Shown: positions 1 to 64,000 of the stretch, piece by piece
Position numbering within the stretch: the first letter of the stretch is position 1
Layout: each line of letters starts with the position of its first letter
NCBI GenBank assembly: GCA_965228345.1
Contig: CBDDHH010000004.1
Location: forward strand, 663,133-727,132
Direction: 5' to 3'
Length of the DNA stretch: 64,000 nucleotides
Source of the DNA: Alphaproteobacteria bacterium
Lineage (GTDB): Bacteria; Pseudomonadota; Alphaproteobacteria; UBA7985
Position numbers and translations under genes: made by a program
Notes under the pieces: generated by a model
Told to the model about the DNA's origin: nothing
Databases searched by the model: none
The model's input: the letters and a program-made list of their open reading frames with translations, nothing else

Positions 1-143
1 CATAGACGAGATAAGCTGAGACTTAAGCGTGCCTGTGGAAGACTGCGGGTCTGCCAATCCTCCCTTACATCGTGGGCAGATCGCCGAGGGCGCGCTGAGC
101 CGCGTGTCTTTCAAGCCAACGCTTTTTGTTAAGGGACCCGCCG
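1..143 (+). promoter_or_regulatory. Putative rplJ (L10) leader / 5' UTR region upstream of rplJ
   Basis: Non-coding stretch directly upstream of the L10 gene with an AAGGGA Shine-Dalgarno-like motif before the ATG at 144. L10 leaders are commonly autoregulatory. No structure was verified. Confidence 0.25.
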
Positions 144-659
144 ATGGATCGCATTCAAAAAGAGGAAATGGTTGCCGAGTTGAAGCATGTTTTCGACAGC
201 GTCGAAATCGTCATCGTTTCCAAACAAACAGGCCTAAGCGTTACCCAGTCCCAAGCTCTGCGTCAAAAAATGCGGGCCGAGGGGGCAACGCTGAAGGTCG
301 TCAAAAATCGGCTCGTTAAAATTGCAGCACAGGAGACGTCCAAGGCGGGTCTGTCAGACTTGATGACTGGCCCGACGGCAATTTCCTACGCTGATGACCC
401 CGTGGCGCCGGCGAAGGTGCTGGCGGACTTTGCCAAAGAGAGCGACAAGATCGAAATCTTGGGCGCGGTCATGGGGGACAAGGTCTTGTCCGCCGCGGAA
501 GTGGGGGCCTTGGCAAAGCTACCCTCGCTCGATCAACTCCGGGGCAAACTCATCGGCTTGGTCCAGGCACCCGCGACCAACGTCGCTGGGGTGGTGCAAG
601 CGCCCGCCGCGCAACTTGCCCGTATTTTTGCGGCCTACGCGGCTAAAGACGCCGCCTAA
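144..659 (+). CDS. rplJ: 50S ribosomal protein L10
   Basis: Translation MDRIQKEEMVAELKHVFDSVEIVIVS...KLPSLDQLRGKLIGLVQAP is typical of L10. The ATG at 144 is preferred over the table's TTG at 126. The gene immediately precedes rplL. Confidence 0.9.
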   Translation: MDRIQKEEMVAELKHVFDSVEIVIVSKQTGLSVTQSQALRQKMRAEGATLKVVKNRLVKIAAQETSKAGLSDLMTGPTAISYADDPVAPAKVLADFAKESDKIEILGAVMGDKVLSAAEVGALAKLPSLDQLRGKLIGLVQAPATNVAGVVQAPAAQLARIFAAYAAKDAA

Positions 660-707
660 TTTTAACGATTCACACATCTACCACGATCACACATGAGGAA
701 CTAGAAA

Positions 708-1088
708 ATGGCTGATCTCGATAAACTTGTAAAAGACTTAAGCACCTTGACGGTTTTGGAAGCCGCCGAACTGGCAACCAAGCTGGAAGAAGAGTGGGGC
801 GTTTCCGCTGCTGCGCCCGCGGCCGTTGCGGTCGCCGCGCCCGCTGACGGCGGGGGTGCCGTTGCCGAAGCCCAGACCGAATTTGACGTTGTCTTGGCCT
901 CCGTCGGGGGCAACAAGATTGCGGTCATTAAAGAGGTCCGCAGCGTCGTCGATGGCCTGGGCTTGAAAGAAGCCAAAGAGTTGGTCGATTCTGCGCCCAA
1001 GGCGATCAAAGAAGGCGTTTCAGAGGCCGAAGCCAACGAAATTAAAGAGAAGTTGGAAGCTGCGGGCGCTTCGATCGAAATCAAGTAA
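708..1088 (+). CDS. rplL: 50S ribosomal protein L7/L12
   Basis: [33 protein letters not shown]...Ala-rich hinge...[40 protein letters not shown] is the canonical L7/L12 architecture. A GAGGAA Shine-Dalgarno precedes it. Its TAA stop overlaps the TA at the MITE boundary. Confidence 0.95.
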
Positions 1089-1286
1089 TACCAACGGCAA
1101 AAAAAGTTGACACGTTTTTTGCCGTTTTATGTCTCGCGGCAGAAACGCTTCGCGTTTCGCCTCCGATGGGGCCTTCGCTTATGCCCCGAGGCGCGTGTCC
1201 GCTGTTCTCGGGCCGCTACGGGGGCCGCAGTCGCGCGGCCCTTATACCAGCGAACATAGGAGTCATTCTCAGTCGCCGCTGGTATA
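1088..1286 (+). mobile_element. MITE copy R1 (IS630-related multi-hairpin element)
   Basis: Left TIR ATACCAACGGCAAAAAAAGTTGACAC and right TIR region ...CGCCGCTGGTATA. Internal hairpins GGCAGAAACGCTTCGCGTTTCGCC and GGGGCCGCAGTCGCGCGGCCC. Sits on the rplL stop codon. Confidence 0.8.
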
Positions 1287-1516
1287 AGCACGCGCGCTTA
1301 GGAATTTATGATTTGGAAGAGGCCGTTTTCGGCCGTAGAGTCCGCGTGTTTTTTGGCACGAGTCGTCTTGTTGATGGGGTGTCCCTTGTGGGGTGACGTT
1401 CTTCCGCGCGGAATCCATCGCGGGTTGGAGACGGTGGAGACCACCTCGTCAGGCTTTGACCTGCCGCCCGTTTAGAGAAGGAAAACGGGAGTTTCATACC
1501 AGTTTTCCTTGAGAAT

Positions 1517-1777
1517 GACTCTTTATGAACTGGTATAATACCAGCGGCGATTTAAAATGACTCTTTTATTCGCTGGTATAAGGGCCGCGACTGCGGCCCC
1601 CGTAGCGGGCTCCAAGCCCGAAGGGCGCAGGGAACGCCAGCGCCAAAAACAAGCGGCCCCGAGATGAGCTAAGAAAGCGCCTCGGGGTATAAGCGAAGGG
1701 GCGGCGAAACGCGAAGCGTTTCTGCCGTGAGACATAAAACGGCTAAAAAAGTGTCAACTTTTTTCGCCGTTGGTATA
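1517..1777 (-). mobile_element. MITE copy R2 (inverted orientation, partial terminal-hairpin duplication)
   Basis: Near-identical to copy R7 (31507..31746). Ends ...TTTTTTCGCCGTTGGTATA. Contains the same GGCGAAACGCGAAGCGTTTCTGCC hairpin. Confidence 0.8.
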
Positions 1778-2002
1778 AGGTGTCGGGGGCGCTTTGTCTC
1801 ATTCCCGAAACGAGTCTGCGATCATGCCAAAGGGCGTTTCACAATTTCGCGCTTCGTGAACCTTGCGCAGGTGTGCGCTCACGAATTTTTCTGAGCCTTT
1901 GGCGAAAGACGCCGCGCCGGGCGCTGGCCCCGCTTGGGTTCCGGAGGCAAAGTGGGGGGCGTCGCAAGTTCGCGGTGCCCTTCAATCTATAGGAGACATG
2001 AC

Positions 2003-2434
2003 ATGTACAAAGCAGCCTTCACTCTTATTTCATCTCTTGCCTTAACTGTCGGTGTGGCCTGGGCCGATACCTTGCAGGTCAAAGTTACGATCCCAGAAGG
2101 CGATCGCAAGCTCGGTGCACTCAGGGTGGGTGTTTTCAAGTCGCAAGCACAATTTGATACTGGAGAGCCCGAGCTTGGGCTGATGCAAGAAGCGGTTCAT
2201 GGCGAAAACACGATCGCGATCGCGGATCTGCCTGCGGGCACTTACGGGCTTTCGGTGTTTCTTGATCGCAACGACGATGAGGAACTGAATAGTGGCCTAT
2301 TTGGCGCGCCCAGCGAGCCTTACGGATTTTCGCGCAACCCCACCATTCGCTTTTCCGCCCCCAAGTTCGATGACTGGAGCTTCCAATATGGTGGAAGCGG
2401 CGGCGAATTGGTTGTCGATTTGCTCGGGATCTAG
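2003..2434 (+). CDS. DUF2141 family secreted protein (signal peptide)
   Basis: AGGAGA Shine-Dalgarno 6 nt upstream of the ATG at 2003. N-terminal signal peptide MYKAAFTLISSLALTVGVAWA. Conserved GAPSEPYGFSRNP...PKFDD core resembles DUF2141. Confidence 0.6.
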   Translation: MYKAAFTLISSLALTVGVAWADTLQVKVTIPEGDRKLGALRVGVFKSQAQFDTGEPELGLMQEAVHGENTIAIADLPAGTYGLSVFLDRNDDEELNSGLFGAPSEPYGFSRNPTIRFSAPKFDDWSFQYGGSGGELVVDLLGI

Positions 2435-2436
2435 TC

Positions 2437-3969
2437 GTGGATCGCCGGACTCTATTGAAAGGCGCGGCGGCAGGAACGCTCGCCGCGCCCGCACTGTCGC
2501 TGCCACTGTGTGCCCAATCGACCCCCGAACAAGCGCGGTTCGATGCCTTTGCTGACGCCTTGGAGGCCAAGCCCTGGCTGCGGGGGTTTGTTGGCGCGCA
2601 GGTGTTGCAAACCCAGACCGCCATGGAAACGGTCCATGGGCAGATGCCGGAGGGTTTGCAAGGGGCCTTATTTCGCAACGGCCCTGCCTACCATGACATA
2701 GGCGGGGAGCGGTTCGGTCACTGGTTCGATGCTCCAGGCATGGTGCAGAAGTACACGATCGGGGCGAACGGAGTGCAGCACAAGGGACGCCTGATCGAAA
2801 CCGCGCGCAATCGCCGTGAATTGACGCAGCAGCGCATGCTCTTTGAGGCCTTTGGTACCAAACGCACCGACCTAGGCTCGGGCGGGTCGGCCGATGGCCA
2901 AAATGTTGGCAACATCAGCATCTTGCACCATGCAGGGGAACTGATGGCTACGTGGGAAGGGGGGTCGGCCCATGTGCTCGATTCCGAAACGCTGGAAACC
3001 GTGGGTCGCAAAGACTGGTCACTCGAGACGACGGGCGCGCCGTTCAGCGCCCATACACGCCATGACCCAGATGGGAATCTCTGGTCGATCGGCTATTCGA
3101 TTGCACCCGCCGGGCTGCTACTCTACCACATCGACGCTGCTGGCGCGCTGCAGCAGGTACGGGCGATCCCGTTCGATGCCGCGCCCATGATCCACGATTT
3201 TGTGGTGACGGCGACCAAGCTGGTGGTGCTGGTGCCACCCTTGCAGGTCGATCACCTCGACGAGGAAGCCAGCATTCTCGGCCTCTATTCCTGGCACGGA
3301 GATCAGCCGACGCGGGCTTTGATATTTGACAAGGCCGACCTGAGCCTCACGCAGGAAATTGAGCTCGACCCCTTTTGGGTATTTCACTTCGGCAATGGCT
3401 ACGATAGCGGTCCCGACGAGATCACCCTGGACCTGACCTTGCACGAAACGCCTGACTTTATGCTGGATACTGCATTCGCAATGATGGATGGGTCTTGGGA
3501 CGGCCACGTTTCGACCGAGGTTGTTTACACCCAGATTCGTCTGAATTTGCGCACGGGCCGAAGCCAGATTGAGACCGTTCCCGAGTTGCAAACGGCAGAA
3601 TTTTTGAAGATCGACCCCCGCGCGAGTCTAGGTGACCATCGCCACACCCTCATGCTAACACTGCGGCAGGCGGAGCGAGACGCCGCCGCGCCGCCGTGGT
3701 TTGGCCAGCTTGCACTCTACGATCGCCATAGGGAACGCCTCCAAACCTATCGAGCCGCTGATACGGAGATGATGGAGGAGCATGTCATGGTTCCCAAGGC
3801 TTCCGGCGGGGACGGCGTTTGGCTCCTGGGCAGCAGTCAAGACTGGGCCGAAGGGGCTACCTACCTGTCTGTTTACGATGGCGCCGCCCTCGCAGCGGGC
3901 CCTGTCTATCGTGCGCGCCTGGAGGGGACTCTGCCGCTAGGACTGCACGGGCACTTTGTCTCGGGTTAG
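2437..3969 (+). CDS. Carotenoid cleavage oxygenase family protein (RPE65/lignostilbene dioxygenase-like) with Tat signal
   Basis: GTG start. Twin-arginine motif RRTLLKGAAAGTLAAPA. His-containing motifs FDAPGMV / HHAG / FHFGNGY / HGHF typical of carotenoid oxygenases. ~510 aa. Confidence 0.8.
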   Translation: MDRRTLLKGAAAGTLAAPALSLPLCAQSTPEQARFDAFADALEAKPWLRGFVGAQVLQTQTAMETVHGQMPEGLQGALFRNGPAYHDIGGERFGHWFDAPGMVQKYTIGANGVQHKGRLIETARNRRELTQQRMLFEAFGTKRTDLGSGGSADGQNVGNISILHHAGELMATWEGGSAHVLDSETLETVGRKDWSLETTGAPFSAHTRHDPDGNLWSIGYSIAPAGLLLYHIDAAGALQQVRAIPFDAAPMIHDFVVTATKLVVLVPPLQVDHLDEEASILGLYSWHGDQPTRALIFDKADLSLTQEIELDPFWVFHFGNGYDSGPDEITLDLTLHETPDFMLDTAFAMMDGSWDGHVSTEVVYTQIRLNLRTGRSQIETVPELQTAEFLKIDPRASLGDHRHTLMLTLRQAERDAAAPPWFGQLALYDRHRERLQTYRAADTEMMEEHVMVPKASGGDGVWLLGSSQDWAEGATYLSVYDGAALAAGPVYRARLEGTLPLGLHGHFVSG

Positions 3970-3976
3970 GGGTCTA

Positions 3977-4168
3977 ATACCAACGGTCATAAAAAGTGAC
4001 CTTTTCATGTCCGTTTCGTGTCTCACGGCAGAAACGCTTCGCGTTTCGCCGCCCCTTCGCTGATACCCCGAGGCGCTTTCTTAGCTCATCTCGGGGCCGC
4101 TACGGGGGCCGCAGTCGCGGCCCTTATACCAGCGAATAAATGAGTCATTTTAAATCGCCGCTGGTATA
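3977..4168 (+). mobile_element. MITE copy R3
   Basis: TAATACCAACGGTCATAAAAAGTGACC left end, ...TAAATCGCCGCTGGTATAAG right end, same internal hairpins. Confidence 0.8.
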
Positions 4169-4519
4169 AGAACGCATCTCGGGGACATAAGCGGAGACTT
4201 CGTCCTGCGGTCGGGCTGAGCACGCAATTGTTAACATGCTAACAATCTCGTTACAAACTTGTGCAATTTGTAGTTTTAAAATGGGACGAGAACTTGTAAA
4301 GTAACGAAGATCGCGGATGGCAGACAACAGGAGGTTGTTCGCACTGCGGTGCGGGAAGTGAACAGTGGATTTTCGAGCGGGAGGCAAGGGTCGGACGACC
4401 TCAGTTTTGCTCGGTCCCTGGCTTGCGACGCCTAGTCGCACAACGCAACGTGCCGTCCGAGGTTTATGGAAACGCGCTTTTGGCATCAATAAGGCGTGAA
4501 TATCTTTGGGAGATTTAGA

Positions 4520-4924
4520 ATGAAACGAAACAGTCGCTTATTCCTGGCCCTGCATACTCTCAGTCATATGGCTGGAGACCCCGATCGGGTGCGCACCTCA
4601 AGTGCCATCGCCGCACACGCAGGCACCAATCCCGTAGTTGTGCGCCGCGTGCTTGGGAAGTTGCGTCATGCTGGTATGCTGGTATCAGAGAAAGGCCATT
4701 CTGGCGGCTGGCGATTGGCCAAGGAGCCCGAAGAGATTAGCCTAGCTGATGTCTATGAGGCCTTGGGCGAGCGATTGGTAGTGGGCAACGACAACGAGCA
4801 TGACGACGTGGACTGCGCCGTGGAGCACGCTGTCCACCAACGTCTTGTTGACGTTCTTAAGACAGCAGAGAAGAACCTGGTTGAAAGCCTTTCCAAGACA
4901 CGCATTTCAGAAGTTCCTGCCTAA
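4520..4924 (+). CDS. Rrf2 family transcriptional regulator
   Basis: MKRNSRLFLALHTLSHMAG...SSAIAAHAGTNPVVVRRVLGKLRHAGMLVSEKGHSGGWRLA matches the Rrf2 winged-helix N-terminus. Lies in lower-GC DNA. Confidence 0.75.
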   Translation: MKRNSRLFLALHTLSHMAGDPDRVRTSSAIAAHAGTNPVVVRRVLGKLRHAGMLVSEKGHSGGWRLAKEPEEISLADVYEALGERLVVGNDNEHDDVDCAVEHAVHQRLVDVLKTAEKNLVESLSKTRISEVPA

Positions 4925-5018
4925 GGCCAATAGACCCGCTTCACGATAAACTGAAAAAGGGCTTTTGCATGCAAACAAGGTCTTGTCGAAGTCAGGTTTG
5001 GCTGATTCTAGCCTTTTT

Positions 5019-5873
5019 ATGAGAACCTTCAAAATCCTTAAGAAGCAACCGCGCCTGTTTTTCCGCTTAAGTGGGATAAGGGTCAGCGATTTTGACGACA
5101 TTGCAGAGAAGATTTTGCCGCTTTGGGAGGCTCACAACCATCAGCGTCTATCTCGCCCCCATCGCCAACGCGCGATTGGGGGCGGGCCAAGCCATAAGCT
5201 AAGCTTTGAGGAGATGCTGCTTTTATGCCTGATCTATTATCGGACTTACATCAATCATGAGTTTCTGGGTTTGATATTTTCGGTTTCAGATAGCACGAGC
5301 ATCCGAACCGCCAATACAATGACCAAGCTATTGGCAGGCCATTTTCAGATGCCCGAGCGCAGGCTTGCTTTAAGTGAGGATGATAAGGAGCAGCTCATAT
5401 ATCTGATTGTCGATGGGACCGAGCGCCCCTGTCAGCGCCCCAAGAAATCGAAGGGCCGAAAGAAGATCTACTCGGGGAAAAAGAAGCGCTTTACTCATAA
5501 GCATCAAATTGTCGTCGATGATAAGAAGCGCATTCGTGCTTGTGGCCCCGTTCACCCTGGGCGCAAGCACGACAAAACCCTTTATGATCAAAGCCATCTG
5601 GACAAGCCACCAGATACCCTGCTCTTGGGCGACTTAGCTTATGTAGGAACCAACTGCGAAGTCCCGATAAAGAAATCCAAGAACCAAAATCTAAGCCAAG
5701 AACAAAAAGACTACAATAAGTGGTTCAGCTCTATGCGCGTGAAGGTTGAGCATGGCATTGGACGCATGAAAAAGTTCAACATTTTCTCTGACATCTCCAG
5801 AGGAAACCGACATGAGAACATGATTGCTAAGAATGTCGCGGCTCTGGCAAACATCAATTTAAAAATTTGCTGA
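5019..5873 (+). CDS. DDE_Tnp_4 (Harbinger/PIF-like, IS5-related) transposase
   Basis: LLCLIYYRTY...YLIVDGTERPCQRP...KHQIVVDDKKRIRACGPVHPGRKHDKTLYD...LLGDLAYVG...VEHGIGRMKKFNIFSD pattern of DDE_Tnp_4 transposases. Low-GC context. Start uncertain. Confidence 0.65.
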   Translation: MRTFKILKKQPRLFFRLSGIRVSDFDDIAEKILPLWEAHNHQRLSRPHRQRAIGGGPSHKLSFEEMLLLCLIYYRTYINHEFLGLIFSVSDSTSIRTANTMTKLLAGHFQMPERRLALSEDDKEQLIYLIVDGTERPCQRPKKSKGRKKIYSGKKKRFTHKHQIVVDDKKRIRACGPVHPGRKHDKTLYDQSHLDKPPDTLLLGDLAYVGTNCEVPIKKSKNQNLSQEQKDYNKWFSSMRVKVEHGIGRMKKFNIFSDISRGNRHENMIAKNVAALANINLKIC

Positions 5874-6268
5874 GATAAGCACTAAGGGACAAGTCCGTCT
5901 GTGCTCTTTCTCCCTATTGCGAATCAGGTCTAGTTTTTCCAAAGAATCGATCACCTGGCCAGGACAGCGCGGATCCTCAAGGCGACCTACCAGCCACGAG
6001 ATGATGTCCGAACGGCCCAGCAGCTCGCGCTGCACAAGGGCACCCCCATCTCCGCCAAGATGCTCGGTCCGGCTCTCCACGGAAAGATTCCGGTTGAATG
6101 ATGTCGTGAATAGAGATAGTGATCCACCCATGGCGTGGCTCGGTCCTAGCGGTCGTTTCTTGTTCTAGAACCCTGATTCTAAAGCCTTTCCCGCGTCACG
6201 CCATACAAATCATCCGATCAACCGTGAATAGGACGGGATCACAGTAATTTTTTTGGAGGAAGTCAGAC

Positions 6269-7432
6269 ATGAAACGTCGTGATTTTTTGGCGACAGCAGG
6301 CGTTGCTGGAGCCGTTGGTGTAGCAGCTGGCGTTGCTATTTCTCGTAGCACTGGCCCCGGGCGAGGCGACGATACTGACGGCCCCAGTGTCGAAGAGACC
6401 AGTCTTTCGACCCCTGCCCTTAACCCGGACCGTGTCCCTGTTGCGTTGGTCTCAACATGGCCGCGCGACTTCCCTGGTTTGGGAACGGGTGCGCAACGCT
6501 TTGCCGAACGGCTTTCGACTCTGTCTGACGGACGCTTCCAGGTGGAGTACTTTGCAGCTGGCGAACGTGTTGGCGCCTTTGATTCCTTTGATGCCGTGGC
6601 GTCGGGCGATGCCCAGGGATATCACGGCGCGGAATACTATTGGAAAGGCCGCCATCCAGGCTGGGCCTATTTCACTGCCGTCCCCTTCGGCCTGACCTAC
6701 ACTGAGCAAAACGCCTGGATCCGCTTTGGCGGCGGGCAAGAGCTATGGGACGAACTGGCCGGTGAGTTTGGCCTCAAAGGCCTCATGTGCGGCAACACGG
6801 GCGTTCAGATGGGCGGCTGGTTCAACAAGGAAATCAACTCCGCCGACGATTTGGCAGGCTTGAAGATGCGGATCCCAGGGCTTGGCGGTGACGTTATGGC
6901 CAAGCTGGGCGCCTCGCCCGTGTCCCTGCCCGGTGGCCAAATTTACGAAAACCTGATTTCTGGTGCCATCGACGCCACCGAATGGGTTGGCCCCTGGAAC
7001 GATGAAATCATGAAGTTCTACGAAGCCACGCAGTACTACTATTTCCCTGGGTTCCACGAGCCGGGCGCAGCGCTGGCTGCCACGTTCAACGCCAGCTGGT
7101 GGAGCGGCTTGAGTGCGACCGACAAGGCCCTAATCGAAGCCGCCGCAGCAACAGAAAACGACGTCATGATGTCTGAATACAATGCCAAAAACGGGGCAGC
7201 CCTTGCACGCCTCATCAACGATCAAGGGGTTGAGGTTCGCAAGTTTACCAATGACACCTATGATGCCTTTGGCGCCGCGTCAGACGAGGTCTTTGCCGAG
7301 GTCCAAGAACACTCTGACTTGGCCGCACGCATCCATGCATCGTTTTTAAAGGGTCGCCAAGATATCGGCGGTTGGACCAGCCTGTCTGACCAAGCCTACG
7401 TGGAGCAGCGCAACCGCGTACTCGGCGTTTAA
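6269..7432 (+). CDS. dctP: TRAP transporter substrate-binding protein, DctP family (Tat signal)
   Basis: GGAGGA Shine-Dalgarno. RRDFLATAGVAGAVGVAA Tat signal. Conserved FAAGERVGAFDSFDAVASGDA...VPFGLT...MGGWF...GLKMRIPGLGG...YENLISGAIDATEW...YYYFPGFHEPG. Confidence 0.85.
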   Translation: MKRRDFLATAGVAGAVGVAAGVAISRSTGPGRGDDTDGPSVEETSLSTPALNPDRVPVALVSTWPRDFPGLGTGAQRFAERLSTLSDGRFQVEYFAAGERVGAFDSFDAVASGDAQGYHGAEYYWKGRHPGWAYFTAVPFGLTYTEQNAWIRFGGGQELWDELAGEFGLKGLMCGNTGVQMGGWFNKEINSADDLAGLKMRIPGLGGDVMAKLGASPVSLPGGQIYENLISGAIDATEWVGPWNDEIMKFYEATQYYYFPGFHEPGAALAATFNASWWSGLSATDKALIEAAAATENDVMMSEYNAKNGAALARLINDQGVEVRKFTNDTYDAFGAASDEVFAEVQEHSDLAARIHASFLKGRQDIGGWTSLSDQAYVEQRNRVLGV

Positions 7433-7505
7433 CCTAATATGGGTTGATGGGGCTGGATGCGTCCAGCCTCATCGCTTTTGCATGTCTCTTTCAAGTTTGT
7501 AACTT

Positions 7506-8471
7506 ATGCCTTCTGCGTCGAAGGCTTTGGTTCCTGCCTTGCTGTCCGAGGCCTGGCATCCCCTTTGTCGCTTTTTTGCCTTGGCAATGGTCTTGGCTGC
7601 GGGCGCCTACGTTCTCAACAACTTCCTAATTCATATGGGCGCTCAGGCGCGGCTTCTGGACGGGGGTCTCCTCACCGCGACCATCTACGCTGTTGCTATG
7701 GGCGGTGCGCTATGGATGTCCTATGCGTGGCGTGATCGCCCGCTTGATCGCGTGTCAGAGGCGCTTTCAAGCGCCAATGAGACATTTATTCGCGGCGCGT
7801 TCTGGGCTGTCTTCCTTGTGGGGCTTGTCGATGCATCCATCTCGCTCTTGCGGATTGAGGGCTTGGCTCCCAACCTGTTCGGCGACGACTTGGCCGCCAA
7901 GCTGAACCGCCAGCACTTTCGCGGGGCCAACGCTCACTTCCCGCTCGTTCTTATCGGTTTTGCCTTGGCCTTTGTGACCCGCGGACTGGGCTTTATATGG
8001 CTGTCGCTGCTCGTCGTTTTTGCCCAGCTGGCCATCGTGATTATGGTGAACGTCTATTCCTATGAGCAAGCCTTCCTATCGGACTTAGTGCGTTTCTGGT
8101 ACGCCGCCCTGTTCTTGTTTGCCACGGCCCATACTCTATTGGCGGGGGGGCATGTCCGCGTCGATGTTGTCTTCGCCAACCTGCCCCAGCGCCAGAAAAA
8201 CTGGGCCAACTTTTGGGGCGTGTTGACGCTGGGTCTGCCGCTGGCCTGGGTCACATTGGTCGCGGGCACTTGGGACAAAACCCGCATTATCAACGCCCCG
8301 ATCCTAAACTATGAAATCGGTCAACAATCGGTCGGCGGGCTCTATATCAAGTACTTGATGGCGGGGTTTTTGCTGATCCTCGCCGTGACCCTCATTGTGC
8401 AATTTACCGCGCTTCTGCTCTCATCCGTGAATGACCAAGGACGCCAACACGCCGAAGGGGTGTCAAGCTAA
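7506..8471 (+). CDS. dctQ: TRAP transporter small permease (DctQ-like, extended)
   Basis: Polytopic membrane protein with the GGHVRVDVV motif characteristic of DctQ. Sits between dctP and dctM and abuts dctM. Confidence 0.7.
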   Translation: MPSASKALVPALLSEAWHPLCRFFALAMVLAAGAYVLNNFLIHMGAQARLLDGGLLTATIYAVAMGGALWMSYAWRDRPLDRVSEALSSANETFIRGAFWAVFLVGLVDASISLLRIEGLAPNLFGDDLAAKLNRQHFRGANAHFPLVLIGFALAFVTRGLGFIWLSLLVVFAQLAIVIMVNVYSYEQAFLSDLVRFWYAALFLFATAHTLLAGGHVRVDVVFANLPQRQKNWANFWGVLTLGLPLAWVTLVAGTWDKTRIINAPILNYEIGQQSVGGLYIKYLMAGFLLILAVTLIVQFTALLLSSVNDQGRQHAEGVSS

Positions 8472-11074
8472 TGGATCCCGCAGCCCTCTTTCTCGGTCTG
8501 CTCGTCATTCTGATGGCCGGGGCGCTCATATCAGGTTTTCCTGTTGCCTTTGCCCTGCCAGGGTCGGCGATTTTGACCATCGCGCTCGCGGCAGCGGCGG
8601 GGCAGATTTTTGCGAACGATGCCACGGCTTACTTCGCTATCAGTGGCGACAACGCCCTCAAAACTTTTTCAACCGGGGTCACCAACTTCCGCGCCATCTA
8701 TTGGGAACCCGATCGCGATACCCTGATCGCCATTCCGCTGTTCATCTTCATGGGCATCATGCTGCAGCGGTCCAAAATTGCCGAGGATTTGCTGATTACC
8801 ATGTCGCAGCTGTTCGGGCCTGTGCCGGGCGGGCTCGGGATTTCAGTTGTCATCGTCGGCGCGCTGCTGGCTGCGACGACGGGAATCGTAGGCGCCACTG
8901 TTGTTGCCATGGGGCTAATTTCCCTACCGCTCATGATACGCAACAAGTACAACATCCCCCTTGCGACGGGAACGATTTGCGCCTCTGGCACCCTTGGCCA
9001 GATCATTCCGCCGTCGATTGTACTGATTATTTTGGCCGACCAGTTGGCTTCGGCAGCCGACGCCGCCCAATCCCTGCGCCAAAATGCCTACGGCGCGGCC
9101 AATGACACCCTCGCCTCCTCGATGCCCACCGACCTAGCGGTGGGAACCGCGAGCGCTGGTGATATGTTCCTGGGTGCGCTCATCCCCGGCGCGGCACTCA
9201 TGGTGCCGATCTATATCCTCTATATACTAATCACCGCCCTCATCCGCCCAACGCTGGCACCGCCCGTGCGCTTCCAGGGGGATCGCCGCGGGTTTTTACG
9301 CGCGGTCCTCATGTCTCTTGTGCCGCCGTTGTTACTGATCGCCTTGGTTCTTGGGTCGATCTTGGCGGGCTATGCGACCGTGAACCAGGCGGGGGCGCTC
9401 GGCGCGTCGGGCGCCATTTTGATGGCCGGCTATCGCCTCATGGGTGCGTCGAAACTGCGCCACTTCGCGCCGGCGATTTTGGCCGTTGCGGCCATCTTGG
9501 GCTTGGGGGTCTTGCAAACGACCTTTGACCTCAACATCCGCGCGCCGCACAAGACCGCCAGCGATGTCCTGGGGTTGCTCATGGCGACGGGCCTGGTCGG
9601 AGTTTTGCTGTTCGCCCTGGCTTGGTCCACCTGGCGGATCTACACCTACGACGATGTGCTGCGCGAGGTTATGGTGGAATCGGCCAAAACTACCTCCATG
9701 GTGTTTTTGATCCTCGTTGGGGCGGCCATGCTGACGGCGGCTTTTCGCGCCTTCGGCGGCGAGCATTGGGTCAGAGACTTCCTCACCGGCCTACCAGGCG
9801 GGTTCATGACGCAGTTTTTGGTAGTAATGCTCGTCATGTTTGTCCTCGGCTTTTTCCTCGACTTTATCGAAATCGCGGTCGTGGTGGTTCCTATCACGGC
9901 GCCGATTTTGCTTGCGGACCCGACGGCTAATATTTCGGCCATCTGGCTTGGCATTATGATCGGCATTAACATACAGACCTCGTTTCTCACCCCGCCCTTT
10001 GGGTTTGCCTTGTTCTATTTGCGCGGGGTTGCCGACGCGTCGGTCAAAACTTTGCAAATCTATCGCGGAGTCGTTGTCTTTATTGCCTTGCAACTTGGCG
10101 CCTTGATGATCGTCGGGGCCAACGAACGCTTGGCGAACTTCATGCCGCGCTACGCTGCCTTGCTACGATCAACGGCGCCGCCGCCGGCACAACCAGCCTT
10201 GCAGCAGTGCCTGGAACCGCTCATGTTCACCGACGCGCTCGCCCGCGAGCCAGCAGCGCGGGCGGCTGCTGCGCAGCTTGAGGCACTCGATCTCTCGATC
10301 CTGCCCACGGATCAGGCTGATAAAATCCTGACCGCCAGCGCCAGCGTGGACAAGTCCTACGAACAGATCGCCCTGCTGCAAACTGCGCAATCGGCCAATG
10401 AAGCGGCCGCGAACCGTACTTGGGACATTGACGGCCAAATGTGGACCTACGCTGACCTCCATGCCCATGTGCGGCGGCGGGAGCGCGACGCCATTCGTGC
10501 GGGGATCGCGCCTAACATACCCGAGGGATGGGCGCAGGCCTTGGCCTTTGCCCAGGCCGCACAAAACGACGAAACCGCGGCCCGCAACGGCTTCCGTCGC
10601 CTTGACAAGGCCTACCGAGACCTTGAAGATGTGTTGACAGACTTGGGTCGCGCCGCGCCTTTAGTCACCCTTACGGACCAGGTCACGGCACTGGGGCGTC
10701 ACCTTGAACGTGCCGCCGGAAGCGAAATTGAAGCACTGCACCAAGAGCTCACGACGCTCAAGTCTGCGCTTTCGGCTATTGGCAACGTGTCGAACGTCAC
10801 AACCCCTTTCAGCAGAATCGATCGCGCCCTGCAAAGCACCCCGCCCGATCTAGAAACCGCGCGTGCGCTCTATAGAGAGATGGCGCAAACCTACGCCCAG
10901 GAAGTCGCATGGCGACAGGCAGGAACGGCAGATCTTGCGGATGCCTTGCAAGCCTTCCTGCGCGAAGTACAGGCGGGCGTAGCGATTCGAACCTTGGACG
11001 CGATCCCGACCCAGTACCGCCGCGACCTGGCTTGGTGCCTCTCGGGTCATCGCGATATTTCCCTTCGTTTCTAG
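8471..11074 (+). CDS. dctM: TRAP transporter large permease DctM fused to a ~300-aa C-terminal soluble Ala-rich helical extension
   Basis: The N-terminal ~560 aa is a typical DctM (many TM segments, ...FYLRGVAD...). The ORF then continues in frame for ~300 aa with high GC3 codon usage and no TM segments. Confidence 0.75.
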   Translation: MDPAALFLGLLVILMAGALISGFPVAFALPGSAILTIALAAAAGQIFANDATAYFAISGDNALKTFSTGVTNFRAIYWEPDRDTLIAIPLFIFMGIMLQRSKIAEDLLITMSQLFGPVPGGLGISVVIVGALLAATTGIVGATVVAMGLISLPLMIRNKYNIPLATGTICASGTLGQIIPPSIVLIILADQLASAADAAQSLRQNAYGAANDTLASSMPTDLAVGTASAGDMFLGALIPGAALMVPIYILYILITALIRPTLAPPVRFQGDRRGFLRAVLMSLVPPLLLIALVLGSILAGYATVNQAGALGASGAILMAGYRLMGASKLRHFAPAILAVAAILGLGVLQTTFDLNIRAPHKTASDVLGLLMATGLVGVLLFALAWSTWRIYTYDDVLREVMVESAKTTSMVFLILVGAAMLTAAFRAFGGEHWVRDFLTGLPGGFMTQFLVVMLVMFVLGFFLDFIEIAVVVVPITAPILLADPTANISAIWLGIMIGINIQTSFLTPPFGFALFYLRGVADASVKTLQIYRGVVVFIALQLGALMIVGANERLANFMPRYAALLRSTAPPPAQPALQQCLEPLMFTDALAREPAARAAAAQLEALDLSILPTDQADKILTASASVDKSYEQIALLQTAQSANEAAANRTWDIDGQMWTYADLHAHVRRRERDAIRAGIAPNIPEGWAQALAFAQAAQNDETAARNGFRRLDKAYRDLEDVLTDLGRAAPLVTLTDQVTALGRHLERAAGSEIEALHQELTTLKSALSAIGNVSNVTTPFSRIDRALQSTPPDLETARALYREMAQTYAQEVAWRQAGTADLADALQAFLREVQAGVAIRTLDAIPTQYRRDLAWCLSGHRDISLRF

Positions 11075-11077
11075 CTC

Positions 11078-12442
11078 TTGCATCCCGCGGCGGCCTTCAG
11101 AAACCTACCCATGGATCAGCTCTTCTTCGTCACGGAACCCGATGGGTTGCCCCCTGGGGTTGCGGCGCAGCTAGCTGCCAACGATTTTCAAGGCCACCCT
11201 GGCCAAGTCCAACGCCTGACCCAAGGGTATGGCAGCACGCACATCTACGTCGGCGCGACGGGAGGCACGCTTGGTTTTTGGACGGGAGCGAAAGCGTGCC
11301 AGGCCGCGCGAGGCTTAGAGACGATCCACGTTCAGAACGCCGACGTCTTGACCGAGACCCAAGTACAGGACTTCGTGCTTTCCTGGTCATTCGACTCGTA
11401 TCGCTTTGAGCGGTTCAAGGCTAAGGCTCGTCCCTGCGTTTGCGTGGGTCTTACTGCCAATGCACGCACCCAGGCCTTGGCCGAGGGCATGGCGTTGGCC
11501 CGCACCCTAATTAATACGCCCGCCAATCTTATGACTCCGGCGGGCTTGCAGGCCGCCGCGGAAACGCTGGCCCGCGACCATGCCGCGCAGATCGAGGTGA
11601 TTGACGGCGCTGATTTGCGCGCGGGCTTCCCGCTCATCGACGCGGTGGGCAAGGCCGCAGGGCCAGGGGACATGGCGCCGCGCTTGATCGATTTGCGATG
11701 GGGGCACGAAGGGCCACGGCTGACCTTGGTGGGCAAGGGCATTACGTTCGACACGGGCGGGCTCAACCTCAAACCTGGTGGATCCATGCGCCTTATGAAA
11801 AAAGACATGGGCGGGGCGGCCCATGCCCTGGGCTTGGCCGCGACGATCATGGCCCTTGCGATGCCCCTGCGTCTGCGAGTCCTGATCCCGGCTGCAGAAA
11901 ACGCGCTGGGTGCCGGGGCGTTCCGCCCTGGCGACGTGATCGCTGCGCGCTCGGGCAGCCACGTTGAAATTGACAATACCGACGCCGAAGGCCGCCTGGT
12001 CCTCGCCGATGCGCTGACCTATGCGGGCGAAGCTGAGGAGGCCGCGGACTTGACGATTAGCCTAGCGACCCTTACGGGTGCCGCCCGAGTGGCTCTAGGG
12101 CCGCACATCGCGCCCTACCTGACCAATCGAACCGACCTGACCTGGCAACTGCTGGCCGCAAGCCACGCCGAGGCCGACCCCCTCTGGCCCCTGCCTTTGT
12201 TCCAACCTTATGAGGCGTACCTGAAGTCCGACGTGGCCGACCTGGTGAACGCCGGCCCCGGCCGTTTTGCTGGCGCCATCACTGCCGCCTTGTTCCTTGC
12301 GCGGTTTGCGGGTGATCGGCCCTGGGCACACTTCGACCTCTATGGTTGGAATCCTGAGGCCAAGCCAGGGCGCCCTAGAGGCGGCGCGGCCCAGGGCCTC
12401 ATGAGCTTGCTGACTTTTTTGGAGTCCTGGGCCCATGACTGA
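11078..12442 (+). CDS. Leucyl aminopeptidase family protein (peptidase M17)
   Basis: VGKGITFDTGGLNLKP and NTDAEGRLVLADAL motifs of M17 aminopeptidases. Start may be the ATG at ~11111 (MDQLFF). Confidence 0.8.
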   Translation: MHPAAAFRNLPMDQLFFVTEPDGLPPGVAAQLAANDFQGHPGQVQRLTQGYGSTHIYVGATGGTLGFWTGAKACQAARGLETIHVQNADVLTETQVQDFVLSWSFDSYRFERFKAKARPCVCVGLTANARTQALAEGMALARTLINTPANLMTPAGLQAAAETLARDHAAQIEVIDGADLRAGFPLIDAVGKAAGPGDMAPRLIDLRWGHEGPRLTLVGKGITFDTGGLNLKPGGSMRLMKKDMGGAAHALGLAATIMALAMPLRLRVLIPAAENALGAGAFRPGDVIAARSGSHVEIDNTDAEGRLVLADALTYAGEAEEAADLTISLATLTGAARVALGPHIAPYLTNRTDLTWQLLAASHAEADPLWPLPLFQPYEAYLKSDVADLVNAGPGRFAGAITAALFLARFAGDRPWAHFDLYGWNPEAKPGRPRGGAAQGLMSLLTFLESWAHD

Positions 12443-13307
12443 GACCAAGCCCCAGCGACTCGCCAAGTGGATCGCGCAGTCGGGCCTCTGTTCCCGCCGC
12501 GTTGCAGAGGATTGGATTTTGGGGGGGCGGGTCTCGCTCGACGGGCGACCAACCCTGGAGCCTGCGCAAAACGTCGACACAGCTGCGCGCATTCGCGTTG
12601 ATGGAGCCGCCCTGCCCGACCCGCAGGCGATCCGCCTGTTTCGCCTGCACAAGCCGCGCGGCCTATTGGTGGCAGAACGTGATCCCCAGGGGCGGGCGAC
12701 TGTTTTTGAGGCCTTGCCCAAATCCTTGCCTCGCCTCCACGCGGTCGGACGTCTCGACCTCAATTCCGAAGGGTTATTGCTGCTGACCACCGATGGCGCG
12801 TTTAAGCGGCGCCTCGAACTGCCCGAAACGGGTTTGCCGCGCACTTATCGCGTGCGCGCCTTCGGGCGCTTGGGGCCACGCGAGGTGCGCCTCATGGCCC
12901 AAGGCCTTACGATCGACGGGCAAGTCTATGGTCCCATTGAGGCGAGGATCGAACCGCGCCCTGGCAAGCCCGAGCCGCCGCCCTACGCGGCCGCCAACCA
13001 TTGGCTGCGCATGACCCTGCACGAGGGTAAAAATCGCGAAATCAGAAAGGTCTTGGCGCACTTTGGCCTGCAGGTTTCGCGCTTGATCCGGGTTTCCTAC
13101 GGTCCCATTTCGCTCGGCAGCCTTAAGACAGGTGAAGTTCGGGAGGTAGGAAAGAAGGAACTGCAGACAGCTTTCGACCTAGGCCCACGGCCCCAAACGG
13201 GCTGGGCCAGAGCCAAACCGCGGCCTAATCGTCCTGGTCAACGCCGCCCCAAGCCATCTGCGAATCGACCAGGACCCGGGCGCACCAACCACAGCCGTGG
13301 CCGCTAA
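12435..13307 (+). CDS. rluB: 23S rRNA pseudouridine synthase, RluB/RsuA family (S4 domain + catalytic domain, basic C-terminal tail)
   Basis: QRLAKWIAQSGLCSRRVAEDWILGGRVSLDG (S4) and HAVGRLDLNSEGLLLLTTDG (PseudoU_synth_2 catalytic Asp motif). Arg/Pro-rich tail. Confidence 0.8.
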   Translation: MTETKPQRLAKWIAQSGLCSRRVAEDWILGGRVSLDGRPTLEPAQNVDTAARIRVDGAALPDPQAIRLFRLHKPRGLLVAERDPQGRATVFEALPKSLPRLHAVGRLDLNSEGLLLLTTDGAFKRRLELPETGLPRTYRVRAFGRLGPREVRLMAQGLTIDGQVYGPIEARIEPRPGKPEPPPYAAANHWLRMTLHEGKNREIRKVLAHFGLQVSRLIRVSYGPISLGSLKTGEVREVGKKELQTAFDLGPRPQTGWARAKPRPNRPGQRRPKPSANRPGPGRTNHSRGR

Positions 13308-13911
13308 ACCGGGGTTCGTCACCCTACGCGCAGGAACCTTCGGCGGCAAACGCCTGCCAATCCCTGCCGACGGGTCTGTGCGCCCGACCACCGACCGCGC
13401 GCGCGCCCAGGCCTTTGATTTGCTCGACCGACACTTCCGCTTTGTAGATGGCCGCGGCCGCTGGTCCACGGCGCACGTTCTCGACGCCTTTGCCGGCACG
13501 GGCGCGCTGGGGTTCGAAGCGCTTAGCCGCGGCGCTAAAACGCTGACCCTTTGGGAGATCAACCCGCGTCAAGCCGCTGCGCTTGCCCAAACCGCCCGCA
13601 GCTTCAAGACTCGGCGGGTGCATGTCAGGGAACAAGATGCTCTCAACGCCCCCGTGCCCGCCACCGCCGCAGATCTGGTGTTTTTGGACCCCCCCTACGG
13701 GCGCGCCTTGGTCGGCCGTGCCCTTGAAGTCTTGGTTCGACAGGGATGGATTTCGGGCCATACCGTGATCTATGCGGAAACCGAAGCCACGGCGCGCCAA
13801 CCAGACGGCTATGAAGTGTTGACCGAACGTACCACCGGAAAGTCGGTAGTTCGGATTCTTATGCGGGCGGTAGCGCCGAAGACTCTCTATACCAGCGGCG
13901 ATTTAAAATGA
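13297..13911 (+). CDS. rsmD: 16S rRNA (guanine966-N2)-methyltransferase RsmD
   Basis: LDAFAGTGALGFEALSRGA (SAM-binding) and VFLDPPY motifs. The last ~7 codons (…TLYTSGDLK*) are supplied by the MITE R4 terminus. Confidence 0.8.
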   Translation: MAAKPGFVTLRAGTFGGKRLPIPADGSVRPTTDRARAQAFDLLDRHFRFVDGRGRWSTAHVLDAFAGTGALGFEALSRGAKTLTLWEINPRQAAALAQTARSFKTRRVHVREQDALNAPVPATAADLVFLDPPYGRALVGRALEVLVRQGWISGHTVIYAETEATARQPDGYEVLTERTTGKSVVRILMRAVAPKTLYTSGDLK

Positions 13912-14086
13912 CTCTTTTATTCGCTGGTATAAGGGCCGCGACTGCGGCCCCCGTAGCGGCCCCGAGATCGGCGCGAAAGCGCCTCGGGGTATAAGCGAAG
14001 GCCCCGTCGGAGGCGAAACGCATCGCGTTTCTGCCGTGAGACACGAAACGGCCATGAGAAGGTCACTTTTTATGACCGTTGGTATA
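13889..14086 (-). mobile_element. MITE copy R4
   Basis: CTATACCAGCGGCGATTTAAAATGACTC...GACCGTTGGTATAAG. Overlaps the rsmD 3' end. Confidence 0.8.
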
Positions 14087-14250
14087 AGACGGGATGAGCG
14101 CATTGCTTCGTGCCTTGTCCCTGTATCAATTGCTCCGATCAGCTTGTTAGCTGCTACAGCCAAGGCCCTCGGGATCGGTGACTTGCAAAACTTCCTTAAG
14201 ATCCTCAGTGTCTAGGGATAGCAACTTGAACGGTCGCTGGTTGTCGCGAC

Positions 14251-14418
14251 TTATTTGATTTTGGCTTCTTTAAACATCACGTGCTTTTTTGCCCGAGGAT
14301 CGTATTTACGCATCTCTAGTTTCTCGGTTGCGGTCTTGGTGTTTTTCTTCTTCACGTAGAAGTAACCCGTGTCGGCGGTTGAAATCATGCGAACGAGGAC
14401 ACTAGCGGGTTTTGCCAT
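14251..14418 (-). CDS. rpmG: 50S ribosomal protein L33
   Basis: Reverse-strand translation [55 protein letters not shown] (55 aa) matches the L33 consensus. Not in the >=60-aa ORF table. Confidence 0.85.
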
Positions 14419-14601
14419 TTGGAAGCACCTTGCAAAATTACGTCGTAGCTTACGTTATGATGCCCAGGACGCCGCCTGTCAACGCTCGATCCATGGCAGC
14501 CATAGTGGATTCCAGTCCGATTGAAACAATCACTCCAGGAACTATCAGCGTCAACAAAAGGGTTAAAACCGTTCAACCGATGCAATTCCCGCACATTTGG
14601 C

Positions 14602-16272
14602 CTAAAACAGCGCTGCCTGGTAAGCGCTGCGCACCGTCAATAGGGCCTCGGCCAGTTCGCGGTCGTGCCGTTTCTGGTTGCGCGTTCTTGCACAGAGGTT
14701 TCGAAAGGTGGTTTGACGCGTCTCTGTCCGAGCAATGGCGGGGAGATTCGGCAGGGTGCCACCGACGGCCAGGCTAACGAGGTCTAAGGCCTTATCGTGT
14801 TGAGCCCCGCAAACGTTAGGTACCACGCCCCAATAGGAAAGCGGGCGACCGTCAGCACGAAATAGGAAAGCGTTTGTGATGGCCAGCGCTCCCCCGTTTG
14901 GCAAGGCGGTGATAATTTGCTGCGATCCCTTGCCAAACGTCGTGGACCCTAAAACCACCGCACGCCGATTGTCCTGTAGAGCGCTGGCCAGCAATTCGCT
15001 GGCAGATGCAGAGTTTTGATTGACCAGAACGACCAGCGGCAAGTCGAGCGGAATCACGGCAGGTCGTTGCGACCGCAAGACGCTTTGGCGACCAAGTCCC
15101 CCAACACGGAACAAAGGTCTGCCAGCCTCTACAAACAAGTCAAGAATTTCTAGAGCTTGGCTGACAGACCCGCCGCTATCATCGCGCAGATCGAGAATCA
15201 GGCCGCTCAAGTTCACTTGAGCGGCCAAGGCAGCATAGGTCTCTGAGACATAGCTTGCGGCGGTTGAATCAAAGACCAGTAGCGGGATATACCCAATAGT
15301 ACCGCGTATTTCGGAGCTCTGAAACTCATTAACGGTCTGTCGTACCCTCACCAGAGTGATGAGGCGGGAGCCTAGCTCGCTTGCAATTTGCAATCGCAGG
15401 GTTTCACCCACCCGTCCCGAGAGCCTTTCTGCTCGCCCTTCAAGGGTGTTGATGTCGGTGAGTCTGACCCCATCGGCATGGGTAATGCGGTCACCTATCC
15501 GTACATTCCACTCAGCAGCTGGGGAGTTACTTCGGACGTTGGTGACAATCAACCCCAAGGGATCGAAGTCAACTTGAATGCCGACGCCGGACATGCCCCC
15601 GATCACGGCATTAAATTGCTGGATCTCGCTGGGGTTGAGATATGTGGTAAAACGCACATCGCCTAGACTGGCTCGCAAACCAGCCTCAAGATAGCTTTCC
15701 ATCGCATCCTGAGGGTTTCTTGCGGCCCAGGGGCCGTTTTGCGTTCGGATCTGGTCCAAGACTCCGCCGACACGTGCACCATCGGTTGGGTAGCGCAGCG
15801 CCAGCCCGCCGAGCCCAACGGCCCTGAGCCCTGCAGTGGTGAAGGCGCTCATATTGAGGGGGGTGACATGAGTAGTCTGCAAGGAATTGTACACAAACCC
15901 TAAGGTCTCGGAAAAGAAGTCGGCGCTTTCTGGAAAGAACTGGCCCTGGTTCGGTGTCGGGAAGTTGGCTGTGAGGTCGGTTCCAGCGCCCGCGTCGGTT
16001 TGCGGATAGCTTGACGAACTCAGCCAGCCTGAGGTGCTAGATTCATAATTCGAAGAGGCGTAGCGAGCCCCGCCGATGCTGGAACTGAGCGAGCATCCTG
16101 CGAGGCTGAAGCTCAAAACCCCGAGCAGAGTCAGTCGGGCAGTGTGAGAACGTCTGTGTTGTGCAGGCAGCTTTGTGCCTGGAATTGCGCGTGCCTTCCC
16201 GCGTTGGCCAGGCAACGCCTGCACAATTTTCTGGCGCGCAGGGCACAAGGGGATCCAATAGCACTGTAACAT
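14602..16272 (-). CDS. S41 family C-terminal processing peptidase (PDZ + peptidase S41), probable lipoprotein
   Basis: LILDLRDDSGGSVSQALEILDLFV and LVVLVNQNSASASELLASAL...GSTTFGKGSQQ motifs. Lipobox-like LAGCS. True start probably downstream of 16272 (non-ATG start near the signal peptide). Confidence 0.75.
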   Translation of the reverse strand: MLQCYWIPLCPARQKIVQALPGQRGKARAIPGTKLPAQHRRSHTARLTLLGVLSFSLAGCSLSSSIGGARYASSNYESSTSGWLSSSSYPQTDAGAGTDLTANFPTPNQGQFFPESADFFSETLGFVYNSLQTTHVTPLNMSAFTTAGLRAVGLGGLALRYPTDGARVGGVLDQIRTQNGPWAARNPQDAMESYLEAGLRASLGDVRFTTYLNPSEIQQFNAVIGGMSGVGIQVDFDPLGLIVTNVRSNSPAAEWNVRIGDRITHADGVRLTDINTLEGRAERLSGRVGETLRLQIASELGSRLITLVRVRQTVNEFQSSEIRGTIGYIPLLVFDSTAASYVSETYAALAAQVNLSGLILDLRDDSGGSVSQALEILDLFVEAGRPLFRVGGLGRQSVLRSQRPAVIPLDLPLVVLVNQNSASASELLASALQDNRRAVVLGSTTFGKGSQQIITALPNGGALAITNAFLFRADGRPLSYWGVVPNVCGAQHDKALDLVSLAVGGTLPNLPAIARTETRQTTFRNLCARTRNQKRHDRELAEALLTVRSAYQAALF

Positions 16273-16319
16273 AGGATGAGAATCCCTTGCGGAGGCACAT
16301 TGCGGAAGGCAAGGACCCC

Positions 16320-18404
16320 TTAGATTTTCGCTGGTTTTTTGCCCGTTTTGTTGCGATTTCGCAGTTTGGTCTGGCCTTTTGCCCCTTTGGCCCGGATTTT
16401 GGAGGGGCGTGTTGACCTGTTGCGCATACCCGACTCGGGCGCGCGCTTAACTGATTGAACTTGTTCGATCAATTCCCCGATCAGGGATCCCGTATGGGCT
16501 GAGGCTTGCCGCAACTTGACGGTGCAAAGATCGCCTAGGGAAAGAACTCTGCGGGAACGGCGCCCGCGCAAAGTTAGGGCTGCAGCGTCGAAGTCAAATC
16601 GATCTGGCCCCATCAGGGAGGAAGGAACGAACGCGTCTCCGCCTGAGGCAGCGAGACGCACAAAAACTCCTGCCTTGGTAAGGCCTGTGATGCGTCCCAG
16701 CAATACATGGTCCAGGTCTGAGGCGTGGTAGGCCGCAAGATAACGGCTATGGGCCTGGCGTTCGGCCAGTTGGGCGCGCCGCTCGGTCTCGCAAAGGTGT
16801 TGCGTGGTCTGTTCAACTTGCGGCAGGTCGGCCAAGTCTTGACCTGCAGGCCCCAGACTTAAGGCGGTGATCAGGGCTCGATGGACCAGCAAGTCGGCGT
16901 AGCGGCGAATCGGGGACGTGAAGTGGGCATAGTCGGGCAGGCCCAGACCGAAGTGGCCGATGTTGACAATACGGTAGAGGGCCATGGACTGGGTGCGTAG
17001 CACCTGTTCCTTCATCGTTTCCTCGTAGGGTTGCCCCCGAACCGCGCGCAAAATGCGGTTAAAATCCTGGGGGTCGAGGGCCTTGGTCTTTTTGGATCGC
17101 TCGGCGGGCGTGTTTTGGAGGATATTGATCAAGGTTTCGATCCGCGCGGGTTCCGGGGCCGGATGCACGCGATAAAGGCCGGTGCAGCCGCGCGCGCTGA
17201 AGACTCGGGCGGCGGCCACGTTAGCCAAAATCATCATCTCCTCAATCAACTGATTGGCCGGTCCTGCGGTCTGCTCGACAAGGGCCTCCACTCGGGTGCC
17301 GTCGGCGCTGATTTGGGCGCGACGTTCGGGCAAGTGCAGGTCCAGCGCGCCACGGCGCTGGCGGGCGGACTTCAACGCCTCGTAGGCCGCGACCAAATGG
17401 GCCATGTGCGGGTGCAGGGCTGGGTCGATGGCGGCTTGGTCTCCCTTCATCCAGGCGTGCACCTGTCTATAGGTTAGACGTGCCTTGGATCGGACCAGGG
17501 CGCGGACAAAACCAAAGGTTTTGAGGGTGCCGCGCGCGTCGATCTGCAACTGCACCAACAAAGAGGCGCGGTCTTCCTGGGGAACGAGCGAACACCAGCC
17601 GTTGGACAGCGCTTCGGGCAACATGGGCACGACATGATCGGGCAGATAGACAGAATTGCCGCGCCGCTGCGCCTCCCGATCCAGGGGCGACCCCGGTTCG
17701 ACATAGGCGGCGACGTCGGCGATGGCGACTTGAATGCGCCAACCGCCCACGACCTTGGGGTCGGGTTCGGCGTAAACTGCGTCGTCAAAATCCTTGGCGT
17801 CTTCGCCGTCGATGGTGACAAAGGGCACGGCGCGCCTGTCCTCGCGGAAGGGGTCTAGGCGCGGCGGGGTCGCGGCCTGCGCTTGGTCAAGGGCGGCGGC
17901 GGGGAAGGCCACGGGAATGCCCGCCTCGGCCAGGGAGAGGGGCGCGATGGCGGCAACGGCGCCAAAATGGCCCAAGACCTCGACGATCTCGACCTCCTGG
18001 CTTGCGCCTCGCCGCGCGCAGCCGGGGCGGGCGACAACCAAATGGCCGTCCTCATGGTTCAAGCCTCCGACGATTCTGTATTGCTTGCGGTCGCGCTTGT
18101 CGGCGGGGCGCAACCAAGTTCCTTCGACCTTGCCTACGAGGGTTTGGGCGTGTGACGCGGGCAGGGTGCTGATCACGGTGGCGGTTAAGGTGCCATCGGC
18201 CTGCGCGGTCCCAAGGCGGCAGCGGGCGAGATCACCAAGTTTGAGTCGATTGAGGTCTTTGCCCGTCGCCAACCAAACTCGTACCGGAGCCTTGTTGCGG
18301 TCAAGAGCCCAGGCCCAAAGGTTTCCGTCGTCGTCCTGCAGATCAACGCGCAGAGCTTGGTCGCGCTTAGCGTCAGCTCGAGGCCTGGCGTGACGCACGC
18401 TCAA
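16320..18404 (-). CDS. rnr: Ribonuclease R (RNB family exoribonuclease with C-terminal S1 domain and basic tail)
   Basis: RNB catalytic domain with S1 domain (…VFVRLAASGGDAFVPSSLMG…) and a Lys/Arg-rich C-terminus. ~694 aa. Confidence 0.85.
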   Translation of the reverse strand: MSVRHARPRADAKRDQALRVDLQDDDGNLWAWALDRNKAPVRVWLATGKDLNRLKLGDLARCRLGTAQADGTLTATVISTLPASHAQTLVGKVEGTWLRPADKRDRKQYRIVGGLNHEDGHLVVARPGCARRGASQEVEIVEVLGHFGAVAAIAPLSLAEAGIPVAFPAAALDQAQAATPPRLDPFREDRRAVPFVTIDGEDAKDFDDAVYAEPDPKVVGGWRIQVAIADVAAYVEPGSPLDREAQRRGNSVYLPDHVVPMLPEALSNGWCSLVPQEDRASLLVQLQIDARGTLKTFGFVRALVRSKARLTYRQVHAWMKGDQAAIDPALHPHMAHLVAAYEALKSARQRRGALDLHLPERRAQISADGTRVEALVEQTAGPANQLIEEMMILANVAAARVFSARGCTGLYRVHPAPEPARIETLINILQNTPAERSKKTKALDPQDFNRILRAVRGQPYEETMKEQVLRTQSMALYRIVNIGHFGLGLPDYAHFTSPIRRYADLLVHRALITALSLGPAGQDLADLPQVEQTTQHLCETERRAQLAERQAHSRYLAAYHASDLDHVLLGRITGLTKAGVFVRLAASGGDAFVPSSLMGPDRFDFDAAALTLRGRRSRRVLSLGDLCTVKLRQASAHTGSLIGELIEQVQSVKRAPESGMRNRSTRPSKIRAKGAKGQTKLRNRNKTGKKPAKI

Positions 18405-20989
18405 AGTTTCGTCGTGGCGGTGCGTTTGGCAGGAGGCTTGTTTGCGGTAGCTCGTTTTTTAGGGGCTTTCTTGGTCGCGCCTTTAGCCGCTCGGGCGATC
18501 AGCAAAGCGACCGCCTGATCGACGGACAGGGTCTCGGGATCTTGATCTTGCGGGATCGTGGCATTGACCTTGCCGTGCTTGACGTAGGGGCCGTAGCGCC
18601 CGCTGTGGCGCGTGATGGGTTTGCCGTCTTCAGGGTGCGTGCCGATCTCAACGCCCGCTGTGGCGGCACCACCGCGCTTTTCGCGCTGCGCGACGATCAG
18701 GTCAACGGCCCGGTTCAGACCCACGGTCAAAACGTCGTCGTCCTTGCCGAGCGAGGCGTAGGTGCTGCCCAACTTGACGTAGGGGCCAAAGCGCCCGAGG
18801 CCCGCGGTAATCGCCTCACCCTCATAGAGCCCAAGATCGCGGGGCAGGGCGAGCAGGTCGAGCGCCGCCGCCAGGTCCATGTCGCTCGCCGACATGCCTT
18901 TGGGCAGGCTGGTGCGCTTCGGCTTTTGCCTGTCCTCATAGTCACCAGGCGTGCCCAGTTGCACATACCAACCGTAGGGACCTTTTTTTAAGAACACGCC
19001 CAGGTGGGTTTTGGGGTCGATGCCCAGGGCTTCATCCCCGCCGCCGCCGGCGGTCAGTTCGCGATGGGCCACCTCGTCCATGACTTTTAATTCCGTGGTG
19101 ATTTTGCACTCGGGATAGTTGGAACAGCCGATAAACCCGCCGGTACGCCCCAGCTTGAGGCCGAGCCGCCCGGTCCCGCAGCCCGGGCAGGTCCGCAAGT
19201 CCGCCCCCGTCTCAGGGAAGAAATGGGGGCCGAGTTGACGGTCAAGCGTGTCGATGACTTCGGTAATGGTCAGCGATTTGGTGCCGTCGAGGGCGGTGGT
19301 GAAATCCTGCCAGAACCGGGACAGCAGGGTCTTCCAGTTGCCGCGCCCGCCTGAGACATCGTCCAGTTGCTGCTCCAGCTCCGCGGTAAAGTCGTAGCCG
19401 ACGTATTTTTCGAAAAAGTTGACCAAAAACGCGGTGACGACGCGCCCACGCTCGGCGGGGACGAAGCGCTTTTTGTCGAGGGCAACGTAAGCCCGGTTTT
19501 GCAAAACTTGAATGATGGAGGCGTAGGTGGACGGGCGGCCGATCCCCAGCTCCTCCATGGCCTTGACTAGGCTAGCTTCGGTGTAGCGAGGCGGTGGCGC
19601 GGTGAAGGATTCCTTGGCGTCGAGTTTTAGGAAATTCAACACCTGCCCTGGTGTTAACGAGGGCAGGGCTTGGGCCTCGTCGCCCTCGTCGCGGTCATCG
19701 TGCCCTTCCAAATACACCTTGATAAACCCGTCGAACGCCATGGTTTGGCCCGTGGCGCGGAATTGGGCGTCGGTGCCCGACAGGGCTATGTCGGCGGTGA
19801 CTTGATCGAAGACCGCGCTGGCCATTTGGCAGGCCATCATGCGTTGCCAGATCAGGCTATAGAGCTTGATCTGGTCGAGCGTCAGCAGGGTACGGATGGA
19901 CTCGGGCGTGCGTGCCGGGTCGGTGGGGCGAATCGCCTCGTGCGCTTCCTGGGCGTTCTTGGCTTTGGACTTATAAACTCGCGCCTGGTCGGGCACATAG
20001 TCTGCCCCGTAGGTGGCTTTGATATGGGATCGGGCTTGGCCGATGGCCTCACTGGAAAGTTGCAGGCCGTCGGTGCGCATATAGGTGATCAGGCCAACGG
20101 TCTCGCCCTTGATCGACACGCCCTCGTACAATTTTTGCGCGACCGACATAGTATGGGCGTTGGAAAAGCCCAACTTGCGCGAGGCCTCTTGTTGCAAGGT
20201 CGAGGTGGTAAAGGGCGGGGCCGGATGGCGTTGGGCTTGTTTTTTCTCCACCATGGTCACGTTGTAGGTGCCGCCGCTGGCGATTTTGGCCTGGATGGCC
20301 TCGGCGCGCGCGCGTGTGCCCACGCTCATTTTTTGCAGCTTTTGGCCGTCGATATGGATCAGGCGCGCGGTCAGGGGGCTGCCCTTGGCATCCAGATGCG
20401 CGGCGAAGGACCAATAGGCCTCGGGTTTAAAAACTTCGATTTCAGCTTCGCGCTCGCAAATTAGCCGCAGCGCGACCGATTGCACGCGCCCCGCCGAACG
20501 GGAGCCGGGCAGCTTGCGCCACAGGACGGGCGACAGGTTAAAGCCTACCAAGTAGTCGAGCGCCCGCCGCGCCAAATAGGCCTCGACCAGGGGGGTATTG
20601 ACGTCGCGGGGCTCGTCGAAGGCAGCGAGAACGGCGCGCTTGGTGATTTCGTTGAAGACCACGCGGCGCACGGGCTTGTCCTTTAAGGCGCAGCGGCGAC
20701 GCATCTCTTGTTCTATGTGCCACGATATGGCTTCGCCTTCACGATCCGGGTCGGTCGCAAGGACCAAGCCATCGGCGGTCTCGAGCGCCGCAGCGATGTC
20801 CTTGAGGCGCTTGTCGGCGCCGCCCTGAACTTCCCACTTCAGGGCAAAATCATCGTCGGGGTCGACGGAACCGTCCTTGGGCGGCAGATCCCGGACATGC
20901 CCGTAGGAGGCGAGGACGGTAAAGTCCTTGCCGAGGTACTTGTTGATGGTTTTGGCCTTGGCAGGAGATTCGACAACGACGACGTGCAT
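18401..20989 (-). CDS. topA: DNA topoisomerase I
   Basis: MHVVVVESPAKAKTINKYLGKDFTVLASYGHVRDLP (Toprim) and C4 zinc ribbon motifs. 862 aa. Confidence 0.95.
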   Translation of the reverse strand: MHVVVVESPAKAKTINKYLGKDFTVLASYGHVRDLPPKDGSVDPDDDFALKWEVQGGADKRLKDIAAALETADGLVLATDPDREGEAISWHIEQEMRRRCALKDKPVRRVVFNEITKRAVLAAFDEPRDVNTPLVEAYLARRALDYLVGFNLSPVLWRKLPGSRSAGRVQSVALRLICEREAEIEVFKPEAYWSFAAHLDAKGSPLTARLIHIDGQKLQKMSVGTRARAEAIQAKIASGGTYNVTMVEKKQAQRHPAPPFTTSTLQQEASRKLGFSNAHTMSVAQKLYEGVSIKGETVGLITYMRTDGLQLSSEAIGQARSHIKATYGADYVPDQARVYKSKAKNAQEAHEAIRPTDPARTPESIRTLLTLDQIKLYSLIWQRMMACQMASAVFDQVTADIALSGTDAQFRATGQTMAFDGFIKVYLEGHDDRDEGDEAQALPSLTPGQVLNFLKLDAKESFTAPPPRYTEASLVKAMEELGIGRPSTYASIIQVLQNRAYVALDKKRFVPAERGRVVTAFLVNFFEKYVGYDFTAELEQQLDDVSGGRGNWKTLLSRFWQDFTTALDGTKSLTITEVIDTLDRQLGPHFFPETGADLRTCPGCGTGRLGLKLGRTGGFIGCSNYPECKITTELKVMDEVAHRELTAGGGGDEALGIDPKTHLGVFLKKGPYGWYVQLGTPGDYEDRQKPKRTSLPKGMSASDMDLAAALDLLALPRDLGLYEGEAITAGLGRFGPYVKLGSTYASLGKDDDVLTVGLNRAVDLIVAQREKRGGAATAGVEIGTHPEDGKPITRHSGRYGPYVKHGKVNATIPQDQDPETLSVDQAVALLIARAAKGATKKAPKKRATANKPPAKRTATTKL

Positions 20990-21020
20990 GGCGCCCTAAA
21001 TCGAGATTTCTAAGGGGAAT

Positions 21021-22157
21021 TCAAGGGGCCAGGGCAATCAAACCGCCGGGGTGACGGACGATCTCGCCCCTGACTTCCAGGTCCGCCAGGACGGCCTGGA
21101 TCGCCGCGGCGGTCCCAGTGCAGGCGTCGGTCAAGGCCTCCAGGCTGATCGGGTCGACGCTAAGCGCCTCCTTGATTTGGGCGCTGAGAAGCGCCTCGCT
21201 CGCATCGTCTGCGGGGGTCTCCCCCAGGTCCTTTGTGGCTTGGGACGCAGGGTCGCGGGAAGTCTTGGGGGCAGGCTCAAGGGGTACGCCATGCGCGGCG
21301 GTGAGCATGCGCAGGCCGTCGATCAAGTCATGGCGATTGCCGATCAGCGTCGCCCCCTGACGAATCAGCCGATTGGTGCCGTCGGCGCGCCCTTCGAGCG
21401 GTGAGCCCGGTATCGCCATGACCTCGCGCCCTTGCTCCCCCGCCAGCCGCGCGGTGATCAAGCTGCCCGAGCGGTCGCTGGCCTCGACCACCAAGGTGCC
21501 GTAGGACAGGCCCGACACCAGTCGATTGCGCAGGGGAAATAGTCTGGCGCTCGTCGGCATGCCAAGGGGTTGTTCGCTCAGGATCAGTCCGTCCGTGGCA
21601 ATTTGGCGATGCAGGTCGGCGTTTTCGCGGGGGTAAACAACGTCCAAACCGCCCGCGACAACGGCGATGGTGCCGGTGGGCAGGGCTGCGGTGTGCGCCG
21701 CGGCGTCGATGCCGCGCGCCAGGCCGCTGACGACGACGAAGCCGGCCTCGCCCAGGGTTTGGGCATAGGTGCGCGCCAGCGATTTGCCGTTGAGGGAGGC
21801 GTTGCGCGCGCCGACCACGGCCAGGCACGGGCGCTGCATCAAGGCCGTGTTGCCCAGAGCTGCGATCAGCGGCGGGCAGTCGGGGATCTGGCGCAACAAG
21901 GCGGGGAACTCGGGTGCGTCGGCGAACAGGAACCGCCCGCCCAAGCGATTGAGCGCCTCGATCTCGCAGATCACCTGGCCCCGGCCCGGGATGGCAAGGT
22001 GTTGCAGACCACGGGCGCGCCGATGCTCGGACACCTGGGCGAGCGCCGCTTGCGCAGTGCCAAAATGTGCCAGCAAATCGGCGTAGGTGGCGGTGCCAAT
22101 GCGCGGCGTGCGCCATAGCCGTAAACGGGCAATTTTTTCTTCCCGGTCGGCGATCAT
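21021..22157 (-). CDS. dprA: DNA processing protein DprA (Smf)
   Basis: Start at MIADREEK... (378 aa) inside a longer read-through ORF. Rossmann-like core LAVVGARNASLNGKSLARTYAQTLGEAGFVVVSGLARGIDAAAH. ATGA overlap with plsY. Confidence 0.85.
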   Translation of the reverse strand: MIADREEKIARLRLWRTPRIGTATYADLLAHFGTAQAALAQVSEHRRARGLQHLAIPGRGQVICEIEALNRLGGRFLFADAPEFPALLRQIPDCPPLIAALGNTALMQRPCLAVVGARNASLNGKSLARTYAQTLGEAGFVVVSGLARGIDAAAHTAALPTGTIAVVAGGLDVVYPRENADLHRQIATDGLILSEQPLGMPTSARLFPLRNRLVSGLSYGTLVVEASDRSGSLITARLAGEQGREVMAIPGSPLEGRADGTNRLIRQGATLIGNRHDLIDGLRMLTAAHGVPLEPAPKTSRDPASQATKDLGETPADDASEALLSAQIKEALSVDPISLEALTDACTGTAAAIQAVLADLEVRGEIVRHPGGLIALAP

Positions 22158-22762
22158 CGCACGCCAATCAGCGGCTCGGTGCCCGCCAGCAAGCGCCTTA
22201 GGTTGCCGGCGTGACGAACCCAAATGAGGGCGCTCACCGCGACCATGAACGCCGTCAAGATGGGGTCGGAGCGCACGAGCAGCGGCGCGGCAAAACTGGC
22301 GCTGAGCGCGGCCAGGGAGGAGCGTCGCCAAACCACTGCCACCACCAGCCAAGCCAGGGCGACGGCGAGCCCGTGCGCGAGCCCCAGGGCCGCCCAAACC
22401 CCGATGAAGCAGGACACCGCTTTGCCGCCGCGAAACGTGAGCCACATGGGAAAGCAATGACCCAAACAGACGCTCAAGGCCATGAGGCCGGGCCACCAGG
22501 GCTCTGTCGGCAACCCAGCGAGCTCCAGCCGGGTCAGGGTAAGGATCGGCAGGGCCGCCTTGCCCACGTCCAGGGCCAGGGTGGCGGCGGCCAGGGTTCT
22601 GTTGCCCGTGCGCAACACATTGGTGGCACCGATGTTGCCCGACCCTAGACGGCGCAGGTCCTGCCCGTCGAAGGCCTGCGTCAGCAAGAGGCCAAAGGGA
22701 ATCGACCCGATCAAGTAAGCGATTGAGGCCAAGAGCGCGCTGGCGAGAATGACCTCGGGCAT
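22154..22762 (-). CDS. plsY: Glycerol-3-phosphate acyltransferase PlsY
   Basis: MPEVILASALLASIAYLIGSIPFGLLLTQAFDGQDLRRLGSGNIGATNVLRTGN is a hallmark PlsY N-terminus. 202 aa. Confidence 0.9.
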   Translation of the reverse strand: MPEVILASALLASIAYLIGSIPFGLLLTQAFDGQDLRRLGSGNIGATNVLRTGNRTLAAATLALDVGKAALPILTLTRLELAGLPTEPWWPGLMALSVCLGHCFPMWLTFRGGKAVSCFIGVWAALGLAHGLAVALAWLVVAVVWRRSSLAALSASFAAPLLVRSDPILTAFMVAVSALIWVRHAGNLRRLLAGTEPLIGVR

Positions 22763-22829
22763 CAGCGCCGTTCGTGCCCATTGTGAATCGGTTGCATGGC
22801 GCGACTCCTTCCCGTGGTGCGATGGATCC

Positions 22830-24146
22830 TCAAGTCGACCCGACGGGGGGGCTGCGGTCGGCGGGCCGTGCTGCGAAGACTTGGCGCCCATCGACCCAGG
22901 TCGCCAGAACCTGCCCTTGGGCGGGGAATTTTTCATAGGGGGTGTTGTGGGCGCGACTGCTCAAGGTTTCGCGGTCGATCAGGACGGGCGCATGGGGGTC
23001 GAATAGGACCAGATCAGCGGGGGCGCCTTCGGCCAGGGTGCCGCCGGGCAAGCCAAACACCTGTGCGGGCCGGGTGGTCAGGCGGTGCAAAAGGGCCGGC
23101 AAACTCATCAGATCGCGATGCACCAGCGTCAGCGATAGGGGCAAGAGGGTTTCCAGGCCAACGATCCCTGGGCTGGTCTCGCCGAAGGGCAGACGCTTGT
23201 TGTCGGCATCGACGGGGCGATGGTCGGAGGCGATGAGGTCGATTTGCCCGCTGGCGACGGCCTCGGCGATGGCCTTGCGGTCGTCTTCGGCGCGCAGGGG
23301 TGGCTGCGTGCGCGCAAACGTCCGATAGCCGTCGACAGCTTGTTCATTGAGCAAGAAGTAGTGCGGCGCGGTCACGGCGCTGCGGCCGTCGAGCATATGG
23401 ACGGATGACTTGAGCGAAACCAGGCCCGCCACGTAGGTTGCCCCCGTCGCCTCGGCGAGACTGAGGTCCCGCTGCAGCATGAGGGTCTCGGCCAAAGGAC
23501 TTTGGCCCTGAAGGCCGAGCGCTAGGGCGCGCTGGCCCGCGTTCATCAGGCCCGCGGAAAAGGCCGCGTCCAGCGGCACATTGACAAAGGGCACAGCCTG
23601 CCCACCCATGTAGGTCATGGCCTGGTGCAGCAGGCGGGCGCTCTGGATCGCCACCGCGCCGTCGGTGAAGGCGACCGCGCCCTCGGCGGCTAAGCGTCGC
23701 AACTCTGCCAAAGCTTCGCCCTGGCATCCGACCGAGAGCGCGCCCATAAGCGCGAGGCGCGCCAGGCCTGCGGCCTTGGCGCGTTCGCGCAAGTAGGCAA
23801 GCGCCGACCGCCGATCGACCACGGGCTGAGTATTGGGCAGGCCGATCAGGGTCGTGACGCCGCCGCGTACCGCGCCGGCGAGGGTTTCCTCCAGTGTTTC
23901 GAGGTGTGTCGCCCCAGGGTCGGACAGATGAACGCGGCTGTCGATCAAGCCCGGTGCCAAGACGTGACCCTGCGCGTCGAGCTGGGCGTCGGGCGGGGCG
24001 TACTTAGCGCTTCCACGGGCTTGACCCGTGGCGAGGTGCGGCCCGAGGGAGGCGATGCGCCCGCCGGCGAGGTGCACGCCGCCGCGTTCGTCGCGACCCG
24101 TGGCGGGGTCGATCAGGCGCGCGTTGAAAATGGTCAAGCGCGACAT
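22830..24146 (-). CDS. pyrC: Dihydroorotase
   Basis: MSRLTIFNARLIDP...APGLIDSRVHLSDPG metal-binding motif. Amidohydrolase fold. Adjacent to pyrB. Confidence 0.85.
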   Translation of the reverse strand: MSRLTIFNARLIDPATGRDERGGVHLAGGRIASLGPHLATGQARGSAKYAPPDAQLDAQGHVLAPGLIDSRVHLSDPGATHLETLEETLAGAVRGGVTTLIGLPNTQPVVDRRSALAYLRERAKAAGLARLALMGALSVGCQGEALAELRRLAAEGAVAFTDGAVAIQSARLLHQAMTYMGGQAVPFVNVPLDAAFSAGLMNAGQRALALGLQGQSPLAETLMLQRDLSLAEATGATYVAGLVSLKSSVHMLDGRSAVTAPHYFLLNEQAVDGYRTFARTQPPLRAEDDRKAIAEAVASGQIDLIASDHRPVDADNKRLPFGETSPGIVGLETLLPLSLTLVHRDLMSLPALLHRLTTRPAQVFGLPGGTLAEGAPADLVLFDPHAPVLIDRETLSSRAHNTPYEKFPAQGQVLATWVDGRQVFAARPADRSPPVGST

Positions 24147-24225
24147 GGCAAAAACCAGCTATAGAAAATCCCAAGTCGAACCGGCCTGAGGCGCCTCTGC
24201 GCAAATACCAACGGCACGACGAACA

Positions 24226-25227
24226 TTAGGGAATTCTGATCAGCGTTTCGGGGTGGGTGCGGGCAGCGTTCATGAGGTCAAAGACGGCCATACGCACGGC
24301 GACGCCCATTTCGACCTGCTCACGAATCTTGGACGTGTCGGCGAGGTCGGCCACATCGCTGGCGATTTCGACGCCCCGGTTCATAGGGCCGGGGTGCATG
24401 ACCAGCGCCCCCTCGGCCGCGAGGGCCAGGCGCAGGCGATTGAGGCCGAAGAAGTCAAAGAATTCGCGGTCGGAAGAGATGAGGTTGGCGCCCATCCGTT
24501 CCTTTTGAACCCGCAACATCATGAGGGCATGGGCCCCAGCAATGCCCGTTTCCATGTCGTGATGCACCTCGGCCCCCAGGGCAGCGAAAGTGCTGGGTAC
24601 GAGGCTGGGCGGGCCGACGAACCGGACCCGCGCGCCCATGGTGGTCAGGAGGTGCAGATTGGACCGGGCAACGCGCGAGTGGGCGATGTCGCCGCAGATA
24701 GCGACGATCAGTCCGTTCAGGCGTCCAAAATGGCGCTTGAGCGTCAGGGCGTCGAGCAGGCCTTGGGTAGGGTGTTCGTGCGCGCCGTCGCCGGCGTTCA
24801 AGATCGAACTGCCGACCTTGCGCGCCAGCAACAGCGGCGCCCCCGCTTGGCTATGGCGCACGACGATGAAATCGGGGCGCATGGCCTCGAGTGTGTAGGC
24901 GGTGTCGAGCAGGGATTCGCCCTTGCTCTGGCTCGAAGTCATGACGTCCATGTTGACCACATCGGCGCCCAGGCGCGCCGCCGCAACTTCAAAGCTGGCG
25001 CGGGTGCGGGTGGAATTTTCAAAAAACACGTTCATGACGGTTTTGCCTTCGAGCAGGGCCGAGGATTTGACGCTTTGGCGGCCAAAATCGACGTAGGCGT
25101 TGGCAGTTTCTAGAACGTGAGCGATCTCGCCCGCGTTGAAGTCGGCTAAGGCCAGCAGGTCTTTGCGATGCCAATGCCGCCCAACGGTGGTGGCGGGGAA
25201 GGCGGCGCGGGGGTCGCCTGCGCTCAT
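24226..25227 (-). CDS. pyrB: Aspartate carbamoyltransferase catalytic subunit
   Basis: Start at MSAGDPRA... (333 aa). NVFFENSTRTRASFEVAA (carbamoyl-phosphate binding STRTR) and HPTQGLLD motifs. ATGA overlap with ruvX. Confidence 0.9.
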   Translation of the reverse strand: MSAGDPRAAFPATTVGRHWHRKDLLALADFNAGEIAHVLETANAYVDFGRQSVKSSALLEGKTVMNVFFENSTRTRASFEVAAARLGADVVNMDVMTSSQSKGESLLDTAYTLEAMRPDFIVVRHSQAGAPLLLARKVGSSILNAGDGAHEHPTQGLLDALTLKRHFGRLNGLIVAICGDIAHSRVARSNLHLLTTMGARVRFVGPPSLVPSTFAALGAEVHHDMETGIAGAHALMMLRVQKERMGANLISSDREFFDFFGLNRLRLALAAEGALVMHPGPMNRGVEIASDVADLADTSKIREQVEMGVAVRMAVFDLMNAARTHPETLIRIP

Positions 25228-25742
25228 GCCTCGTCGAGCTCGTCTGCAGTCGCGAGCGCTGCCTCCCGTGCGCGGCCCAGGGCTTCCAGGGCCGCGCTCA
25301 GGATGAAAGCCGCCGCCACCTTGTCCTCCAGGGCTGCGCGGCGGGCGCGCGACAGGTCCATCTCGCCCTCCAGCACTCGGTTGGCTTGCTGGCTGGTCAG
25401 GCGTTCGTCCCACAGCAATAGCGGCAGCGCCAGACCGTCGGTGCGGTGCAAGTTGCGCGCAAAGGCTTCGGTCGCTTGGGTTCGGCTGTTTTTGCCGCCA
25501 TTGAGGGAGAGGGGGTAGCCTAGGACGATGAAGCCGACTTCGTGCTCACTAATTAGGGCGCGCAAGACTTGGGCATCGGCGGCGAAGGTCCGGCGGCGGC
25601 GCAAAACTTTGTGCGGCATGGCGGTCAGTTGCAACTTGTCGGAGAGGGCAGTGCCGATCCACTTGGCGCCCAAATCGATCCCGAGGATCCGCTGGTAGGA
25701 GGGAACTTGGCGGGGTGGGGGAAGATCCTGATAAATGGGCAT
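25224..25742 (-). CDS. ruvX: Holliday junction resolvase-like protein RuvX/YqgF
   Basis: ILGIDLGAKWIGTALSD...VGFIVLGYPLSLNG matches YqgF/RuvX. Confidence 0.8.
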   Translation of the reverse strand: MPIYQDLPPPRQVPSYQRILGIDLGAKWIGTALSDKLQLTAMPHKVLRRRRTFAADAQVLRALISEHEVGFIVLGYPLSLNGGKNSRTQATEAFARNLHRTDGLALPLLLWDERLTSQQANRVLEGEMDLSRARRAALEDKVAAAFILSAALEALGRAREAALATADELDEA

Positions 25743-25807
25743 TAAAGTCTCGCCCTAGCGACCTTGCCCCTTGTCCGCAAGCTGGCCTGGGGATAGAGCC
25801 GCTGGCC

Positions 25808-26086
25808 ATGACGATTGATGTGCCCAAGGTGGCGAATTTGGCGCGCTTGGCCCTGCCAGCAGAGCGAGTACCAGCCTTAGAGGCGGAGTTGAGCAGCATT
25901 TTGCGGTTTGTTGAGCAACTGTCCGAGGTGGATACGCAGGGCGTGGAGCCCATGACCTCGGTCGTGGCCATGACCCAGCGTTTGCGCCCCGATGTGGTGC
26001 ACGAGGGCGATCAGGCCGCGCAGGTCTTGGCCAATGCGCCCGATCGCGTGGCCGACTTCTTCGCCGTGCCCAAGGTCGTGGAATAG
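25808..26086 (+). CDS. gatC: Asp-tRNA(Asn)/Glu-tRNA(Gln) amidotransferase subunit C
   Basis: MTIDVPKVANLARLALPAERVPALEAELSSILRFVEQLSEVDTQGVEPM is the GatC pattern. Directly upstream of gatA. Confidence 0.85.
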   Translation: MTIDVPKVANLARLALPAERVPALEAELSSILRFVEQLSEVDTQGVEPMTSVVAMTQRLRPDVVHEGDQAAQVLANAPDRVADFFAVPKVVE

Positions 26087-26095
26087 GGACTTCGC

Positions 26096-27571
26096 ATGTC
26101 GGCGCTTCTAAAATTATCCTTGTCGCAAGCGGCGGCCAAACTGCAGGCGCGGGAGGTCAGCGCGTCCGAGCTGGCACAGGCGGCGCTGACCGCCAGCCAA
26201 GACATGGATAACGGTGCCTTTGTAACGCCAACACCCGACTTGGCGCAGGCCATGGCGGCGGCGGCCGACGCCCGCCTGGCCAAAGGCGAGGCAGGGGTGA
26301 TTGAGGGCGTGCCGCTGGGCATCAAGGACCTTTTTGCGACCCAAGGTGTCAAGACGACATGCGGCTCGCGCATCTTGGAAAATTTCGTGCCGCCGTACGA
26401 ATCGACCGTAACGCAAAACCTCCGCGATCAGGGTGCCGTGTTTGTCGGTAAGCTCAATATGGACGAATTTGCCATGGGTTCGGCGAATCTGAACCCAACC
26501 TTCGGCCCCGTGACCAACCCCTGGCGCGGCGCCGACGGCAAGCCCCTGGTTCCGGGCGGATCCTCGGGCGGGTCGGCGGCGGCGGTTGCGGCGGGCCAGG
26601 TCTTGGGGGCCACGGCGACGGACACGGGCGGGTCGATTCGCCAACCTGCGGCCTTTTGCGGTGTGACGGGCCTGAAGCCGACCTACGGTCGCTGCTCGCG
26701 CTACGGCATCATCGCCTTCGCCAGTTCCTTGGACCAAGCCGGGCCAATCGCCCGCACCGTGGCCGACACGGCTTTGTTGCTCCAGGCCATGGCCGGGCAC
26801 GACCCTAAGGATTCGACCTCGGTCGATCACCCGGTCCCCGACTACGCCGCGCAGCTCGGCGGGTCGATCAAGGGCAAGAAGATCGGTGTCCCCGGGGAGT
26901 ACGTGGTCGCGGGCATGTCGGCAGAGATTTCGGCGCTCTGGGACCAGGGAAGGCAATGGTTGGCAGCGGCGGGCGCGCATCTAATCGACATGAACTTGCC
27001 CCACACCAAGTACGCCTTGCCGTGCTACTACATCATCGCCCCAGCCGAGGCGTCGTCGAACCTGTCCCGCTACGATGGCGTGCGCTACGGCCTGCGGGTC
27101 GATCCACCTGCAGACTCCGACGACAAGTTGCACGACATGTACCGCGCGACCCGCGCGGCAGGTTTCGGCGATGAGGTTCAGCGCCGCATCATGATCGGGG
27201 CCTATGTGCTTTCGGCAGGGTTTTATGATGCATACTACAATCAGGCGCGCAAGGTACGCACCTTGATCGCGCGCGACTTCGAACGGGCGTTCGCGGACGG
27301 GATCGATGCTATCCTAACGCCGACAACCCCCAGTCCCGCCTTCGCCATCGGCGACGAACCGAGCGACCCGGTGGAAATGTACCTGAACGATGTGTTCACG
27401 GTCCCCACGTCGATGGCAGGTTTGCCCGGTATCTCGGTGCCGGCGGGCTTGTCCAGCGATGGCAAGCCCTTAGGTCTGCAATTGATCGGCCAACCCTTCC
27501 AGGAAGGCGCACTTATGAATATAGCACAAAAACTTGAAGAAGCCGCCGCCTTCCCCTTTCTGGGGACCTGA
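26096..27571 (+). CDS. gatA: Glu-tRNA(Gln) amidotransferase subunit A
   Basis: Amidase signature [14 protein letters not shown] and ...[20 protein letters not shown]. 491 aa. Confidence 0.9.
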
Positions 27572-27600
27572 GCAAGCCTCCGTCAAAACTATTGCAGGTA

Positions 27601-27634
27601 TAAAAAAAAGACCCGCAATCGCGGGCCTTTCCTT
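27601..27634. terminator. Putative intrinsic terminator (possibly bidirectional) after gatA
   Basis: A-run, GACCCGCAATCGCGGGCC stem-loop, then TTTCCTT. Confidence 0.4.
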
Positions 27635-27661
27635 ACGTGCCAAAGAACGCCGTGAGTCCTT

Positions 27662-27887
27662 ATACCAACTCCGCTAAAAATTGACATTTTTAGCGGAGTT
27701 TTGTCTCACGGCAGAAACGCGTTGCGTTTCGGCTTTTGGGGTTGCGGTCTCACCTCGCTCGCTCAGCCCGACCGCGCCTTCGCTTATACCCCGAGGCGCT
27801 TTCTTAGCTCATCTCGGGGCCGCTACGGGGCCGCAGTCGCGGCCCTATACCAGTTCATAAAGAGTCTGTTTTAAGGAGAACTGGTAT
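27662..27887 (+). mobile_element. MITE copy R5 (variant with CTCGCTCGCTCAGCC segment and alternate terminal hairpin)
   Basis: CTTATACCAACTCCGCTAAAAATTGACATTTTTAGCGGAG...ATACCAGTTCATAAAGAGTCTGTTTTAAGGAGAACTGGTATTAG. Confidence 0.75.
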
Positions 27888-27897
27888 TAGACTTAAC

Positions 27898-28077
27898 CTA
27901 GAGGAACGCGCTGCCGTTTTTGCGGTTGCCGTTGCGGACGGCGCTCCAGATGTCCCCGCGCCCAATGCCCAGATCGTTCAACTCACGGTCGGAAAGCGTT
28001 TGCAATTCACGAGCAGCGCGGGCGTAACCTGCGTTCTCTGCCCAGTTGGTGTATGCGGTGCGTACAGCTTTGATCAT
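27898..28077 (-). CDS. DUF1127 domain-containing small protein
   Basis: Reverse translation MIKAVRTAYTNWAENAGYARAARELQTLSDRELNDLGIGRGDIWSAVRNGNRKNGSAFL contains the LSDRELNDLGI.R.DI signature of DUF1127. Confidence 0.7.
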   Translation of the reverse strand: MIKAVRTAYTNWAENAGYARAARELQTLSDRELNDLGIGRGDIWSAVRNGNRKNGSAFL

Positions 28078-28494
28078 TTTCTAGTCCTTTCATCTGCTCG
28101 TACACCCCTGGTCTTCAGGGGAAGAGGCGGCAGGGCCATGCTTGGGAGGAGATCTTCACCAAGGGTTGGGAGGAGGAGTTTGGTGAAGGGCCCCGCCGTT
28201 CTCTTGAAAAAAGATTTAGGGAGATGGTGGCAGAATTACCAATGCAAAAAATGCAAGGCAAGCCCCACCAAAGTGCAACTTGGCTCTCATTGATGCAATA
28301 TTCGCACAAACAACGAACCTTTCAGGAGAAAGGACCATTCTTTTATTACTTGCACAAACTGCAAGCCTTTCGTCTCCTAGTGTTGAGTGGGCATCTGCCG
28401 TGTCGCGACCTTCTCATTTGGGAGGCGCTGCGCTATGGAAACCTAGGGTTCGAGGGCCCTGGCAGTGTTTTGGGACCAAAAATTAGGAAGCAAC

Positions 28495-29574
28495 ATGGGA
28501 AGACAGCAGGACTGGCGGGTCAGCCGACGCGCGACTTTGGGGCTTGGCCTGGGTGCCAGTGCGGGACTGGCAACCCCGGCCTTGGCCAAAAAGGCAGGCC
28601 AAACTTGGACTCTGGTGACTTCCTGGGGCCGCGATGCGCCAGGCCCGGGCACCACGGCCCAACGCCTGGCGGACCGCATCACCCAAACCTCCAATGGCGA
28701 ACTGACCGTCATCCTGTTCGCGGCGGGGGAACGCGTTGGGGGCTTTGATGTGTTCGACGCCGTGTCCAGCGGGGACGCTCACATGGGCCATACCGCGAGT
28801 TTTTTCTGGACCGGAAAAGTCGGACAAGCCGCCGCCTTTTTCACCACCGTTCCCTTCGGCATGACCGCTGAACCATACGCAGGCTGGCTTTACCACGGCG
28901 GCGGACAGGCGCTGTGGGACCAGCTCTACGCCCCGTTTGGGCTCAAACCGCTTATGGCGGGTAATTCGGGCATGACCATGGGCGGCTGGTTTCGCGCGCG
29001 CCTTGACGGCCTTGGCGATCTTGCAGGTCTCAAGATTCGTGCGAGCGGTCTGGGCGGAGCCGTCTACACCAAGCTCGGCGCCGCCGTCGTTAGCCTGCCG
29101 CCCGCGCAGTTGTACGAAAATCTCAATTCGGGCGCTTTGGACGCCGTGGAATTTCTGGGACCGTTTTCAGACGCTGCCCTTGGGTTTTATCAGGCCGCAC
29201 CCTACTACTATCACCCTGGGTTCAACAAGCCTAATGGGCCCGCCGAAGCGCTGGTGAACCACGACGATTGGCACAACCTCGCGCCGCACTTACGCGAAAT
29301 CGTCGCCCAAGCATGCTTGGCGGAGAGTAGCTATGGCCTAGCCGAGGCGTGGGCCAACAATAGTCAGAAGCTTCGAGAATTGAGCGACCTGGGCGTAGAA
29401 TTGCACGCCTTCCCCGAGGAGGTGATGGCCGCAGCGGAGGCCGCGAACGCCGAGCTGATGCAAGAGCTCAAGCAGGCGTCGTCGCTGGCCGAGGCCATTC
29501 ACGATTCCTATTGGGCCTTCGCCGCGCGCGGCGCCGATCTCATGGCAGTGACCCAAACAAGTTTTCTCCGCTGA
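28495..29574 (+). CDS. Orphan TRAP DctP-family substrate-binding protein (Tat signal), paralog of the 6269 gene
   Basis: AGGAAG Shine-Dalgarno, then MGRQQDWRVSRRATLGLGLGASAGLATPALA. Same conserved blocks as the first DctP (FAAGERVGGFDVFDAVSSGDA...YYYHPGF). No permease genes adjacent. Confidence 0.8.
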   Translation: MGRQQDWRVSRRATLGLGLGASAGLATPALAKKAGQTWTLVTSWGRDAPGPGTTAQRLADRITQTSNGELTVILFAAGERVGGFDVFDAVSSGDAHMGHTASFFWTGKVGQAAAFFTTVPFGMTAEPYAGWLYHGGGQALWDQLYAPFGLKPLMAGNSGMTMGGWFRARLDGLGDLAGLKIRASGLGGAVYTKLGAAVVSLPPAQLYENLNSGALDAVEFLGPFSDAALGFYQAAPYYYHPGFNKPNGPAEALVNHDDWHNLAPHLREIVAQACLAESSYGLAEAWANNSQKLRELSDLGVELHAFPEEVMAAAEAANAELMQELKQASSLAEAIHDSYWAFAARGADLMAVTQTSFLR

Positions 29575-29580
29575 GGCCGC

Positions 29581-30996
29581 GTGTCCATCGCGACCGGTCC
29601 CCTTGTCCATTGCCTTACCAACGCCGTCACGGCAGGGTTTGTGGCGGACTGTGTCGCAGCAGTCGGCGGGCGGCCCCTCATGGCCGAAGACCCGCGCGAA
29701 TGCGCACAGCTGGCCGACTTGGCCGACGCGCTGGTCGTCAATCTGGGTCAACTCGACCCCCGCAAAGAAGAGGCTATTTGGGCTGCGGTGCGCGCGCGCG
29801 GTCATCGCCCCTGGACCCTCGATCCCGTCGCGGTCGGGGTTTTTCCGTCGCGCTTGACCCTTGCCCAGCGCCTTCTCTCCGCGCATCCACCAAACCAAAT
29901 TCGCGGCAACGCCAGCGAAGTATGGACTCTGGCGACGTGCCGCCCGAGCGGGTCGGGAACCGAATCAACCCAGCGCGCGCTAAAAAAACCAAAGCGCTTG
30001 CGCGATAGGCTTGCGGCGCGCGAAATCTGTGTCACCCAAGCGGACCAGCGGCCAGGCAAGCGCGATCTGTGCCTGGCTGGTGACCAGGAAACCTGGTACC
30101 CTGGCGGTTCACCGATTATGGGACAACTGCCCGGGTTCGGCTGCGCCCTATCAGCGGTTGCCGCAACCTTGCAGTCGGGCGACCGGGCCCTTAGTCTGTT
30201 CGGCGAGGTGGGCCGCGCGGCGGGGCGCGCTGGCATGGGTGCCTTCCGCGGGGCCTTTGTCAGCGCCCTAGCCAGCGCTAACCGCAAGACCCGCGCCCGC
30301 GCCGCCCTGCCCCTCTACTTTGTCGCAGGGCCGCAGGATTGCGGCGGTTCGCATGAGCGGCTGTCCAAAATATTGGCGGCGGCCCTCGCGGGCGGGATAA
30401 CCGCTTATCAATATCGCCCCAAGGCAATGAGTTCCAAGGTCGCGCGGTCCGCTGGGAGAACTCTCAGGGCCCAATGCGCGGCGGCGGGCGTGCCATTCCT
30501 GGTTAATGACGATCTCGACTTGGCCCTCGCCCTGGACGCCGACGGACTGCACTTGGGTCAAGGCGACGGGGATCCACAGGCGGCGCGCGCTGCCCTCGGC
30601 CCGCAGGCGATCCTGGGCCTATCAATCAGCAGCCCTGACCATTGGGCCTCTTATCGGGCTGACTGCGTTGACTATGCTGGCCTTGGTCCTTACGCCGATA
30701 CCGTCACCAAACCCGACCATAGGGCCCCCCTTGGTCACAGAGGGATGCAGCGCCTGCGAGCTTTGCGCCCTGAGGTACCCGCTGTAGCAATCGGTGGTGT
30801 TGGATTGTCCAACCTGCATCAAGCGTTAACAACGAGCGTAGATGGGGTCGCAGTCGTCAGCGCTCTGACCTCTGCGGATAAACCTGCAGAGCAAGCCCGC
30901 ACTCTTGCGGCTCTTATTTACGCAACAAAATCACACGGCTCGGAAAGCCGCCAGGCCGCCGATTTTGGGGTAGCTACCGCAAAATCGACGCATTAA
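29581..30996 (+). CDS. Bifunctional hydroxyethylthiazole kinase (ThiM, N-terminal) / thiamine-phosphate synthase (ThiE, C-terminal) fusion
   Basis: N-terminal LVHCLTNAVTAGFVADCVAAVGGRPLMAE...IRGNASEV...GFGCALSAVAA are ThiM motifs. C-terminal LYFVAGPQD...HLGQGDG...AIGGVGLSNL... is ThiE-like. Single continuous ORF, 6 bp after dctP-2. Confidence 0.65.
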   Translation: MSIATGPLVHCLTNAVTAGFVADCVAAVGGRPLMAEDPRECAQLADLADALVVNLGQLDPRKEEAIWAAVRARGHRPWTLDPVAVGVFPSRLTLAQRLLSAHPPNQIRGNASEVWTLATCRPSGSGTESTQRALKKPKRLRDRLAAREICVTQADQRPGKRDLCLAGDQETWYPGGSPIMGQLPGFGCALSAVAATLQSGDRALSLFGEVGRAAGRAGMGAFRGAFVSALASANRKTRARAALPLYFVAGPQDCGGSHERLSKILAAALAGGITAYQYRPKAMSSKVARSAGRTLRAQCAAAGVPFLVNDDLDLALALDADGLHLGQGDGDPQAARAALGPQAILGLSISSPDHWASYRADCVDYAGLGPYADTVTKPDHRAPLGHRGMQRLRALRPEVPAVAIGGVGLSNLHQALTTSVDGVAVVSALTSADKPAEQARTLAALIYATKSHGSESRQAADFGVATAKSTH

Positions 30997-31000
30997 GCTT

Positions 31001-31160
31001 ATACCAGTTTTTATAAATGGTGACCCATTCATGAAGATTTTTGATGTCACGGCAGAAACGCTTCGCGTTTCGCCTCCCCTTCGCTTATGCCACGAGGCAC
31101 TTTCTTAGCTATTCTCGGGGCTGCTACGGGGGCCGCAGTCGCGGCCCTTATACCAGCGGC
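31001..31160 (+). mobile_element. MITE copy R6 (variant left end ATACCAGTTTTTATAAATGGTGACCC), merging into the IS630-family left terminus
   Basis: Shares the GGCAGAAACGCTTCGCGTTTCGCC and GGGGGCCGCAGTCGCGGCCC hairpins. Its right end is the TTATACCAGCGGCGG sequence that also begins the adjacent IS630 remnant. Confidence 0.65.
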
Positions 31161-31460
31161 GGTAGCTTTTGACTCGTAGAAGTGTTTTTTCAACTAGGTC
31201 GTATTGTGATTCGTATTTCCCGCAAACAGGAGATACCTATGGCCATAGCAATCACACGCGCAAACCATAGCGCTAAGGATTTAAGAAAGTTTGCAGCGCG
31301 GAGTAAGGATCCCAAAGTTTCGCGCCGGGTACTAGCCATAGCGATGCTTATTGAGGGTAGTTCTTGTAAGTTTGCCGGTGAATGCTACGGCATGGATCGC
31401 CAAACACTTTGTGATTGGGTTCATCGTTACAATCTCGAACAGCCCTCTGCATAAGGAAGG
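31150..31460 (+). mobile_element. IS630-family IS remnant: left TIR + truncated transposase N-terminus (HTH)
   Basis: ORF 31239..31454 MAIAITRANHSAKDLRKFAARSKDPKVSRRVLAIAMLIEGSSCKFAGECYGMDRQTLCDWVHRYNLEQ matches IS630-family N-terminal HTH regions. Preceded by ATACCAGCGGCGGTAGCTTTTGACTC, which resembles the MITE TIR. Confidence 0.65.
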
Positions 31461-31506
31461 TTTCCAATTCAGGATTCCCGGCGATTGGGGGATGTGCTAT
31501 GTATTT

Positions 31507-31746
31507 GAGACCAGCGGCGATTTAAAATGACTCTTTTATTCGCTGGTATAAGGGCCGCGACTGCGGCCCCCGTAGCGGGCTCCAAGCCCGAAGGGCGTAG
31601 GGAACGCCTGCGCCAAAAACAAGCGGCCCCGAGATGAGCTAAGAAAGCGCCTCGGGGTATAAGCGAAGGGGCGGCGAAACGCGAAGCGTTTCTGCCGTGA
31701 GACATAAAACGGCTGAAAAAGTGTCAACTTTTTTCGCCGTTGGTAT
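31507..31746 (-). mobile_element. MITE copy R7
   Basis: Near-identical to R2. ...GTGTCAACTTTTTTCGCCGTTGGTAT terminus. Truncates the IS630 remnant. Confidence 0.8.
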
Positions 31747-31839
31747 TGGTTTTTTGTTTCTTGACCCAAGAATGCTCTTGCCTTCGACACACTTTTGCCG
31801 TCGGTACTTTAGGTGTTCGAGATTTTGGTGGAGGACTGG

Positions 31840-32652
31840 ATGGCATTTGCCGCGCTCATGGTGAGTGCAGCTCTGGTCGCCGGATTTTTAGCGGGTCTGT
31901 TCGGAGTTGGCGGCGGGGCCGTCATGGTACCAGTTTTTTCTGAAGTCTATGTTTGGGGCGGGACCGACCCGATTGTCGCGCAGTTTGTGGCCGTGGGCAC
32001 GTCCTTGGCCGTCATTGTTCCCACATCTCTGCGCTCAGCGCGGGCGCATCTGGCGGCGGACAACATCGAACGCCATGTCTTGCGGACATATCTTTGGTTT
32101 GTACCGTTGGGCGTCGTTGGCGCGCTCGCCTTCGCCACCTCAGACTGGGTTAAGGGCACCCAGGTGTTGCGGTTCACTTTTGGCGTCACTGCCGCGCTGA
32201 TCGCCGCGTACATGCTGTTGCAAGCCAAGGAGGCTCGCCGGCGCGATACCGGACCCACGCCGCCGCTGACGCAAATTGGGGCGACTGTGATCGGTTTTCT
32301 CTCGCTCTTGATGGGCATCGGGGGGGGCCTTATGAACAACCTGTTTATGATAGTTCAGGGCACGCCGATCAAGCGCGCCATCGGCACCTCAGCGGCGGTC
32401 GGGACCTTGATCTCTTTACCTGGGGCGTTGGGATTCGTTTGGATTGGCTGGGGGACGGCCGGGCTGCCGCCCTTCACTTGGGGCTATGTCAACTGGCTGA
32501 CGGTTCTGCTCGTGATCCCGATCACCGTTCTTGTGGCTCCCAGGGGCGCACGCCTTACCCAGCGCTTACCCGAGGCCCTGACCTCCCGTCTGTTTGGCGC
32601 CTTTCTGTTTCTGGTCGGAACGCGGATGCTCTGGACCGTCTGGCACGCCTAG
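31840..32652 (+). CDS. TSUP (TauE/SafE, DUF81) family membrane transporter
   Basis: Two internal repeats with the GxGGG motifs (LFGVGGGAVMVP and LMGIGGGLMNN). GGAGGA Shine-Dalgarno 4 nt before the ATG at 31840. Confidence 0.7.
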   Translation: MAFAALMVSAALVAGFLAGLFGVGGGAVMVPVFSEVYVWGGTDPIVAQFVAVGTSLAVIVPTSLRSARAHLAADNIERHVLRTYLWFVPLGVVGALAFATSDWVKGTQVLRFTFGVTAALIAAYMLLQAKEARRRDTGPTPPLTQIGATVIGFLSLLMGIGGGLMNNLFMIVQGTPIKRAIGTSAAVGTLISLPGALGFVWIGWGTAGLPPFTWGYVNWLTVLLVIPITVLVAPRGARLTQRLPEALTSRLFGAFLFLVGTRMLWTVWHA

Positions 32653-33587
32653 TGGCCGCGGTGCGAGATTCCCATCCATATCTAAACTCCGTATTGGCAG
32701 CTTGGCGGGTACAGGATTTGTCGTGTCGGCTGCATGCCGAGCGAGAAAACAGAGTCTATGCCGTTGGCGCACCCGCGCGCTACGCCCTCCGTGCCCATCG
32801 TCCAGCCCTTCGAACATCGCGCCAAATTGAGGCTGAGTTGACTTGGATGGCGAGTTTGGCCGACCAGTCCTTGCCCGTCCCGCGCCCGGTCCTAACGCGG
32901 GCGCAGGCATTGGTGCTGGATCGCGATGGTCAGCTCTACTCCCTCGTCACCTGGCTGCCCGGGGCGCCGCTGGGTCGCGGACAGGCCCCGCTCACCCTAA
33001 CCGACCCCTTGGGTACGTTTCGTGCCTTGGGCCGCCTCTTCGCCCGCCTCCATGCGCTTACGCCGCCCGCCGATCTGGACCGGCCCCGCTGGGACACTTT
33101 GGGATTGGTCGGAGAGACGCCGCTCTGGGGCAGGTTTTGGGACCACCCCCACCTCAACCACAGTGAGCGGGACCTGCTATGCGCCGTTCGGGATCAAGCT
33201 CGGCGGGAACTGCAGGCGCTCAATCTGCCCATCCAGCTGATCCACGCCGACCCTTTGCAAGAAAACGTCCTCGTCGAGGGCGATCAGGTTGCGTTGATCG
33301 ACTTTGACGATTGCGCCTACGGCTATCCCCTGTTCGATTTGGCAACGGCGCTGGTGCAACGCCTCCCCGACCCAAGATTCCCCGATCTGCGCGACGCCCT
33401 GATAGAGGGCTATGGTGGCTGCGATCGTCGAGCTTTGGCCCTATTGTTCCTTGTGCGGTGTCTTACTTACCTTGGCTGGATCAAAGATAAGATGACCACG
33501 CCTCAGGGCCAGGCCATGTCGCAGCGCATCCTTACCCGTGCCGTAGGGCAGGCCAGGGCCTATGAAAAGGGCCAAAGTCCGATTTAA
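32652..33587 (+). CDS. Phosphotransferase (aminoglycoside phosphotransferase / homoserine kinase II-like) family protein
   Basis: Brenner motif HADPLQENVLV and IDFDDCAYGYPLFDLA of the APH/choline-kinase fold. Start uncertain (GTG overlapping the upstream stop). Confidence 0.6.
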   Translation: MAAVRDSHPYLNSVLAAWRVQDLSCRLHAERENRVYAVGAPARYALRAHRPALRTSRQIEAELTWMASLADQSLPVPRPVLTRAQALVLDRDGQLYSLVTWLPGAPLGRGQAPLTLTDPLGTFRALGRLFARLHALTPPADLDRPRWDTLGLVGETPLWGRFWDHPHLNHSERDLLCAVRDQARRELQALNLPIQLIHADPLQENVLVEGDQVALIDFDDCAYGYPLFDLATALVQRLPDPRFPDLRDALIEGYGGCDRRALALLFLVRCLTYLGWIKDKMTTPQGQAMSQRILTRAVGQARAYEKGQSPI

Positions 33588-34513
33588 CCCTGGCTTAGGT
33601 TACGGCGGTCTTGGAGCATAGTTGCAAAAGCTTCTTCCACGGGCGTCGGCTGGAAGTCGGGCAAGATCTGTTCAAAGTCTTCTCCTGCGACCGCGTGCGG
33701 GGTGCGCCAAAGGTAGGACATGGCGACGACCCCGCGCAGGCGCGGCGAGACGAGGCTGAGGAGTCGCATGAGCGGCCAAGGAAACCCCCTTAAGGTCAAG
33801 TCCCGACCCATGGCATGAGCGCTGCGACGACACAGGTCTTGTCCAGTTAAGGTGTATCCTGGAAACAGTACTTCGCGATGCCCCGTCTGCGCTCTTAGTT
33901 CTTGACACAAGCCGATGGCAGCGCGCGCCATATCGGGCAGATAGGCAAAGCTATGGTCAAGGCCTGTTGGCCCTGGGTAGGCAAAGCGGCCTTTGGCGAT
34001 ACCCTGGGTCATATAGGTATCAAACCAGTTCCCCGTTTGAACCCCTTCCAAAAAATCCCCACCCCGCAACAGCAGCGTCGAGACGGGGGCGGTCGCCAGC
34101 AGTTGATCGCAGGTATAGCGTACCTGGGCTAGGGTGTTGGACGGCGCTTTGCGCGTATCGGGACCGATGCGCGCGGGCATGGATGGACCGTAGGCATAGA
34201 GATTGCCGACCGAAAGCAATGGAAGATTCAGGGCTTGGCAAGCCGTCAAAACACTTTGGGTAAGCGGAACTAAAGATTTTTGCCACGCTTCGTAGGGCGG
34301 ATTGAGCGCGTTCAAAACCACGTCGGCCCCGGTTCCCGCCGCCGCAATGGCCTCGGGGTCGTGGGCGTCGCCCGTCGTGCGAACGAGGCCTGGGATCGCG
34401 GCGTCACCGTCCCAGGTTCGTGCCAGGGCGATCACTTCATGGTTTTGCGCGAGGGCGGCCTCAACGCTATGGCGCCCGAACCGACCTTTGGCGCCTAAAA
34501 TCAAGATCTTCAT
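33584..34513 (-). CDS. NAD(P)-dependent oxidoreductase, atypical SDR / NAD-dependent epimerase family
   Basis: MKILILGAKGRFGRH Rossmann motif at the N-terminus. ~309 aa. Confidence 0.7.
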   Translation of the reverse strand: MKILILGAKGRFGRHSVEAALAQNHEVIALARTWDGDAAIPGLVRTTGDAHDPEAIAAAGTGADVVLNALNPPYEAWQKSLVPLTQSVLTACQALNLPLLSVGNLYAYGPSMPARIGPDTRKAPSNTLAQVRYTCDQLLATAPVSTLLLRGGDFLEGVQTGNWFDTYMTQGIAKGRFAYPGPTGLDHSFAYLPDMARAAIGLCQELRAQTGHREVLFPGYTLTGQDLCRRSAHAMGRDLTLRGFPWPLMRLLSLVSPRLRGVVAMSYLWRTPHAVAGEDFEQILPDFQPTPVEEAFATMLQDRRNLSQG

Positions 34514-34608
34514 GGTGTTTCCTATTTGGGTAAGAGGGATCAGGCTCACGACTTAACCCACGAATTTTCGGATACTCATAGCCAAAATTTCAATCTATAT
34601 ATTCGTAA

Positions 34609-35526
34609 ATGAATAGATCATCTTTGCCGTGGCATCTGCTACAGAGTTTTTTGTCCTGCCTCGATCAGGGATCGCTGAGCGCGGCGGCGGCGCGCCTCAA
34701 GCTGAGCCAACCCACCCTTTCCCGGCACATTCGCGAGCTGGAAACCTTAATCCAGGGGCGTCTTTTCGTCCGGTCCCGCCAGGGTCTTCAGTTGACCACC
34801 CTGGGGCTAGAATTGGTTGAACCTGCGCGCGCCATGGCCGACGCTGCGGCCCAGATCAGCGCCCGACTGTCGGGAGCGGGGGCGGAGACAAGGGCGAGCG
34901 TACGCCTTACCGCCAGCCAGTACATGGCGACATTCTGGTTGCCCGAGATTCTCGTGGCCTTCCAGGCGCGTCACCCGCACATCCAGATCGAGCTGGTCGC
35001 CAACGATCAGACGCACAATCTGCTGCGGCGCGAGGCCGACATCGCGGTGCGCATGTTCCGGCCGACCCAAGATAGCCTGATCACACGGCACCTAGGCCAC
35101 ATCGATCTGTGCATGTTGACGACGCGCGCCTATTTGGCGACGCGCACGCCGCCGCAAACGCCCGAGGACTTGCGCGCCCATCGCCTGATTGGCGACGATC
35201 AACGCACCCTCATTATCGACGGCTTACGCGCCTATGGGTTGCGCTTTGGGCCCGAAGACTTTGCCTTACGTTGCGACGACCAAGTGACGGCGTTGCATTT
35301 GATCGCCGCAGGTGGGGGCATCGGTTTTGGCCAAGCGCGCCTTGCCGAGCGGTTTCCTAGCCTGATCGCCTTGCCCATCGGCGACGGCGCGCCGAAATTA
35401 CCGCTTTGGCTGACCGCCCACGAAGACTTGCGCAGCAATCGTGCCGTGCGGCTGCTCTATGACTTCTTGGCTGAGCAACTGGTTCAGGTGGTGATACCAG
35501 TTCTGCTTAACAAAGACTCCTTATGA
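34609..35526 (+). CDS. LysR family transcriptional regulator
   Basis: N-terminal HTH (LSCLDQGSLSAAAARLKLSQPTLSRHIRELE) plus LysR substrate-binding domain. Divergent from the oxidoreductase. Last ~10 codons are encoded by the MITE R8 terminus. Confidence 0.85.
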   Translation: MNRSSLPWHLLQSFLSCLDQGSLSAAAARLKLSQPTLSRHIRELETLIQGRLFVRSRQGLQLTTLGLELVEPARAMADAAAQISARLSGAGAETRASVRLTASQYMATFWLPEILVAFQARHPHIQIELVANDQTHNLLRREADIAVRMFRPTQDSLITRHLGHIDLCMLTTRAYLATRTPPQTPEDLRAHRLIGDDQRTLIIDGLRAYGLRFGPEDFALRCDDQVTALHLIAAGGGIGFGQARLAERFPSLIALPIGDGAPKLPLWLTAHEDLRSNRAVRLLYDFLAEQLVQVVIPVLLNKDSL

Positions 35527-35687
35527 ACTGGTGTAGGGCCGCGACTGCGGCCCCCGCAGCGGCCCCGAGACAAGCTAAGAAAGCGCCTCGGGGTATCAGC
35601 CAAGGCCCCGTCGGAGGCGAAACGCGAAGCGTTTCTGCCGTGAGACATAAAACGGCTGAAAATGTCAATTTTTAGCGGAGTTGGTAT
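35494..35687 (-). mobile_element. MITE copy R8
   Basis: ATACCAGTTCTGCTTAACAAAGACTCCTTATGAACTGGTGTAGGGCCGCGACTGCGG...GGAGTTGGTATTAG. Overlaps the LysR 3' end. Confidence 0.8.
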
Positions 35688-35689
35688 TA

Positions 35690-36302
35690 GGGTCCGTGGA
35701 CATTAGGGATTCCCATTTCTGCAAACTTGTGTTTCAAGCTTCCAAAACGGAGGTTTCAATGAACACAGATCGCTTTGTTGTCACAGATCAACTCTGGGAT
35801 AGGATTTCAGGGTTGATTCCAGGCCGCGATGGGGTTCGCGGTGTTACTGGAGAAGATAATCGTCTCTTCTTGGAGGCTGTGCTTTGGCGGGTGCGTGCAG
35901 GGCTCCCTTGGCGAGACTTGCCGCCAGAATTTGGCAAGTGGAATACTCAATTTCGCCGTTTCCGTCGATGGGCCGCAGCAGGTGTTTTTGAGAGACTTTT
36001 TGAAGCTCTAAACCAAGACCCCGACGTTGAATACGCTCTTATCGACGGCACTATGTTAAGCGTTCACCAGAAAGCCAGTGGCGCAAAAGGGGGGCTCAAA
36101 ATCAGTCCATTGGACGTTCAAGAGGTGGATTGACGACCAAGATCGTTGCCTTGGTTGAGGGCTTAGGGAACCTGGCCCGCTTCCTTCTGTTGCCTGGTCA
36201 AGCCCATGATATGCAAGGGGTCAAGCCACTCATAGAGGGCGTCTGTTTTGATGCTCTATTGGCTGACAAGGCTTTCGATGCAGACTGGCTTCTCGAAGAC
36301 TT
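35690..36302 (+). mobile_element. IS5-family (IS427-group) element, 3'-truncated: orfA (35759..36133) and N-terminal part of frameshifted orfB (36130..36300)
   Basis: orfA MNTDRFVVTDQLWDRISGLIPGRDGVRGVTGEDNRLFLEAVLWRVRAGLPWRDLPPEFGKWNTQFRRFRRWAAAGVFERLF (DUF4096-type). orfB fragment ...LARFLLLPGQAHDMQGVKPLIEG...ADKAFDADWL. The 5' ~200 bp is near-identical to the 54827.. copy. Truncated by MITE R9. Confidence 0.75.
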
Positions 36303-36493
36303 ATACCAACGGCGAAAAAAGCTGACACTTTTTCAGCCGTTTTATGTCTCACGGCAGAAACGCTTCGCGTTTCGCCGCCCCTTCGCTGATACCCCGAGGC
36401 GCTTTCTTAGCTCATCTCGGGGCCGCTACGGGGGCCGCAGTCGCGACCCTTATACCAGCGAATAAAAGAGTCATTTTAAATCGCCGCTGGTAT
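36303..36493 (+). mobile_element. MITE copy R9 (inserted into or abutting the IS427-like element)
   Basis: CTTATACCAACGGCGAAAAAAGCTGACAC...AAATCGCCGCTGGTATTATG. Confidence 0.8.
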
Positions 36494-36695
36494 TATGCCC
36501 CAGAACTTAACCCAATGGAGAATGTTTGGGCATATCTGCGCGCAAATAAACTCGCCGTAACTGTCTTCGACACTGTTGAGCAGATCGTCGAAAAGTGTGG
36601 GGATGCCTGGAACTTCTTCACCAATGACAAACCGCCTCTCATGTCAATCACACAAAGAAATTGGATACGCGTCAATTGATCCCGCCGTTGGTATA
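36494..36695 (+). mobile_element. IS630-family IS 3' remnant: transposase C-terminus + right TIR
   Basis: Encodes ...YAPELNPMENVWAYLRANKLAVTVFDTVEQIVEKCGDAWNFFTNDKPP, the (Y)SPELNPIE..W..LK end of IS630/Tc1-type DDE transposases. Terminates CCGCCGTTGGTATAAG, identical to MITE termini. Confidence 0.6.
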
Positions 36696-36723
36696 AGACA
36701 CCCTAGACTTGCAAAAAGTAATG

Positions 36724-38163
36724 TTAGCTGCGCGCGATAGCGATGTTTTTTGTTTGAACGTAGTTCCAAAGCGCCTCGCGCCCTTTTTCGCGGCCATAGC
36801 CCGATTTACCATAGCCACCGAAGGGGGTTTCGACGCCGCCTGCAAACCATTCGTTTATAAAGACTTGGCCCGCGCGCAAACGACCCGCAATGGTCATGGC
36901 ACGATCCAGATCGCGGGTGAATACGCCGCCGACCAAGCCGTAGTCGGTCCCGTTGGCGATTTCCAAGGCTTCGCCTTCATGTCGGGCTTTCATGATCGAC
37001 AAAACAGGCCCGAACACTTCGGTGGTAGCGATTTCCATTTGGGGAGTGACGTCGGCAAACACAGTGGGTTGCAAAAAATGACCCGGGATGTTCAACTTGT
37101 GCCCACCTGCCACCAACCTTGCGCCCTCACTCTGAGCGCGCTGAATGAGGCCGAGGGCGCGGTCACACTGCGCATCAGAGATCAGGGCCCCCATATTGGG
37201 GCCAAAATCGGGACGGTCACGTCCAGGACCAACCGAAATCGACTTGGCCAAAGCACCTGCACGGGTCACCACATCCTCGTAGACGTCCTCCATCACAATC
37301 AGGCGCGATAGGGCCGAGCAAACTTGGCCTGCGCCGAAGATGAAACCCCAGCGCATGTCACTGGTGAGGGCGTCTAGGTCCGCGTCAGGATAGACGATCC
37401 CAGCCGATTTACCGCCAAGTTCTAAAACGCAAGGCACAACGTTTTGTGCCGCCGCCGTGGCAACTGCAATGCCCGTGGCAACCGACCCGGTAAAGACCAA
37501 CTGATTGATGCCTGCGTGACTCGCTAGAGCCGCGCCCGCGTCCTGTCCATGACCGCATATTAGATTAACTGCCCCCTTGGGCAACCCGACGGCCTCGGCC
37601 GCCAAGGCAAAGTACTTATGGGTCAGAGGGTCCAGCTCTGGCGATTTGACGACGCAGGCGTTGCCAGTGGCAAGGGCGGCAGAAAGCGAGCGCCCCGTCA
37701 TCTCCAATGGGTAGTTCCACGGGATGATCTGGGCGCTCACCCCCATGGGCTCATAGACCGTGAAGTCAAAGTATCCCTTGCCCAAAGGAATCGACCGCCC
37801 CTCCACAGTTTCTGCCTGGTTGCCGTAGTACTCAAAGTAGCGAGCTGTCCCCTCCACCTCGATCTGGGCTTCCCACAGGGGCTTGCCCGCTTCCTGAGTG
37901 AGCAAGGGGGCGATTTCCGATACATGGTCGCGCAACCAATCGCCCATTTGGCGGACCATACGACCGCGATCGCAGGGACGCATGTCGGACAAGACGCCGC
38001 TTTCGTGACAGGCGCGCGCGGCAGCAACGCCCTGGTCTATGTCTGCGGCCAGCCCGCGGGCTTGGCGCGCGAAGACCTGACCCGTGCCAGGGTCCTCAAC
38101 GTCGATCCAGCCCCCCGAGCCCCCAACAAACTGCCCGTCGATATAATTCAAGTATTTATCCAT
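36724..38163 (-). CDS. NAD(P)-dependent aldehyde dehydrogenase
   Basis: ELGGKSAGIV (catalytic Glu) and ...FIFGAGQVCSALSRLIV (Cys) ALDH motifs. 479 aa. Confidence 0.85.
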   Translation of the reverse strand: MDKYLNYIDGQFVGGSGGWIDVEDPGTGQVFARQARGLAADIDQGVAAARACHESGVLSDMRPCDRGRMVRQMGDWLRDHVSEIAPLLTQEAGKPLWEAQIEVEGTARYFEYYGNQAETVEGRSIPLGKGYFDFTVYEPMGVSAQIIPWNYPLEMTGRSLSAALATGNACVVKSPELDPLTHKYFALAAEAVGLPKGAVNLICGHGQDAGAALASHAGINQLVFTGSVATGIAVATAAAQNVVPCVLELGGKSAGIVYPDADLDALTSDMRWGFIFGAGQVCSALSRLIVMEDVYEDVVTRAGALAKSISVGPGRDRPDFGPNMGALISDAQCDRALGLIQRAQSEGARLVAGGHKLNIPGHFLQPTVFADVTPQMEIATTEVFGPVLSIMKARHEGEALEIANGTDYGLVGGVFTRDLDRAMTIAGRLRAGQVFINEWFAGGVETPFGGYGKSGYGREKGREALWNYVQTKNIAIARS

Positions 38164-39235
38164 TGTGCGCTTCCCTAATCCAGTCGTGCAAGGCCTTGAT
38201 TGAGTGTTCGGAGTTGACGCCGTTCTTGGGGTCTAGCACAAGGGGCCCAGGCCTGTAGCCGCGAGACTTGAGCCCCCTTTGCACCGATTCGATCAGGCCG
38301 ATGTCTTCCGCAACGGTCGTTTCGCGATCCTGGATCGCCAAGGCGCGGATGACGTCGGATTCTTGGCCCCCAGGGGTGTACCATCCGCGTTTTAGCAGAA
38401 CGTGTCCAGGGTCAATCGGCTCCCAATGGTAAGTGTTCAGGACATTGCCTGGATAGACCTGGAACGACACTGTGGGCCAGAGGTACCAAGACGAATAGCA
38501 ATCCGCGTAGTCGTTGGCGTCGAGATCGACGGGATAGGTCATGTCAGCCAAATTCTGACATTCAGTCGTATGTCGTAGGCAGTAGCCCTGCGGTTGAATA
38601 TCGTAAGTCGCAGGCTTAACCACGCCTTGGGAAAAGGTCGGATGGTTGATCGTGCAGTGGTAGCACTCCGAATAGTTCTCTACCGACACTTTCCAATTAC
38701 AGGCCTCCTGCACCTCCACCCATTCCAGGGGTTTGAGTTCATCAATGTTGGGCACGAACGCCTTTAGCTGCGCGCGTACCCCAGGGAACCAGGCGTCCAT
38801 GGGCGCGGCTTCGGGGTCCAAATTGACAAAGAGGAAACCGTGAAAATCCTCCACCTGAACCGCGGTGAGGCAAATCTGCGTGCGGTCCAGTCCCACGACG
38901 GCTTTCAGGTTGGGACCCTTGAGCAGTTCGCCCGTCAACTTGTAGGTCCAGGCATGGTAGGGACAGACCAACACGGAGGCATGGCCGCTGCCCGCAACCA
39001 ACTGGTGCGCGCGGTGCTGGCAGACATTGTAGTAACAATGGATCGACATATCGCGGTCGCGCACGAGGATCAGAGATTCCCCCGCAACCTCCACCGTATG
39101 ATAGTCCCCTGGGCGTTCGATCACCGATTTGTGCGCGGCAAAGATCCAGGTGCTGGTGAAGACGCGCTCTTGCTCATGGGCCCAGGCTGTATCGGAGAGG
39201 TAGTAGCGCGGCTCGAGCGATGTGATCACACCCAT
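38156..39235 (-). CDS. Rieske (2Fe-2S) non-haem iron oxygenase alpha subunit (GbcA/CntA/choline-monooxygenase-like)
   Basis: Rieske motif CQHRAHQL...CPYHAW. Mononuclear-iron region with ECYHCTINHP. 359 aa. No reductase partner adjacent. Confidence 0.75.
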   Translation of the reverse strand: MGVITSLEPRYYLSDTAWAHEQERVFTSTWIFAAHKSVIERPGDYHTVEVAGESLILVRDRDMSIHCYYNVCQHRAHQLVAGSGHASVLVCPYHAWTYKLTGELLKGPNLKAVVGLDRTQICLTAVQVEDFHGFLFVNLDPEAAPMDAWFPGVRAQLKAFVPNIDELKPLEWVEVQEACNWKVSVENYSECYHCTINHPTFSQGVVKPATYDIQPQGYCLRHTTECQNLADMTYPVDLDANDYADCYSSWYLWPTVSFQVYPGNVLNTYHWEPIDPGHVLLKRGWYTPGGQESDVIRALAIQDRETTVAEDIGLIESVQRGLKSRGYRPGPLVLDPKNGVNSEHSIKALHDWIREAHNG

Positions 39236-40152
39236 GGCGATTGATCCTCCACATAGATTCCCAGGCGATGCCGCCGTTCATGGAATCGGTCTATATCCTC
39301 AATGGTCCTAGCGGGTGCTGCGGCAATGACAAAGGCCATGAGCGTCTCAAGAAAGGCCGTCAACGCCACGGTCGAGGTGAAAAACTGCGGGCCGCTAACG
39401 GGCACTTCAAATCGATGCTTCGCGTCAGTGAAGTGCGGGGCAGCGGGCGAGTCCGAGACGGCAATTAGATCCAGGCCTTGTTCGTGGGCTGCTGCCGCTG
39501 CCTCGACCACCTCGCGTCGGTAGGGCTTGAACGTCATGGCAATCAAGGTATCGCCCGCGCCCGCGCGCACCAGGCCATCGACGGGCTGGGAACCGTCGCG
39601 CGGCAAAGCGACAATATTGTCCAGGGCCATGGCCCCAAGATAGGCAAAGTTCAGCGCCACAGGATTGGCCATGCCAACGCCCAGAACGTAGACCTTGCGC
39701 GCAGCGAGGATGGTTTGCGCCGCCGATTGCAAGGCGGTGGTGGTGGCGCTAACCTCTAGCTGGCGCAGCGTTGCTGCAGCCGCGCTCAGCACCTCATACT
39801 TGAGCGTATCGAGCGTTCCCGCCGCCGTGCGCGCTTGCAAAGCCAAGGCCTGGCGCGAAGGTTGAAAGGACGCGCGCGCCAGGTGCGTCTTGAACGCCTT
39901 GAACCCATCGTACCCCAAGACGCGCGACAACCGCACGAAGGTATTGGGCGTGACGCCCGCCGCAGCGGCGGCCTCTCGCGTTGAGGCCAGTGAAACCCGA
40001 TCAGGATTTTCCAAGGCGTAGGTTGCCGCCTTACGCTGTTCTAAACTGAGATGGGGCAGCTGCGCCCGCAAAGAGTCTTGCGGCGAATTCGGGACGTTTG
40101 TGCTGTTCATGGTTGACGAGGGTACATTTGTACCATAAAACCTGCAAGTCAC
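39226..40152 (-). CDS. MurR/RpiR family transcriptional regulator (HTH_6 + SIS domain)
   Basis: N-terminal HTH LSLEQRKAATYALENPDRVSLASTREAAAAAGVTPNTFVRLSRVLGYDGFKAF. C-terminal SIS domain. Alternative start MNSTN at ~40110. Confidence 0.7.
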   Translation of the reverse strand: MTCRFYGTNVPSSTMNSTNVPNSPQDSLRAQLPHLSLEQRKAATYALENPDRVSLASTREAAAAAGVTPNTFVRLSRVLGYDGFKAFKTHLARASFQPSRQALALQARTAAGTLDTLKYEVLSAAAATLRQLEVSATTTALQSAAQTILAARKVYVLGVGMANPVALNFAYLGAMALDNIVALPRDGSQPVDGLVRAGAGDTLIAMTFKPYRREVVEAAAAAHEQGLDLIAVSDSPAAPHFTDAKHRFEVPVSGPQFFTSTVALTAFLETLMAFVIAAAPARTIEDIDRFHERRHRLGIYVEDQSPWV

Positions 40153-40215
40153 ATCGCGGTCCCTTTTTCAAACTTTGGACTCCACGATTGCAGAAGTGTC
40201 GCCCAAGAAAGGCAA

Positions 40216-42654
40216 GTGACTATGGCCGAACTCCCCTCGCACGCGCGTGTTGTTATTATCGGCGGCGGCATTATGGGCTGCGGCGTGGCCTATCATCTGG
40301 CGCATGAGGGTTGGACAGACCTGGTCTTGTTGGAAAAGGCCGAACTGACCTCGGGGTCCACTTGGCACGCGGCGGGGCAAATCACCCATTCCACCTCCTC
40401 CTACACCCTTGGGGCCTGCGTCGGATACAACATCGACCTCTATCGCACGGTTTTGGAACAAGAGACGGGCCAATCCTGCACGTGGCACGGCTGCGGTTCG
40501 CTGCGGCTTGCCTATACATCGGACGAGGTGGATTGGCTGCTGCAAACTCTTTCGGTGGGGCGCGCGCTTGGGTTTCCTATGGAACTGCTGACGCCCGCGC
40601 AAATTCGCGACCAGCATCCGTTCTATAAACTCGACGGGGTTTTGGCGGCGCTCCATACCCCCGACGACGGCCACGTCGATCCTGCGGGTCCTGCCTTTGC
40701 GCTCGAGAAGGGCGCGCGCCAACTGGGAACCAAAACGATCAAGCGCTGTTTGGCCGAGGCTGTTACGCAGCTGCAGTCGGGGGAGTGGCAAGTCACGACC
40801 AACAAAGGCACGATTCGGTGTGAGCATGTGGTCAACGCGGGCGGCACCTATGCGCGGCAAGTCGCCCTGACCTCGGGCTACGATCTGCCCGCCACCTCCA
40901 TGACCCACCACTATTTGGTGACCGACGCGGTGCCCGAGTTCCAGGATTTGCCCCGCGAATTGCCCGTAGTGCGCGATGATCGGCAGGTGTCGGGCTACAT
41001 AAGGATGGAGCAAAAATCGGGTCTGATCGGCATTTACGAAAAGACCAACCCCAATACAGTTTGGCAGGATTGGTGCCCGTGGGAAGCGGAAAACGAACTG
41101 TTCGAGGCTGACTACGACCGTATCATGCCTTGGCTGGAAAACGCCCTGGACCGCATGCCCGTTTTTGCCGACCTGGGCATCAAGCGCGAGGTCCACGGCG
41201 CCATCTCGCACCCGCCCGACGGCAATCCCCTGATCGGGCCGGCGCCAGGCCTGCAAAATTACTGGGTCAATGCCGGCTGCCAAATCGGGATTGGCTGGGG
41301 GCCAGGCCTCACGCGGGAACTGGCGCGCTGGATGGTCCACGGCGCGGCGGACCTGAACATGCGCGATTTTGACCCCCGCCGCTACGGCGCGTTTGCCGAT
41401 CGAACCTACCAGATCGAAAAAGCCAAGGAGGACTACGTTCTCCGTCACGAAATCCCCTTCCCCCATTTCAATCGCCATGCCCATCGCCCCGTCAAACCTT
41501 CGCCCCTCTACGAAGTTTTGAAGGCCAAAGGCGCGGTCTTCGAAGAAGTCTATGGCTGGGAACGCCCACGCTGGTTCGCCAAAAACGGCGTCGCTCAAGA
41601 GGATCACTACAGTTTCGGCCGCGCGCCATGGTTCGACTTGGTCATGGCGGAGGTCAAGGCCGTGCGCAAGGCGGTGGGCGTGATCGATATCTCTGCCTTC
41701 GCCAAGATTGAAGTTTCGGGCCCAGGGGCCTTGGCGCTGATCGACCGTCTGATTCCCAACCGCGTGCCCAGAGTGGGCCGGGTCGGCCTGACCCACATGC
41801 TCGGGAATTCGGGCCGAATTGAATTGGAAACAACGTTGGTGACCCTGGCTGAGGATCGCTTTTACCTCGTTTGCGCGGCCTTCTTTGAGCAACGCTTGCT
41901 CGACCATCTGACCAAGTATGCGAGCGGCGAAGACGTGACCATCGCCAACCTATCGGAAGCCTACGGCGCCTTGGCGCTGTCGGGCCCACGCGCGCGGGAT
42001 GTTTTAGGGCAAGTGACCGACCACAGCTTGGTCGCGCCCGCGTTCAAATGGCTGGACGCCAAGGAAATTCGCATCGCAGGCCAAAGGTGCTGGGCTTTGC
42101 GCCTGTCGTACGCTGGGGAATTGGGCTGGGAGCTCCATGTCCCCCGCGACGGCTTGGTCGCGGTCTATCACGCTCTTTCGCAAGCGGGCACCGCCCACGG
42201 ACTGACCGACTACGGATCCTTTGCCATGAACATCTTGCGCATGGAAAAAATGTTCAAGGGCTCGGGTGAGTTGACCAACGAAGTGACCCTGCCCGAGGCC
42301 GATGTCATGCGGTTTGTGAAGATGGATAAGGAAGCCTGGGTCGGCCGCGCGGCGACGGACGCGGCCCTGCGCGCACCGTTGCGCTATGTTTGTGTCTATT
42401 TGGAAATTGACAGCAATGGCAAGGCGGACGGCAACGGCGGCGAAACCGTCCTGATGGCGGGTCAAGCCGTGGGGTCGGTCTCCTCCATCGTCTATTCCCC
42501 AACCCTCGATAAGGGGCTCGCTTTTGCCTATGTAAGTCCCGAGGCCGCGCGCACGGGCCAAAGGCTGGAGGTCGTGATTATGAACGACCCGCGCCCTGCC
42601 GTCGTGCGCGATCAGCCTGCCTACGATCCCGCCAGCGAACTGCCACGCGCATGA
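40216..42654 (+). CDS. Dimethylglycine/sarcosine dehydrogenase-family protein (FAD-dependent oxidoreductase fused to GcvT-like folate-binding domain)
   Basis: VVIIGGGIMGCGVAYHLA FAD motif. ~812 aa, as expected for DMGDH-type enzymes. C-terminal aminomethyltransferase-like domain. Confidence 0.8.
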   Translation: MTMAELPSHARVVIIGGGIMGCGVAYHLAHEGWTDLVLLEKAELTSGSTWHAAGQITHSTSSYTLGACVGYNIDLYRTVLEQETGQSCTWHGCGSLRLAYTSDEVDWLLQTLSVGRALGFPMELLTPAQIRDQHPFYKLDGVLAALHTPDDGHVDPAGPAFALEKGARQLGTKTIKRCLAEAVTQLQSGEWQVTTNKGTIRCEHVVNAGGTYARQVALTSGYDLPATSMTHHYLVTDAVPEFQDLPRELPVVRDDRQVSGYIRMEQKSGLIGIYEKTNPNTVWQDWCPWEAENELFEADYDRIMPWLENALDRMPVFADLGIKREVHGAISHPPDGNPLIGPAPGLQNYWVNAGCQIGIGWGPGLTRELARWMVHGAADLNMRDFDPRRYGAFADRTYQIEKAKEDYVLRHEIPFPHFNRHAHRPVKPSPLYEVLKAKGAVFEEVYGWERPRWFAKNGVAQEDHYSFGRAPWFDLVMAEVKAVRKAVGVIDISAFAKIEVSGPGALALIDRLIPNRVPRVGRVGLTHMLGNSGRIELETTLVTLAEDRFYLVCAAFFEQRLLDHLTKYASGEDVTIANLSEAYGALALSGPRARDVLGQVTDHSLVAPAFKWLDAKEIRIAGQRCWALRLSYAGELGWELHVPRDGLVAVYHALSQAGTAHGLTDYGSFAMNILRMEKMFKGSGELTNEVTLPEADVMRFVKMDKEAWVGRAATDAALRAPLRYVCVYLEIDSNGKADGNGGETVLMAGQAVGSVSSIVYSPTLDKGLAFAYVSPEAARTGQRLEVVIMNDPRPAVVRDQPAYDPASELPRA

Positions 42655-43991
42655 GCCTGACCGATCTTTCCCCAGCTTATCCCACCCACGACGCAGATTG
42701 GGTTTCTGAGACCCATGCTGAGGCCTATGTCCAGTCTTGGTCAAAGCAGGGCATCCGCCCCCGGGTCATCGCAGGCGGCCAGGGGTCCTGGTTCTGGGAT
42801 TCCGACGGCAAACGCTACCTCGATTTTCAATCGCAGCTGGTCAATCTCAACTTGGGTCACCAACACCCCAAGATCGTCCAAGCCATCAAAGACCAGGCCG
42901 ATAAGCTGTGCTATATCGGCCCAGCCATGGGCAACGACGCGCGCTCCGAACTCGCGGCGCTGATCCGTGACATTACACCCGCCAATATCGTGAGCACATT
43001 CTTTACCACGGGCGGTGCTGCCGCCAATGAGACGGCGGTCCGTCTCGCCCGCCACTATACAGGTCGGCAGAAGATCATTGCCCGCTATCGTTCCTACCAT
43101 GGCGCCACGGGTGGCGCCCTGACGTTGACGGGGGACCCACGCCACCACTTAACCCGGGGGGACATGCCAGGGGTGGTGCGGATGTTCGACCCCTACCGCC
43201 GCGATTCCGCAGACCCCATTTATCAGGGCGGGCCGCACCTTGAGGAAATCCTCATGTACGAAAACCCCGAGACGGTGGCGGCGCTGATCTTGGAAACCGT
43301 CGTTGGAACCAATGGGATTTTGGTGCCCCCCGACGGCTATCTGCAATCTCTCGCCCAGGTATGCCGCAAATACGGAATCTTGCTGATTATGGACGAGGTC
43401 ATGGCGGGCTTCGGGCGCACGGGCAAGTGGTTTGCCGTGGACCATTGGGACCTGCAACCCGACATGATCACCGCCGCGAAAGGCATCAATTCGGGCTATG
43501 TGCCCCTGGGCACGCTGAGCCTCAGCGCCGACCTGACGCGCTGGTTGCACGACACGCCCTTCCCGGGCGGGCAAACTTATGCGGGCCATCCACTCGCCTG
43601 CGCCTCGGGGGTTGCCGCCATTCGGGCCATGCAAGCCGAAAGCGTTCTGGAGAACGCCGTCACAATGGGCTTGCTCATGCGCACCGAGCTTACAGCCATG
43701 ATTGATCGCCACCCCATCCTGGGCGAAGTTCGCGGCAAGGGCTTGTTCAATGGAATCGAGTTGGTAAAAAATCGGGAAACAGGGGAGCCATTGGTTCCCT
43801 TTGCCGCCAAGGGCGCGGCGGCGGCCCCCATGACGGCCATGATGGCCGCTGCGATGGATCGCGGACTTTACCTTTCATTCTTTTCTAACGTCATTCGTCT
43901 GACACCGCCGCTGAACATCAGCGAGGTAGACTTAAAGTATGGACTTGCGATTTTGGACGAAGTTCTGAGCGTAGGGGATCAATATGTTTGA
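42651..43991 (+). CDS. Class III (omega) aminotransferase, PLP-dependent
   Basis: LIMDEVMAGFGRTGKWFA and ITAAKGINSGYVPLG (PLP-Lys) motifs. 446 aa. Confidence 0.8.
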   Translation: MSLTDLSPAYPTHDADWVSETHAEAYVQSWSKQGIRPRVIAGGQGSWFWDSDGKRYLDFQSQLVNLNLGHQHPKIVQAIKDQADKLCYIGPAMGNDARSELAALIRDITPANIVSTFFTTGGAAANETAVRLARHYTGRQKIIARYRSYHGATGGALTLTGDPRHHLTRGDMPGVVRMFDPYRRDSADPIYQGGPHLEEILMYENPETVAALILETVVGTNGILVPPDGYLQSLAQVCRKYGILLIMDEVMAGFGRTGKWFAVDHWDLQPDMITAAKGINSGYVPLGTLSLSADLTRWLHDTPFPGGQTYAGHPLACASGVAAIRAMQAESVLENAVTMGLLMRTELTAMIDRHPILGEVRGKGLFNGIELVKNRETGEPLVPFAAKGAAAAPMTAMMAAAMDRGLYLSFFSNVIRLTPPLNISEVDLKYGLAILDEVLSVGDQYV

Positions 43992-44040
43992 TCGGAACCA
44001 AACGAAGACACATGGATGTGGGTCGTTCCATGATGCAGTT

Positions 44041-44238
44041 ATACCAACGGTCATAAAAAGTGACCTTTTCATGACCGTTTCGTGTCTCACGGCAGAAACG
44101 CTTCGCGTTTCGCCTCCGACGGGGGCCTTCGCTTATACCCCGAGGCGCTTTCGCGCCATTCTCGGGGCCGCTACGTGGGCCGCAGTCGCGGCCCTCATAC
44201 CAGCGATCATAAGAGTCATTTATAATTGCCGCTGGTAT
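44041..44238 (+). mobile_element. MITE copy R10
   Basis: ATACCAACGGTCATAAAAAGTGACC...ATTGCCGCTGGTATTAG. Its terminal TTA forms the folD stop codon on the opposite strand. Confidence 0.8.
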
Positions 44239-45098
44239 TAGAATGTCCACCCCAGTTCAACCTGACGGCGATGGGCCTTGAGCGCGTTTTGCATGAGCAT
44301 AGAGACCGTGACAGGGCCGACTCCGCCGGGGACGGGCGTGACCCAAGAAGCCATGTCCAGCGCCTCGTCCATCTTCACATCCCCGACAAGGCCGTCAGCG
44401 GTCTGGTTGATGCCAACGTCGATGACGGCGGCGCCGGGCTTGATCATGTCCCCGCCGATCAGCCCAGCCTTTCCCACCGCGACCACGAGGGCATCGGCAC
44501 GGCGGGAATGCGACGCAACAGATCGGGTCATATGGTGACAGACCGTCACCGTCGCGCCTTCCGCCACGAGCATGAGGGCGACGGGCTTGCCGACAATTTC
44601 TGAATGACCGATCATCACAACCTCCAACCCCTTCAGGGTCAGGCCCGTGGACTTGAGCAGTTCGACCGACGCCGCCGCCGTGCAGGGCAGCAGCGCATGG
44701 TCCCCATAAACGATATTGCCGATTGAGGCTGGGTTCATTCCCTCGACGTCTTTGAGGGGGTGAATCGCGCCTTGCAAGGTACGAGGGTTTAAGTGCGCAG
44801 GTACGGGACGCTGTAAAATAATACCTGTGACTTTTGGGTCATCGTTCATCGCCACCAGGCGCGCCTTGGCCTGATCCTGGCTGATATGACCGTTCCAATA
44901 CTGTTCGTCGAACGGAATGCCCACACGCTCGGCCAAGCGGCGCTGGTTACGAATATAAACTTTCACCTCCTCCACCGCACCAATAGCGATGGAACAGAGC
45001 TTCCCGATTGGGGGCAGCGCCACCAAGTCCGCTTGAACTTGTGACATAAGGCGGTCGCGCAGCGGGGCACCGCGCAGCAGTCGAGGGTCATGATCCAT
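44238..45098 (-). CDS. folD: Bifunctional methylenetetrahydrofolate dehydrogenase/methenyltetrahydrofolate cyclohydrolase
   Basis: ...IILQRPVPAHL...VVMIGHSEIVGKPVALML...VIDVGINQ...PVPGGVGPVTVSML are conserved FolD blocks. Confidence 0.85.
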   Translation of the reverse strand: MDHDPRLLRGAPLRDRLMSQVQADLVALPPIGKLCSIAIGAVEEVKVYIRNQRRLAERVGIPFDEQYWNGHISQDQAKARLVAMNDDPKVTGIILQRPVPAHLNPRTLQGAIHPLKDVEGMNPASIGNIVYGDHALLPCTAAASVELLKSTGLTLKGLEVVMIGHSEIVGKPVALMLVAEGATVTVCHHMTRSVASHSRRADALVVAVGKAGLIGGDMIKPGAAVIDVGINQTADGLVGDVKMDEALDMASWVTPVPGGVGPVTVSMLMQNALKAHRRQVELGWTF

Positions 45099-45109
45099 AG
45101 GAGCTTCTT

Positions 45110-45348
45110 ATACCAACGGCGAAAAAAGTTGACACTTTTTCAGCCGTTTTATGTCTCACGGCAGAAACGCTCCGCGTTTCGCCTCCCCTTCGCTGATACC
45201 CCGAGGTGCTTTCTTAGCTCATCTCGGGGCCGCGTGTTTTTGGCGCGGGCGTTCCCTGCGCCCTTTGGGCTTGGAGCCCGCTACGGGGGCCGCAGTCGCG
45301 GCCCTTATACCAGCGAATAAAAGAGTTATTTTAAATCGCCGCTGTTAT
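45110..45348 (+). mobile_element. MITE copy R11
   Basis: CTTATACCAACGGCGAAAAAAGTTGACAC...TTAAATCGCCGCTGTTATTAG, with an extra internal GC-rich hairpin. Confidence 0.8.
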
Positions 45349-45500
45349 TAGCGCAACTCTCAAGAAAGTTGACGCCTTTTGCGAACGTCCGCCGAGGCCA
45401 CGGGGAACCACGACTTGATGCCACAAGTATGGCCGCCGGACTCTGAACGTCCGCGCAACATAAGGATGACAGCGTCACGTTCCCAACCTAAACACACACT

Positions 45501-46622
45501 ATGGTTTCCTTTACCTTAGAAAAAACCGACGGACGGGCCCGGATGGGGCGCTTAGAAACGGTTCATGGTTCCATCGAAACACCCGTATTCATGCCGGTTG
45601 GGACGGCAGGAACGGTCAAGGCCATGACGGCGAGGTCGGTTCGTGCTACGGGCGCGCAGATCATTCTTGGGAATACCTACCACCTCATGCTCCGTCCTGG
45701 GGCAGATCGCGTGGAACGTTTGGGTGGATTGCACACTTTGATGGATTGGCCCGGGCCAATTTTGACCGACTCCGGAGGTTTTCAGGTCATGTCACTGCGA
45801 GGACTGCGGGACATGAACGAAGACGGCGTCACTTTCAAAAGTCACATCGATGGTTCCTTGCATCAACTAACCCCCGAAATTTCCATGGACGTCCAACGCA
45901 AACTTGATGCCACCATCTCCATGGCCTTTGATGAATGCACCCCCTACCCCGCGACCAAGGATCAAGCGGCAAAATCCATGGTGCTTTCCATGCGCTGGGC
46001 TAAGCGGTCGAAAGCTGCCTTTGTGCCGCGGCCTGGATATGGCTTGTTTGGAATCGTTCAGGGTTCCGTCTTTGCCGATCTGCGGCAAGAATCTATCGAG
46101 CGGATCTTGCCCCTGGAAACCGAGGGATTGGCCATTGGCGGATTGGCGGTAGGGGAGGGGCAAGCGCGCATGTTCGAAACTCTAGATGTCACGACACCGC
46201 GGCTGCCGAAGAACAAGCCACGCTATTTGATGGGCGTGGGAAAACCCGACGATCTGGTTGGGGCGGTTGCGCGGGGGATTGATATGTTTGACTGTGTATT
46301 ACCTACGCGTTCGGGCCGCACCGGCCAGGCCTGGACATGGCGAGGGCAAGTCAACGTACGCAATGCACGGCACAAAGACGATCCGCGACCCTTGAGCGAG
46401 GGATGCGCCTGTCCCGCGTGCCAACGACACTCGCGCGCCTATCTACATCATTTGACCCGCGCCGATGAAATCTTGGGGGCTATGTTGCTGACTTGGCACA
46501 ATGTGCAGTTTTTTCAGGACTTAATGCAAGCGATGCGCGCGGCGATCAGCGAGGCATGCTTTTCCGAATTTGAAGCAAGCTTTGCCGCAACATATGGCAG
46601 TGGTGATGTAACGCCCATCTAG
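45501..46622 (+). CDS. tgt: Queuine tRNA-ribosyltransferase
   Basis: ...[18 protein letters not shown]..., DSGGFQV, and zinc site [17 protein letters not shown]. Confidence 0.9.
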
Positions 46623-46655
46623 ACAAGGCCCTCTAATCCAATCAAACGGGACTCT

Positions 46656-46895
46656 ATGGCTGATATCGACACAAACCAAGCCCGCCTAGGGGCCGCCCTC
46701 AAGGCCCTTGAACTACGGATCAGTGTGATGGCCAGCGGGGATCAGGCCATTGGCGCCGAAAACCAGAACCTGATCGCAAAAATTGAAACTTTGGAGGCCG
46801 AGATAGCGCGCTTGCGCCAAGTAGGCACCCAAGCCCTTGAGGAAATCGACGTGGTCCTTGACCACTTGGACAAATGGGAAGCGGACAATGGTTAA
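46656..46895 (+). CDS. DUF4164 coiled-coil protein (ZapA-associated, ZauP-like)
   Basis: 79-aa coiled-coil protein immediately upstream of and overlapping zapA, the arrangement conserved in alphaproteobacteria. Confidence 0.6.
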   Translation: MADIDTNQARLGAALKALELRISVMASGDQAIGAENQNLIAKIETLEAEIARLRQVGTQALEEIDVVLDHLDKWEADNG

Positions 46896-47229
46896 GGTGA
46901 CAGTTGAAATCAATGGTCGCGGCTATGATATGTTTGTCGACAAGGGACAGGAGGCCCATGTTCTACAATTGGGGGAAAAAGTGGGCCGACAGGTCAAGGC
47001 CATGATCAATCAAGTCGGTCAGGTTGGGGAAGGGCGCCTCATCCTCATGGCCGCCCTGCAATTAGCTGACGAAGCTTGGGAGCTAAAAGAACGGTTGCGA
47101 CAGCACGAAGGGGCCGCGACGCAGGCTCCACCCAACGCCGAACTTGTGGAACAGGCCCAAGCTTACGTCGCCGACGCCTATGGTGATTTAGCTGATAAGC
47201 TTGAAACCATGGTTGAAGCTCTCGGTTAA
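46888..47229 (+). CDS. zapA: Cell division protein ZapA
   Basis: MVKVTVEINGRGYDMFVDKGQEAHVLQLGEKVGRQVKAM... is a typical ZapA N-terminal domain followed by a coiled coil. Confidence 0.75.
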   Translation: MVKVTVEINGRGYDMFVDKGQEAHVLQLGEKVGRQVKAMINQVGQVGEGRLILMAALQLADEAWELKERLRQHEGAATQAPPNAELVEQAQAYVADAYGDLADKLETMVEALG

Positions 47230-47235
47230 ACCTGT

Positions 47236-49131
47236 TCAGCCTGTTCGCTTTACATGGCGTAACAAGGCCACGAGAGCGGCGGGCGTGACCCCAGGGACGC
47301 GCGATGCGGCGCCCAAAGTCGGGGGCTGCGCACGAATGAGGCGTTCGCGCATCTCGTTGGAAAGTTCAGGAAGCTGGGCATAGTTGAGCGCGGGATCGAT
47401 CTTCAACCGCTCGTCGCGCTTGAAAGCCGCGACGTCGGCCTGTTGACGGTTCAAATATCCCGCGTAGAGCGCCTGAATTTCCAGATCACGGCGCACATCG
47501 CTCCGTTCAACAGCCAGGGCGGGTAAGGCGCCAACCAATTGGTCCAATGTGACCTCAGGCATGGCCAGCATTTGGAGAGCTGTGCGGCGCGAGCCGTCCA
47601 ACTTGACGTTGAATCCCTTCGCCGCCCAAGCGTTGGGTGTCAGCGCAACCTGCGACCAAACAGCCGTTGCGGCGGCCAAGGCAGCCCGTTTCGCGGCCCA
47701 TGCCGCCTGTCGCCCCGAGCCGATCAAGCCTAGGTCCTGACCCAAATCCGAAAGGCGCTGATCGGCGTTGTCCGCGCGCAGTTGCAAGCGAAATTCCGCG
47801 CGCGAGGTGAACATACGGTAAGGTTCGTCGACGCCCTGGGTCGTGAGATCGTCAATCATGACCCCTATATAGGCTTGCGCACGATCAAGTGTGAAAGTGC
47901 GTCCCGTGCCAGCCGCCGCCAAGGCGGCGTTGGCTCCTGCGATGAGGCCCTGGGCAGCAGCTTCCTCATACCCCGTCGTCCCATTGATCTGGCCGGCGAG
48001 AAACAGGCCCGGCTGGCAGCGGGTTTCCAGAGTTGGCTCCAGCACTCGTGGATCAACGCAGTCGTACTCGATAGCATAACCAGGTTGCAAAATGCGCGCT
48101 CGTTCCAAACCGGCGATGGTGTTTAGCATGGCCTGCTGCACATTTTGAGGTAGGCTCGTCGATATGCCGTTAGGGTAGATGGTTGGGTCATCCAAACCTT
48201 CGGGTTCGAGAAAAATCTGATGTCGGGTCTTGTCGGGAAATCGTACCACCTTGTCCTCGATGGCGGGGCAATAGCGCGGGCCGACCCCATCAATCTGGCC
48301 TGAATAGACCGCCGACAAGGCGATGTTGTCAGAAATCAGCTGGTGGGTTTGGGGATTGGTGTAGGTGACCCCGCAGGCCACCTGTGGGACATGAATTTGC
48401 GTGGTCAGGAACGACAAGGGCACAGGTGCTGTATCGGCTTGCTGCAGCTCCAAGTGACTCCAATCAATGGAGTCGGTATGCAATCGGGGCGGGGTTCCGG
48501 TTTTAAGTCGGCGCAACGCAAGGCCCATGGCTTCAAATCTCCGCGACAAGCGGTTGGCGGGGGCCTCACCCCAACGACCTGCGGGCCAGGTTTTGGCGCC
48601 CAGATGGATCAAGCCGCGCAAAAAAGTCCCTGTGGTGATGACAACCTGGGAACCGCGAATACAACGGCCGTCCTCCAAGACCAGTCCCTCAATTTTCCCG
48701 TCTGCAGAGAGACTCAAGTCGCCGACCGCGCCTGCGATGACCCAGAGGTTGTCGGAATCAGCCAATGTGCGCTGCATGGCCCGGCGATAGAGTTGGCGAT
48801 CGGCCTGGCTCCGCGGCCCCTGTACCGCGGGCCCTTTGGAGGCGTTAAGCAGGCGATACTGAATGCCCGCCTGGTCAATGACGCGCCCCATAAGGCCGTC
48901 GAGCGCATCAATTTCCCGCACCAAATGCCCTTTTCCCAAGCCTCCAATGGCGGGATTGCAGGACATGATCCCGATGGCTTCGAGGTTCAGCGAGATAAGC
49001 GCCGTCTGCGCCCCTAAGCGGGCCGCAGCAGCAGCAGCTTCGCAGCCTGCGTGCCCACCGCCAACAACGAGGACGTCAAAATTGCACCGTTCTGAAGACT
49101 GCAGGGTCGTCATACCTGATCTATAAAGCAA
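47236..49131 (-). CDS. mnmG: tRNA uridine 5-carboxymethylaminomethyl modification enzyme MnmG (GidA)
   Basis: N-terminal FAD motif [16 protein letters not shown]. 631 aa. Conserved GidA C-terminal region. Confidence 0.9.
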
Positions 49132-49175
49132 AACCCGCCCGAGGGGACAGAGAATTGAGTGTTTCCGGGCCGTCC

Positions 49176-50687
49176 TTAACTATCGAGCGATAGAAGAGGC
49201 CGATAGGCGCTGGCCTCAAGCAAATGTGGGCGTTCAATAGCATCGGACCCCGCCAGGTCGGCGATGGTTCGGGCCACACGCAGCAAACGGTAGTAACCGC
49301 GCGCTGTGAGACGAAATCGCTCGGCCATGCGCGCGAGCAGATCCTGATTGTCTGACGAAAGGGGTAGTAAGGTGTCGAGCAGTTCCCCGGCAATTTCTGC
49401 GTTGGTTTCCAGGCCATGGTCTGCCAAACGATGGGTCTGGCGTTTGCGTGCGGCGATGACCCGAATACGCACCTGAGCACTGGGCTCGCCGTTGGCAGGC
49501 GCGCGCAACTCGCCGATCTTCACAGGTGGCATTTCGAGGATTAGGTCGATACGGTCCATGAAGGGTCCGGAGATTTTGGCTAGATAATCCTGAGAACACC
49601 GAATCCCGCGGCTGCACGGTTTGGACAAGGACTGAGTGTTGCCGCAACGACACAGGTTCATGGCCGCCACAAGTTGAAAACGCGCTGGATAGGTTGTTTG
49701 AGCCGCAGCTCGGGACACCGTGACCTCTCCGTTTTCAAGCGGTTGGCGCAAGGCTTCCAGCGCTTGCCGCGAAAACTCGGGCAACTCGTCTAGGAACAAC
49801 ACGCCGCGATGTGCCAAGCTAATCTCCCCTGGCCTAGCGCGGCTGCCACCGCCAACAAGGGCGGGCTGCGAGGCCGAATGGTGCGGATCGCGAAAAGGGC
49901 GGCGAGTCACGAGCCCACCATCGGGCAGCATGCCCGTGACCGAATGGATCATAGAAACTTCCAAGGCTTCGCGCGCATTCAGGTCGGGCATGAGGCCCAG
50001 CAGGCGCTTGGCCAGAAGGGACTTACCTGCCCCTGGAGGGCCGATAAGGGCGATGTTGTGGCCGCCGGCAGCAGCAATTTCGAGCGCGCGCTTGGCGGCC
50101 TCTTGTCCCTTTACATCACGCAGATCGGGGTAGGAGGACGCCACAACTTGGGGGGAAGGTCGCGCGGGACGCTGTAGGCTGGGATCCTTGAAATGGTTGA
50201 GCAGTTGCAGCAGCGTTTCGGGTGCTAAGATCGGCAAGGATCCCGCCCAAGTGGCTTCGGGCCCCTGGGCTGCGGGACAGATCAACCCCATGGCATGGCT
50301 ATTGGCGTGGATCGCAGCGGGAAGGGCTCCCGAAACCGGCATGAGACGTCCGTCGAGCCCGAGTTCGCCCAGAACAACTTGCTCCAACAGATCTTCGGCG
50401 GGTACCAACTCCATGGCAGCCAAGATCCCCAGCGCGATGGGTAGGTCAAAGTGGCTTCCTTCCTTGGCCAAGTCGGCGGGCGACAAGTTCACCGTGATTC
50501 GGTCAGCAGGTAGGGCTAAGCCCATTGCGGCGATGGCCGCGCGAACACGGTCTTTGGACTCTGCTACGGCCTTGTCGGGCAAACCCACTACTGAAAAGGC
50601 CGGCAGACCGGCCGTGATTTGCACTTGGACTTCGACCGAGCGGGTGGCAATGCCCTCAAAAGCGACCGAGTGCACCAAAGAAATCAT
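49176..50687 (-). CDS. comM: YifB/ComM family Mg-chelatase-like AAA+ ATPase
   Basis: Start at [13 protein letters not shown]... Walker [15 protein letters not shown]. Mg-chelatase ChlI-like region. The upstream extension of the table ORF runs into MITE R12. Confidence 0.8.
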
Positions 50688-50741
50688 GGACCACCTATAA
50701 CAGCGACCAAGAGGTGATGCCAGGTCAGAGCACCTTATGTC

Positions 50742-51023
50742 ATACCAGCGGCAAGTATGAGTGACTCTTAATGTTCGCTCATATAGGGGCCGCGACTGCG
50801 GCCCCCGCAGCGGCCCCGAGAATAGCAAGAAAACGCTCATATTCTGAGGCCTCAGCGTAAATCAAAGAATTGAAAATTGACCACAAAATGTAGCGCCTAT
50901 CTCGCTCAAATGACACTACATATTGCGGCTCATTGATCCGAAGTTGAATTATGCTGAGGTCTCATTCCATTAGACAAGACACGAAACGGACATAAAAAGG
51001 TTATTTTTTATGACCGTTGGTAT
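50742..51023 (-). mobile_element. MITE copy R12 (divergent ~150-bp internal segment)
   Basis: ATACCAGCGGCAAGTATGAGTGACTC...GGGGCCGCGACTGCGGCCCCCGCAGCGGCCCCGAG...TTATGACCGTTGGTAT. Central part differs from other copies. Confidence 0.65.
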
Positions 51024-51201
51024 CAAAGGCCATTTGCGGAGATACTATGCACCAATTTTAACACGTCGCGTTTCACCTCTGACGGGTCTCCCGACCTACG
51101 TCGCGGGCGCTTTCGCGCGGATCCACCAATATCCTAGCTGGGACACTTCACTGTTGGATGGGTGCCTCCCAGAACGATTGACGCTTCTGGTCTCTTGAGA
51201 C

Positions 51202-51591
51202 ATGGGATCTAGCATGACCGACCCTGCCAAAGTCCTGATCGTTGAGGATGAAAGCGGCATCGCCGAAGCCTTATCGTTTCTCATGCGCCGTGAAGGGTGC
51301 GAAACGTTTGTCGCGCGCGACGGCGATTTGGCGCTGACGGCCAGCCAAACCGCCAAGTTCGATTTGATTATTCTCGATCTCATGTTGCCGCGCGTGCCCG
51401 GACTCGATGTCCTACGTTTGATCCGTACCCAGGCGCTTAACCAAGATACGCCCGTGTTTGTGTTGACCGCGCGCGGGCAGGAACACGACCAGGAACGCGC
51501 CATGGCCGTGGGGGCGAGTGCCTTCATGGCCAAACCTTTCGTCAACGCCGATCTTGTCCGCACCGCCCTAGCGCTCATGGCGCGGGGCTGA
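51202..51591 (+). CDS. Single-domain response regulator (REC only, CheY-like)
   Basis: VLIVEDESGIAEALSF...FDLIILDLMLP...VFVLTARG...AFMAKPF are receiver-domain motifs with the phospho-Asp context ILDLML. No output domain. Confidence 0.8.
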   Translation: MGSSMTDPAKVLIVEDESGIAEALSFLMRREGCETFVARDGDLALTASQTAKFDLIILDLMLPRVPGLDVLRLIRTQALNQDTPVFVLTARGQEHDQERAMAVGASAFMAKPFVNADLVRTALALMARG

Positions 51592-51595
51592 CCCC

Positions 51596-51766
51596 ATGCG
51601 CGGCCGTCTGGTTGCGGTAGTCTTAACCCTGGGGGGCCTGGCATTGCTGTCTCCTTTGGGGTTCTATGCGATGCGTTCGAACCTTGCTTTGGCATGGATC
51701 TTCGGCCTGTGGACGGTACTGGTGGTCCTCGCCTTCTTCGCCAACCGCGGACAGCGCGGGCCGTGA
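51596..51766 (+). CDS. Small two-TM membrane protein (56 aa), possible SSS-associated small subunit (DUF4212-like)
   Basis: MRGRLVAVVLTLGGLALLSPLGFYAMRSNLALAWIFGLWTVLVVLAFFANRGQRGP. Below the ORF-table size cut-off. Its stop overlaps the GTG start of the downstream SSS-kinase (GTGA). Confidence 0.45.
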   Translation: MRGRLVAVVLTLGGLALLSPLGFYAMRSNLALAWIFGLWTVLVVLAFFANRGQRGP

Positions 51767-54447
51767 CACCAAGCCTAGCCTTAAGCATTGGCGCGGCTTA
51801 CATAGGACTACTGTTCCTCATCGCCTTCATCTCGGACCGTCGGGCGCGGCGGGCGGGGGTACGCGGTCAGGTCTCTGCCTGGGTCTTTACCCTGTCCATT
51901 TCGGTTTATTGCACCTCCTGGACCTTCTACGGGTCGGTCGGGTTGGCCAGCCGCTCGGGCTTGGAATTCACCGCGATTTACTTAGGCCCCACCCTGATCT
52001 TCCTGGGCTGGTGGTTCGTGTTGCGCAAAATCGTCCGCATCACCAAGGAACAACGCCTCACCTCCATCGCCGACTTTATTTCGTCGCGGTTCGGGCGATC
52101 GGCCTCAGTCGCGGCGACGGCAACGCTGATCGCTCTGATCGCTTCGACCCCCTATGTCGCTTTGCAGCTCAAGGCGGTGGCAACTTCGTTTGACCTCATC
52201 GCCGGCCGCCAAGCCGCAGGCGCGGCTTTCTGGCACGATACGGCTTTTTGGGTCGCCGCCGCCATGGCCTTATTTGCCGTTCTGTTTGGTGCGCGCAGCG
52301 GCACTGCGGACGAACACTACCCGGGGGTTATCAGCGCCATCGCCTTTGAGGCGGTGGTTAAGCTGATCGCCCTCATGGGGGTGGGCCTGTTTGTCGTTCT
52401 GCACCTACGCGGCCTAGACTGGCAGAACCTGATTAGCCCGGAGGATTTGCGCCGCATCACCACTTTGCCCGATCAGGCAGGCGGGCGCTGGGTTTCCTTG
52501 CTGGTCCTTTCCGCCATTGCAATCGTGTGCCTGCCGCGCCAGTTTCAGGTTACAGCGGTGGAGGCGGCGGACGAGGAACATTTCCGCACCGCCGCCTGGC
52601 TGTTTCCGCTCTATTTGCTGCTGATCTCGGCCTTCGTGATTCCCATCGCCATCGCCGGTCATGTCTTTGTCGGTGCCAACGCCAACCCAGATCAATTTGT
52701 TCTGACCGTCCCGCTTGCGCTCGGCAACGAATCCATGGCCATGCTCGCCTTCATCGGCGGGTTCTCCTCCGCCACTTCCATGGTCATTGTCGCCTCCATC
52801 GCCCTATCGATCATGATGTCGAACCACATTGTGGTGCCTTTGTTGTTTCGGCTCGCGGCGCAGGAAGGGCGCACCTACCTGGGCCGACGCTTGCTGGCGG
52901 TGCGCCAAGGCACGATCGTCTTCGTCTTGGGCATGGCCTTCCTCTACTACCGCACGGCAGCGCAGTCCGATGCCTTGGCAGCCATGGGCCTGATCGCCTT
53001 CGTCGGGGTCGCCCAGTTCTTTCCGCCGCTGCTCGCCGCCCTGTTCTGGCGTCAAGCAGCAGAGCGTGGCGCGCTCGCCGCACTCGTCATCGGCGGTAGC
53101 CTCTGGGCCTATACTTTGCTGCTGCCAACCCTCCTTCCCGACGCCCGTTGGATTGAGGACGGGCCCTTGGGTCTTGCCTTGCTTCGCCCCCAGGGCCTGC
53201 TCGGCGCGACGGGCCTTGATCCTGTGGTCCACTCGCTGCTTTGGTCGCTGCTCGGCAACACCTTGGCCTTGGGACTCGTGTCTGCCTACGCCCGCCGCAG
53301 CCCGCTAGAGCATTTACAGGAACGCCTGTTCGTTGATGCGTTTCAGCAGAGCGTGGGCGCCGAGAGCCGGGTCTGGCGCCGCTCAGCAGGCCTCGACGAA
53401 CTGCGGGTCTTGGCCCGCGAAGTGCTGGGGGAGGCCTCGGCCAACCGCCTGTTTGCAAAAATCCAAAATCCTTCCGCAGATGGCCAACAGGCAACCTCAG
53501 CCCTGATCTATGCAGTCGAACAAGAAATGGCGGCAACCTTCGGTGCCGCCACGGCTCGTCGCCTGGTGGCGCGCGTGGCACGGGGCGAAAGCTTGTCGAT
53601 GGACGACATGGCCGCGATCCTAGACCAGACTCAACATGCCCTCGACCAGGCCCGCGCACTGAAGGAAAAGTCCGACCAGCTGCAGGAAACCGCCCGATCT
53701 CTGCGCCAGGCCCTAGTGCAGCTTAGGCGCCTCGACCGCTTCAAAGACGACTTTCTGGCACAGGTCAGCCATGAGCTGCGCACGCCCATGACCTCCCTGA
53801 AGGCCTTCACCCAGATTTTGCAGGGCGAACAGGACCTGCCGCCCGCAACGCGGGAGAAGTACTTGAACATTATCGCCCAGGAGGCCGATCGTTTAACAGG
53901 CTTGCTTGACGAATTGTTAGACGTGCAGCACAGCACCGAAACAACCCGGCGGGACAAGGTCGCGCCCATCTCGCTCGACCAACCGCTGACCGCCGCGCTC
54001 AGTGTGTTTGTGGGCGACCAAGATGCGGGACGTTTGGACGTGACCCTGGCCCCCGCCCTAGCCGACATCCACGTGAAGGCGACCAGCGCACGCCTGCGTC
54101 AGGTCTTTATCAATCTGATTTCTAACGCCCTCAAATATGCGAGTGCCGAACAAAAGCCCCTTCGTGTCGATGTTCGCGCGGAACAACGCGATGATCACGC
54201 GATCATCTGGGTGAGCGATTCAGGGCCTGGCATCGATCCCACGTTCGCCGACTCGCTCTTCTTACGCTTTACTCGCGATGGCGCAGCCCAAGTCCCAGGC
54301 AGTGGTCTGGGGCTTGCGATCTGCCGGCAAATCATGCTGGCCATGAACGGGTCGATCAACCTGGCCGCCGACCAGGGCCCAAAGGGCTTTAGCGGCGCGT
54401 GTTTTGAGCTGCGCTTGCCCCTCGCCAAACCCGCAGCACCGACCTAG
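51763..54447 (+). CDS. Sensor histidine kinase with N-terminal sodium:solute symporter (SLC5/SSS) domain (CbrA-like)
   Basis: ~13-TM SSS domain (…FVLRKIVRITKEQRLTSIADFISSRFG…). HisKA H-box SHELRTPMTSLKAF. HATPase_c (…GSGLGLAICRQIM…). No receiver domain. 3' end abuts IS debris. Confidence 0.8.
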   Translation: MTPSLALSIGAAYIGLLFLIAFISDRRARRAGVRGQVSAWVFTLSISVYCTSWTFYGSVGLASRSGLEFTAIYLGPTLIFLGWWFVLRKIVRITKEQRLTSIADFISSRFGRSASVAATATLIALIASTPYVALQLKAVATSFDLIAGRQAAGAAFWHDTAFWVAAAMALFAVLFGARSGTADEHYPGVISAIAFEAVVKLIALMGVGLFVVLHLRGLDWQNLISPEDLRRITTLPDQAGGRWVSLLVLSAIAIVCLPRQFQVTAVEAADEEHFRTAAWLFPLYLLLISAFVIPIAIAGHVFVGANANPDQFVLTVPLALGNESMAMLAFIGGFSSATSMVIVASIALSIMMSNHIVVPLLFRLAAQEGRTYLGRRLLAVRQGTIVFVLGMAFLYYRTAAQSDALAAMGLIAFVGVAQFFPPLLAALFWRQAAERGALAALVIGGSLWAYTLLLPTLLPDARWIEDGPLGLALLRPQGLLGATGLDPVVHSLLWSLLGNTLALGLVSAYARRSPLEHLQERLFVDAFQQSVGAESRVWRRSAGLDELRVLAREVLGEASANRLFAKIQNPSADGQQATSALIYAVEQEMAATFGAATARRLVARVARGESLSMDDMAAILDQTQHALDQARALKEKSDQLQETARSLRQALVQLRRLDRFKDDFLAQVSHELRTPMTSLKAFTQILQGEQDLPPATREKYLNIIAQEADRLTGLLDELLDVQHSTETTRRDKVAPISLDQPLTAALSVFVGDQDAGRLDVTLAPALADIHVKATSARLRQVFINLISNALKYASAEQKPLRVDVRAEQRDDHAIIWVSDSGPGIDPTFADSLFLRFTRDGAAQVPGSGLGLAICRQIMLAMNGSINLAADQGPKGFSGACFELRLPLAKPAAPT

Positions 54448-54790
54448 ATAGTGTAGTCACGAGATGTTTGCCCACAGAGCGATACACCTGATATGGATAG
54501 CTGCCATGAATGAGGCGCGTTTTTGGCATATGGTGTTGCGATTCCCCTCCATCGTTTGAGGTGGAGGAGGGCATTTTCAACCAGATGCCTGATTTTGTAG
54601 AGGTCTTTGTCATGCTCGCGCTGATGCTTGCGGTTCTTTTTGGGCGGGATGACGGGCGTCATGCCCTGGCATTTAGCCTGGTCTAAGATGTCTTGGGTGT
54701 CGTATCCTCTATCGGCCAGCAGATAGTCAGCGCTTAATCCTTCGATAAGCTTCCCAGCTTAAGACCTCTGCATAACTGCGACTTCGATTT
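54444..54790 (-). pseudogene. IS5-family (IS427-group) transposase orfB C-terminal fragment
   Basis: ...LLADRGYDTQDILDQAKCQGMTPVIPPKKNRKHQREHDKDLYKIRHLVENALLHLKRWRGIATPYAKNAPHSWQLSI has the IPPK.NRK...Y..RN.VE....LK..R.IATRY.K pattern. No intact orfA. Confidence 0.7.
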
Positions 54791-54826
54791 CAGGATTCCC
54801 TGAGAGGGGAGTTTTTGTTATTTTCT

Positions 54827-55065
54827 GGCTAGGGTTCGTGGACATTAGGAATTCCCATTTCTGCAAAATTGTGTTTCAAGCTTCCAAAACGGAGGTTTCA
54901 ATGAACACAGATCGCTTTGTTGTCACAGATCAACTCTGGGATAGGATTTCAGGGTTGATTCCAGGCCGCGATGGGGTTCGCGGTGTTACTGGAAAAGATA
55001 ATCGTCTCTTCTTGGAGGCTGTGCTTTGGCGGGTGCGTGCAGGGCTCCCTTGGCGAGACTTGCTG
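54827..55065 (+). mobile_element. IS427-like element 5' fragment (left end + orfA N-terminus 54901..55065), truncated by IS3 insertion
   Basis: Near-identical to 35690..35930 (GGGTYCGTGGACATTAGG...MNTDRFVVTDQLWDRISGLIPGRDGVRGVTG.DNRLFLEAVLWRVRAGLPWRDL). Confidence 0.75.
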
Positions 55066-55105
55066 AACCGTCCCGGGTTTATCGGCGGGTGATTTGTTCA
55101 AATGT

Positions 55106-56302
55106 TAGGCAGGGCTATCGCTTTTGAGAATTTTTAGCCGCCCTGATCATATCGAGCATGAATTCGTCGTTCGATCCGGCGCGTTTTAGCTTGCCCCTCT
55201 TTGATCCCTTTGAGGGTTCGGTTTGGGCAAGGTTTAGTGCCATTCGCCGAAGTGTGGCAAAATTTTCAGGGCCGTTGCCTGTCCTATTTCGTGCGGCATC
55301 TTCGTTCATTGTCACATCCAGCACCCAATGCAAGCTGTTTTCAATCGCCCAATGAGCGCGTGTTATCTCAATTGTGCGCTTGGCTGACACAGGCGTACTC
55401 AAGAGGAAGTAGCGTTCGTGATGACTGATTTTGTCTCCAATCTCACGGCGTGCGCTAACCTTTGCAATTGCCTGAAGTCCAGGCCAGTCATGGCGTTCCA
55501 TGAGCCATTCAACATCATGGCTGATCAAAGCAGTACGAGTTTCGATACGCCCATGACCTGCGCTAATCTCTTCTGCAGTATCACACACCTGAGTATTCGC
55601 ACGATCATCTAAGTACAGCTTCACGTCCTCGTATAAGCTGCCCTGATTGCGTTTGAGGGCGAGCGCGTAATCGCCACCAGCGTCTGTCACAGATTGTGCG
55701 GTATTGCGTTGGGTATGCATGGCGTCTGCTGTAACGATACGCCCCTTGAGCGAGAGCATCTCCAGCAGAGCAGGCAAAGCCGTGATCTCGTTGGACTTTT
55801 CGTCAACGGCGACCTGACCAAGAACCAACTTTTCCTTGACTGAAAAGGCCTGCACCAGGTGCAGGGCGGAGCGAGCTTTGGCGCGATCAAACGAGCGGCG
55901 AAGCGTCTTTCCATCAACGGCAATCACGTCACCAAGTTGATCAGAAAAATCCTCAACAAAACCAAACAGTGCTTTGTGAAGGGACTTTGGATCAAGCGCG
56001 TTAAACAAGTCAGAGAACGCGTCGTGACTTGGAATACCGTGCTTTAGCGACATAAATGTCCGTAAAAACGGCTCCTTCGTCTTTGCAAACAGGGACATAT
56101 CACAGCACCCCTCACCGCCGCTAAGCGTGCATAGAAGCCCGATCATCAGCATCTCGTGCAGATCGTGACGGGTCGCGTTGCTCCTGCGTGGGTCATCAAC
56201 TCCTTCGAATATATGGGAAAACTCTTCCATGGCGCGTCTCCTACATGGGGTTACGCGCTCCTCATGAATCGATTGGCACCTCCTTCATAGATATTTTTTC
56301 AA
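55106..56302 (-). mobile_element. ISAs1-family IS nested inside the IS3 element (transposase CDS 55115..56230)
   Basis: 371-aa H-repeat-associated/ISAs1-type DDE transposase (…VDGKTLRRSFD…ITRAHWAIENSLHWVLDVTMNEDAARNRTGNGPENFATLRRMALNL). IRs AGGGCTATCGCTTTTGAGAA / AGGGGAATCGCTTTTGAAAA. Flanking ~11-bp direct repeat AAATGTTAGGC. Confidence 0.75.
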
Positions 56303-56321
56303 AAGCGATTCCCCTGAAATG

Positions 56322-57233
56322 TTAGGCGGCTAGATCATAGCCATGTTTTTCTTTTAAGTATGTCTCCTCTTTTTGGCTAGGGGTTAGGTATCCGATGGAT
56401 GAGTGGATGCGTTTGGTGTTGTACCACTTGATCCACCTGGCGGTTTGCCACTCGACATCTGCTCTGGATTTCCAGGGGCCGATGCGCTCAACGACCTCTG
56501 TTTTGTACAGGCCGATGGTGCTTTCTGCGAGCGCGTTGTCGTAGCTGTCGCCCACGCTGCCCACCGACATATCAACGCCTGCCTCTTCTAGGCGTTCGCT
56601 GTATTTGAAGGACATGTATTGGCTGCCGCGATCACTATGGTGAATGGGCTTGATGCCATCTACCGATATGGGTCTGCGTTGATGCAGGGCCTGCTCCAGG
56701 GCGTCCAGCACGAAGGCCGTTGTCATAGAGGTGCTGACCTTCCACCCCACCATGCGCCGTGCAAACACGTCGATGACGAAGGCCACATAGACATCTCCCT
56801 ACCAGGTTTTGACGTAAGTGAAATCACAGACCCATAACTGGTTAGGGTAAGAGGCATGGAACGCCCTGTTCACCCGATCCTCTGGGCAGGGCAGTGCCTT
56901 ATCAGGATTGGTGGTGATGACGGGCTTTCCCCGCACCAGGCCTTGATAACCAGCCCTTTGCATCAATCGCTCTACCGTGCACTTGGCGATGGCATAGCCT
57001 TCAGACTTGAGCTGATGCCAAACCTTGCGGGTGCCATAAATGCCATCGCTCTCATCCTGATAGACGCGCTTGATCTCAGCAAGATCAGCCTCATCCTGAT
57101 TTGCCTTACGACTGCGCAGATCAGGGTTGCGCGCCATAGAAGCATGACGGCGATAGGTTGAGGGCGCGATGGACAAAACCTTCGCCATCGGCTCGGCACC
57201 GAACTCTTGGATATGATCGCTCATAAAGCTCAC
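56322..57233 (-). pseudogene. IS3-family transposase orfB with in-frame TAG replacing a conserved Trp codon
   Basis: Reading ...CDFTYVKTW*GDVYVAFVIDVFARRMVGW. IS3 consensus has W at this position (TGG->TAG). Otherwise an intact rve domain. Confidence 0.7.
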
Positions 57234-57565
57234 GACTTGGGAAACGGGCGGCCGAGCTCCGCCTGTGCGAAATAAGCCGAGGCCTTCTTCAAGATCTCAT
57301 TGGCTTGGCGAAGGTGGCGGACCTCACGCTCCAGTTCTTTGATCCGCGCCTTATCTTCCGTGTTCAAACCAGGGCGCTCACCTGCATCCTTCTGGGCCTG
57401 ATGACACCAGGAGCGAAGGCTATCGGGAGAACAGCCTAAGCTGCTGCCAACGGCGATACAGGCCGCTTTATCACTGGCATAGGAACCACGCTGCTCGGAA
57501 AGCATCCGCACAGCACGCTCACGAAACTCCGCATTATAACGGGGGGTGTATCTTTTGTTCGACAT
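57230..57565 (-). CDS. IS3-family transposase orfA
   Basis: MSNKRYTPRYNAEFRERAVRMLSEQ...KARIKELEREVRHLRQANEILKKASAYFAQAEL is a typical IS3 orfA (HTH + leucine zipper). Confidence 0.8.
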   Translation of the reverse strand: MSNKRYTPRYNAEFRERAVRMLSEQRGSYASDKAACIAVGSSLGCSPDSLRSWCHQAQKDAGERPGLNTEDKARIKELEREVRHLRQANEILKKASAYFAQAELGRPFPKS

Positions 57566-57613
57566 GGGTCTTCCTTAGAGAATTGGACCCGCCGATAAAC
57601 CCGGGACGGTTCA

Positions 57614-58468
57614 TTGTTCAGATGCCTGTTGATCGGTCAATGGCATGGTCTAAGCGATCCGAAGCTGGAGCGAGCGCTCAAGGTCCGCCTGGACTTCATG
57701 ATGTTTTGCGGACTTGATTTGAACGCGTCTGTGCCCGATGAGACGACCCCTTGTCGTTTTCGCAACGCGCTGGTGAAGGGCAAGGTTTATGATGACTTGT
57801 TAGCCGAAGTCTGCCGCCAACTCGAAGGCCATGGTCTCAAACTCAAGCATGCAGAGGCTGCGATCATTGACGCCACACTGGTGGAAAGCGCTGCGCGTCC
57901 ACGCAGCTATATCGATGCTCCAAAGGACCGCGAGGAGGGCGAAGAAGCCGAGGCACAGGACGCTATGACCTATAGTGCCGATCCTGATGCGCGTTGGGTC
58001 AAGAAGGGGGCCAAAAGCACCTTGGGCTTCAAAGGATTTGCACGTTGTGATGAGGAGGGCTTTGTTGACCGTGTCCATACTACGCACGCCAATCGCGCAG
58101 AAAGCCCTGAATTTGAGACCATGGCACGCAATGCTAAAGCCGCACGCGTCTTGGCCGATAAGGCCTATGCCGCCAAAGCTAACCGTGCCTTTTTGAAGGG
58201 CAAACACCGCGATGGTATCATGCGAAAAGCTGTAAGAGGACGCCCGCTAAGGGCCTCAGAAAAGCGCTTCAACAAGCTGATCTCAAAGCGCCGCTTTCGC
58301 GTCGAACAGTGCTTTGGCACGATGAAGCGTCTGTTTAGCTTTGCTAGAGCACGATACTTCGGAACGGCCAAAACCCATGCCCAGTTCGTTATGGCCGCCA
58401 TCGCACAAAACCTCTTGAAGGCTGCCAACAAAATCGTCCTCAACCGCCAAATCTTGCAAATCACATAG
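57614..58468 (+). pseudogene. IS5-family (IS5-group, DDE_Tnp_1) transposase, N-terminally truncated
   Basis: ...LLIGQWHGLSDPKLE...RFRNALV...AAIIDATLVESAARPR...DARWVKKGAKSTLGFKGFARCDEEGFVDRVHTTHAN...ADKAYAAKANRAFL...RFRVEQCFGTMKRLFSFARARYFG matches IS5-group transposases. ~70 N-terminal residues missing, displaced by the IS3 insertion/rearrangement. Confidence 0.7.
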
Positions 58469-58693
58469 ACCAAGTCATTCAATCTTAGCGGAACGAACGG
58501 AATCTGGTCCATGAGGAGGCTTCCAATTCTCTGATCTGCAATTCTCGCCTCCAATTCAGCTCTCCAAACAGATCAATCTATGTAAGATTTGGCATCAAGA
58601 CCACAAATGCGCCTCCAATGAAGGGCTTGGGTAATCAGATATGCCTCTGGTTCGCACAAAAAATTGCTCTATCCCCTCATGCAGAGGTCTTTT

Positions 58694-58924
58694 ATACCAA
58701 CTCCGATAAAAATTGACACTTTATCGGAGTCTTGTCTCACGGCAGAAACGCCTCGCGTTTCGCCTCCCCTTCGCTTATACCCCGAGGCGCTTTCTTAGCT
58801 TGTCTCGGGGCCGCTGCGGGGACCGCAGTCGCGACCCTTATACCAACGATCAAAAGAGTGATTTTCAATCGCCGCTGGTATTGTACCAGCGAATATAGGA
58901 GTCACTTTTAATTGCCCCTGGTAT
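58694..58924 (+). mobile_element. MITE copy R13 (terminal hairpin duplicated in tandem)
   Basis: ATACCAACTCCGATAAAAATTGACACTTTATCGGAG...CGCCGCTGGTATTGTACCAGCGAATATAGGAGTCACTTTTAATTGCCCCTGGTAT. Confidence 0.8.
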
Positions 58925-59015
58925 CAGACAAGTGTTGCTCCAGGCCACCCTTGGTATTGAGCTCACAAAACGTCCGACCCAAACATGGACACCGCCGCGA
59001 ACCGCCATGCGTCTT

Positions 59016-59546
59016 TCACGCGCGTTTTGGCTTGACCTTGTTTCCCATCTGCAAGTTTCCGCAGATAACGCCGCCGCGCTCAAGCAGCAATTCGGCGGTA
59101 CTGATGTTCCCTGTAACACGGCCACTTGCGTGGATGATCAGCAGTCCACTAACGGCTAGATCGCCCTCATAGGTGCCAACGATCTCAGCGCTATCGACAG
59201 TTGCGGAGCCAGAAAAACTGCCATCTTTAAGTACCTCAAGGCTTTTGGCCGAATGCAGTTTCACATTTACAACTCCCTCGACAACCAAGCTCTCGCATGA
59301 TTTCAACTCGCCCGTTAGGCAAATGTCTCGACCGACATTGAGGCGCCCGCCGTCGCTTAGTTTAGGCGTCGGGGACTTCGGTTCGGGCTTCTGCGTGGTC
59401 TTGGCCGGCTCTGAAACACGTGGGCCCAAATTGTCCGCAGCCCGTCGCAGAGGCTGATGGACGGGCGCACGCGCCGCCTCGCGCACTTTCGCAGTAGCGG
59501 GGGGGGGCGGGGCACTAGGGCCGCGACGACTGGCTGAACTAAACAT
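59016..59546 (-). CDS. Bactofilin family protein with Pro-rich N-terminal region
   Basis: Beta-helical repeat region ...ICLTGELKSCESLVVEGVVNVKLHSAKSLEVLKDGSFSGSATVDSAEIVGTYEGDLAVSGLLIIHASGRVTGNISTAELLLERGGVICGNLQ typical of bactofilin (DUF583). Confidence 0.7.
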   Translation of the reverse strand: MFSSASRRGPSAPPPPATAKVREAARAPVHQPLRRAADNLGPRVSEPAKTTQKPEPKSPTPKLSDGGRLNVGRDICLTGELKSCESLVVEGVVNVKLHSAKSLEVLKDGSFSGSATVDSAEIVGTYEGDLAVSGLLIIHASGRVTGNISTAELLLERGGVICGNLQMGNKVKPKRA

Positions 59547-59747
59547 GCAATACCTCTAAGTCCGTCAACAGAACAGCGGAGCCAAGCCAATGGGAGTCCT
59601 CACGAAGAATGTCCGTAAATAAGGAAACTCCCAGCCAGATCGTTGTCCTTTGCTTTTGCCTAGTTTGAGTTCTCGGAGGAGTCTAAGTCTATTGCAAGAG
59701 ACCTCCTGCCAATTTTGATTTCAGTGGCTATTTGGCAACCCCGAGAG

Positions 59748-61186
59748 CAGTGTCCCGTGGAGTGGTGTAAGAGCGGGGAGGTTATCGGCGCCAGCTAGCT
59801 GACGGTGATGACCTCCTCGCTCCTGTCTAATCTGGCAGTGGCGGAGCTTTTGTTTAGGGTGTTTTTTGTAACCTACACCGCAAAGGAACTCCGACATGAC
59901 ACACGATCACATCGACACCCCCGCCACCGACCCTCGCTTAGAGCTTCTGGACCTTATTGAAAACCACGCATCGCACGATCTTCTAAGCGACATGCTGACC
60001 TTCGCTGCCTCGCAGCTCATGGAGATGGAGGTCAGTGCCAAGACGGGTGCCTATCTTGGCGAACGCCGCAGCAATGAACGCACCACCCACCGCAACGGCT
60101 ATCGATATCGCCCCTGGCAGACGCGGGCTGGCAGCCTGAACCTTGCCATCCCCAAGCTGCGCAAAGGAACCTACTTCCCCTCGTTCTTGGAGCCCCGCCG
60201 CCTTACCGAAAAAGCCCTGACCGCCGTCATTCAAGAGGCTTATATCAAGGGCGTCTCCACACGCGCCGTCGATAATCTCGTCCAGGCCTTGGGCGGCACA
60301 GGCATCTCCAAGAGCCAGGTATCGCGCCTATGCGAGGAGATTGATGAGCGGGTTCAGGCCTTCCTTAACCGACCCATTGAAGGCACCTGGCCCTACCTCT
60401 GGCTGGACGCGACCTACATCAAGGCGCGAGAGGGCGGACGCATCGTCTCCAAAGCCGCTATAGTCGCCATGGGCGTTAATGATCGCGGTGAACGCGCTAT
60501 CCTGGGCCTGGGCATTGGCCAGAGTGAGGCGGAGACCTTCTGGAAAGACTTCCTGCGCTCACTAGCTGATCGAGGCTTGCGCGGCGTCCAGCTCGTCATC
60601 GCCGATGACCATCGCGGCCTCACTGCGGCGGCGGATAAGGTGCTAAACGCTCCTCGCCAACGCTGCCGCGTCCATTGGATGCGCAACATGGGCGCTTATG
60701 TTGGCGTTAAGCATCGCCCCGTCGTCACGGCCATGATCAAAACCATCTTTGCGCAAGATGAGTTATCAGACGCTGAAGCTCAATGGAGCGTTGTTCAGGA
60801 TTCCTTTGCCAAGCAGTGGCCCAAGCTCGCCGCAGCAATGGAGGCTTCCCGCCATGAGGTGCTGGCCTATATGGCCTTCCCCAAGACACACTGGACCAAG
60901 CTGCACTCCACCAACCCCCTCGAACGCCTCAACAAGGAGATCAAGCGGCGGACCAAAACCGTGGAGATCTTCCCCAACGAGGCCGCCATCATACGCCTCG
61001 TCGGCGCGCTCTTAGCCGAGCAAAACGACGAATGGTGCGTGGCCAGAAACACCTATATCAAATGGCCCGAAAACGGCACCAACATCGAAAGAGAAAATAA
61101 GCCCGTGACAAACACACTCATCAGCGGTTAAACTAAACTAACCCGACCAAGGGCCGAACCGCTTACACCACTCGGCGGGACACTAT
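59748..61186 (+). mobile_element. IS256-family IS element (transposase CDS 59896..61131, ~24-bp imperfect IRs)
   Basis: 411-aa mutator-type transposase (…YLWLDATYIKAREGGRIVSKAAIVAMGVNDRGERAILGL…). IRs AGTGTCCCG(TG)GAGTGGTGTAAG / CTTACACCACTC(GG)CGGGACACT. ~1.44 kb. Confidence 0.85.
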
Positions 61187-61268
61187 CCCTGAAGATTTCG
61201 AACGCGGGCATAGGCGCAGCTTGGATGATATAGAGAATGCGCTTTAATTTGATTAAGGCGAATTCGCT

Positions 61269-61334
61269 ATATCCTTTATTGGCGCTTACTATATCCTTTA
61301 TTGGCGCTTACTATATCCTTTATTGGCGCTTAGC
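61269..61334. repeat. 3 tandem copies of a 22-bp unit ATATCCTTTATTGGCGCTTACT
   Basis: Direct tandem array seen in sequence. The third copy has 1-2 mismatches at its 3' end. Confidence 0.85.
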
Positions 61335-61338
61335 TTTT

Positions 61339-61366
61339 CGTCTTAAAATGTGATCATTTTAAGACG
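61339..61366. repeat. Perfect 12-bp-arm palindrome CGTCTTAAAATG-tgat-CATTTTAAGACG
   Basis: Seen in sequence, immediately after the tandem array. Confidence 0.85.
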
Positions 61367-61537
61367 GCTTGGCTGTACTGAAGGCTTGCTGAACTGGTCA
61401 GAGATTGAGGCGCTTCTATCGTCAATCTATGCCTCGCCCAAAGCTTGGCCTAGCGATCCACTTTTGAATGGGCGACTCAAAACAGCCGAAAAATTCGGTG
61501 AAGGGCTCAAAAACAGCAGGGCTTCGTGGCCCTATAC

Positions 61538-61938
61538 CAATTTTCATGAATGGTGACCCAATTTAACCCGAGTTCTGGATAAGACCATTATTTGGCGTTG
61601 GTGCGAACAGATAGATATCTATCTGTTCGCACCAACGCCCAAAATAGACTGGTGATAGATAGGCTCATGAGGGGTGGCTCGCGTTGTGATAGACAAAAGC
61701 CTAGAATCACAAATTGAACGATTTGTGAATCCCCCTCATCTCAGGTTCCTATCCAGAATCGGGGTAGTTTATGAAAATTCTCGGTCTCACGGCAGAAACG
61801 CGTTGCGTTTCGGCTTTTTTGGGGCGGTCTTTACTCGCTCGCTACGCTCGCTCAGCCTGACCGCGCGACGGGGCCTCCAACCTACGTCGCGGGCCTTATA
61901 CCAGGGCATAAAGAGTTATTCTTAAGGGAAATTGGTAT
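61538..61938 (+). mobile_element. Degenerate MITE copy R14 carrying a ~200-bp internal insert that includes a perfect 23-bp-arm palindrome (61594..61639)
   Basis: Left end ATACCAATTTTCATGAATGGTGACCCAAT (like R6). Right part TCTCACGGCAGAAACGCGTTGCGTTTCGGC...CTCGCTCGCTCAGCC...ATACCAGGGCATAAAGAGTTATTCTTAAGGGAAATTGGTAT (like R5). Internal GGCGTTGGTGCGAACAGATAGAT|ATCTATCTGTTCGCACCAACGCC. Confidence 0.6.
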
Positions 61939-62078
61939 GAGAGCCCAATCCGCCATACGGGAGTCGGCAAAAACTTCTTGGCATGCAGCATACCTTGCCT
62001 TAATTGTGCGTTTAACGCAAAAATAAAACCCAAATTTGGACCTTTTTTAGGGCGAGTTGGACGAGACGAGGGGGACCC

Positions 62079-63026
62079 TTGGATACTTTCTTTGGCATGC
62101 GCTTGTTCGCACAGACCGTTCAGTCTGGCTCGTTTTCTGAGGCAGGTCGTACCTTGGGAATGGCACCCAGCTCGGTTTCCCGCCAAATTTCTATGCTGGA
62201 GGATCGTCTAGGCGTCCGTTTGCTCAATCGGTCGACCCGCCAGTTGCACCTAACCGAGGCGGGTCAAATCTACTACGAGCGGACAACCAACATCTTGCAT
62301 GCGGTTGAGGACGCTAACTTGGCGGTCGCGGAACTGGAGTCGAAACCGCGCGGTCACTTGCGATTGAACATCCCCGTAACCTTTGGCCGTCGCCATATTG
62401 TGCCAGCCCTGTCGGGGTTCATGACGCTCTATCCTGAGGTTGAAATGGACGTCACTATGACCGATGCGATGATTAATGTCATTGAAGATGGGGCTGACTT
62501 GGTGGTGCGGATCGGCGAACTGAAAGACAGTTCGCTGATCGCCAAGAAACTTGCGCCCAACAATCGGGTTGTGTGCTGCTCACCAGACTATTTAGAGAAA
62601 CACAAGAAGCCACAGTCACCCAGGGATCTCACAGACCATCGCTGTCTCACCTATAGGCGCGCTGTCAATCCCGACATGTGGCACTTCGCCGATGCGGCGG
62701 GAAATGTCGAGCATGTTAAGATCAATGCAGCCTTTCACGTCAACAATGGTGAAGCCCTCTTGCCCCTTGCCCGCGATAGCCAGGGGCTGATCTTGCTCCC
62801 AACTTACGTGGTTGGCAACGATTTGCGGCGCGGCACCCTTGTGCCTGTTCTCACCGACTATCAGGCCAGCCCCATTAGCATCGACACAGGCATCTATGCG
62901 CTCTACCCGTCCAACCGTCACATGTCCCCCAAGGTGCGAGCTTTTGTTGACTATGTTTGCGGCCATTTTGGCACCCCGCCCTATTGGGATAACCTAAGTC
63001 CCGCAACAGACGCTGCTGAGGTCTAA
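62079..63026 (+). CDS. LysR family transcriptional regulator
   Basis: N-terminal HTH MRLFAQTVQSGSFSEAGRTLGMAPSSVSRQISMLEDRLGVRLLNRSTRQLHLTEAG plus LysR substrate-binding domain. Lower-GC DNA. Confidence 0.85.
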   Translation: MDTFFGMRLFAQTVQSGSFSEAGRTLGMAPSSVSRQISMLEDRLGVRLLNRSTRQLHLTEAGQIYYERTTNILHAVEDANLAVAELESKPRGHLRLNIPVTFGRRHIVPALSGFMTLYPEVEMDVTMTDAMINVIEDGADLVVRIGELKDSSLIAKKLAPNNRVVCCSPDYLEKHKKPQSPRDLTDHRCLTYRRAVNPDMWHFADAAGNVEHVKINAAFHVNNGEALLPLARDSQGLILLPTYVVGNDLRRGTLVPVLTDYQASPISIDTGIYALYPSNRHMSPKVRAFVDYVCGHFGTPPYWDNLSPATDAAEV

Positions 63027-63617
63027 ATGCGTCGCGACGGCGGGCAGGCGTGGCAACGCATGTTGTCGGGCCGTCGCCTCAATTTGCTCAATCCCAGCCC
63101 GTTCGATATCGAAATTGACGACATCGCCCAGGGCTTGTCAAAGGTTGCGCGCTGGAACGGCCAAACCCTCGGCGATAATGCCTTTTCCGTAGCGCAGCAT
63201 TCCTTGCTGGTGCTGACTTTGCTTGATCAAGAAAGCGGCCCCTATCCTGCCCCCGTTCGGCTAGGGGCATTGCTTCACGATGCCGCCGAATACGTGATCG
63301 GGGATTTGATCAGTCCGTTCAAACGCGCCCTCAATTTGGACTACAAGAATTTTGAGAATCAAATTTTGGCCGCAGTTCGTCAGCGTTTTGGCTTAAAGGC
63401 CTCCATGACACGCATGGAAGCGCGCGCCTTGAAACGGGCCGACTCACAGGCAGCATACCTGGAGGCGACCCAACTAGCAGGGTTTTCGCCCAAAGAAACC
63501 GCCGCGCTATTTCTACGTCCCAAGAGCGAAATTCACCTCACCCCGCTCACGCCCCCCGCCGCCAAGGCTGCATTCCTTGAGGCTTTTGAAGGTCTATGCC
63601 ACACCAGTTTTCCTTGA
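63027..63617 (+). CDS. HD-domain phosphohydrolase (YfbR-like 5'-deoxynucleotidase family)
   Basis: HSLLVL...LLHDAAEYVIGDLISP metal-binding H...HD motif. 196 aa. Start codon directly follows the LysR stop (TAAATG). Confidence 0.65.
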   Translation: MRRDGGQAWQRMLSGRRLNLLNPSPFDIEIDDIAQGLSKVARWNGQTLGDNAFSVAQHSLLVLTLLDQESGPYPAPVRLGALLHDAAEYVIGDLISPFKRALNLDYKNFENQILAAVRQRFGLKASMTRMEARALKRADSQAAYLEATQLAGFSPKETAALFLRPKSEIHLTPLTPPAAKAAFLEAFEGLCHTSFP

Positions 63618-63653
63618 GACTAACTCTTTTAAGACCTCTGCACGAGGGCCTAA

Positions 63654-63801
63654 TACCAGTTCTCTTTAAATAAGACTCCTTATGAACTGGTATAGGGCCG
63701 CGACTGCGACCCCCGTAGCGGCCCCGAGATCGGCGCGAAAGCGCCTCGGGGTATAAGCGAAGGCCCCGTCGGAGGCGAAACGCGATGCGTTTCTGCCGTG
63801 A
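63654..63801 (-). mobile_element. MITE copy R15 (3'-truncated)
   Basis: ATACCAGTTCTCTTTAAATAAGACTCCTTATGAACTGGTATAGGGCCGCGACTGCGACCCCCGTAGCGGCCCCGAG...GGCGAAACGCGATGCGTTTCTGCCGTGAG. Lacks the distal TIR. Confidence 0.7.
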
Positions 63802-64000
63802 GTATCCATGATAAATCAAGGGGCAATTTGTGACCATTTTCTGTTTTCCCGCAAGAGGGCATTTGCCAGCGTGATCAGCTTAGGCATCACGGCGATGAGG
63901 GCGACTTTTTTCGGCTTTCCGGCTTCGACAAGGCGGCTCTAAGAAATCCTTTAGGTCTTCATTGTATCGCATGGCGACCAAGGAAGGCATGTAGAGAGCA

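Follow-up and report, generated by a model that had tools for sequence, protein, structure and literature searches.

Two adjacent genes in the 64-kb stretch of alphaproteobacterial DNA analysed here (hereafter the window), which encode an orphan TRAP substrate-binding protein (SBP) and a fusion of hydroxyethylthiazole kinase (ThiM) with thiamine-phosphate synthase (ThiE), probably constitute a thiazole-salvage module. The binding protein would act in it as a periplasmic receptor, with 5-(2-hydroxyethyl)-4-methylthiazole-2-carboxylate (cHET) as its most probable ligand, and would deliver its load to a DctQM channel encoded elsewhere. We infer the ligand from genomic context and chemistry; a function in transport, and the partner in the membrane, are likewise proposals. 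Comparative genomics strongly supports the thiamine-related reading of the binding protein, and the family to which it belongs emerges as a strong candidate receptor for the thiazole half of vitamin B1 that has apparently gone undescribed.

Many marine microbes are unable to synthesise vitamin B1 and depend on precursors of it. A key exchanged thiazole is reported to be cHET, which is exploited through ThiM at picomolar concentrations, with no uptake protein or transporter named for it (PMC5899164). A family that across dozens of alphaproteobacterial lineages is linked to thiM, thiE and thiD and to TPP riboswitches offers a concrete and easily expressed candidate. If the proposal holds, vitamin precursors would for the first time join the substrate range of TRAP transporters; it would also mean that inheritance and regulation of a TRAP receptor can be separate from those of its channel. 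In practical terms, the family would then provide a metagenomic marker for thiazole scavengers in the marine vitamin B1 cycle and a biosensor scaffold with which to measure cHET in seawater.

The binding-protein gene and its fused neighbor

The product of the first gene (Table 1) scores 127.7 bits in a search with the Pfam DctP profile (PF03480), whose cutoff is 23.4, and stays below the cutoffs of two narrower models of NCBIfam, TRAP_S1 and TIGR00787. Its start, MGRQQ, is also used by an ortholog 88% identical to it. Read by eye, the protein appears to carry a periplasmic export signal of the Tat type, in which the two arginines of the motif (R11-R12) are invariant within the clade of the window, with a predicted cleavage site between ALA and KK. 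An AlphaFold model of the protein has a pLDDT of 89.4, falling below 50 over residues 1-26. The nearest PDB sequences are 7UG8 (Synechococcus), 5CM6 (Pseudoalteromonas), 4PET (Colwellia) and TakP of Rhodobacter sphaeroides (2HZK and 2HZL), recovered by phmmer with e-values of 1e-52 to 1e-62 (2.4e-52 for 2HZK). Foldseek superimposes the model on the same entries with TM-scores of 0.85-0.87 (0.85-0.86 for TakP) and an rmsd of 1.4-1.7 A. The modelled protein has the fold of TakP, a 2-oxo-acid receptor, belongs to the same subfamily as these structures, and has the long C-terminal helices common to the TakP-type proteins. A search of a plasmid collection gave TakP-like matches only, with at most 44% identity.

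Table 1. Features of the gene pair, its leader and the candidate membrane partner in the window
Feature	Coordinates	Strand	Basis and remarks
DctQ (7506-8471) and DctM (8471-11074), the only such pair in the window	7506..11074	+	Pfam DctQ/DctM; candidate partner
Lower-GC intergenic leader	28078..28494	+	GC 0.49-0.52 (about 0.62-0.65 in genes); no TPP riboswitch, no unusual structure
Palindromic box CTTGCAcaaacTGCAAG (CTTGCA-caaac-TGCAAG)	28349..28365	+	found at these coordinates; putative promoter role
Orphan DctP-family, TakP-like TRAP substrate-binding protein gene	28495..29574	+	Pfam DctP; 359 aa from ATG
Putative Tat-type (twin-arginine) signal peptide, residues 1-31, SRRATLG ... ALA/KK	28495..28587	+	sequence reading
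6-nt spacer GGCCGC between binding-protein gene and fusion	29575..29580	+	sequence
ThiM-ThiE fusion ORF	29581-30996	+	471 aa, GTG start, one uninterrupted ORF
Hydroxyethylthiazole kinase (ThiM) domain	29593..30291	+	PF02110 136.5 bits; PRK09355 residues 5-237; PDB 6JYY E=3e-35
Thiamine-phosphate synthase (ThiE) domain	30313..30903	+	PF02581 173.6 bits; TIGR00693; PDB 2TPS family E=6e-34

The first-pass annotation had described this DctP gene as lacking adjacent DctQ and DctM genes, and this is the case: the sole DctQM of the window adjoins another DctP gene (6269-7432), and no DctQ or DctM lies within 17 kb of the orphan, which is thus not part of a contiguous DctPQM set. The same holds for the related loci L001-L005, where none is found within 8-10 kb. 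The short spacer to the fusion, which has the same length in L001, implies co-transcription of the two genes, and the stop codon of the binding-protein gene overlaps a GAGG that may belong to a ribosome-binding site. Comparison of the window with L001-L003 reveals that the adjacency of the binding-protein gene and the fusion is kept while the flanking genes differ; thiD was not found in the window or in L001-L005. The repeats on either side of the pair (27658-27846 and 30997-31173) were considered as borders of a mobile element and rejected, as they are copies of an intergenic repeat that is spread throughout the genome, occurs at least 15 times in the window and is also present in a sister genome.

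Within the fusion, the Pfam matches extend over residues 6-200 (HK/ThiM) and 245-429 (TMP-TENI/ThiE), and the ThiE part passes the equivalog-domain threshold of TIGR00693 (182.1 bits against a cutoff of 145.1). The ThiM domain of the window is divergent and for this reason falls short of the cutoffs of the ThiM equivalog models. Of the 21 columns conserved to at least 93% in 56 unfused ThiM proteins, all five fused proteins keep 17, and that of the window keeps 19. The retained ThiM residues include N54, D81, N110, E113, T152, D162 and the Gly-Cys of the active-site loop (G187-C188), and conserved columns of ThiE are kept as well (e.g. Q277, R279, K281, N309-D310, H324, D329, T374 and K377).

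The same fusion occurs as a single ORF in four independent relatives with 48-78% identity, so that it is no frameshift artefact joining separate thiM and thiE genes. The fusion is real but, apart from one independent case (P0134), confined to the small clade of uncultured Alphaproteobacteria to which the window belongs, where it accounts for about 11 protein clusters. The bifunctional yeast enzyme THI6 (PDB: 3NL2) likewise unites both catalytic domains in one chain, but the order is reversed, as had been pointed out at first reading: THI6 begins with ThiE, which aligns to chain residues 31-231 of 3NL2, and continues with ThiM, whereas the fusion in the window has ThiM at the N-terminus and ThiE at the C-terminus.

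Linkage of the family to thiamine genes

Using motifs of the binding protein only, we collected 79 non-redundant loci that encode a relative with at least 44% identity. A thiM gene lies within 3 kb in 73 of these, and is present in every one of the 60 loci with at least 2.5 kb of flanking DNA on both sides; thiE is found in 69, and a TPP-riboswitch core stands just upstream of the operon in 63. DctM occurs within 3 kb at a single locus, leaving 78 with no linked DctQ or DctM. All eight loci of relatives with at most 41% identity lack thi genes and have a DctM no more than 3 kb away. Five further family members that do without the search motifs are all encoded in thiM-(thiE)-thiD-SBP operons. 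The operons may be as small as TPP-thiM-SBP (L036) or thiM-thiD-SBP (L030, L056 and L086), and thiM is the constant partner of the family. Among its cultured carriers are Roseibium sp. Sym1 (P0036), Microbaculum marinum (L035) and Lutibaculum baratangense (L056). These associations support the earlier proposal that the orphan TRAP protein is functionally coupled to thiazole or thiamine salvage; its orthologs are linked to thi genes, and not to non-thiamine substrates.

At two loci (L084 and L087) a ThiXYZ-like ABC set is encoded within the operon, with TenA in addition in L084. As these components serve the pyrimidine half, the TRAP protein is left as the candidate receptor on the thiazole side. 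When the ORFs of 84 loci were clustered, no gene for a membrane protein proved to be conserved within the thi-SBP operons; the neighbors recovered, namely a molybdenum hydroxylase, EamA and an MFS gene on the opposite strand, are lineage-specific. Nor is any sensor or chemoreceptor gene conserved near these operons.

Ligand pocket, membrane partner and known systems

In the pathway that we propose, the binding protein would reach the periplasm through the Tat pathway and function there as a high-affinity receptor for a thiazole precursor of thiamine. Were this cHET, its carboxylate would pair with Arg182, and its alpha-imino-carboxylate would fill the site that accommodates the alpha-keto-carboxylate in TakP-type proteins. 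The loaded protein would then dock on a TakP-type DctQM channel, for which the pair in Table 1 is the candidate in the window. In the cytoplasm the ThiM domain would phosphorylate the thiazole alcohol, and the ThiE domain would couple the phosphorylated thiazole to HMP-PP, yielding thiamine monophosphate.

An alignment of the pocket residues revealed both conservation and replacement. The carboxylate-pairing arginine (SiaP Arg147, TakP Arg177) is kept in the window protein as Arg182 and does not vary among the 111 aligned proteins; together with Glu219 (TakP Glu214) it is also invariant in all 101 thi-linked proteins. The ligand-contacting tyrosines of TakP (Tyr99/Tyr100), which form a Tyr-Tyr pair in all characterised 2-oxo-acid binders, are replaced by Phe103/Phe104 in the window protein, and by Phe, Leu or Val followed by Phe in 97 of the 101 thi-linked proteins. 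Of the TakP cation ligands Gln156, Glu214 and Glu240, the window protein keeps one of three (Thr161, Glu219 and Lys245). Most other thi-linked members keep all three, with Gln156 and Glu240 giving way to Thr or Asn and to Lys in the clade of the window and its sister. Given this variation inside the family, the binding mode, and even the ligand, may differ between subgroups. The first DctP protein of the window keeps every TakP ligand residue. The TakP-like Bordetella structures 4YIC and 4YZZ reportedly contain picolinic acid.

These features bear on the ligand in several ways. It is very improbable that the ligand is a common 2-oxo acid such as pyruvate, bound in the manner of TakP, with co-regulation with thiamine salvage explained by a leakage of 2-oxo acids from TPP-starved cells. 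Such a ligand would agree with the closest solved structures, all of which bind 2-oxo acids with Na+ or Ca2+, and with the intact cation site of most thi-linked members. However, the tyrosine pair that in TakP contacts both the ligand and Glu240 is almost uniformly gone from these proteins, and two cation ligands are missing in the clade of the window; moreover, thiM persists as partner down to the thiM-SBP minimal operons, and a canonical TakP-like protein, equipped with a DctQM, is already encoded in the window. An unlikely, yet more credible, variant retains the module and its role but makes the non-carboxylated thiazole alcohol HET, or another thiazole or thiamine breakdown product, the ligand. 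Linkage to thiM would suit any ThiM substrate, and further points in favor of this variant are the exchange of Tyr-Tyr for Phe-Phe, which renders the pocket more hydrophobic than that of 2-oxo-acid binders, and the replacement of Gln156 by Thr and of Glu240 by Lys in the clade of the window. What speaks for cHET instead is the invariance of the carboxylate-pairing arginine and of Glu214 throughout the family, as TRAP binding proteins are limited to carboxylates by this conserved arginine (PMC4646407).

With no DctQ or DctM linked at 78 of the 79 loci, a role in transport needs a partner encoded elsewhere. The orphan status and the lack of a conserved membrane-protein gene inside the operons might instead be explained if the protein were no part of a transporter and bound a periplasmic thiazole precursor in order to sense it, guide chemotaxis or retain it, but we regard this as very improbable: sensor and chemoreceptor genes are no more conserved nearby than transporter genes, and the enzymes encoded in the operon act in the cytoplasm and require the ligand there. 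Furthermore, in L087, the sole relative with such an arrangement, an orphan DctQM lies directly beside the thi-SBP operon. The DctM of L087 is of the TakP type (53-57% identity to the DctP-linked outgroup), and that of the window is 44.5% identical to it. It is plausible, as the first-pass annotation suggested, that the orphan binding protein of the window uses the DctQM encoded there. TakP-type systems have transporter genes as partners; this protein has thiM and thiE and no adjoining DctQM. Extending the cHET reading to the whole family, we tentatively suggest that it may be the missing high-affinity cHET receptor of marine and soil Alphaproteobacteria, a "roaming" TRAP protein that is normally switched by a TPP riboswitch and borrows the DctQM of 2-oxo-acid TakP systems.

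Periplasmic binding proteins for thiamine salvage and uptake are familiar from ThiXYZ (ThiY) and ThiBPQ (TbpA), which, like the present family, are commonly under the control of TPP riboswitches. ThiY and TbpA differ in having the fold of NMT1 or type-II ABC binding proteins and an ATP-driven partner encoded alongside, and the ligands of these systems are the pyrimidine moiety or thiamine itself. On the thiazole side, Rodionov and colleagues are said to have predicted ThiW and ThiU as transporters in 2002 from their clustering with thiM, the same gene-clustering logic that we apply here. ThiW is an ECF S-component and ThiU a permease; both are integral membrane proteins and not periplasmic TRAP receptors, and we know of no work that ties either to a carboxylated thiazole. 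In the largely open-access full-text literature that we searched, we found no link of TRAP or DctP proteins to thiazole salvage, thiM, cHET or a riboswitch. A parallel exists in Bug27 and Bug69 of Bordetella, orphan quinolinate binders of the TTT family (PMC11452294). They too are orphan periplasmic receptors, and their ligand is a heteroaromatic carboxylate that serves as a cofactor precursor, but they belong to a different family (TctC/Bug) and the cofactor is NAD.

The leader and its riboswitch history

The region upstream of the binding-protein gene is lower in GC than the genes, as the first-pass annotation had recorded together with the palindrome (Table 1) and the apparent lack of a canonical TPP riboswitch. 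All three observations stand. The Rfam covariance model RF00059 has no match at E<=10 in positions 27500-31900 and none at the gathering score across the whole window, and a clade-tuned model (R1), built from the sister clade and from L002 and L005, has none in the leader. Folding of 301 nt of the leader gave a z-score of 0.08 and hence no other structured leader RNA, and a scan of the leader for sigma-70 promoters returned no site.

By itself CTTGCAcaaacTGCAAG is weakly significant, with 21 of 100 shuffles giving a match. A homologous box, CTTGC[AG]..[CT]GCAAGG, is however found upstream of the binding-protein gene in all four clade relatives (L001, L002, L003 and L005), in which we see by eye a CTTGCR element (CTTGTC in L003) followed after 17 nt by a CTAnnT or TTAGAT hexamer. 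The box is probably a promoter, with CTTGCA as a -35-like element, and/or an operator. The repeated TTGCACAAAC motifs that had been noticed alongside it do not hold up as regulatory repeats, as their 5 matches compare with 4.3 expected by chance.

As judged from the relatives, the TPP riboswitch is ancestral to the family and is decaying or has been lost in the clade of the window, which together with the ThiM-to-ThiE fusion provides smaller points on the evolution of the module. RF00059 scores above its gathering threshold in 10 of 14 short loci of relatives, and its match immediately precedes the binding-protein gene in L018 and L023; within the clade itself, sub-threshold matches persist, at 38.2 bits in L005 and at 30.2 bits in L002.

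Gene organization and the ThiM-ThiE fusion

The first-pass annotation had read, from sequence alone, an orphan DctP-family TRAP substrate-binding protein (SBP) and an adjacent ThiM-ThiE fusion as a candidate thiamine-precursor uptake module; the ORF list, Pfam matches and GC values showed its gene identities, 6-nt gap, orphan status and leader to be correct throughout. The SBP (Pfam DctP, 127.7 bits) starts at an ATG with AGGAAG shortly 5' of it, a start identical in the L001 ortholog (88% identity), and a twin-arginine motif (SRRATLG) and an ALA/KK site are predicted from its N-terminal sequence. The fusion protein combines, in a single frame, a hydroxyethylthiazole kinase (residues 6-200) and a thiamine-phosphate synthase (residues 245-429), the latter scoring above the TIGR00693 equivalog cutoff. 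The window's sole DctQ and DctM genes, encoding the TRAP channel subunits, lie behind the first DctP-family gene. Their products (321 and 867 aa) are far longer than those of TakP-type relatives (~175-200 and ~520 aa); similarity to other DctM proteins ends near residue 560, with ~300 C-terminal residues beyond.

Protein searches with the SBP recovered a tight group of clusters (P0001-P0012; 68-100% identity), the next homologs being at ~54%. On four independent contigs (L001/L004, L002, L003 and L005, which with the window form the fused clade) the SBP gene is directly followed by one ORF with HK and TMP-TENI domains, whose product is 48-78% identical to the window's over its full length; thus the claimed fusion of thiM and thiE stands. 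L001/L004 (88% SBP identity) is the chromosome (3.25 Mb) of an uncultured alphaproteobacterium, and L003 is a TARA ocean scaffold. Searches with the fusion protein found the ThiM-then-ThiE order only in 11 clusters of this clade and one unrelated case; in fungal THI6-type proteins the domains are arranged the other way round, as the annotation had stated. The unrelated, independent fusion (P0134 in L089; 478 aa, 32% identical) has no DctP-family gene called in 5 kb upstream, and its downstream neighbor is cut by the contig end. Related loci supplied 56 unfused ThiM homologs for comparison, in which 21 columns are at least 93% conserved; all five fused proteins keep 17 of these columns, including the Gly-Cys loop, and the window's keeps 19. 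Nearly all conserved ThiE columns are kept as well. The fused enzyme is probably active.

Coordinates of features in the window and in loci of other genomes (L numbers)
Feature	Position	Strand	Remark
SBP ORF	28465/28495-29574	+	359 residues from ATG at 28495
ThiM-ThiE fusion ORF	29581-30996	+	471 residues; starts six bases after SBP gene
DUF1127 protein gene	27898-28077	-	divergent, upstream of module
Leader palindrome	28349-28365		
First DctP-family gene	6269-7432		
DctQ	7506-8471		sole copy in window
DctM	8471-11074		sole copy in window
Sub-threshold TPP match, L005	9906-10002		38.2 bits
Sub-threshold TPP match, L002	7914-8009		30.2 bits
ABC-F gene, L001	6165-7847	-	divergent
ABC-F gene, L002	6101-7795	-	divergent
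ABC-F gene, L003	5209-6891	-	divergent
ABC part of thi-SBP operon, L084	7103-10216		
ABC part of thi-SBP operon, L087	7101-9517		
DctQM operon, L087	9514-12741	-	
Unrelated fusion, L089	5001-6437		ThiM then ThiE
Repeat copies	27658-27860, 30997-31173, 1088-1250, 1571-1780, 3974-4134, 13922-14088, 35521-35691, 36300-36460, 44039-44205, 45107-45315, 58692-58848, 63680-63802		
Repeat copy	31541-31746	-	
HTH-only ORF	31182-31454	+	90 aa
Inverted repeat arms	31038-31158, 31541-31709		88-100% complementary
DDE transposase (DDE_Tnp_4)	4965-5873		
ALIL pseudoknot (RF01497)	57162-57278	-	67.1 bits

Association with thiamine salvage and the TPP regulon

Two peptide motifs from the SBP alone, searched against GTDB genomes with each species represented once, yielded 80 loci, in which thiM, thiE, DctQ and DctM were placed by tblastn and counted. 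Where the relative shares at least 44% identity (79 loci), thiM lies within 3 kb in 73, thiE is present in 69, a TPP riboswitch core (a strict motif for the 3' core plus CTGAGA) is found upstream in 63, and DctM lies within 3 kb in one. All six such loci without thiM are cut by a contig end, and thiM is within 3 kb in every one of the 60 with at least 2.5 kb on both sides. At the eight Acetobacteraceae loci with relatives of at most 41% identity there is no thiM, thiE or TPP core, and DctM lies within 3 kb in all eight. The constant partner of the SBP is thiM: the operons run either thiM-thiE-thiD-SBP with overlapping stops and starts (e.g. L027) or SBP-thiM-thiE, and the smallest are thiM-SBP (L036) and thiM-thiD-SBP (L030, L056, L086). 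Five homologs without the search motifs all occur in thiM-(thiE)-thiD-SBP operons. Two of these (L084 and L087) go on to a ThiXYZ-like ABC system (ATPase, permease and NMT1-family binding protein), with TenA added in L084 only; such an operon would carry receptors for both halves of thiamine. In a neighbor-joining tree the fused clade falls within the thi-linked family as the sister of the SBP-thiM-thiE clade, and the DctQM-linked proteins, including the window's first binding protein, lie outside this family.

The SBP belongs to a known fold family and its enzyme partners are ordinary; what appears to be new is that an orphan TakP-like receptor (TakP being a 2-oxo-acid TRAP receptor; PDB: 2HZK, 2HZL) is associated across its whole family with thiM and with the TPP regulon, together with the substrate class this implies and the rare ThiM-to-ThiE fusion. 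Databases name the family solely as generic TRAP or 'mannitol/chloroaromatic' binding proteins, and a full-text literature search, with incomplete coverage of subscription journals, returned no report linking a TRAP SBP to thiazole salvage.

Of 14 short loci, 10 have an Rfam TPP riboswitch match above the gathering score, each time before the first operon gene; in L018 and L023 it lies directly 5' of the SBP gene. The RF00059 search detected no TPP aptamer in the window, L001 or L003, in agreement with the annotation's failure to see a canonical one. Shortened matches below the gathering score of 54.3 bits directly precede the SBP start codon in L005 and L002; these loci belong to the same clade, and the matches look like a riboswitch caught mid-decay. 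The riboswitch was thus ancestral and is decaying in the window's lineage. The 417-nt leader between the DUF1127 and SBP genes (GC 0.49-0.52) is not unusual in structure. Its reported palindrome is the counterpart of a CTTGC..GCAAGG box that is conserved upstream in each of the four relatives, the loop being longer in the window; the supposed repeated motif TTGCACAAAC occurs at chance level. In the relatives a -35-like hexamer (CTTGCA or CTTGCG; CTTGTC in L003) and a CTAnnT-like hexamer downstream of it are separated by 17 nt, an arrangement resembling an alphaproteobacterial promoter.

Binding pocket and candidate ligand

The AlphaFold model of the SBP (pLDDT 89.4) matches its nearest solved structures, Synechococcus 7UG8, 5CM6, 4PET and TakP, all cation-dependent 2-oxo-acid receptors, with TM 0.85-0.87. 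TakP holds pyruvate through Arg177, Tyr100 and Na+, the latter liganded by Gln156, Glu214, the Trp215 carbonyl and Glu240 (PMC1839085). The window SBP replaces Tyr99/Tyr100 (Phe103/Phe104), Gln156 (Thr161), Trp215 (Phe220) and Glu240 (Lys245), retaining Arg177 (Arg182) and Glu214 (Glu219); the first binding protein keeps all seven. Across 101 thi-linked proteins the Arg177 and Glu214 equivalents are invariant, position 99 is always Phe, Leu or Val, position 100 is Phe in 97, and Gln156 and Glu240 are retained by most; in the window's clade and its sister clade, position 156 is Thr or Asn and position 240 is Lys.

To our knowledge, no thiazole precursor other than 5-(2-hydroxyethyl)-4-methylthiazole-2-carboxylate (cHET) is at once a carboxylate and a ThiM substrate. 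In cHET the ring nitrogen beside the 2-carboxylate forms an alpha-imino-carboxylate, which we infer could mimic the cation-chelated alpha-keto-carboxylate of TakP proteins. A TakP-like Bordetella structure probably contains picolinate, which we take to be analogous to cHET. The conserved Arg restricts TRAP binding proteins to carboxylates (PMC4646407). In E. coli cHET suffices at sub-picomolar levels, the uncarboxylated alcohol HET being required at relatively high concentrations; cHET use requires ThiM, and no cHET transporter has been identified (PMC5899164). From this carboxylate limit, the properties of cHET and the mimicry, together with gene context and conservation, we propose that the SBP would capture cHET in the periplasm and pass it to DctQM encoded elsewhere, and that the fused enzyme would convert it to thiamine monophosphate. 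The sole pointer to DctQM as the partner is a hint from L087, where TakP-type DctQM without its own DctP directly follows the thi-SBP operon in convergent orientation on the opposite strand; this DctM is 53-57% identical to that of the DctP-linked outgroup and 44.5% to the window's. The DctQM operon, which touches the thiM-thiE-thiD-SBP-ABC operon, encodes a sigma-70 family factor, a ChrR-like cupin protein, DctQ and DctM.

Genomic surroundings

In the three relatives examined for it (L001, L002 and L003 of the four), a divergent ABC-F gene is the conserved upstream neighbor of the module, at the place of the window's DUF1127 gene. The flanking genes thus differ and the SBP-fusion pair has stayed together through rearrangement; as the ABC-F gene is missing beside it, the window copy was relocated or its neighborhood rearranged. 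An intergenic repeat of about 80-200 nt lies on either side of the module but is scattered over the whole genome, in the manner of REP or MITE families; the 64 kb contain at least 15 copies, and the sister genome L001/L004 several. Between two inverted copies lies an HTH-only ORF (HTH_23/HTH_29) resembling a transposase N-terminus. The window also contains a DDE transposase and an ALIL pseudoknot, which serves IS3-family insertion sequences as their frameshift element.

Follow-up and report, generated by a model that had tools for sequence, protein, structure and literature searches.

MITEs of the Stowaway type are mobilised in trans by IS630/Tc1-mariner transposases; in bacteria, RUP is paired in this way with IS630-Spn1, and Nezha with an IS630-like element. 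Members of the IS630-Tc1-mariner group insert at TA and duplicate this dinucleotide (PMC8533490). An IS630 composite transposon has been described in Nitrosomonas communis as Tn630-NC1, which carries four cargo genes in ~5 kb between IS copies that are both degenerate (PMC11544213). The window analyzed here (the whole 64-kb stretch of DNA) contains two same-oriented remnants of one IS630-family species that lie in MITE/IS clusters on either side of four host genes and are probably the remains of two separate IS630 copies. The features of the locus are:

31002..31147, plus strand, MITE R6, an old diverged copy with an IRR-like end and GC-rich core, without the terminal hairpin
31151..31439, plus strand, IS630-family 5' remnant with IRL (TACCAGCGGCGG...), 88-nt leader, and codons 1-67 (HTH)
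31440..31508, no strand, filler of other origin, 69 nt, between the left remnant and R7
31509..31745, minus strand, MITE R7, long form, first base G instead of T
31746..35494, no strand, four host genes between R7 and R8 (Pfam)
31840-32652, plus strand, TauE/TSUP (Pfam)
32655-33587, plus strand, APH-type phosphotransferase (Pfam)
33584-34513, minus strand, NAD-binding epimerase-like protein (Pfam)
34609-35526, plus strand, LysR, tail rewritten by R8 (Pfam)
35495..35686, minus strand, MITE R8, AGTT-type hairpin, inserted at TGA in the last LysR codons
35690..36300, plus strand, IS5-family (IS427-like) fragment with left end (GGGTCCGTGG...), DUF4096, and start of the DDE domain
36304..36492, plus strand, MITE R9, complete short form
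36493..36693, plus strand, IS630-family 3' remnant with the last 61 codons from YAPELNP and IRR (...CCGCCGTTGGTA)

Both remnants had been reported by a first-pass annotation at 31150..31460 and 36494..36695, within a few bases of the boundaries found here (31151-31439 and 36493-36693), and they derive from the same IS630 member rather than from different ones. The best match for both was a single full-length relative of 1159 bp in MAG OZ245893.1 (L001 9913-11071; 82-84% aa), which was used as the mapping reference, and the next best full-length match reached 63% aa for the N piece and 57% aa for the C piece. The left remnant corresponds to positions 1-289 of this relative (86.5% nt; tblastn residues 1-67, 82% identity, E 3e-30) and its protein matches HTH_23 (Pfam, E=3.3e-7). 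The right remnant corresponds to positions 959-1159 (90% nt; tblastn residues 291-351, 84% identity, E 2e-29) and matches the IS630 transposase model NF033545 at model positions 258-298 of 299 (E 6e-8) and the end of DDE_3 (Pfam, E 6e-4), with the YAPELNP at its start holding the E of the DDE triad. The relative, once repaired, scored 242 bits against NF033545 (cut-off 100) and displays an HTH and DDE_3 architecture, a length of ~1.16 kb, and terminal inverted repeats. A named match was ISAli3 of Azospirillum lipoferum (58% identity), and no full-length match above 67% came from a protein database search. Assignment to the IS630 family was supported by the transposase HTH and DDE_3 domains, of which the window holds protein ends only, and by the inverted repeats. 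The window lacks the central 669 bp (positions 290-958), in which both catalytic D residues lie; it has no full-length, potentially autonomous IS630 copy, and neither fragment recurs in it. Neither remnant is able to transpose or to encode a transposase, the surviving protein parts being the first helix-turn-helix only on the left and the third catalytic residue plus C-terminus only on the right.

The left inverted repeat starts at 31151 (TACCAGCGGCGGTAGCTTTTGAC). It had been read as a MITE-like left TIR, and it does match MITE ends, but it is the IRL of the IS itself, joined to MITE R6 at an internal TTA (31148-31150). R6 shares 73-86% identity with other MITE copies, has a TTA left flank (30999-31001) situated 2 nt past the thiM/thiE stop codon, and its core ends in ...GCGGCCC followed by the conserved internal TTA of the family. 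The N fragment is not cut by MITE R7 as had been proposed; the remnant breaks at 31439/31440 and the 69-nt filler (31440-31508) precedes R7. The called 71-aa ORF (31239-31454) ends in foreign DNA, running on to a stop at 31452-31454 because the frame enters it, and the truncated product is a singleton cluster. A promoter scan around this ORF found none, and Rfam and tRNA scans gave no matches relevant to the remnant region. Filler bases 31441-31500 align ungapped with 54762-54821 (70% identity; score 24 vs. 13.4 +/- 1.0 in shuffles), adjoining another cluster of IS fragments, and the filler may, tentatively, derive from the interior of a minus-strand IS5-family transposase gene. Comparison rejected two native origins of the filler, the sequence that flanks the orthologous OZ245893.1 MITE on its left and the TauE upstream region. 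The two-copy reading gives no detailed account of the R6 hairpin loss or the origin of the filler.

On the right, the IRR ends at 36693 (reverse complement TACCAACGGCGGGATCAATTGAC) with TAA as its outer flank (36694-36696), and an aldehyde dehydrogenase gene (aldDH) on the other strand ends 27 nt beyond. The remnant directly follows the complete MITE R9 as originally described, with R9 ending at 36492 and the remnant starting at 36493. R9 has a perfect TTA/TTA duplication (36301-36303 and 36493-36495), flanked by IS5-family DNA on the left and IS630 DNA on the right. The right TTA corresponds to IS630 positions 959-961 and is native to IS630, and the left TTA is native to the IS5-family element, where it aligns with a Sulfitobacter relative as a Leu codon; a full-length IS427-like copy was sought to fix the R9 junction, the nearest having only 71% identity. 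The IS427-like fragment noticed earlier between the remnants was borne out as an IS5-family piece (NF033580, 117.6 bits) that covers ~610 bp from the 5' end of an element of ~850 bp, and a 234-nt copy of its 5' end lies at 54830-55063. Aligned with the MITE end that follows aldDH in OZ245893.1, the IS630 end of the window scored no better than shuffles, leaving a common insertion site without support. The full-length IS630 located 3.6 kb upstream of TauE in OZ245893.1 was rejected as the same copy, since its left flank and the intervening genes are unrelated to the window.

The window MITEs comprise 12-13 complete copies in 64 kb (186-280 bp, non-coding) plus the truncated R6 and other fragments. 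Their build is modular, with an IRR-like end, a GC-rich core without similarity to the IS interior, and a terminal hairpin (41-44 nt, two types) that is also found alone. R7 and the copy at 1540-1776 share 99% identity, which suggests recent movement. The motif TACCARCGGCR-N8-TGAC has 17 matches in the window vs. 0.01 expected (2 IS ends and 15 MITE or hairpin ends), placing the similarity between the IS termini and the MITEs beyond chance as first suspected. The target duplication of the IS630 clade is a 3-bp TNA, with identical flanks in 47 of 50 full-length copies from six MAGs (chance value for identical flanks 0.37) and exactly TTA/TAA in the remaining three. The middle base varies (TTA, TAA, TGA, and TCA) yet agrees on both sides, and empty-site comparison was compatible with a 3-bp and incompatible with a 2-bp duplication; for the MITE at 27663 the empty site was too highly diverged for a decision. 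Among the complete window MITEs, 8 of 12 have identical TNA flanks, including one TCA/TCA pair, while the flanks of R7 (TGA and TTG) and R8 (TGA and TTA) mismatch. The clade does not show the textbook TA duplication, which lowers its strict fit to IS630 and leaves the protein-based assignment unaffected. For IS630, a literature search on 3-bp duplications turned up nothing other than the TA rule given for the group and TATA in Sailor. The proposed link between the IS and the MITE family held because ends and TNA duplication are common to both, not because of a “split” element, and these short, non-coding, multi-copy MITEs would be mobilised by the IS630 transposase.

Five genes had been counted between the remnants; they number four (TauE, APH, NAD-binding epimerase-like, and LysR by Pfam), forming a block that takes up 3.75 kb of the interval with a G+C of 57-65%, like its flanks. 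The block is collinear with OZ245893.1 across the APH|epimerase junction, where CCGAT-TTA-ACCCTGG (33583-33586) is a clean empty site with respect to the MITE insertions of that genome. The orthologs of the four genes in OZ245893.1 occupy two separate loci in chromosomal non-IS contexts outside any IS630-bounded unit, and both MITE/IS clusters coincide with synteny breaks against this relative. In OZ245893.1, no IS630 or MITE end separates TauE-APH from the adjoining orf92 and CMD, and epimerase-LysR lie next to SnoaL without a MITE. The aldDH gene directly adjoins CMD-PNP(-HADH)-MR_MLE in four more distant contigs, and the neighbor of the block at this aldDH|CMD junction is aldDH in the window and CMD in OZ245893.1. 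The thiM/thiE genes are not next to aldDH in OZ245893.1 or any outgroup contig examined, and no orthologs of thiM/thiE and the neighboring gene were identified in OZ245893.1 at 90% identity.

Both clusters arose through nested insertions together with recombination or deletion, in line with the first-pass annotation, but the two pieces are probably not halves of one element. We infer the number of original copies and the order of events as follows. A left copy (A) would have entered MITE R6 at the internal TTA of the family and then lost all sequence beyond position 289 at the non-transpositional break 31439/31440, which now adjoins the scrap of another element and then MITE R7. A right copy (B) would have entered TAA 27 nt past the aldehyde dehydrogenase gene. 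The perfect R9 duplication with heterologous flanks implies that the 5' part of copy B was lost by local deletion or MITE-MITE recombination, and the R9 TTA being native to both flanking elements points to a local event right of the gene block. Positions 1-958 may have been removed when a MITE copy in the TTA of the neighboring IS5-family element recombined with a direct copy in the TTA at IS630 position 959, or by a TTA-microhomology deletion followed by R9 insertion. The non-matching R7 and R8 flanks around the genes fit MITE-MITE recombination.

Two separate copies are favored by the mapping of the remnants to non-adjacent parts of one relative (1-289 and 959-1159) and by their outer flanks, TTA vs. 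TAA, where 47/50 intact clade copies match. The host-like gene block, the R9 flanks, the mismatched R7 and R8 flanks, and the synteny breaks at both clusters speak for this reading as well. Against this, the geometry is that of a split element (same orientation, 5' piece upstream, 3' piece downstream, and outer ends intact), which two random one-ended remnants would show with a chance of ~1 in 8, and the TTA/TAA mismatch, also present in three of the 50 intact copies, is a single base that could be a later mutation. It is unlikely that one IS630 copy had its halves parted by rearrangement, for instance by MITE-mediated recombination or by insertion of a MITE-bounded R7...R9 segment with the four genes, and its middle deleted afterward. 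The pieces are same-oriented and complementary, each with an intact outer end, and 31509-36492 looks like a MITE-bounded unit because R7 and R9 stand in inverted orientation and their outer hairpin ends are nearly identical, the right end of this unit lying in a TTA native to IS630. However, the breakpoints at 289 and 959 lie 669 bp apart and do not meet at one coordinate, the left side of the unit abuts the 69-nt filler instead of IS630 position 958, and the flanks of both the unit (TGA/TTA) and the IS (TTA/TAA) mismatch. The separation of thiM/thiE from aldDH in OZ245893.1 and all outgroup contigs demands an extra rearrangement for those two flanks, and a single copy requires at least three more events than two copies. 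Nor is the interval all inserted mobile DNA, as one interrupted IS would have it, since 3.75 kb are four host-like genes.

A decayed IS630 composite (Tn630-like) transposon of 5.5 kb (31151-36693) is quite improbable. Two direct IS630 copies, with IRL at 31151 and IRR at 36693 and inner parts that decayed later, would have moved the genes as a four-gene islet into the ancestral aldDH|CMD junction, on its aldDH side, by means of the TNA-duplicating clade. Both outer ends are intact and correctly inverted, the IRR is only 27 nt from the aldDH stop, Tn630-NC1 sets a precedent with four cargo genes (PMC11544213), and the genes look like a lineage-specific islet because aldDH is directly followed by CMD in distant relatives while the four genes lie at that junction in this lineage. 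Against this reading stand the different unit flanks (TTA at 31148-31150 vs. TAA at 36694-36696), a left flank of thiM/thiE-R6 rather than CMD, the TauE-APH and epimerase-LysR boundaries in OZ245893.1 without IS630 or MITE ends, and the host-like G+C of the cargo; neither a second copy of the unit nor an empty site was found. False joins caused by the repeats (MITEs and IS ends) in a metagenome-assembled contig are very improbable. The source is a 965-kb MAG contig in which each odd junction is at or beside a repeat, and homopolymer differences exist between IS copies in related assemblies, but MITEs of only 190-240 bp are short for misjoining contigs that large, unique sequences and not collapsed repeats meet at the 31439/31440 break and at the IS5/R9/IS630 junctions, and collinearity of the gene block with the relative extends across the APH|epimerase junction.

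On their own the two decayed copies matter little, MITE clusters commonly containing truncated IS copies. This IS630 clade and its MITEs follow a clean rule, TACCA...TGGTA termini with a 3-bp TNA duplication, which helps to annotate element boundaries and spot recombinant copies. The locus also illustrates how synteny breaks between close relatives can be marked by MITE/IS clusters, and it warns that complementary same-oriented IS fragments need not be the halves of one element. Compared with the ISAli3-like clade of IS630, the element has the same protein architecture, length of ~1.16 kb, and inverted repeats, while the window holds only positions 1-289 and 959-1159, and the clade duplicates 3-bp TNA vs. 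the TA stated for the IS630-Tc1-mariner group (PMC8533490). The window MITEs resemble trans-mobilised MITEs in being short, non-coding, and present in many copies with IS-like termini (an 11-nt end and TGAC at a fixed distance) and the same duplication, differing in their modular build and a core unrelated to the IS interior. As in Tn630-NC1, four genes lie between two degenerate copies of the IS630 family within about 5 kb; unlike it, the window copies are direct-oriented, cut to 289 and 201 bp, and have differing flanking duplications, and the cargo is host-like, without IS ends in the nearest relative and with no sign of movement as a unit. Another parallel is repeat-mediated rearrangement and IS decay in IS-rich bacterial genomes, with synteny breaks at MITE/IS clusters, heterologous flanks of some MITEs, and nested part-deleted insertions; the window differs from this expected pattern in nothing notable. 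Its only mildly unusual points are the 3-bp target duplication (TNA) and how densely modular MITEs occur.

Both IS630-family remnants recognized by the first-pass annotation were confirmed with corrected boundaries (31151-31439 and 36493-36693), and the gene and IS assignments of the region were all backed by Pfam and NCBIfam. R6 to R9 denote the MITE copies surrounding the remnants.

Features around the two IS630 remnants (window coordinates)
ends at 30996: thiM/thiE fusion gene
30999-31001: TTA left of MITE R6
31002-31147: MITE R6, an old copy with an IRR-like end and GC-rich core, lacking the terminal hairpin
31148-31150: conserved internal TTA of the MITE family
31151-31439: IS630 5' remnant
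31440-31508: filler, 69 nt
31509-31745: MITE R7
31840-32652: TauE
32655-33587: APH
33584-34513, minus strand: NAD-binding epimerase-like gene
34609-35526: LysR
35495-35686: MITE R8, in the final LysR codons
35690-36300: IS5-family element, its 5' 610 bp
36301-36303: TTA left of MITE R9
36304-36492: MITE R9
36493-36693: IS630 3' remnant, starting with TTA
36694-36696: TAA right of the 3' remnant
27 nt beyond that TAA, minus strand: end of an aldehyde dehydrogenase gene (aldDH)

The final LysR codons were replaced through the R8 insertion (35495-35526), the product being 305 aa and ending in IPVLLNKDSL compared to 299 aa and TNAP in OZ245893.1, the MAG of the closest relative in the genome collection.

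No full-length copy of the IS630 element was present in the window. Two were identified in OZ245893.1 (regions L001, 9913-11071, and L002), both of 1159 bp with termini TACCAG...CTGGTA, onto which the 5' piece mapped at positions 1-289 (86.5% identity) and the 3' piece at positions 959-1159 (90% identity). A derivation of the pieces from different IS630 members, which would have refuted the first-pass annotation, was not borne out: the same relative was the best match for both at the protein level (82% for the N and 84% for the C fragment) and the second-best full-length relative reached only 63% and 57%, so that on sequence similarity the pieces belong to one IS species. The repaired OZ245893.1 relative was an IS630-family transposase (NF033545, 242 bits), and in a large protein database no match exceeded 67%. 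The HTH and DDE frames of both OZ245893.1 copies come together only with a frame change of 1 nt within an A6 run (GATTTTAAAAAACTT; L001 10480-10495 and L002), with an additional 1-nt difference in another A run of the L002 copy; these differences could reflect programmed slippage or long-read homopolymer error.

The partnership between the IS and the MITEs was well supported, as the motif TACCARCGGCR-N8-TGAC (one mismatch permitted) had 17 matches in the window, comprising two IS ends and 15 MITE or solo-hairpin ends, versus 0.01 expected, which removes the concern that the likeness of the terminal repeats was due to chance. The MITEs are built, in order, of an IRR-like end, a GC-rich core with no relation to the IS interior, the internal TTA, and a 41-44-nt hairpin with an IRL-like outer arm. 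The hairpins are of two types, each also found solo, and occur alone and in tandem beside MITE ends. This modular family is very dense, with about 13 copies in 64 kb.

Further members of the MITE family in the window
1089-1284, 1539-1775, 3978-4166, 13890-14084, 27663-27886, 44042-44237, 45111-45347, 50743-51022, 58695-58880: MITE copies
1495-1535, 58884-58925, 63600-63694: solo hairpins

While the attribution of both fragments to the same IS species was upheld, their origin from a single split copy was the less likely history and is considered improbable. The breakpoints of the pieces lie 669 bp apart on the element, which argues against one simple element, as does the end of the 5' piece, which is not cut off by R7 as had been claimed but breaks at 31439/31440 against the 69-nt filler. 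Sixty bases of this filler were homologous to 54762-54821 (score 24 versus 13.4 ± 1.0 in shuffles), beside another pile of IS fragments, and reverse-strand translations gave a weak hint that it may be IS5-family transposase scrap.

Second IS junkyard (54444-57500)
54444-54760, minus strand: IS5-like C-terminal fragment
54762-54821: 60-nt homologue of the filler
54830-55063: IS427-like 5' end, 234-nt copy
55115-56230, minus strand: intact-looking DDE transposase ORF of 371 aa, 26-46% identical (tblastx) to DDE_Tnp_1 and DDE_Tnp_1_assoc genes in comparison locus L084
from 56322: IS3-like fragment
57162-57278, minus strand: ALIL frameshift pseudoknot within the IS3-like fragment

A single element was further opposed by R9, which has a perfect TTA/TTA duplication between unlike flanks, IS5-family DNA on the left and IS630 DNA on the right. 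Its TTA is native to both elements, as a Leu codon in the IS5-family element (aligned to a Sulfitobacter IS5 relative) and as position 959-961 of the IS630. Most simply, R9 would have arisen by recombination between a MITE copy in the IS5-family element and another, in direct orientation, in the IS630, or alternatively by a deletion at TTA microhomology and later insertion of R9; by either route the right-hand copy lost its 5' 958 bp locally, right of the gene block, and the left-hand remnant would then be another copy. The outer flanks of the remnants also differ (TTA on the left, TAA on the right), which favours independent origins given that 94% of intact copies match, a support of about ten-fold that falls to only two- to four-fold when later mutation of an old duplication is allowed. 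The fewest events are needed if the remnants are two copies that decayed in separate MITE/IS junkyards at sites prone to rearrangement, a reading regarded as fairly probable; misassembly is very improbable.

Comparison of window 15971-48121 with OZ245893.1 (loci L080, L082, L084, and L002) placed its segments at dispersed positions, with every synteny break between the window and OZ245893.1 at a MITE/IS cluster in either genome.

Window segments and their positions in OZ245893.1
15971-28413: 2.50 Mb
31746-33586: 1.685 Mb
33583-35494: 2.37 Mb
36730-48121: 2.44 Mb

Four more distant contigs have CMD-PNP(-HADH)-MR_MLE directly after aldDH; this gene order (loci L085 and L087-L090) is disrupted in both close genomes. 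The CMD group adjoins TauE-APH in OZ245893.1 and the LysR end of the four-gene block adjoins aldDH in the window, so the four genes may form an islet peculiar to this lineage at the ancestral aldDH/CMD junction. Such an islet would suit a decayed composite transposon, but this origin is distinctly unlikely as the outer flanks are unlike, the left neighbor is thiM/thiE rather than CMD, and in OZ245893.1 the stretches from TauE to CMD and past LysR lack any IS630 or MITE end. The G+C content of the four genes equaled that of their surroundings, with a drop to 51% in the MITE/IS clusters. The MITEs on either side of the genes, R7 and R8, each lack matching flanks, as would be expected of recombinant MITEs.

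Neither remnant is functional, and both are, with their clusters, ordinary genome debris. The source annotation lists a 71-aa HTH-only ORF (31239-31454) as a gene, and this ORF retains its Shine-Dalgarno sequence and start codon; a scan for a promoter-like site found none. The truncated product could in principle bind MITE/IS ends, any regulatory role being speculation.

The modular MITE family and the TNA target duplication rule are the only by-products of modest note. Among 50 full-length copies of related IS630 elements (termini TACCA...TGGTA), aligned from six MAGs (L001-L079), 47 had the same TNA triplet (TTA, TAA, TGA, TCA) on both sides (chance match 0.37), and eight of the 12 complete window MITEs had identical TNA flanks, including one TCA/TCA pair. 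The window junction between APH and the epimerase-like gene (33583-33586) reads CCGAT-TTA-ACCCTGG, the unoccupied form of a MITE site. The corresponding gene pairs lie 680 kb apart in OZ245893.1, where each meets a MITE end precisely at TTA (CCGAT-TTA-TACCGACGG... and ...CTGGTT-TTA-GCCCTGG; L002 16545-16700 and L080 8729-8980), suggesting that a MITE inserted there and that MITEs then mediated a rearrangement of that genome. This empty-site comparison fits a 3-bp duplication, and five bases have no explanation under a 2-bp TA model. A TA duplication has been stated for the whole IS630-Tc1-mariner group (PMC8533490), a statement from which the TACCA...TGGTA clade departs, as it and its MITEs instead generate a 3-bp TNA duplication.

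What the first reader, a model, noticed from the sequence alone, without database searches (positions are those of the whole stretch)
36724..43991. Divergent catabolic cluster: RpiR regulator - Rieske oxygenase (no reductase) - ALDH, opposite a DMGDH-like dehydrogenase and a class III aminotransferase
The gene content points to degradation of a methylated or quaternary amine (betaine/carnitine-like). A GbcA/CntA-type Rieske demethylase/oxygenase, an aldehyde dehydrogenase, and an 812-aa dimethylglycine/sarcosine-dehydrogenase-family enzyme all fit this reading.

Two things are unusual. The Rieske alpha subunit has no adjacent ferredoxin-reductase partner. The regulator is RpiR/SIS type, which usually senses phosphosugars, rather than a GbdR/AraC or LysR type.

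The cluster is flanked by MITEs and IS debris, suggesting horizontal acquisition.
Basis: inference. Interest (0 to 1): 0.5.

Follow-up and report, generated by a model that had tools for sequence, protein, structure and literature searches.

The report
Uncharacterised quaternary-amine breakdown gene cluster
This is the minimal version of a widespread but unstudied marine bacterial gene module that most likely breaks down an N-methylated (betaine-like) compound, using a carnitine-oxygenase-type iron enzyme, a folate-linked demethylase, an aminotransferase and an aldehyde dehydrogenase under an unusual sugar-sensor-type regulator.

Summary
All five genes are real, intact and at the stated coordinates. 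They form two divergent, translationally coupled operons: rpiR-Rieske-ALDH and DMGDH-aminotransferase.

The Rieske protein is not a GbcA/Stc2-type demethylase or an aromatic dioxygenase. Its closest characterised relative over its full length is carnitine monooxygenase CntA. It keeps every "group Va" quaternary-ammonium hallmark, but all six carnitine-contacting residues differ, so the substrate is another quaternary amine.

The DMGDH-like protein is a complete FAD plus folate enzyme. The aminotransferase is 43% identical to a characterised taurine:2-oxoglutarate aminotransferase.

The DMGDH / RpiR / Rieske core recurs in more than 25 genomes. Orthologues of the aminotransferase and the ALDH were found mostly (aminotransferase) or only (ALDH) inside this module. 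A GTACA-N2-TGTAC palindrome lies upstream of rpiR in 22 of 27 loci.

The RpiR SIS domain lacks the canonical phosphate-binding loop. No reductase lies in the 64-kb window or in most related loci.

Best reading: stepwise oxidative N-demethylation, then transamination and aldehyde oxidation. The substrate is unknown, and no paper describing the module was found.

The MITE/IS flanks exist but occur throughout the window. A separate signal does suggest recent recombination of the cluster core.

The parts
36724..38163 (-). NAD(P)-dependent aldehyde dehydrogenase (479 aa), last gene of the rpiR-Rieske-ALDH operon. Its start overlaps the Rieske stop by 8 nt.
   Evidence: Pfam Aldedh, E 8e-145. The best NCBIfam hits are betaine-aldehyde and aminobutyraldehyde dehydrogenases, but far below their cut-offs (384.8 vs 668.6 bits). 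Orthologues at 68-83% identity sit in the same module in L015, L085, L086, L089 and L091.
38156..39235 (-). Rieske non-haem-iron oxygenase alpha subunit (359 aa), CntA-type (group Va). Predicted to act on a quaternary ammonium compound.
   Evidence: Pfam Rieske plus Ring_hydroxyl_A. Matches CntA 6y8j at E 4.7e-63 over residues 10-355, but Stc2 at 1.5e-29 over residues 6-216 only. Conserved residues: Rieske ligands C72/H74/C91/H94, Y188, E190, C191/C194, and iron ligands H193/H198/D311. The carnitine-contacting residues are changed. Foldseek top 13 hits are all CntA.
39226..40110 (-). RpiR/MurR-family regulator (HTH_6 plus SIS), probably 294 aa starting at the ATG at 40110 (the ORF lister gave a GTG at 40152). 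Its SIS domain is non-canonical.
   Evidence: Pfam HTH_6 and SIS. The start is inferred from the conserved 'CAA(T/C)CATGA' context and the 294-aa gene call in L001. The loop T-F-K-P-Y-R-R-E replaces the S-x-S-G-x-T phosphate loop and is conserved in 18 orthologues.
40121..40134 (.). Candidate operator: the palindrome GGTACAAATGTACC in the 111-nt divergent promoter region (40111-40221), 11 nt upstream of the rpiR ATG.
   Evidence: It is the only exact GTAC-N4-GTAC site in the 64-kb window. A match to GTACAAATGTAC with at most 2 mismatches lies within about 150 nt of the rpiR start in 22 of 27 loci. Background frequency is 0.06 per kb.
40222..42654 (+). Dimethylglycine/sarcosine-dehydrogenase-family flavoenzyme (810 aa from the ATG at 40222; 812 aa from the GTG at 40216). 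It is an FAD-dependent amine oxidoreductase with a folate-binding aminomethyltransferase domain.
   Evidence: Pfam DAO, FAO_M, GCV_T and GCV_T_C. Matches human DMGDH 5l46 at E 5e-156 over its full length, and the SGSTWHAAG flavinylation motif is conserved. It is adjacent to the Rieske gene in 20 of 24 close loci and is replaced by an OYE/TMADH-type flavoprotein in L011 and L019.
42651..43991 (+). Class III (omega-type) PLP aminotransferase (446 aa). Its start overlaps the DMGDH stop (ATGA).
   Evidence: Pfam Aminotran_3, E 3e-91. Passes the NCBIfam PRK06062 subfamily cut-off (530.7 vs 472 bits). 43% identical to taurine:2-oxoglutarate aminotransferase 6jix, E 2.6e-105. Orthologues at 73-84% identity lie at the end of the DMGDH operon in L082-L086; a fifth orthologue (L087, 75%) lies outside the module.
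44238..45098 (-). FolD (methylene-THF dehydrogenase/cyclohydrolase), convergent with the aminotransferase gene. Probably helps oxidise the C1 units, but it may simply be a housekeeping neighbour.
   Evidence: Pfam THF_DHG_CYH and THF_DHG_CYH_C. The same position is seen in L001 but not in other lineages.
44039..44243 (.). MITE-like intergenic repeat marking the right boundary of the cluster. A further copy lies at 45107-45353.
   Evidence: Repeat families D1-D5 and inverted pairs I7 and I11.
35681..36499 (.). Left boundary: a truncated IS5-family transposase gene (35681-36133) plus a MITE-like repeat (36296-36499). Synteny with the sister genome L001 ends here.
   Evidence: DUF4096 and the NCBIfam IS5 model covering only profile positions 2-110 of 258. 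Repeats. blastn against L001.

Best explanation
The five genes form the minimal version of a conserved catabolic module for a quaternary, N-methylated ammonium compound. The likeliest substrates are an omega-amino-acid or sulfonate betaine, such as beta-alanine betaine, gamma-butyrobetaine or taurobetaine.

**Proposed route**
1. The CntA-type Rieske oxygenase hydroxylates a carbon next to the quaternary nitrogen. Here this is proposed to be a methyl carbon, releasing formaldehyde and leaving a tertiary amine. Electrons come from a reductase encoded elsewhere.
2. The DMGDH-family flavoenzyme removes the remaining N-methyl groups and passes them to tetrahydrofolate. FolD, next door, can oxidise these C1 units further.
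3. The class III aminotransferase converts the resulting primary amine to an aldehyde.
4. The ALDH oxidises the aldehyde to an acid.

**Regulation.** The RpiR-type protein binds the GGTACAAATGTACC palindrome between the two operons. It probably responds to the substrate or an intermediate through a SIS domain that no longer has a phosphate-binding loop.

**Shown:** the enzyme families, active-site hallmarks, operon structure, conserved synteny and conserved palindrome.

**Inferred:** the order of steps, the regiochemistry of the Rieske reaction, repression by RpiR, and the identity of the substrate.
For: **Rieske protein**
- Full-length homology to CntA (E 4.7e-63; Foldseek top hits).
- The cation-pi Tyr188, bridging Glu190, Cys pair and metal ligands are all retained. 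Their roles are defined in PMC7948474 and PMC10952381.
- The six carnitine-contacting residues are replaced by residues invariant within this family, including R283 and D303.

**Partner flavoenzyme**
- A complete DMGDH-family enzyme lies beside the Rieske gene in 20 of 24 close loci and 4 of 4 distant loci.
- In L011 and L019 it is replaced by an OYE/TMADH-type amine dehydrogenase.
- This mirrors the Rieske-plus-flavin-demethylase pairing in proline-betaine catabolism (HpbB1C1 plus HpbA; PMC3950512).

**Aminotransferase and ALDH**
- The aminotransferase is 43% identical to a characterised taurine:2-oxoglutarate aminotransferase.
- Aminotransferase orthologues were found inside this module in four of the five look-ups (the exception is L087), and ALDH orthologues in both look-ups.
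- Start and stop codons overlap within each operon.

**Regulation**
- The palindrome is conserved in 22 of 27 loci.
- The SIS loop is changed throughout the family.
Against: - Every characterised group Va enzyme (CntA, choline monooxygenase, OxyBAC) oxidises a non-methyl carbon. The known N-demethylases (GbcA/BmoA, Stc2) are group Vb, with Asn in place of the Tyr (PMC7948474). Demethylation by this enzyme would therefore be new for its class.
- The ALDH gene is translationally coupled to the Rieske gene, as in cnt operons. This fits an aldehyde-forming Rieske reaction equally well.
- The expanded versions of the module carry 1-3 HpbD/cis-3-hydroxyproline-dehydratase-like enolase-superfamily genes, an MDR reductase, and an Amdase-like plus sulfotransferase-like pair. 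A simple achiral omega-betaine does not explain these.
- No conserved transporter or reductase was found.
- No experimental data exist for any member.
Confidence: 0.45

Rival explanations
1. C-N cleavage first (CntA-like chemistry). The Rieske enzyme hydroxylates a non-methyl carbon next to the quaternary nitrogen. The product is an aldehyde that still carries, or is released together with, an N,N-dimethylamino compound.

For a cyclic N,N-dimethyl betaine of the proline-betaine type, this opens the ring. The route would then be: dimethylamino-aldehyde, oxidised by the ALDH to an N,N-dimethylamino acid, demethylated by the DMGDH-like enzyme to an amino acid, and converted by the aminotransferase to a 2-oxo acid.
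For: - Group Va sequence hallmarks, and the known chemistry of all Va enzymes.
- The Rieske and ALDH genes overlap, and this pairing recurs.
- The best family matches of the ALDH are amino-aldehyde and betaine-aldehyde dehydrogenases.
- The DMGDH-like protein is close to genuine dimethylglycine dehydrogenases, which act on an N,N-dimethyl alpha-amino acid.
- HpbD-type betaine epimerase homologues occur in the expanded modules.
Against: - There is no precedent for oxidative ring opening of a betaine by a Rieske enzyme.
- With an acyclic trimethylammonium substrate the product would be trimethylamine, leaving the invariably linked DMGDH-like enzyme and the aminotransferase without substrates.
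- If the end product were glutamate, a dedicated aminotransferase would be unnecessary.
- The window and its nearest relatives lack the enolase-superfamily genes.
Confidence: 0.25
2. A choline to glycine route. The Rieske enzyme acts like plant choline monooxygenase (choline to betaine aldehyde). The ALDH is a betaine-aldehyde dehydrogenase. The DMGDH-like enzyme is a true dimethylglycine dehydrogenase. The glycine betaine to dimethylglycine step is encoded elsewhere.
For: - Choline monooxygenase is group Va.
- The top NCBIfam hits for the ALDH are betaine-aldehyde dehydrogenases.
- The DMGDH-like protein matches human DMGDH at E 5e-156.
- MttB-family methyltransferase genes lie near the module in L010, L025 and L026.
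Against: - The ALDH scores 384.8 bits against a 668.6-bit equivalog cut-off.
- The aminotransferase, present in most modules examined, would have no role, and neither would the epimerase-like genes.
- No BHMT or GbcA-type step is present.
Confidence: 0.08
3. A plain carnitine (or gamma-butyrobetaine) monooxygenase orthologue that releases trimethylamine, with its malic/succinic semialdehyde dehydrogenase. On this reading the DMGDH/aminotransferase operon is an unrelated neighbour.
For: CntA is the closest characterised homologue. One JGI record names a family member 'carnitine monooxygenase subunit'. In cnt operons an ALDH follows the oxygenase.
Against: - Identity to CntA is only about 34%.
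- All six carnitine-contacting residues are replaced.
- There is no CntB-type reductase.
- The DMGDH-like gene is linked in 24 of 28 loci across classes and phyla, with a shared divergent promoter and palindrome. It is therefore not a chance neighbour.
Confidence: 0.07

Closest known systems
Carnitine monooxygenase CntA/CntB with malic semialdehyde dehydrogenase (Acinetobacter baumannii, E. coli YeaW/YeaX)
   Same: - Beta-subunit-free Rieske oxygenase of about 360-370 aa.
- Full-length homology, with the best PDB match by both sequence and fold.
- Cation-pi Tyr, bridging Glu, Cys-x-x-Cys pair and 2-His-1-Asp iron site all conserved.
- An ALDH gene lies directly downstream.
   Different: - About 34% identity.
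- All carnitine-contacting residues are replaced.
- No CntB-type FMN/2Fe-2S reductase nearby.
- Always linked to a DMGDH-family gene, an aminotransferase and an RpiR regulator instead of a LysR regulator and a BCCT transporter.
Betaine N-demethylation pathways: GbcAB plus DgcAB (Pseudomonas), Stc2 (Sinorhizobium), HpbB1C1 plus HpbA (Paracoccus, Rhodobacter)
   Same: The pathway logic matches. A Rieske oxygenase deals with the quaternary nitrogen and a flavoprotein removes the next methyl group. HpbD-type enolase-superfamily genes accompany the expanded versions of this module.
   Different: - Those Rieske enzymes are group Vb (Asn instead of Tyr, about 410-430 aa) and match this protein only in the Rieske domain.
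- They have adjacent reductases.
- Their regulators are AraC (GbdR) or LysR (HpbR).
- Their second demethylase is OYE-type, not DMGDH-type, although L011 and L019 here do carry an OYE-type enzyme.
Dimethylglycine dehydrogenase / dimethylglycine oxidase family (human DMGDH 5L46, Arthrobacter DMGO 1PJ5)
   Same: Same four-domain architecture, the same covalent-FAD histidine motif, and a folate-binding domain.
   Different: The substrate is probably not dimethylglycine, because the downstream enzymes are an omega-type aminotransferase and an ALDH rather than sarcosine oxidase. The demethylating 4-methylaminobutyrate oxidase of nicotine catabolism (recalled from memory, not tested here) is a functional precedent for an N-methyl omega-amino acid substrate.
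Taurine:2-oxoglutarate aminotransferase (Toa, Bifidobacterium kashiwanohense, PDB 6JIX)
   Same: 43% identity over 424 aligned residues. Same NCBIfam subfamily (PRK06062).
   Different: The genomic context differs, with no sulfoacetaldehyde acetyltransferase or reductase nearby. The substrate was not tested and could be taurine, beta-alanine, GABA or another omega-amine.
RpiR/MurR/HexR/NanR phosphosugar-responsive regulators
   Same: HTH_6 plus SIS architecture. Divergently transcribed from a target operon, with a palindromic site.
   Different: The canonical S-x-S-G-x-[ST] phosphate-binding loop is replaced by a conserved T-x-[KRQ]-P-[YF]-R-x-E loop. The regulated genes are for amine catabolism, not sugar catabolism.

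Membership tests
Group Va quaternary-ammonium Rieske oxygenases (CntA, choline monooxygenase, OxyBAC) | Rieske CxH...CxxH cluster ligands and a 2-His-1-carboxylate mononuclear iron site | tested here: met
   C72/H74/C91/H94 and H193/H198/D311 align with CntA C86/H88/C106/H109 and H208/H213/D323.
Group Va quaternary-ammonium Rieske oxygenases (CntA, choline monooxygenase, OxyBAC) | Aromatic residue (Tyr or Phe) at the CntA-203 position for the cation-pi contact, plus the bridging Glu205 | tested here: met
   Y188 and E190 are present and invariant in 17 family members. The definition comes from PMC7948474.
Group Va quaternary-ammonium Rieske oxygenases (CntA, choline monooxygenase, OxyBAC) | Cys-x-x-Cys pair beside the iron site | tested here: met
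   C191/C194 correspond to CntA C206/C209 (PMC10952381).
Carnitine monooxygenase CntA proper | Carnitine-binding residues Y225, F258, N270, Y295, Y315 and F319 | tested here: not met
   They are replaced by T210, Y247, Q259, R283, D303 and T307.
Carnitine monooxygenase CntA proper | Adjacent CntB-type reductase (FMN plus plant-type 2Fe-2S) | tested here: not met
   None is present in the 64-kb window, and none is adjacent in about 25 orthologous loci. Isolated exceptions of other types: a GR-type reductase in L085, an FMN_red gene in L086, and a PDR-type gene 8 kb away in L006.
Group Vb N-demethylases (GbcA/BmoA, Stc2) | Asn at the CntA-203 position, and full-length similarity including the catalytic domain | tested here: not met
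   The residue is Tyr188. The GbcA equivalog scores 148.7 bits against a 670-bit cut-off and covers residues 6-201 only. Stc2 aligns over residues 6-216 only.
Aromatic ring-hydroxylating dioxygenases (groups I-IV) | Full-length alpha-subunit similarity, usually with a beta subunit and a bridging Asp | tested here: not met
   Only the N-terminal roughly 200 residues align (E about 1e-25). The bridging residue is Glu. There is no beta-subunit gene.
DMGDH/SARDH/DMGO family | DAO FAD domain, FAO_M, GCV_T folate-binding domain, GCV_T_C, and the flavinylation histidine | tested here: met
   All four domains are present. The SGSTWHAAG motif aligns with that of human and rat DMGDH.
DMGDH/SARDH/DMGO family | Dimethylglycine as the substrate | not testable with these tools
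   No NCBIfam DMGDH equivalog was matched. The genomic context argues for a different N-methyl amine.
RpiR/MurR family | N-terminal HTH_6 and C-terminal SIS domain | tested here: met
   Pfam HTH_6 at 4.6e-10 and SIS at 8.8e-11.
RpiR/MurR family | Canonical SIS phosphate-binding loop, S-x-S-G-x-[ST] | tested here: not met
   The sequence aligned to NanR 4IVN 'AVSSSGSTKE' is 'AMTFKPYRRE'. The variant loop is conserved in 18 orthologues. That the canonical loop binds phosphate is from my own knowledge of SIS domains.
Class III aminotransferases, PRK06062 subfamily (includes Toa) | Score above the NCBIfam subfamily cut-off | tested here: met
   530.7 bits against a 472-bit cut-off. 43% identity to Toa 6JIX.
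Betaine-aldehyde dehydrogenase (equivalog) | Score above the equivalog cut-off | tested here: not met
   384.8 vs 668.6 bits (TIGR01804) and 376.1 vs 593 bits (PRK13252).

The most novel reading that the evidence does not exclude
The module encodes an undescribed aerobic pathway for a common marine quaternary amine that currently has no known catabolic genes. Candidates include beta-alanine betaine, taurobetaine, gamma-butyrobetaine and a hydroxyproline-type betaine.

On this reading the pathway has three new features:
- It is started by a CntA-class oxygenase with new regiochemistry for its class: either N-demethylation or ring opening.
- It is controlled by a new subclass of RpiR/SIS regulators that sense a betaine-like ligand rather than a phosphosugar.
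- It is served by a non-dedicated electron donor.
Probability: 0.45. Interest if true: 0.75.

Novelty: new variant of a known kind. Interest (0 to 1): 0.58.

Why it matters
Methylated amines and betaines are major osmolytes and major carbon, nitrogen and C1 sources in the sea. They are also precursors of climate-active methylamines.

This module occurs in abundant pelagic Roseobacter-group bacteria; one Planktomarina-type ALDH orthologue is indexed in 600 blocks of the collection. It also occurs in Arenicellales, Rhodospirillales, Kiloniella and an actinomycete MAG, yet no paper in the held library describes it.

Identifying its substrate would do three things:
- add a missing route to marine nitrogen and C1 budgets;
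- show whether "CntA-like" genes counted in ocean metagenomes really signal trimethylamine production;
- test the proposed rule that group Va Rieske enzymes do not demethylate.

The regulator would also widen the known ligand range of SIS domains.

Tried and rejected
**Literature.** The six aimed at the module itself (Rieske/betaine/RpiR, group V Rieske, butyrobetaine/Roseobacter, beta-alanine betaine, cntA in marine metagenomes, RpiR plus amines) found no description of it. One of these was too broad to be useful.

**Reductase.** Pfam scans of essentially all large ORFs in the window and a Fer2/FNR motif scan of the window and 30 loci found none. A tblastn search with the Kiloniella GR-type reductase found it only in L085 and in a distant Streptomyces locus.

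**Transporter.** No conserved transporter was found. EamA genes occur in L001, L010, L011 and L026, and an ABC system occurs only in L013.

**Taurine link via the TauE/SafE gene at 31813-32652.** Rejected as evidence. It lies beyond the IS5 remnant, past the synteny break with L001, and is not conserved.

**Promoter and terminator scan of the cluster.** Nothing above the shuffled expectation.

**Source organism.** The exact-sequence look-ups failed for the window's Rieske protein and for the 100%-identical ALDH.

**AlphaFold model of the Rieske protein.** Only moderate quality (pLDDT 72.6, poor for residues 191-225 and 326-359). It was used only for the fold-level comparison, not for reading the substrate pocket.

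**Glycine betaine and carnitine as substrates.** Considered and rejected; see the rival explanations.

Full report
**Observation**

The ORF list and Pfam/NCBIfam scans confirm the five genes at the stated coordinates:
- ALDH, 36724-38163 (-), Aldedh E 8e-145
- Rieske oxygenase alpha subunit, 38156-39235 (-), Rieske plus Ring_hydroxyl_A
- RpiR-type regulator, 39226-40152 (-), HTH_6 plus SIS
- 812-aa DAO/FAO_M/GCV_T/GCV_T_C protein, 40216-42654 (+)
- class III aminotransferase, 42651-43991 (+)

Within each strand the genes overlap by 8, 10 and 4 nt. The unit is therefore two divergent, translationally coupled operons.

Comparison with orthologous loci indicates slightly different true starts. 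RpiR probably starts at the ATG at 40110 (294 aa), and the flavoenzyme at the ATG at 40222 (810 aa). This leaves a 111-nt control region.

FolD (44238-45098, -) and Tgt follow on the right.

**The Rieske protein**

Against the PDB, the only full-length match is carnitine monooxygenase CntA (6y8j, E 4.7e-63, residues 10-355 of 359). Stachydrine demethylase Stc2 (1.5e-29) and the aromatic dioxygenases (about 1e-25) align only with the N-terminal Rieske domain. The NCBIfam GbcA equivalog scores 148.7 bits against a cut-off of 670, again over the N-terminal half only.

An AlphaFold model of moderate quality (pLDDT 72.6) returns CntA as its 13 best Foldseek hits, then Stc2, then aromatic dioxygenases.

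I mapped the residues that Quareshy et al. define for CntA (PMC7948474 and PMC10952381) onto the alignment.
- Conserved: the Rieske ligands, the iron ligands (H193, H198, D311), the bridging Glu (E190), the Cys pair (C191/C194) and the cation-pi Tyr (Y188).
- Changed: all six residues that hold the rest of carnitine. The replacements are Y225 to T210, F258 to Y247, N270 to Q259, Y295 to R283, Y315 to D303 and F319 to T307.

The new residues, including R283 and D303, are invariant across 17 family members at 64-96% identity.

The protein is therefore a "group Va" quaternary-ammonium oxygenase whose substrate is not carnitine.

**The other enzymes**

*Flavoenzyme.* It matches human and rat dimethylglycine dehydrogenase over its whole length (E 5e-156) and Arthrobacter DMG oxidase (1e-82). 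It keeps the SGSTWHAAG flavinylation motif. It is not a bare GcvT paralogue.

*Aminotransferase.* It passes the NCBIfam PRK06062 subfamily cut-off. It is 43% identical over 424 aligned positions to the characterised taurine:2-oxoglutarate aminotransferase 6JIX.

*ALDH.* Its best family hits are betaine-aldehyde and aminobutyraldehyde dehydrogenases, but at about half the equivalog cut-offs. Its substrate cannot be named.

**Conservation**

A scan of one genome per species returned 80 loci.
- Among the 24 loci whose Rieske protein is 56-96% identical, 20 have the DMGDH-like gene immediately upstream and divergent, and 18 have the RpiR gene between them.
- All four loci at 39-47% identity, including an Actinomycetota MAG, keep all three genes.
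- In L011 and L019 the DMGDH-like gene is replaced at the same position by an OYE/TMADH-type flavoprotein. This is a non-orthologous swap between two kinds of amine-demethylating flavoenzyme.

I then started from the aminotransferase and the ALDH instead.
- Aminotransferase orthologues at 73-84% identity lie inside the same module in four of five look-ups: Shimia isoporae, a Rhodobacteraceae genome, Kiloniella sp., and a metagenome contig 84% identical to the window.
- The fifth aminotransferase orthologue (L087, 75%) sits in a different quaternary-amine island, with choline sulfatase, BKACE and another Rieske gene.
- ALDH orthologues at about 69% identity lie inside the module in both look-ups: Planktomarina temperata and an Octadecabacter-type MAG. 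That ALDH is indexed in 600 blocks of the collection.

The fullest version of the module reads: CMD - ALDH - (sulfotransferase-like) - (Amdase-like) - Rieske - RpiR <> DMGDH - (MDR reductase) - (cupin) - (1-3 enolase-superfamily genes) - aminotransferase.

The window and its nearest relatives (L001 at 96%, L086 at 84%) carry the minimal form.

The enolase-superfamily genes belong to the HpbD / cis-3-hydroxyproline-dehydratase subgroup.

**Regulation**

The control region contains the perfect palindrome GGTACAAATGTACC (40121-40134), 11 nt upstream of the rpiR ATG. It is the only GTAC-N4-GTAC site in the 64 kb.

A match with at most 2 mismatches lies within about 150 nt of the rpiR start in 22 of 27 loci. 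The background frequency is 0.06 per kb.

In the SIS domain, the stretch that aligns with the canonical Ser/Thr-rich loop of Vibrio NanR (AVSSSGSTKE) reads AMTFKPYRRE. A T-x-[KRQ]-P-[YF]-R-x-E loop is conserved in all 18 orthologues aligned. That the canonical loop binds the sugar phosphate is my own knowledge of SIS domains.

The regulator is therefore probably not a phosphosugar sensor. The real ligand is unknown.

**Missing reductase**

Pfam scans of essentially all sizeable ORFs of the window and a motif scan found no FNR-type, PDR-type or GR-type reductase and no ferredoxin.

The same holds for the related loci, with scattered exceptions of three different kinds:
- a GR-type reductase after the aminotransferase gene in Kiloniella
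- an FMN_red gene at the same place in L086
- a PDR-type gene 8 kb away in L006

The oxygenase evidently relies on an electron donor encoded elsewhere. This is a family trait, not a local deletion.

**Mechanism**

Two readings fit most of the data.

*Main reading (0.45).* The Rieske enzyme removes the first methyl group from a quaternary nitrogen. The DMGDH-type enzyme removes the rest onto THF. The aminotransferase converts the primary amine to an aldehyde, and the ALDH oxidises it. Arguments for:
- It gives every core gene a job.
- It explains the near-constant Rieske-flavoenzyme pairing.
- It parallels the Hpb pathway (PMC3950512).

The taurine-type aminotransferase points to omega-betaines such as beta-alanine betaine, taurobetaine or gamma-butyrobetaine.

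*Main objection.* All characterised group Va enzymes oxidise a non-methyl carbon, and the known demethylases are group Vb.

*Rival (0.25).* The Rieske enzyme keeps Va chemistry. C-N cleavage at a non-methyl carbon of a cyclic N,N-dimethyl betaine would give a dimethylamino-aldehyde for the adjacent ALDH, and then an N,N-dimethylamino acid for the DMGDH-like enzyme. This reading fits the HpbD-like genes of the expanded modules. It has no precedent, and it leaves the aminotransferase weakly explained.

*Less likely.* A choline-monooxygenase/BADH reading (0.08) and a plain carnitine monooxygenase reading (0.07).

**Horizontal acquisition**

The flanking repeats are real. The same 200-245-nt modular element occurs at 12 or more intergenic sites across the window and also in the sister genome L001. 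The window carries four intact transposase genes elsewhere. G+C content of the cluster is ordinary. The flanks therefore say little.

A different comparison is informative. Against L001, third-codon-position identity is:
- 0.85-0.91 for Rieske, RpiR, DMGDH and the aminotransferase
- 0.72 for ALDH, 0.73 for FolD, 0.67 for Tgt and 0.68 for GidA

Synteny also ends just past the ALDH gene, at the MITE and IS5 remnant. The cluster core was therefore probably exchanged by recombination between close relatives more recently than its surroundings diverged. This rests on a single genome pair.

**Verdict**

The cluster is the minimal form of a widespread, conserved and apparently uncharacterised quaternary-amine catabolic module. 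Its distinguishing features are:
- a CntA-class oxygenase
- a folate-linked demethylase
- a dedicated aminotransferase and ALDH
- a non-canonical RpiR regulator with a conserved operator
- no dedicated reductase

The substrate and the regiochemistry of the first step remain open. They can be tested directly.

Noticed in passing
window 1088-1290, 1536-1779, 3974-4172, 13889-14114, 27684-27830, 30998-31196, 31508-31775, 35483-35665, 36296-36499, 44039-44243, 45107-45353, 50743-51038, 58688-58886, 61765-61815, 63590-63802: A modular MITE/REP-like intergenic repeat of about 200-245 nt, with internal hairpins (for example ATACCAGCGG...CCGCTGGTAT). It occupies most intergenic gaps of the window in both orientations. 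Copies also occur in the sister genome L001.
   Followed up: partly
window 36724-49131 compared with L001: Third-codon-position identity to the sister genome is 0.85-0.91 for Rieske, RpiR, DMGDH and the aminotransferase, but 0.67-0.73 for ALDH, FolD, Tgt and GidA. This suggests recent homologous exchange of the cluster core. Synteny ends just past the ALDH gene.
   Followed up: partly
window 4965-5873, 35681-36133, 55115-56230, 57614-58468, 59896-61131: High insertion-sequence load: four apparently intact transposase genes (DDE_Tnp_4, two DDE_Tnp_1, and one Mutator/IS256 type) plus a truncated IS5 gene. The segment 35688-35921 is 98% identical to 54830-55063.
   Followed up: partly
window 28465-30996: A TRAP-type DctP solute-binding protein gene with no adjacent membrane components. 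It sits directly upstream of a fused hydroxyethylthiazole kinase / thiamine-phosphate synthase (ThiM-ThiE) gene, which hints at binding of a thiamine precursor.
   Followed up: no
window 6269-11074: A DctP gene, a 321-aa ORF with no Pfam match (7506-8471), and an 867-aa DctM-type protein with three DctM stretches (a fused or duplicated TRAP membrane component).
   Followed up: no
window 51694-54447: A 917-aa histidine kinase whose N-terminal half is a sodium:solute symporter (SSF) domain, a CbrA-like transporter-sensor architecture.
   Followed up: no
window 2437-3969: An RPE65-family carotenoid or stilbene cleavage oxygenase homologue (E 1e-84), flanked by MITE-like repeats.
   Followed up: no
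L009-L011, L019, L089-L091 (for example L089 7435-9004): In many relatives, an Amdase-like gene (about 277 aa; a weak Pfam match in L010, none recorded in L089-L091) and a Sulfotransfer_5-like gene (about 247 aa) follow the Rieske gene. In L089-L091 they lie between Rieske and ALDH with overlapping reading frames. In L019 an APS-kinase-domain gene precedes the pair. Their role in an amine-catabolic operon is unexplained.
   Followed up: partly
L006 4902-5498, L082 3125-3721, L010 15044-16333, L010 17889-19448: Expanded modules also carry a DMSP-lyase-like cupin, a DddP-like M24 protein (273 bits against a cut-off of 600), AcuI-like MDR reductases, and nearby MttB-family methyltransferases. Together these suggest a link to onium-propionate-type compounds.
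   Followed up: no
window 31813-33587: A TauE/SafE-family anion exporter ORF overlaps the following APH-family phosphotransferase ORF by about 210 nt, so the APH start is probably mis-set. Neither gene is conserved next to the module in L001.
   Followed up: no
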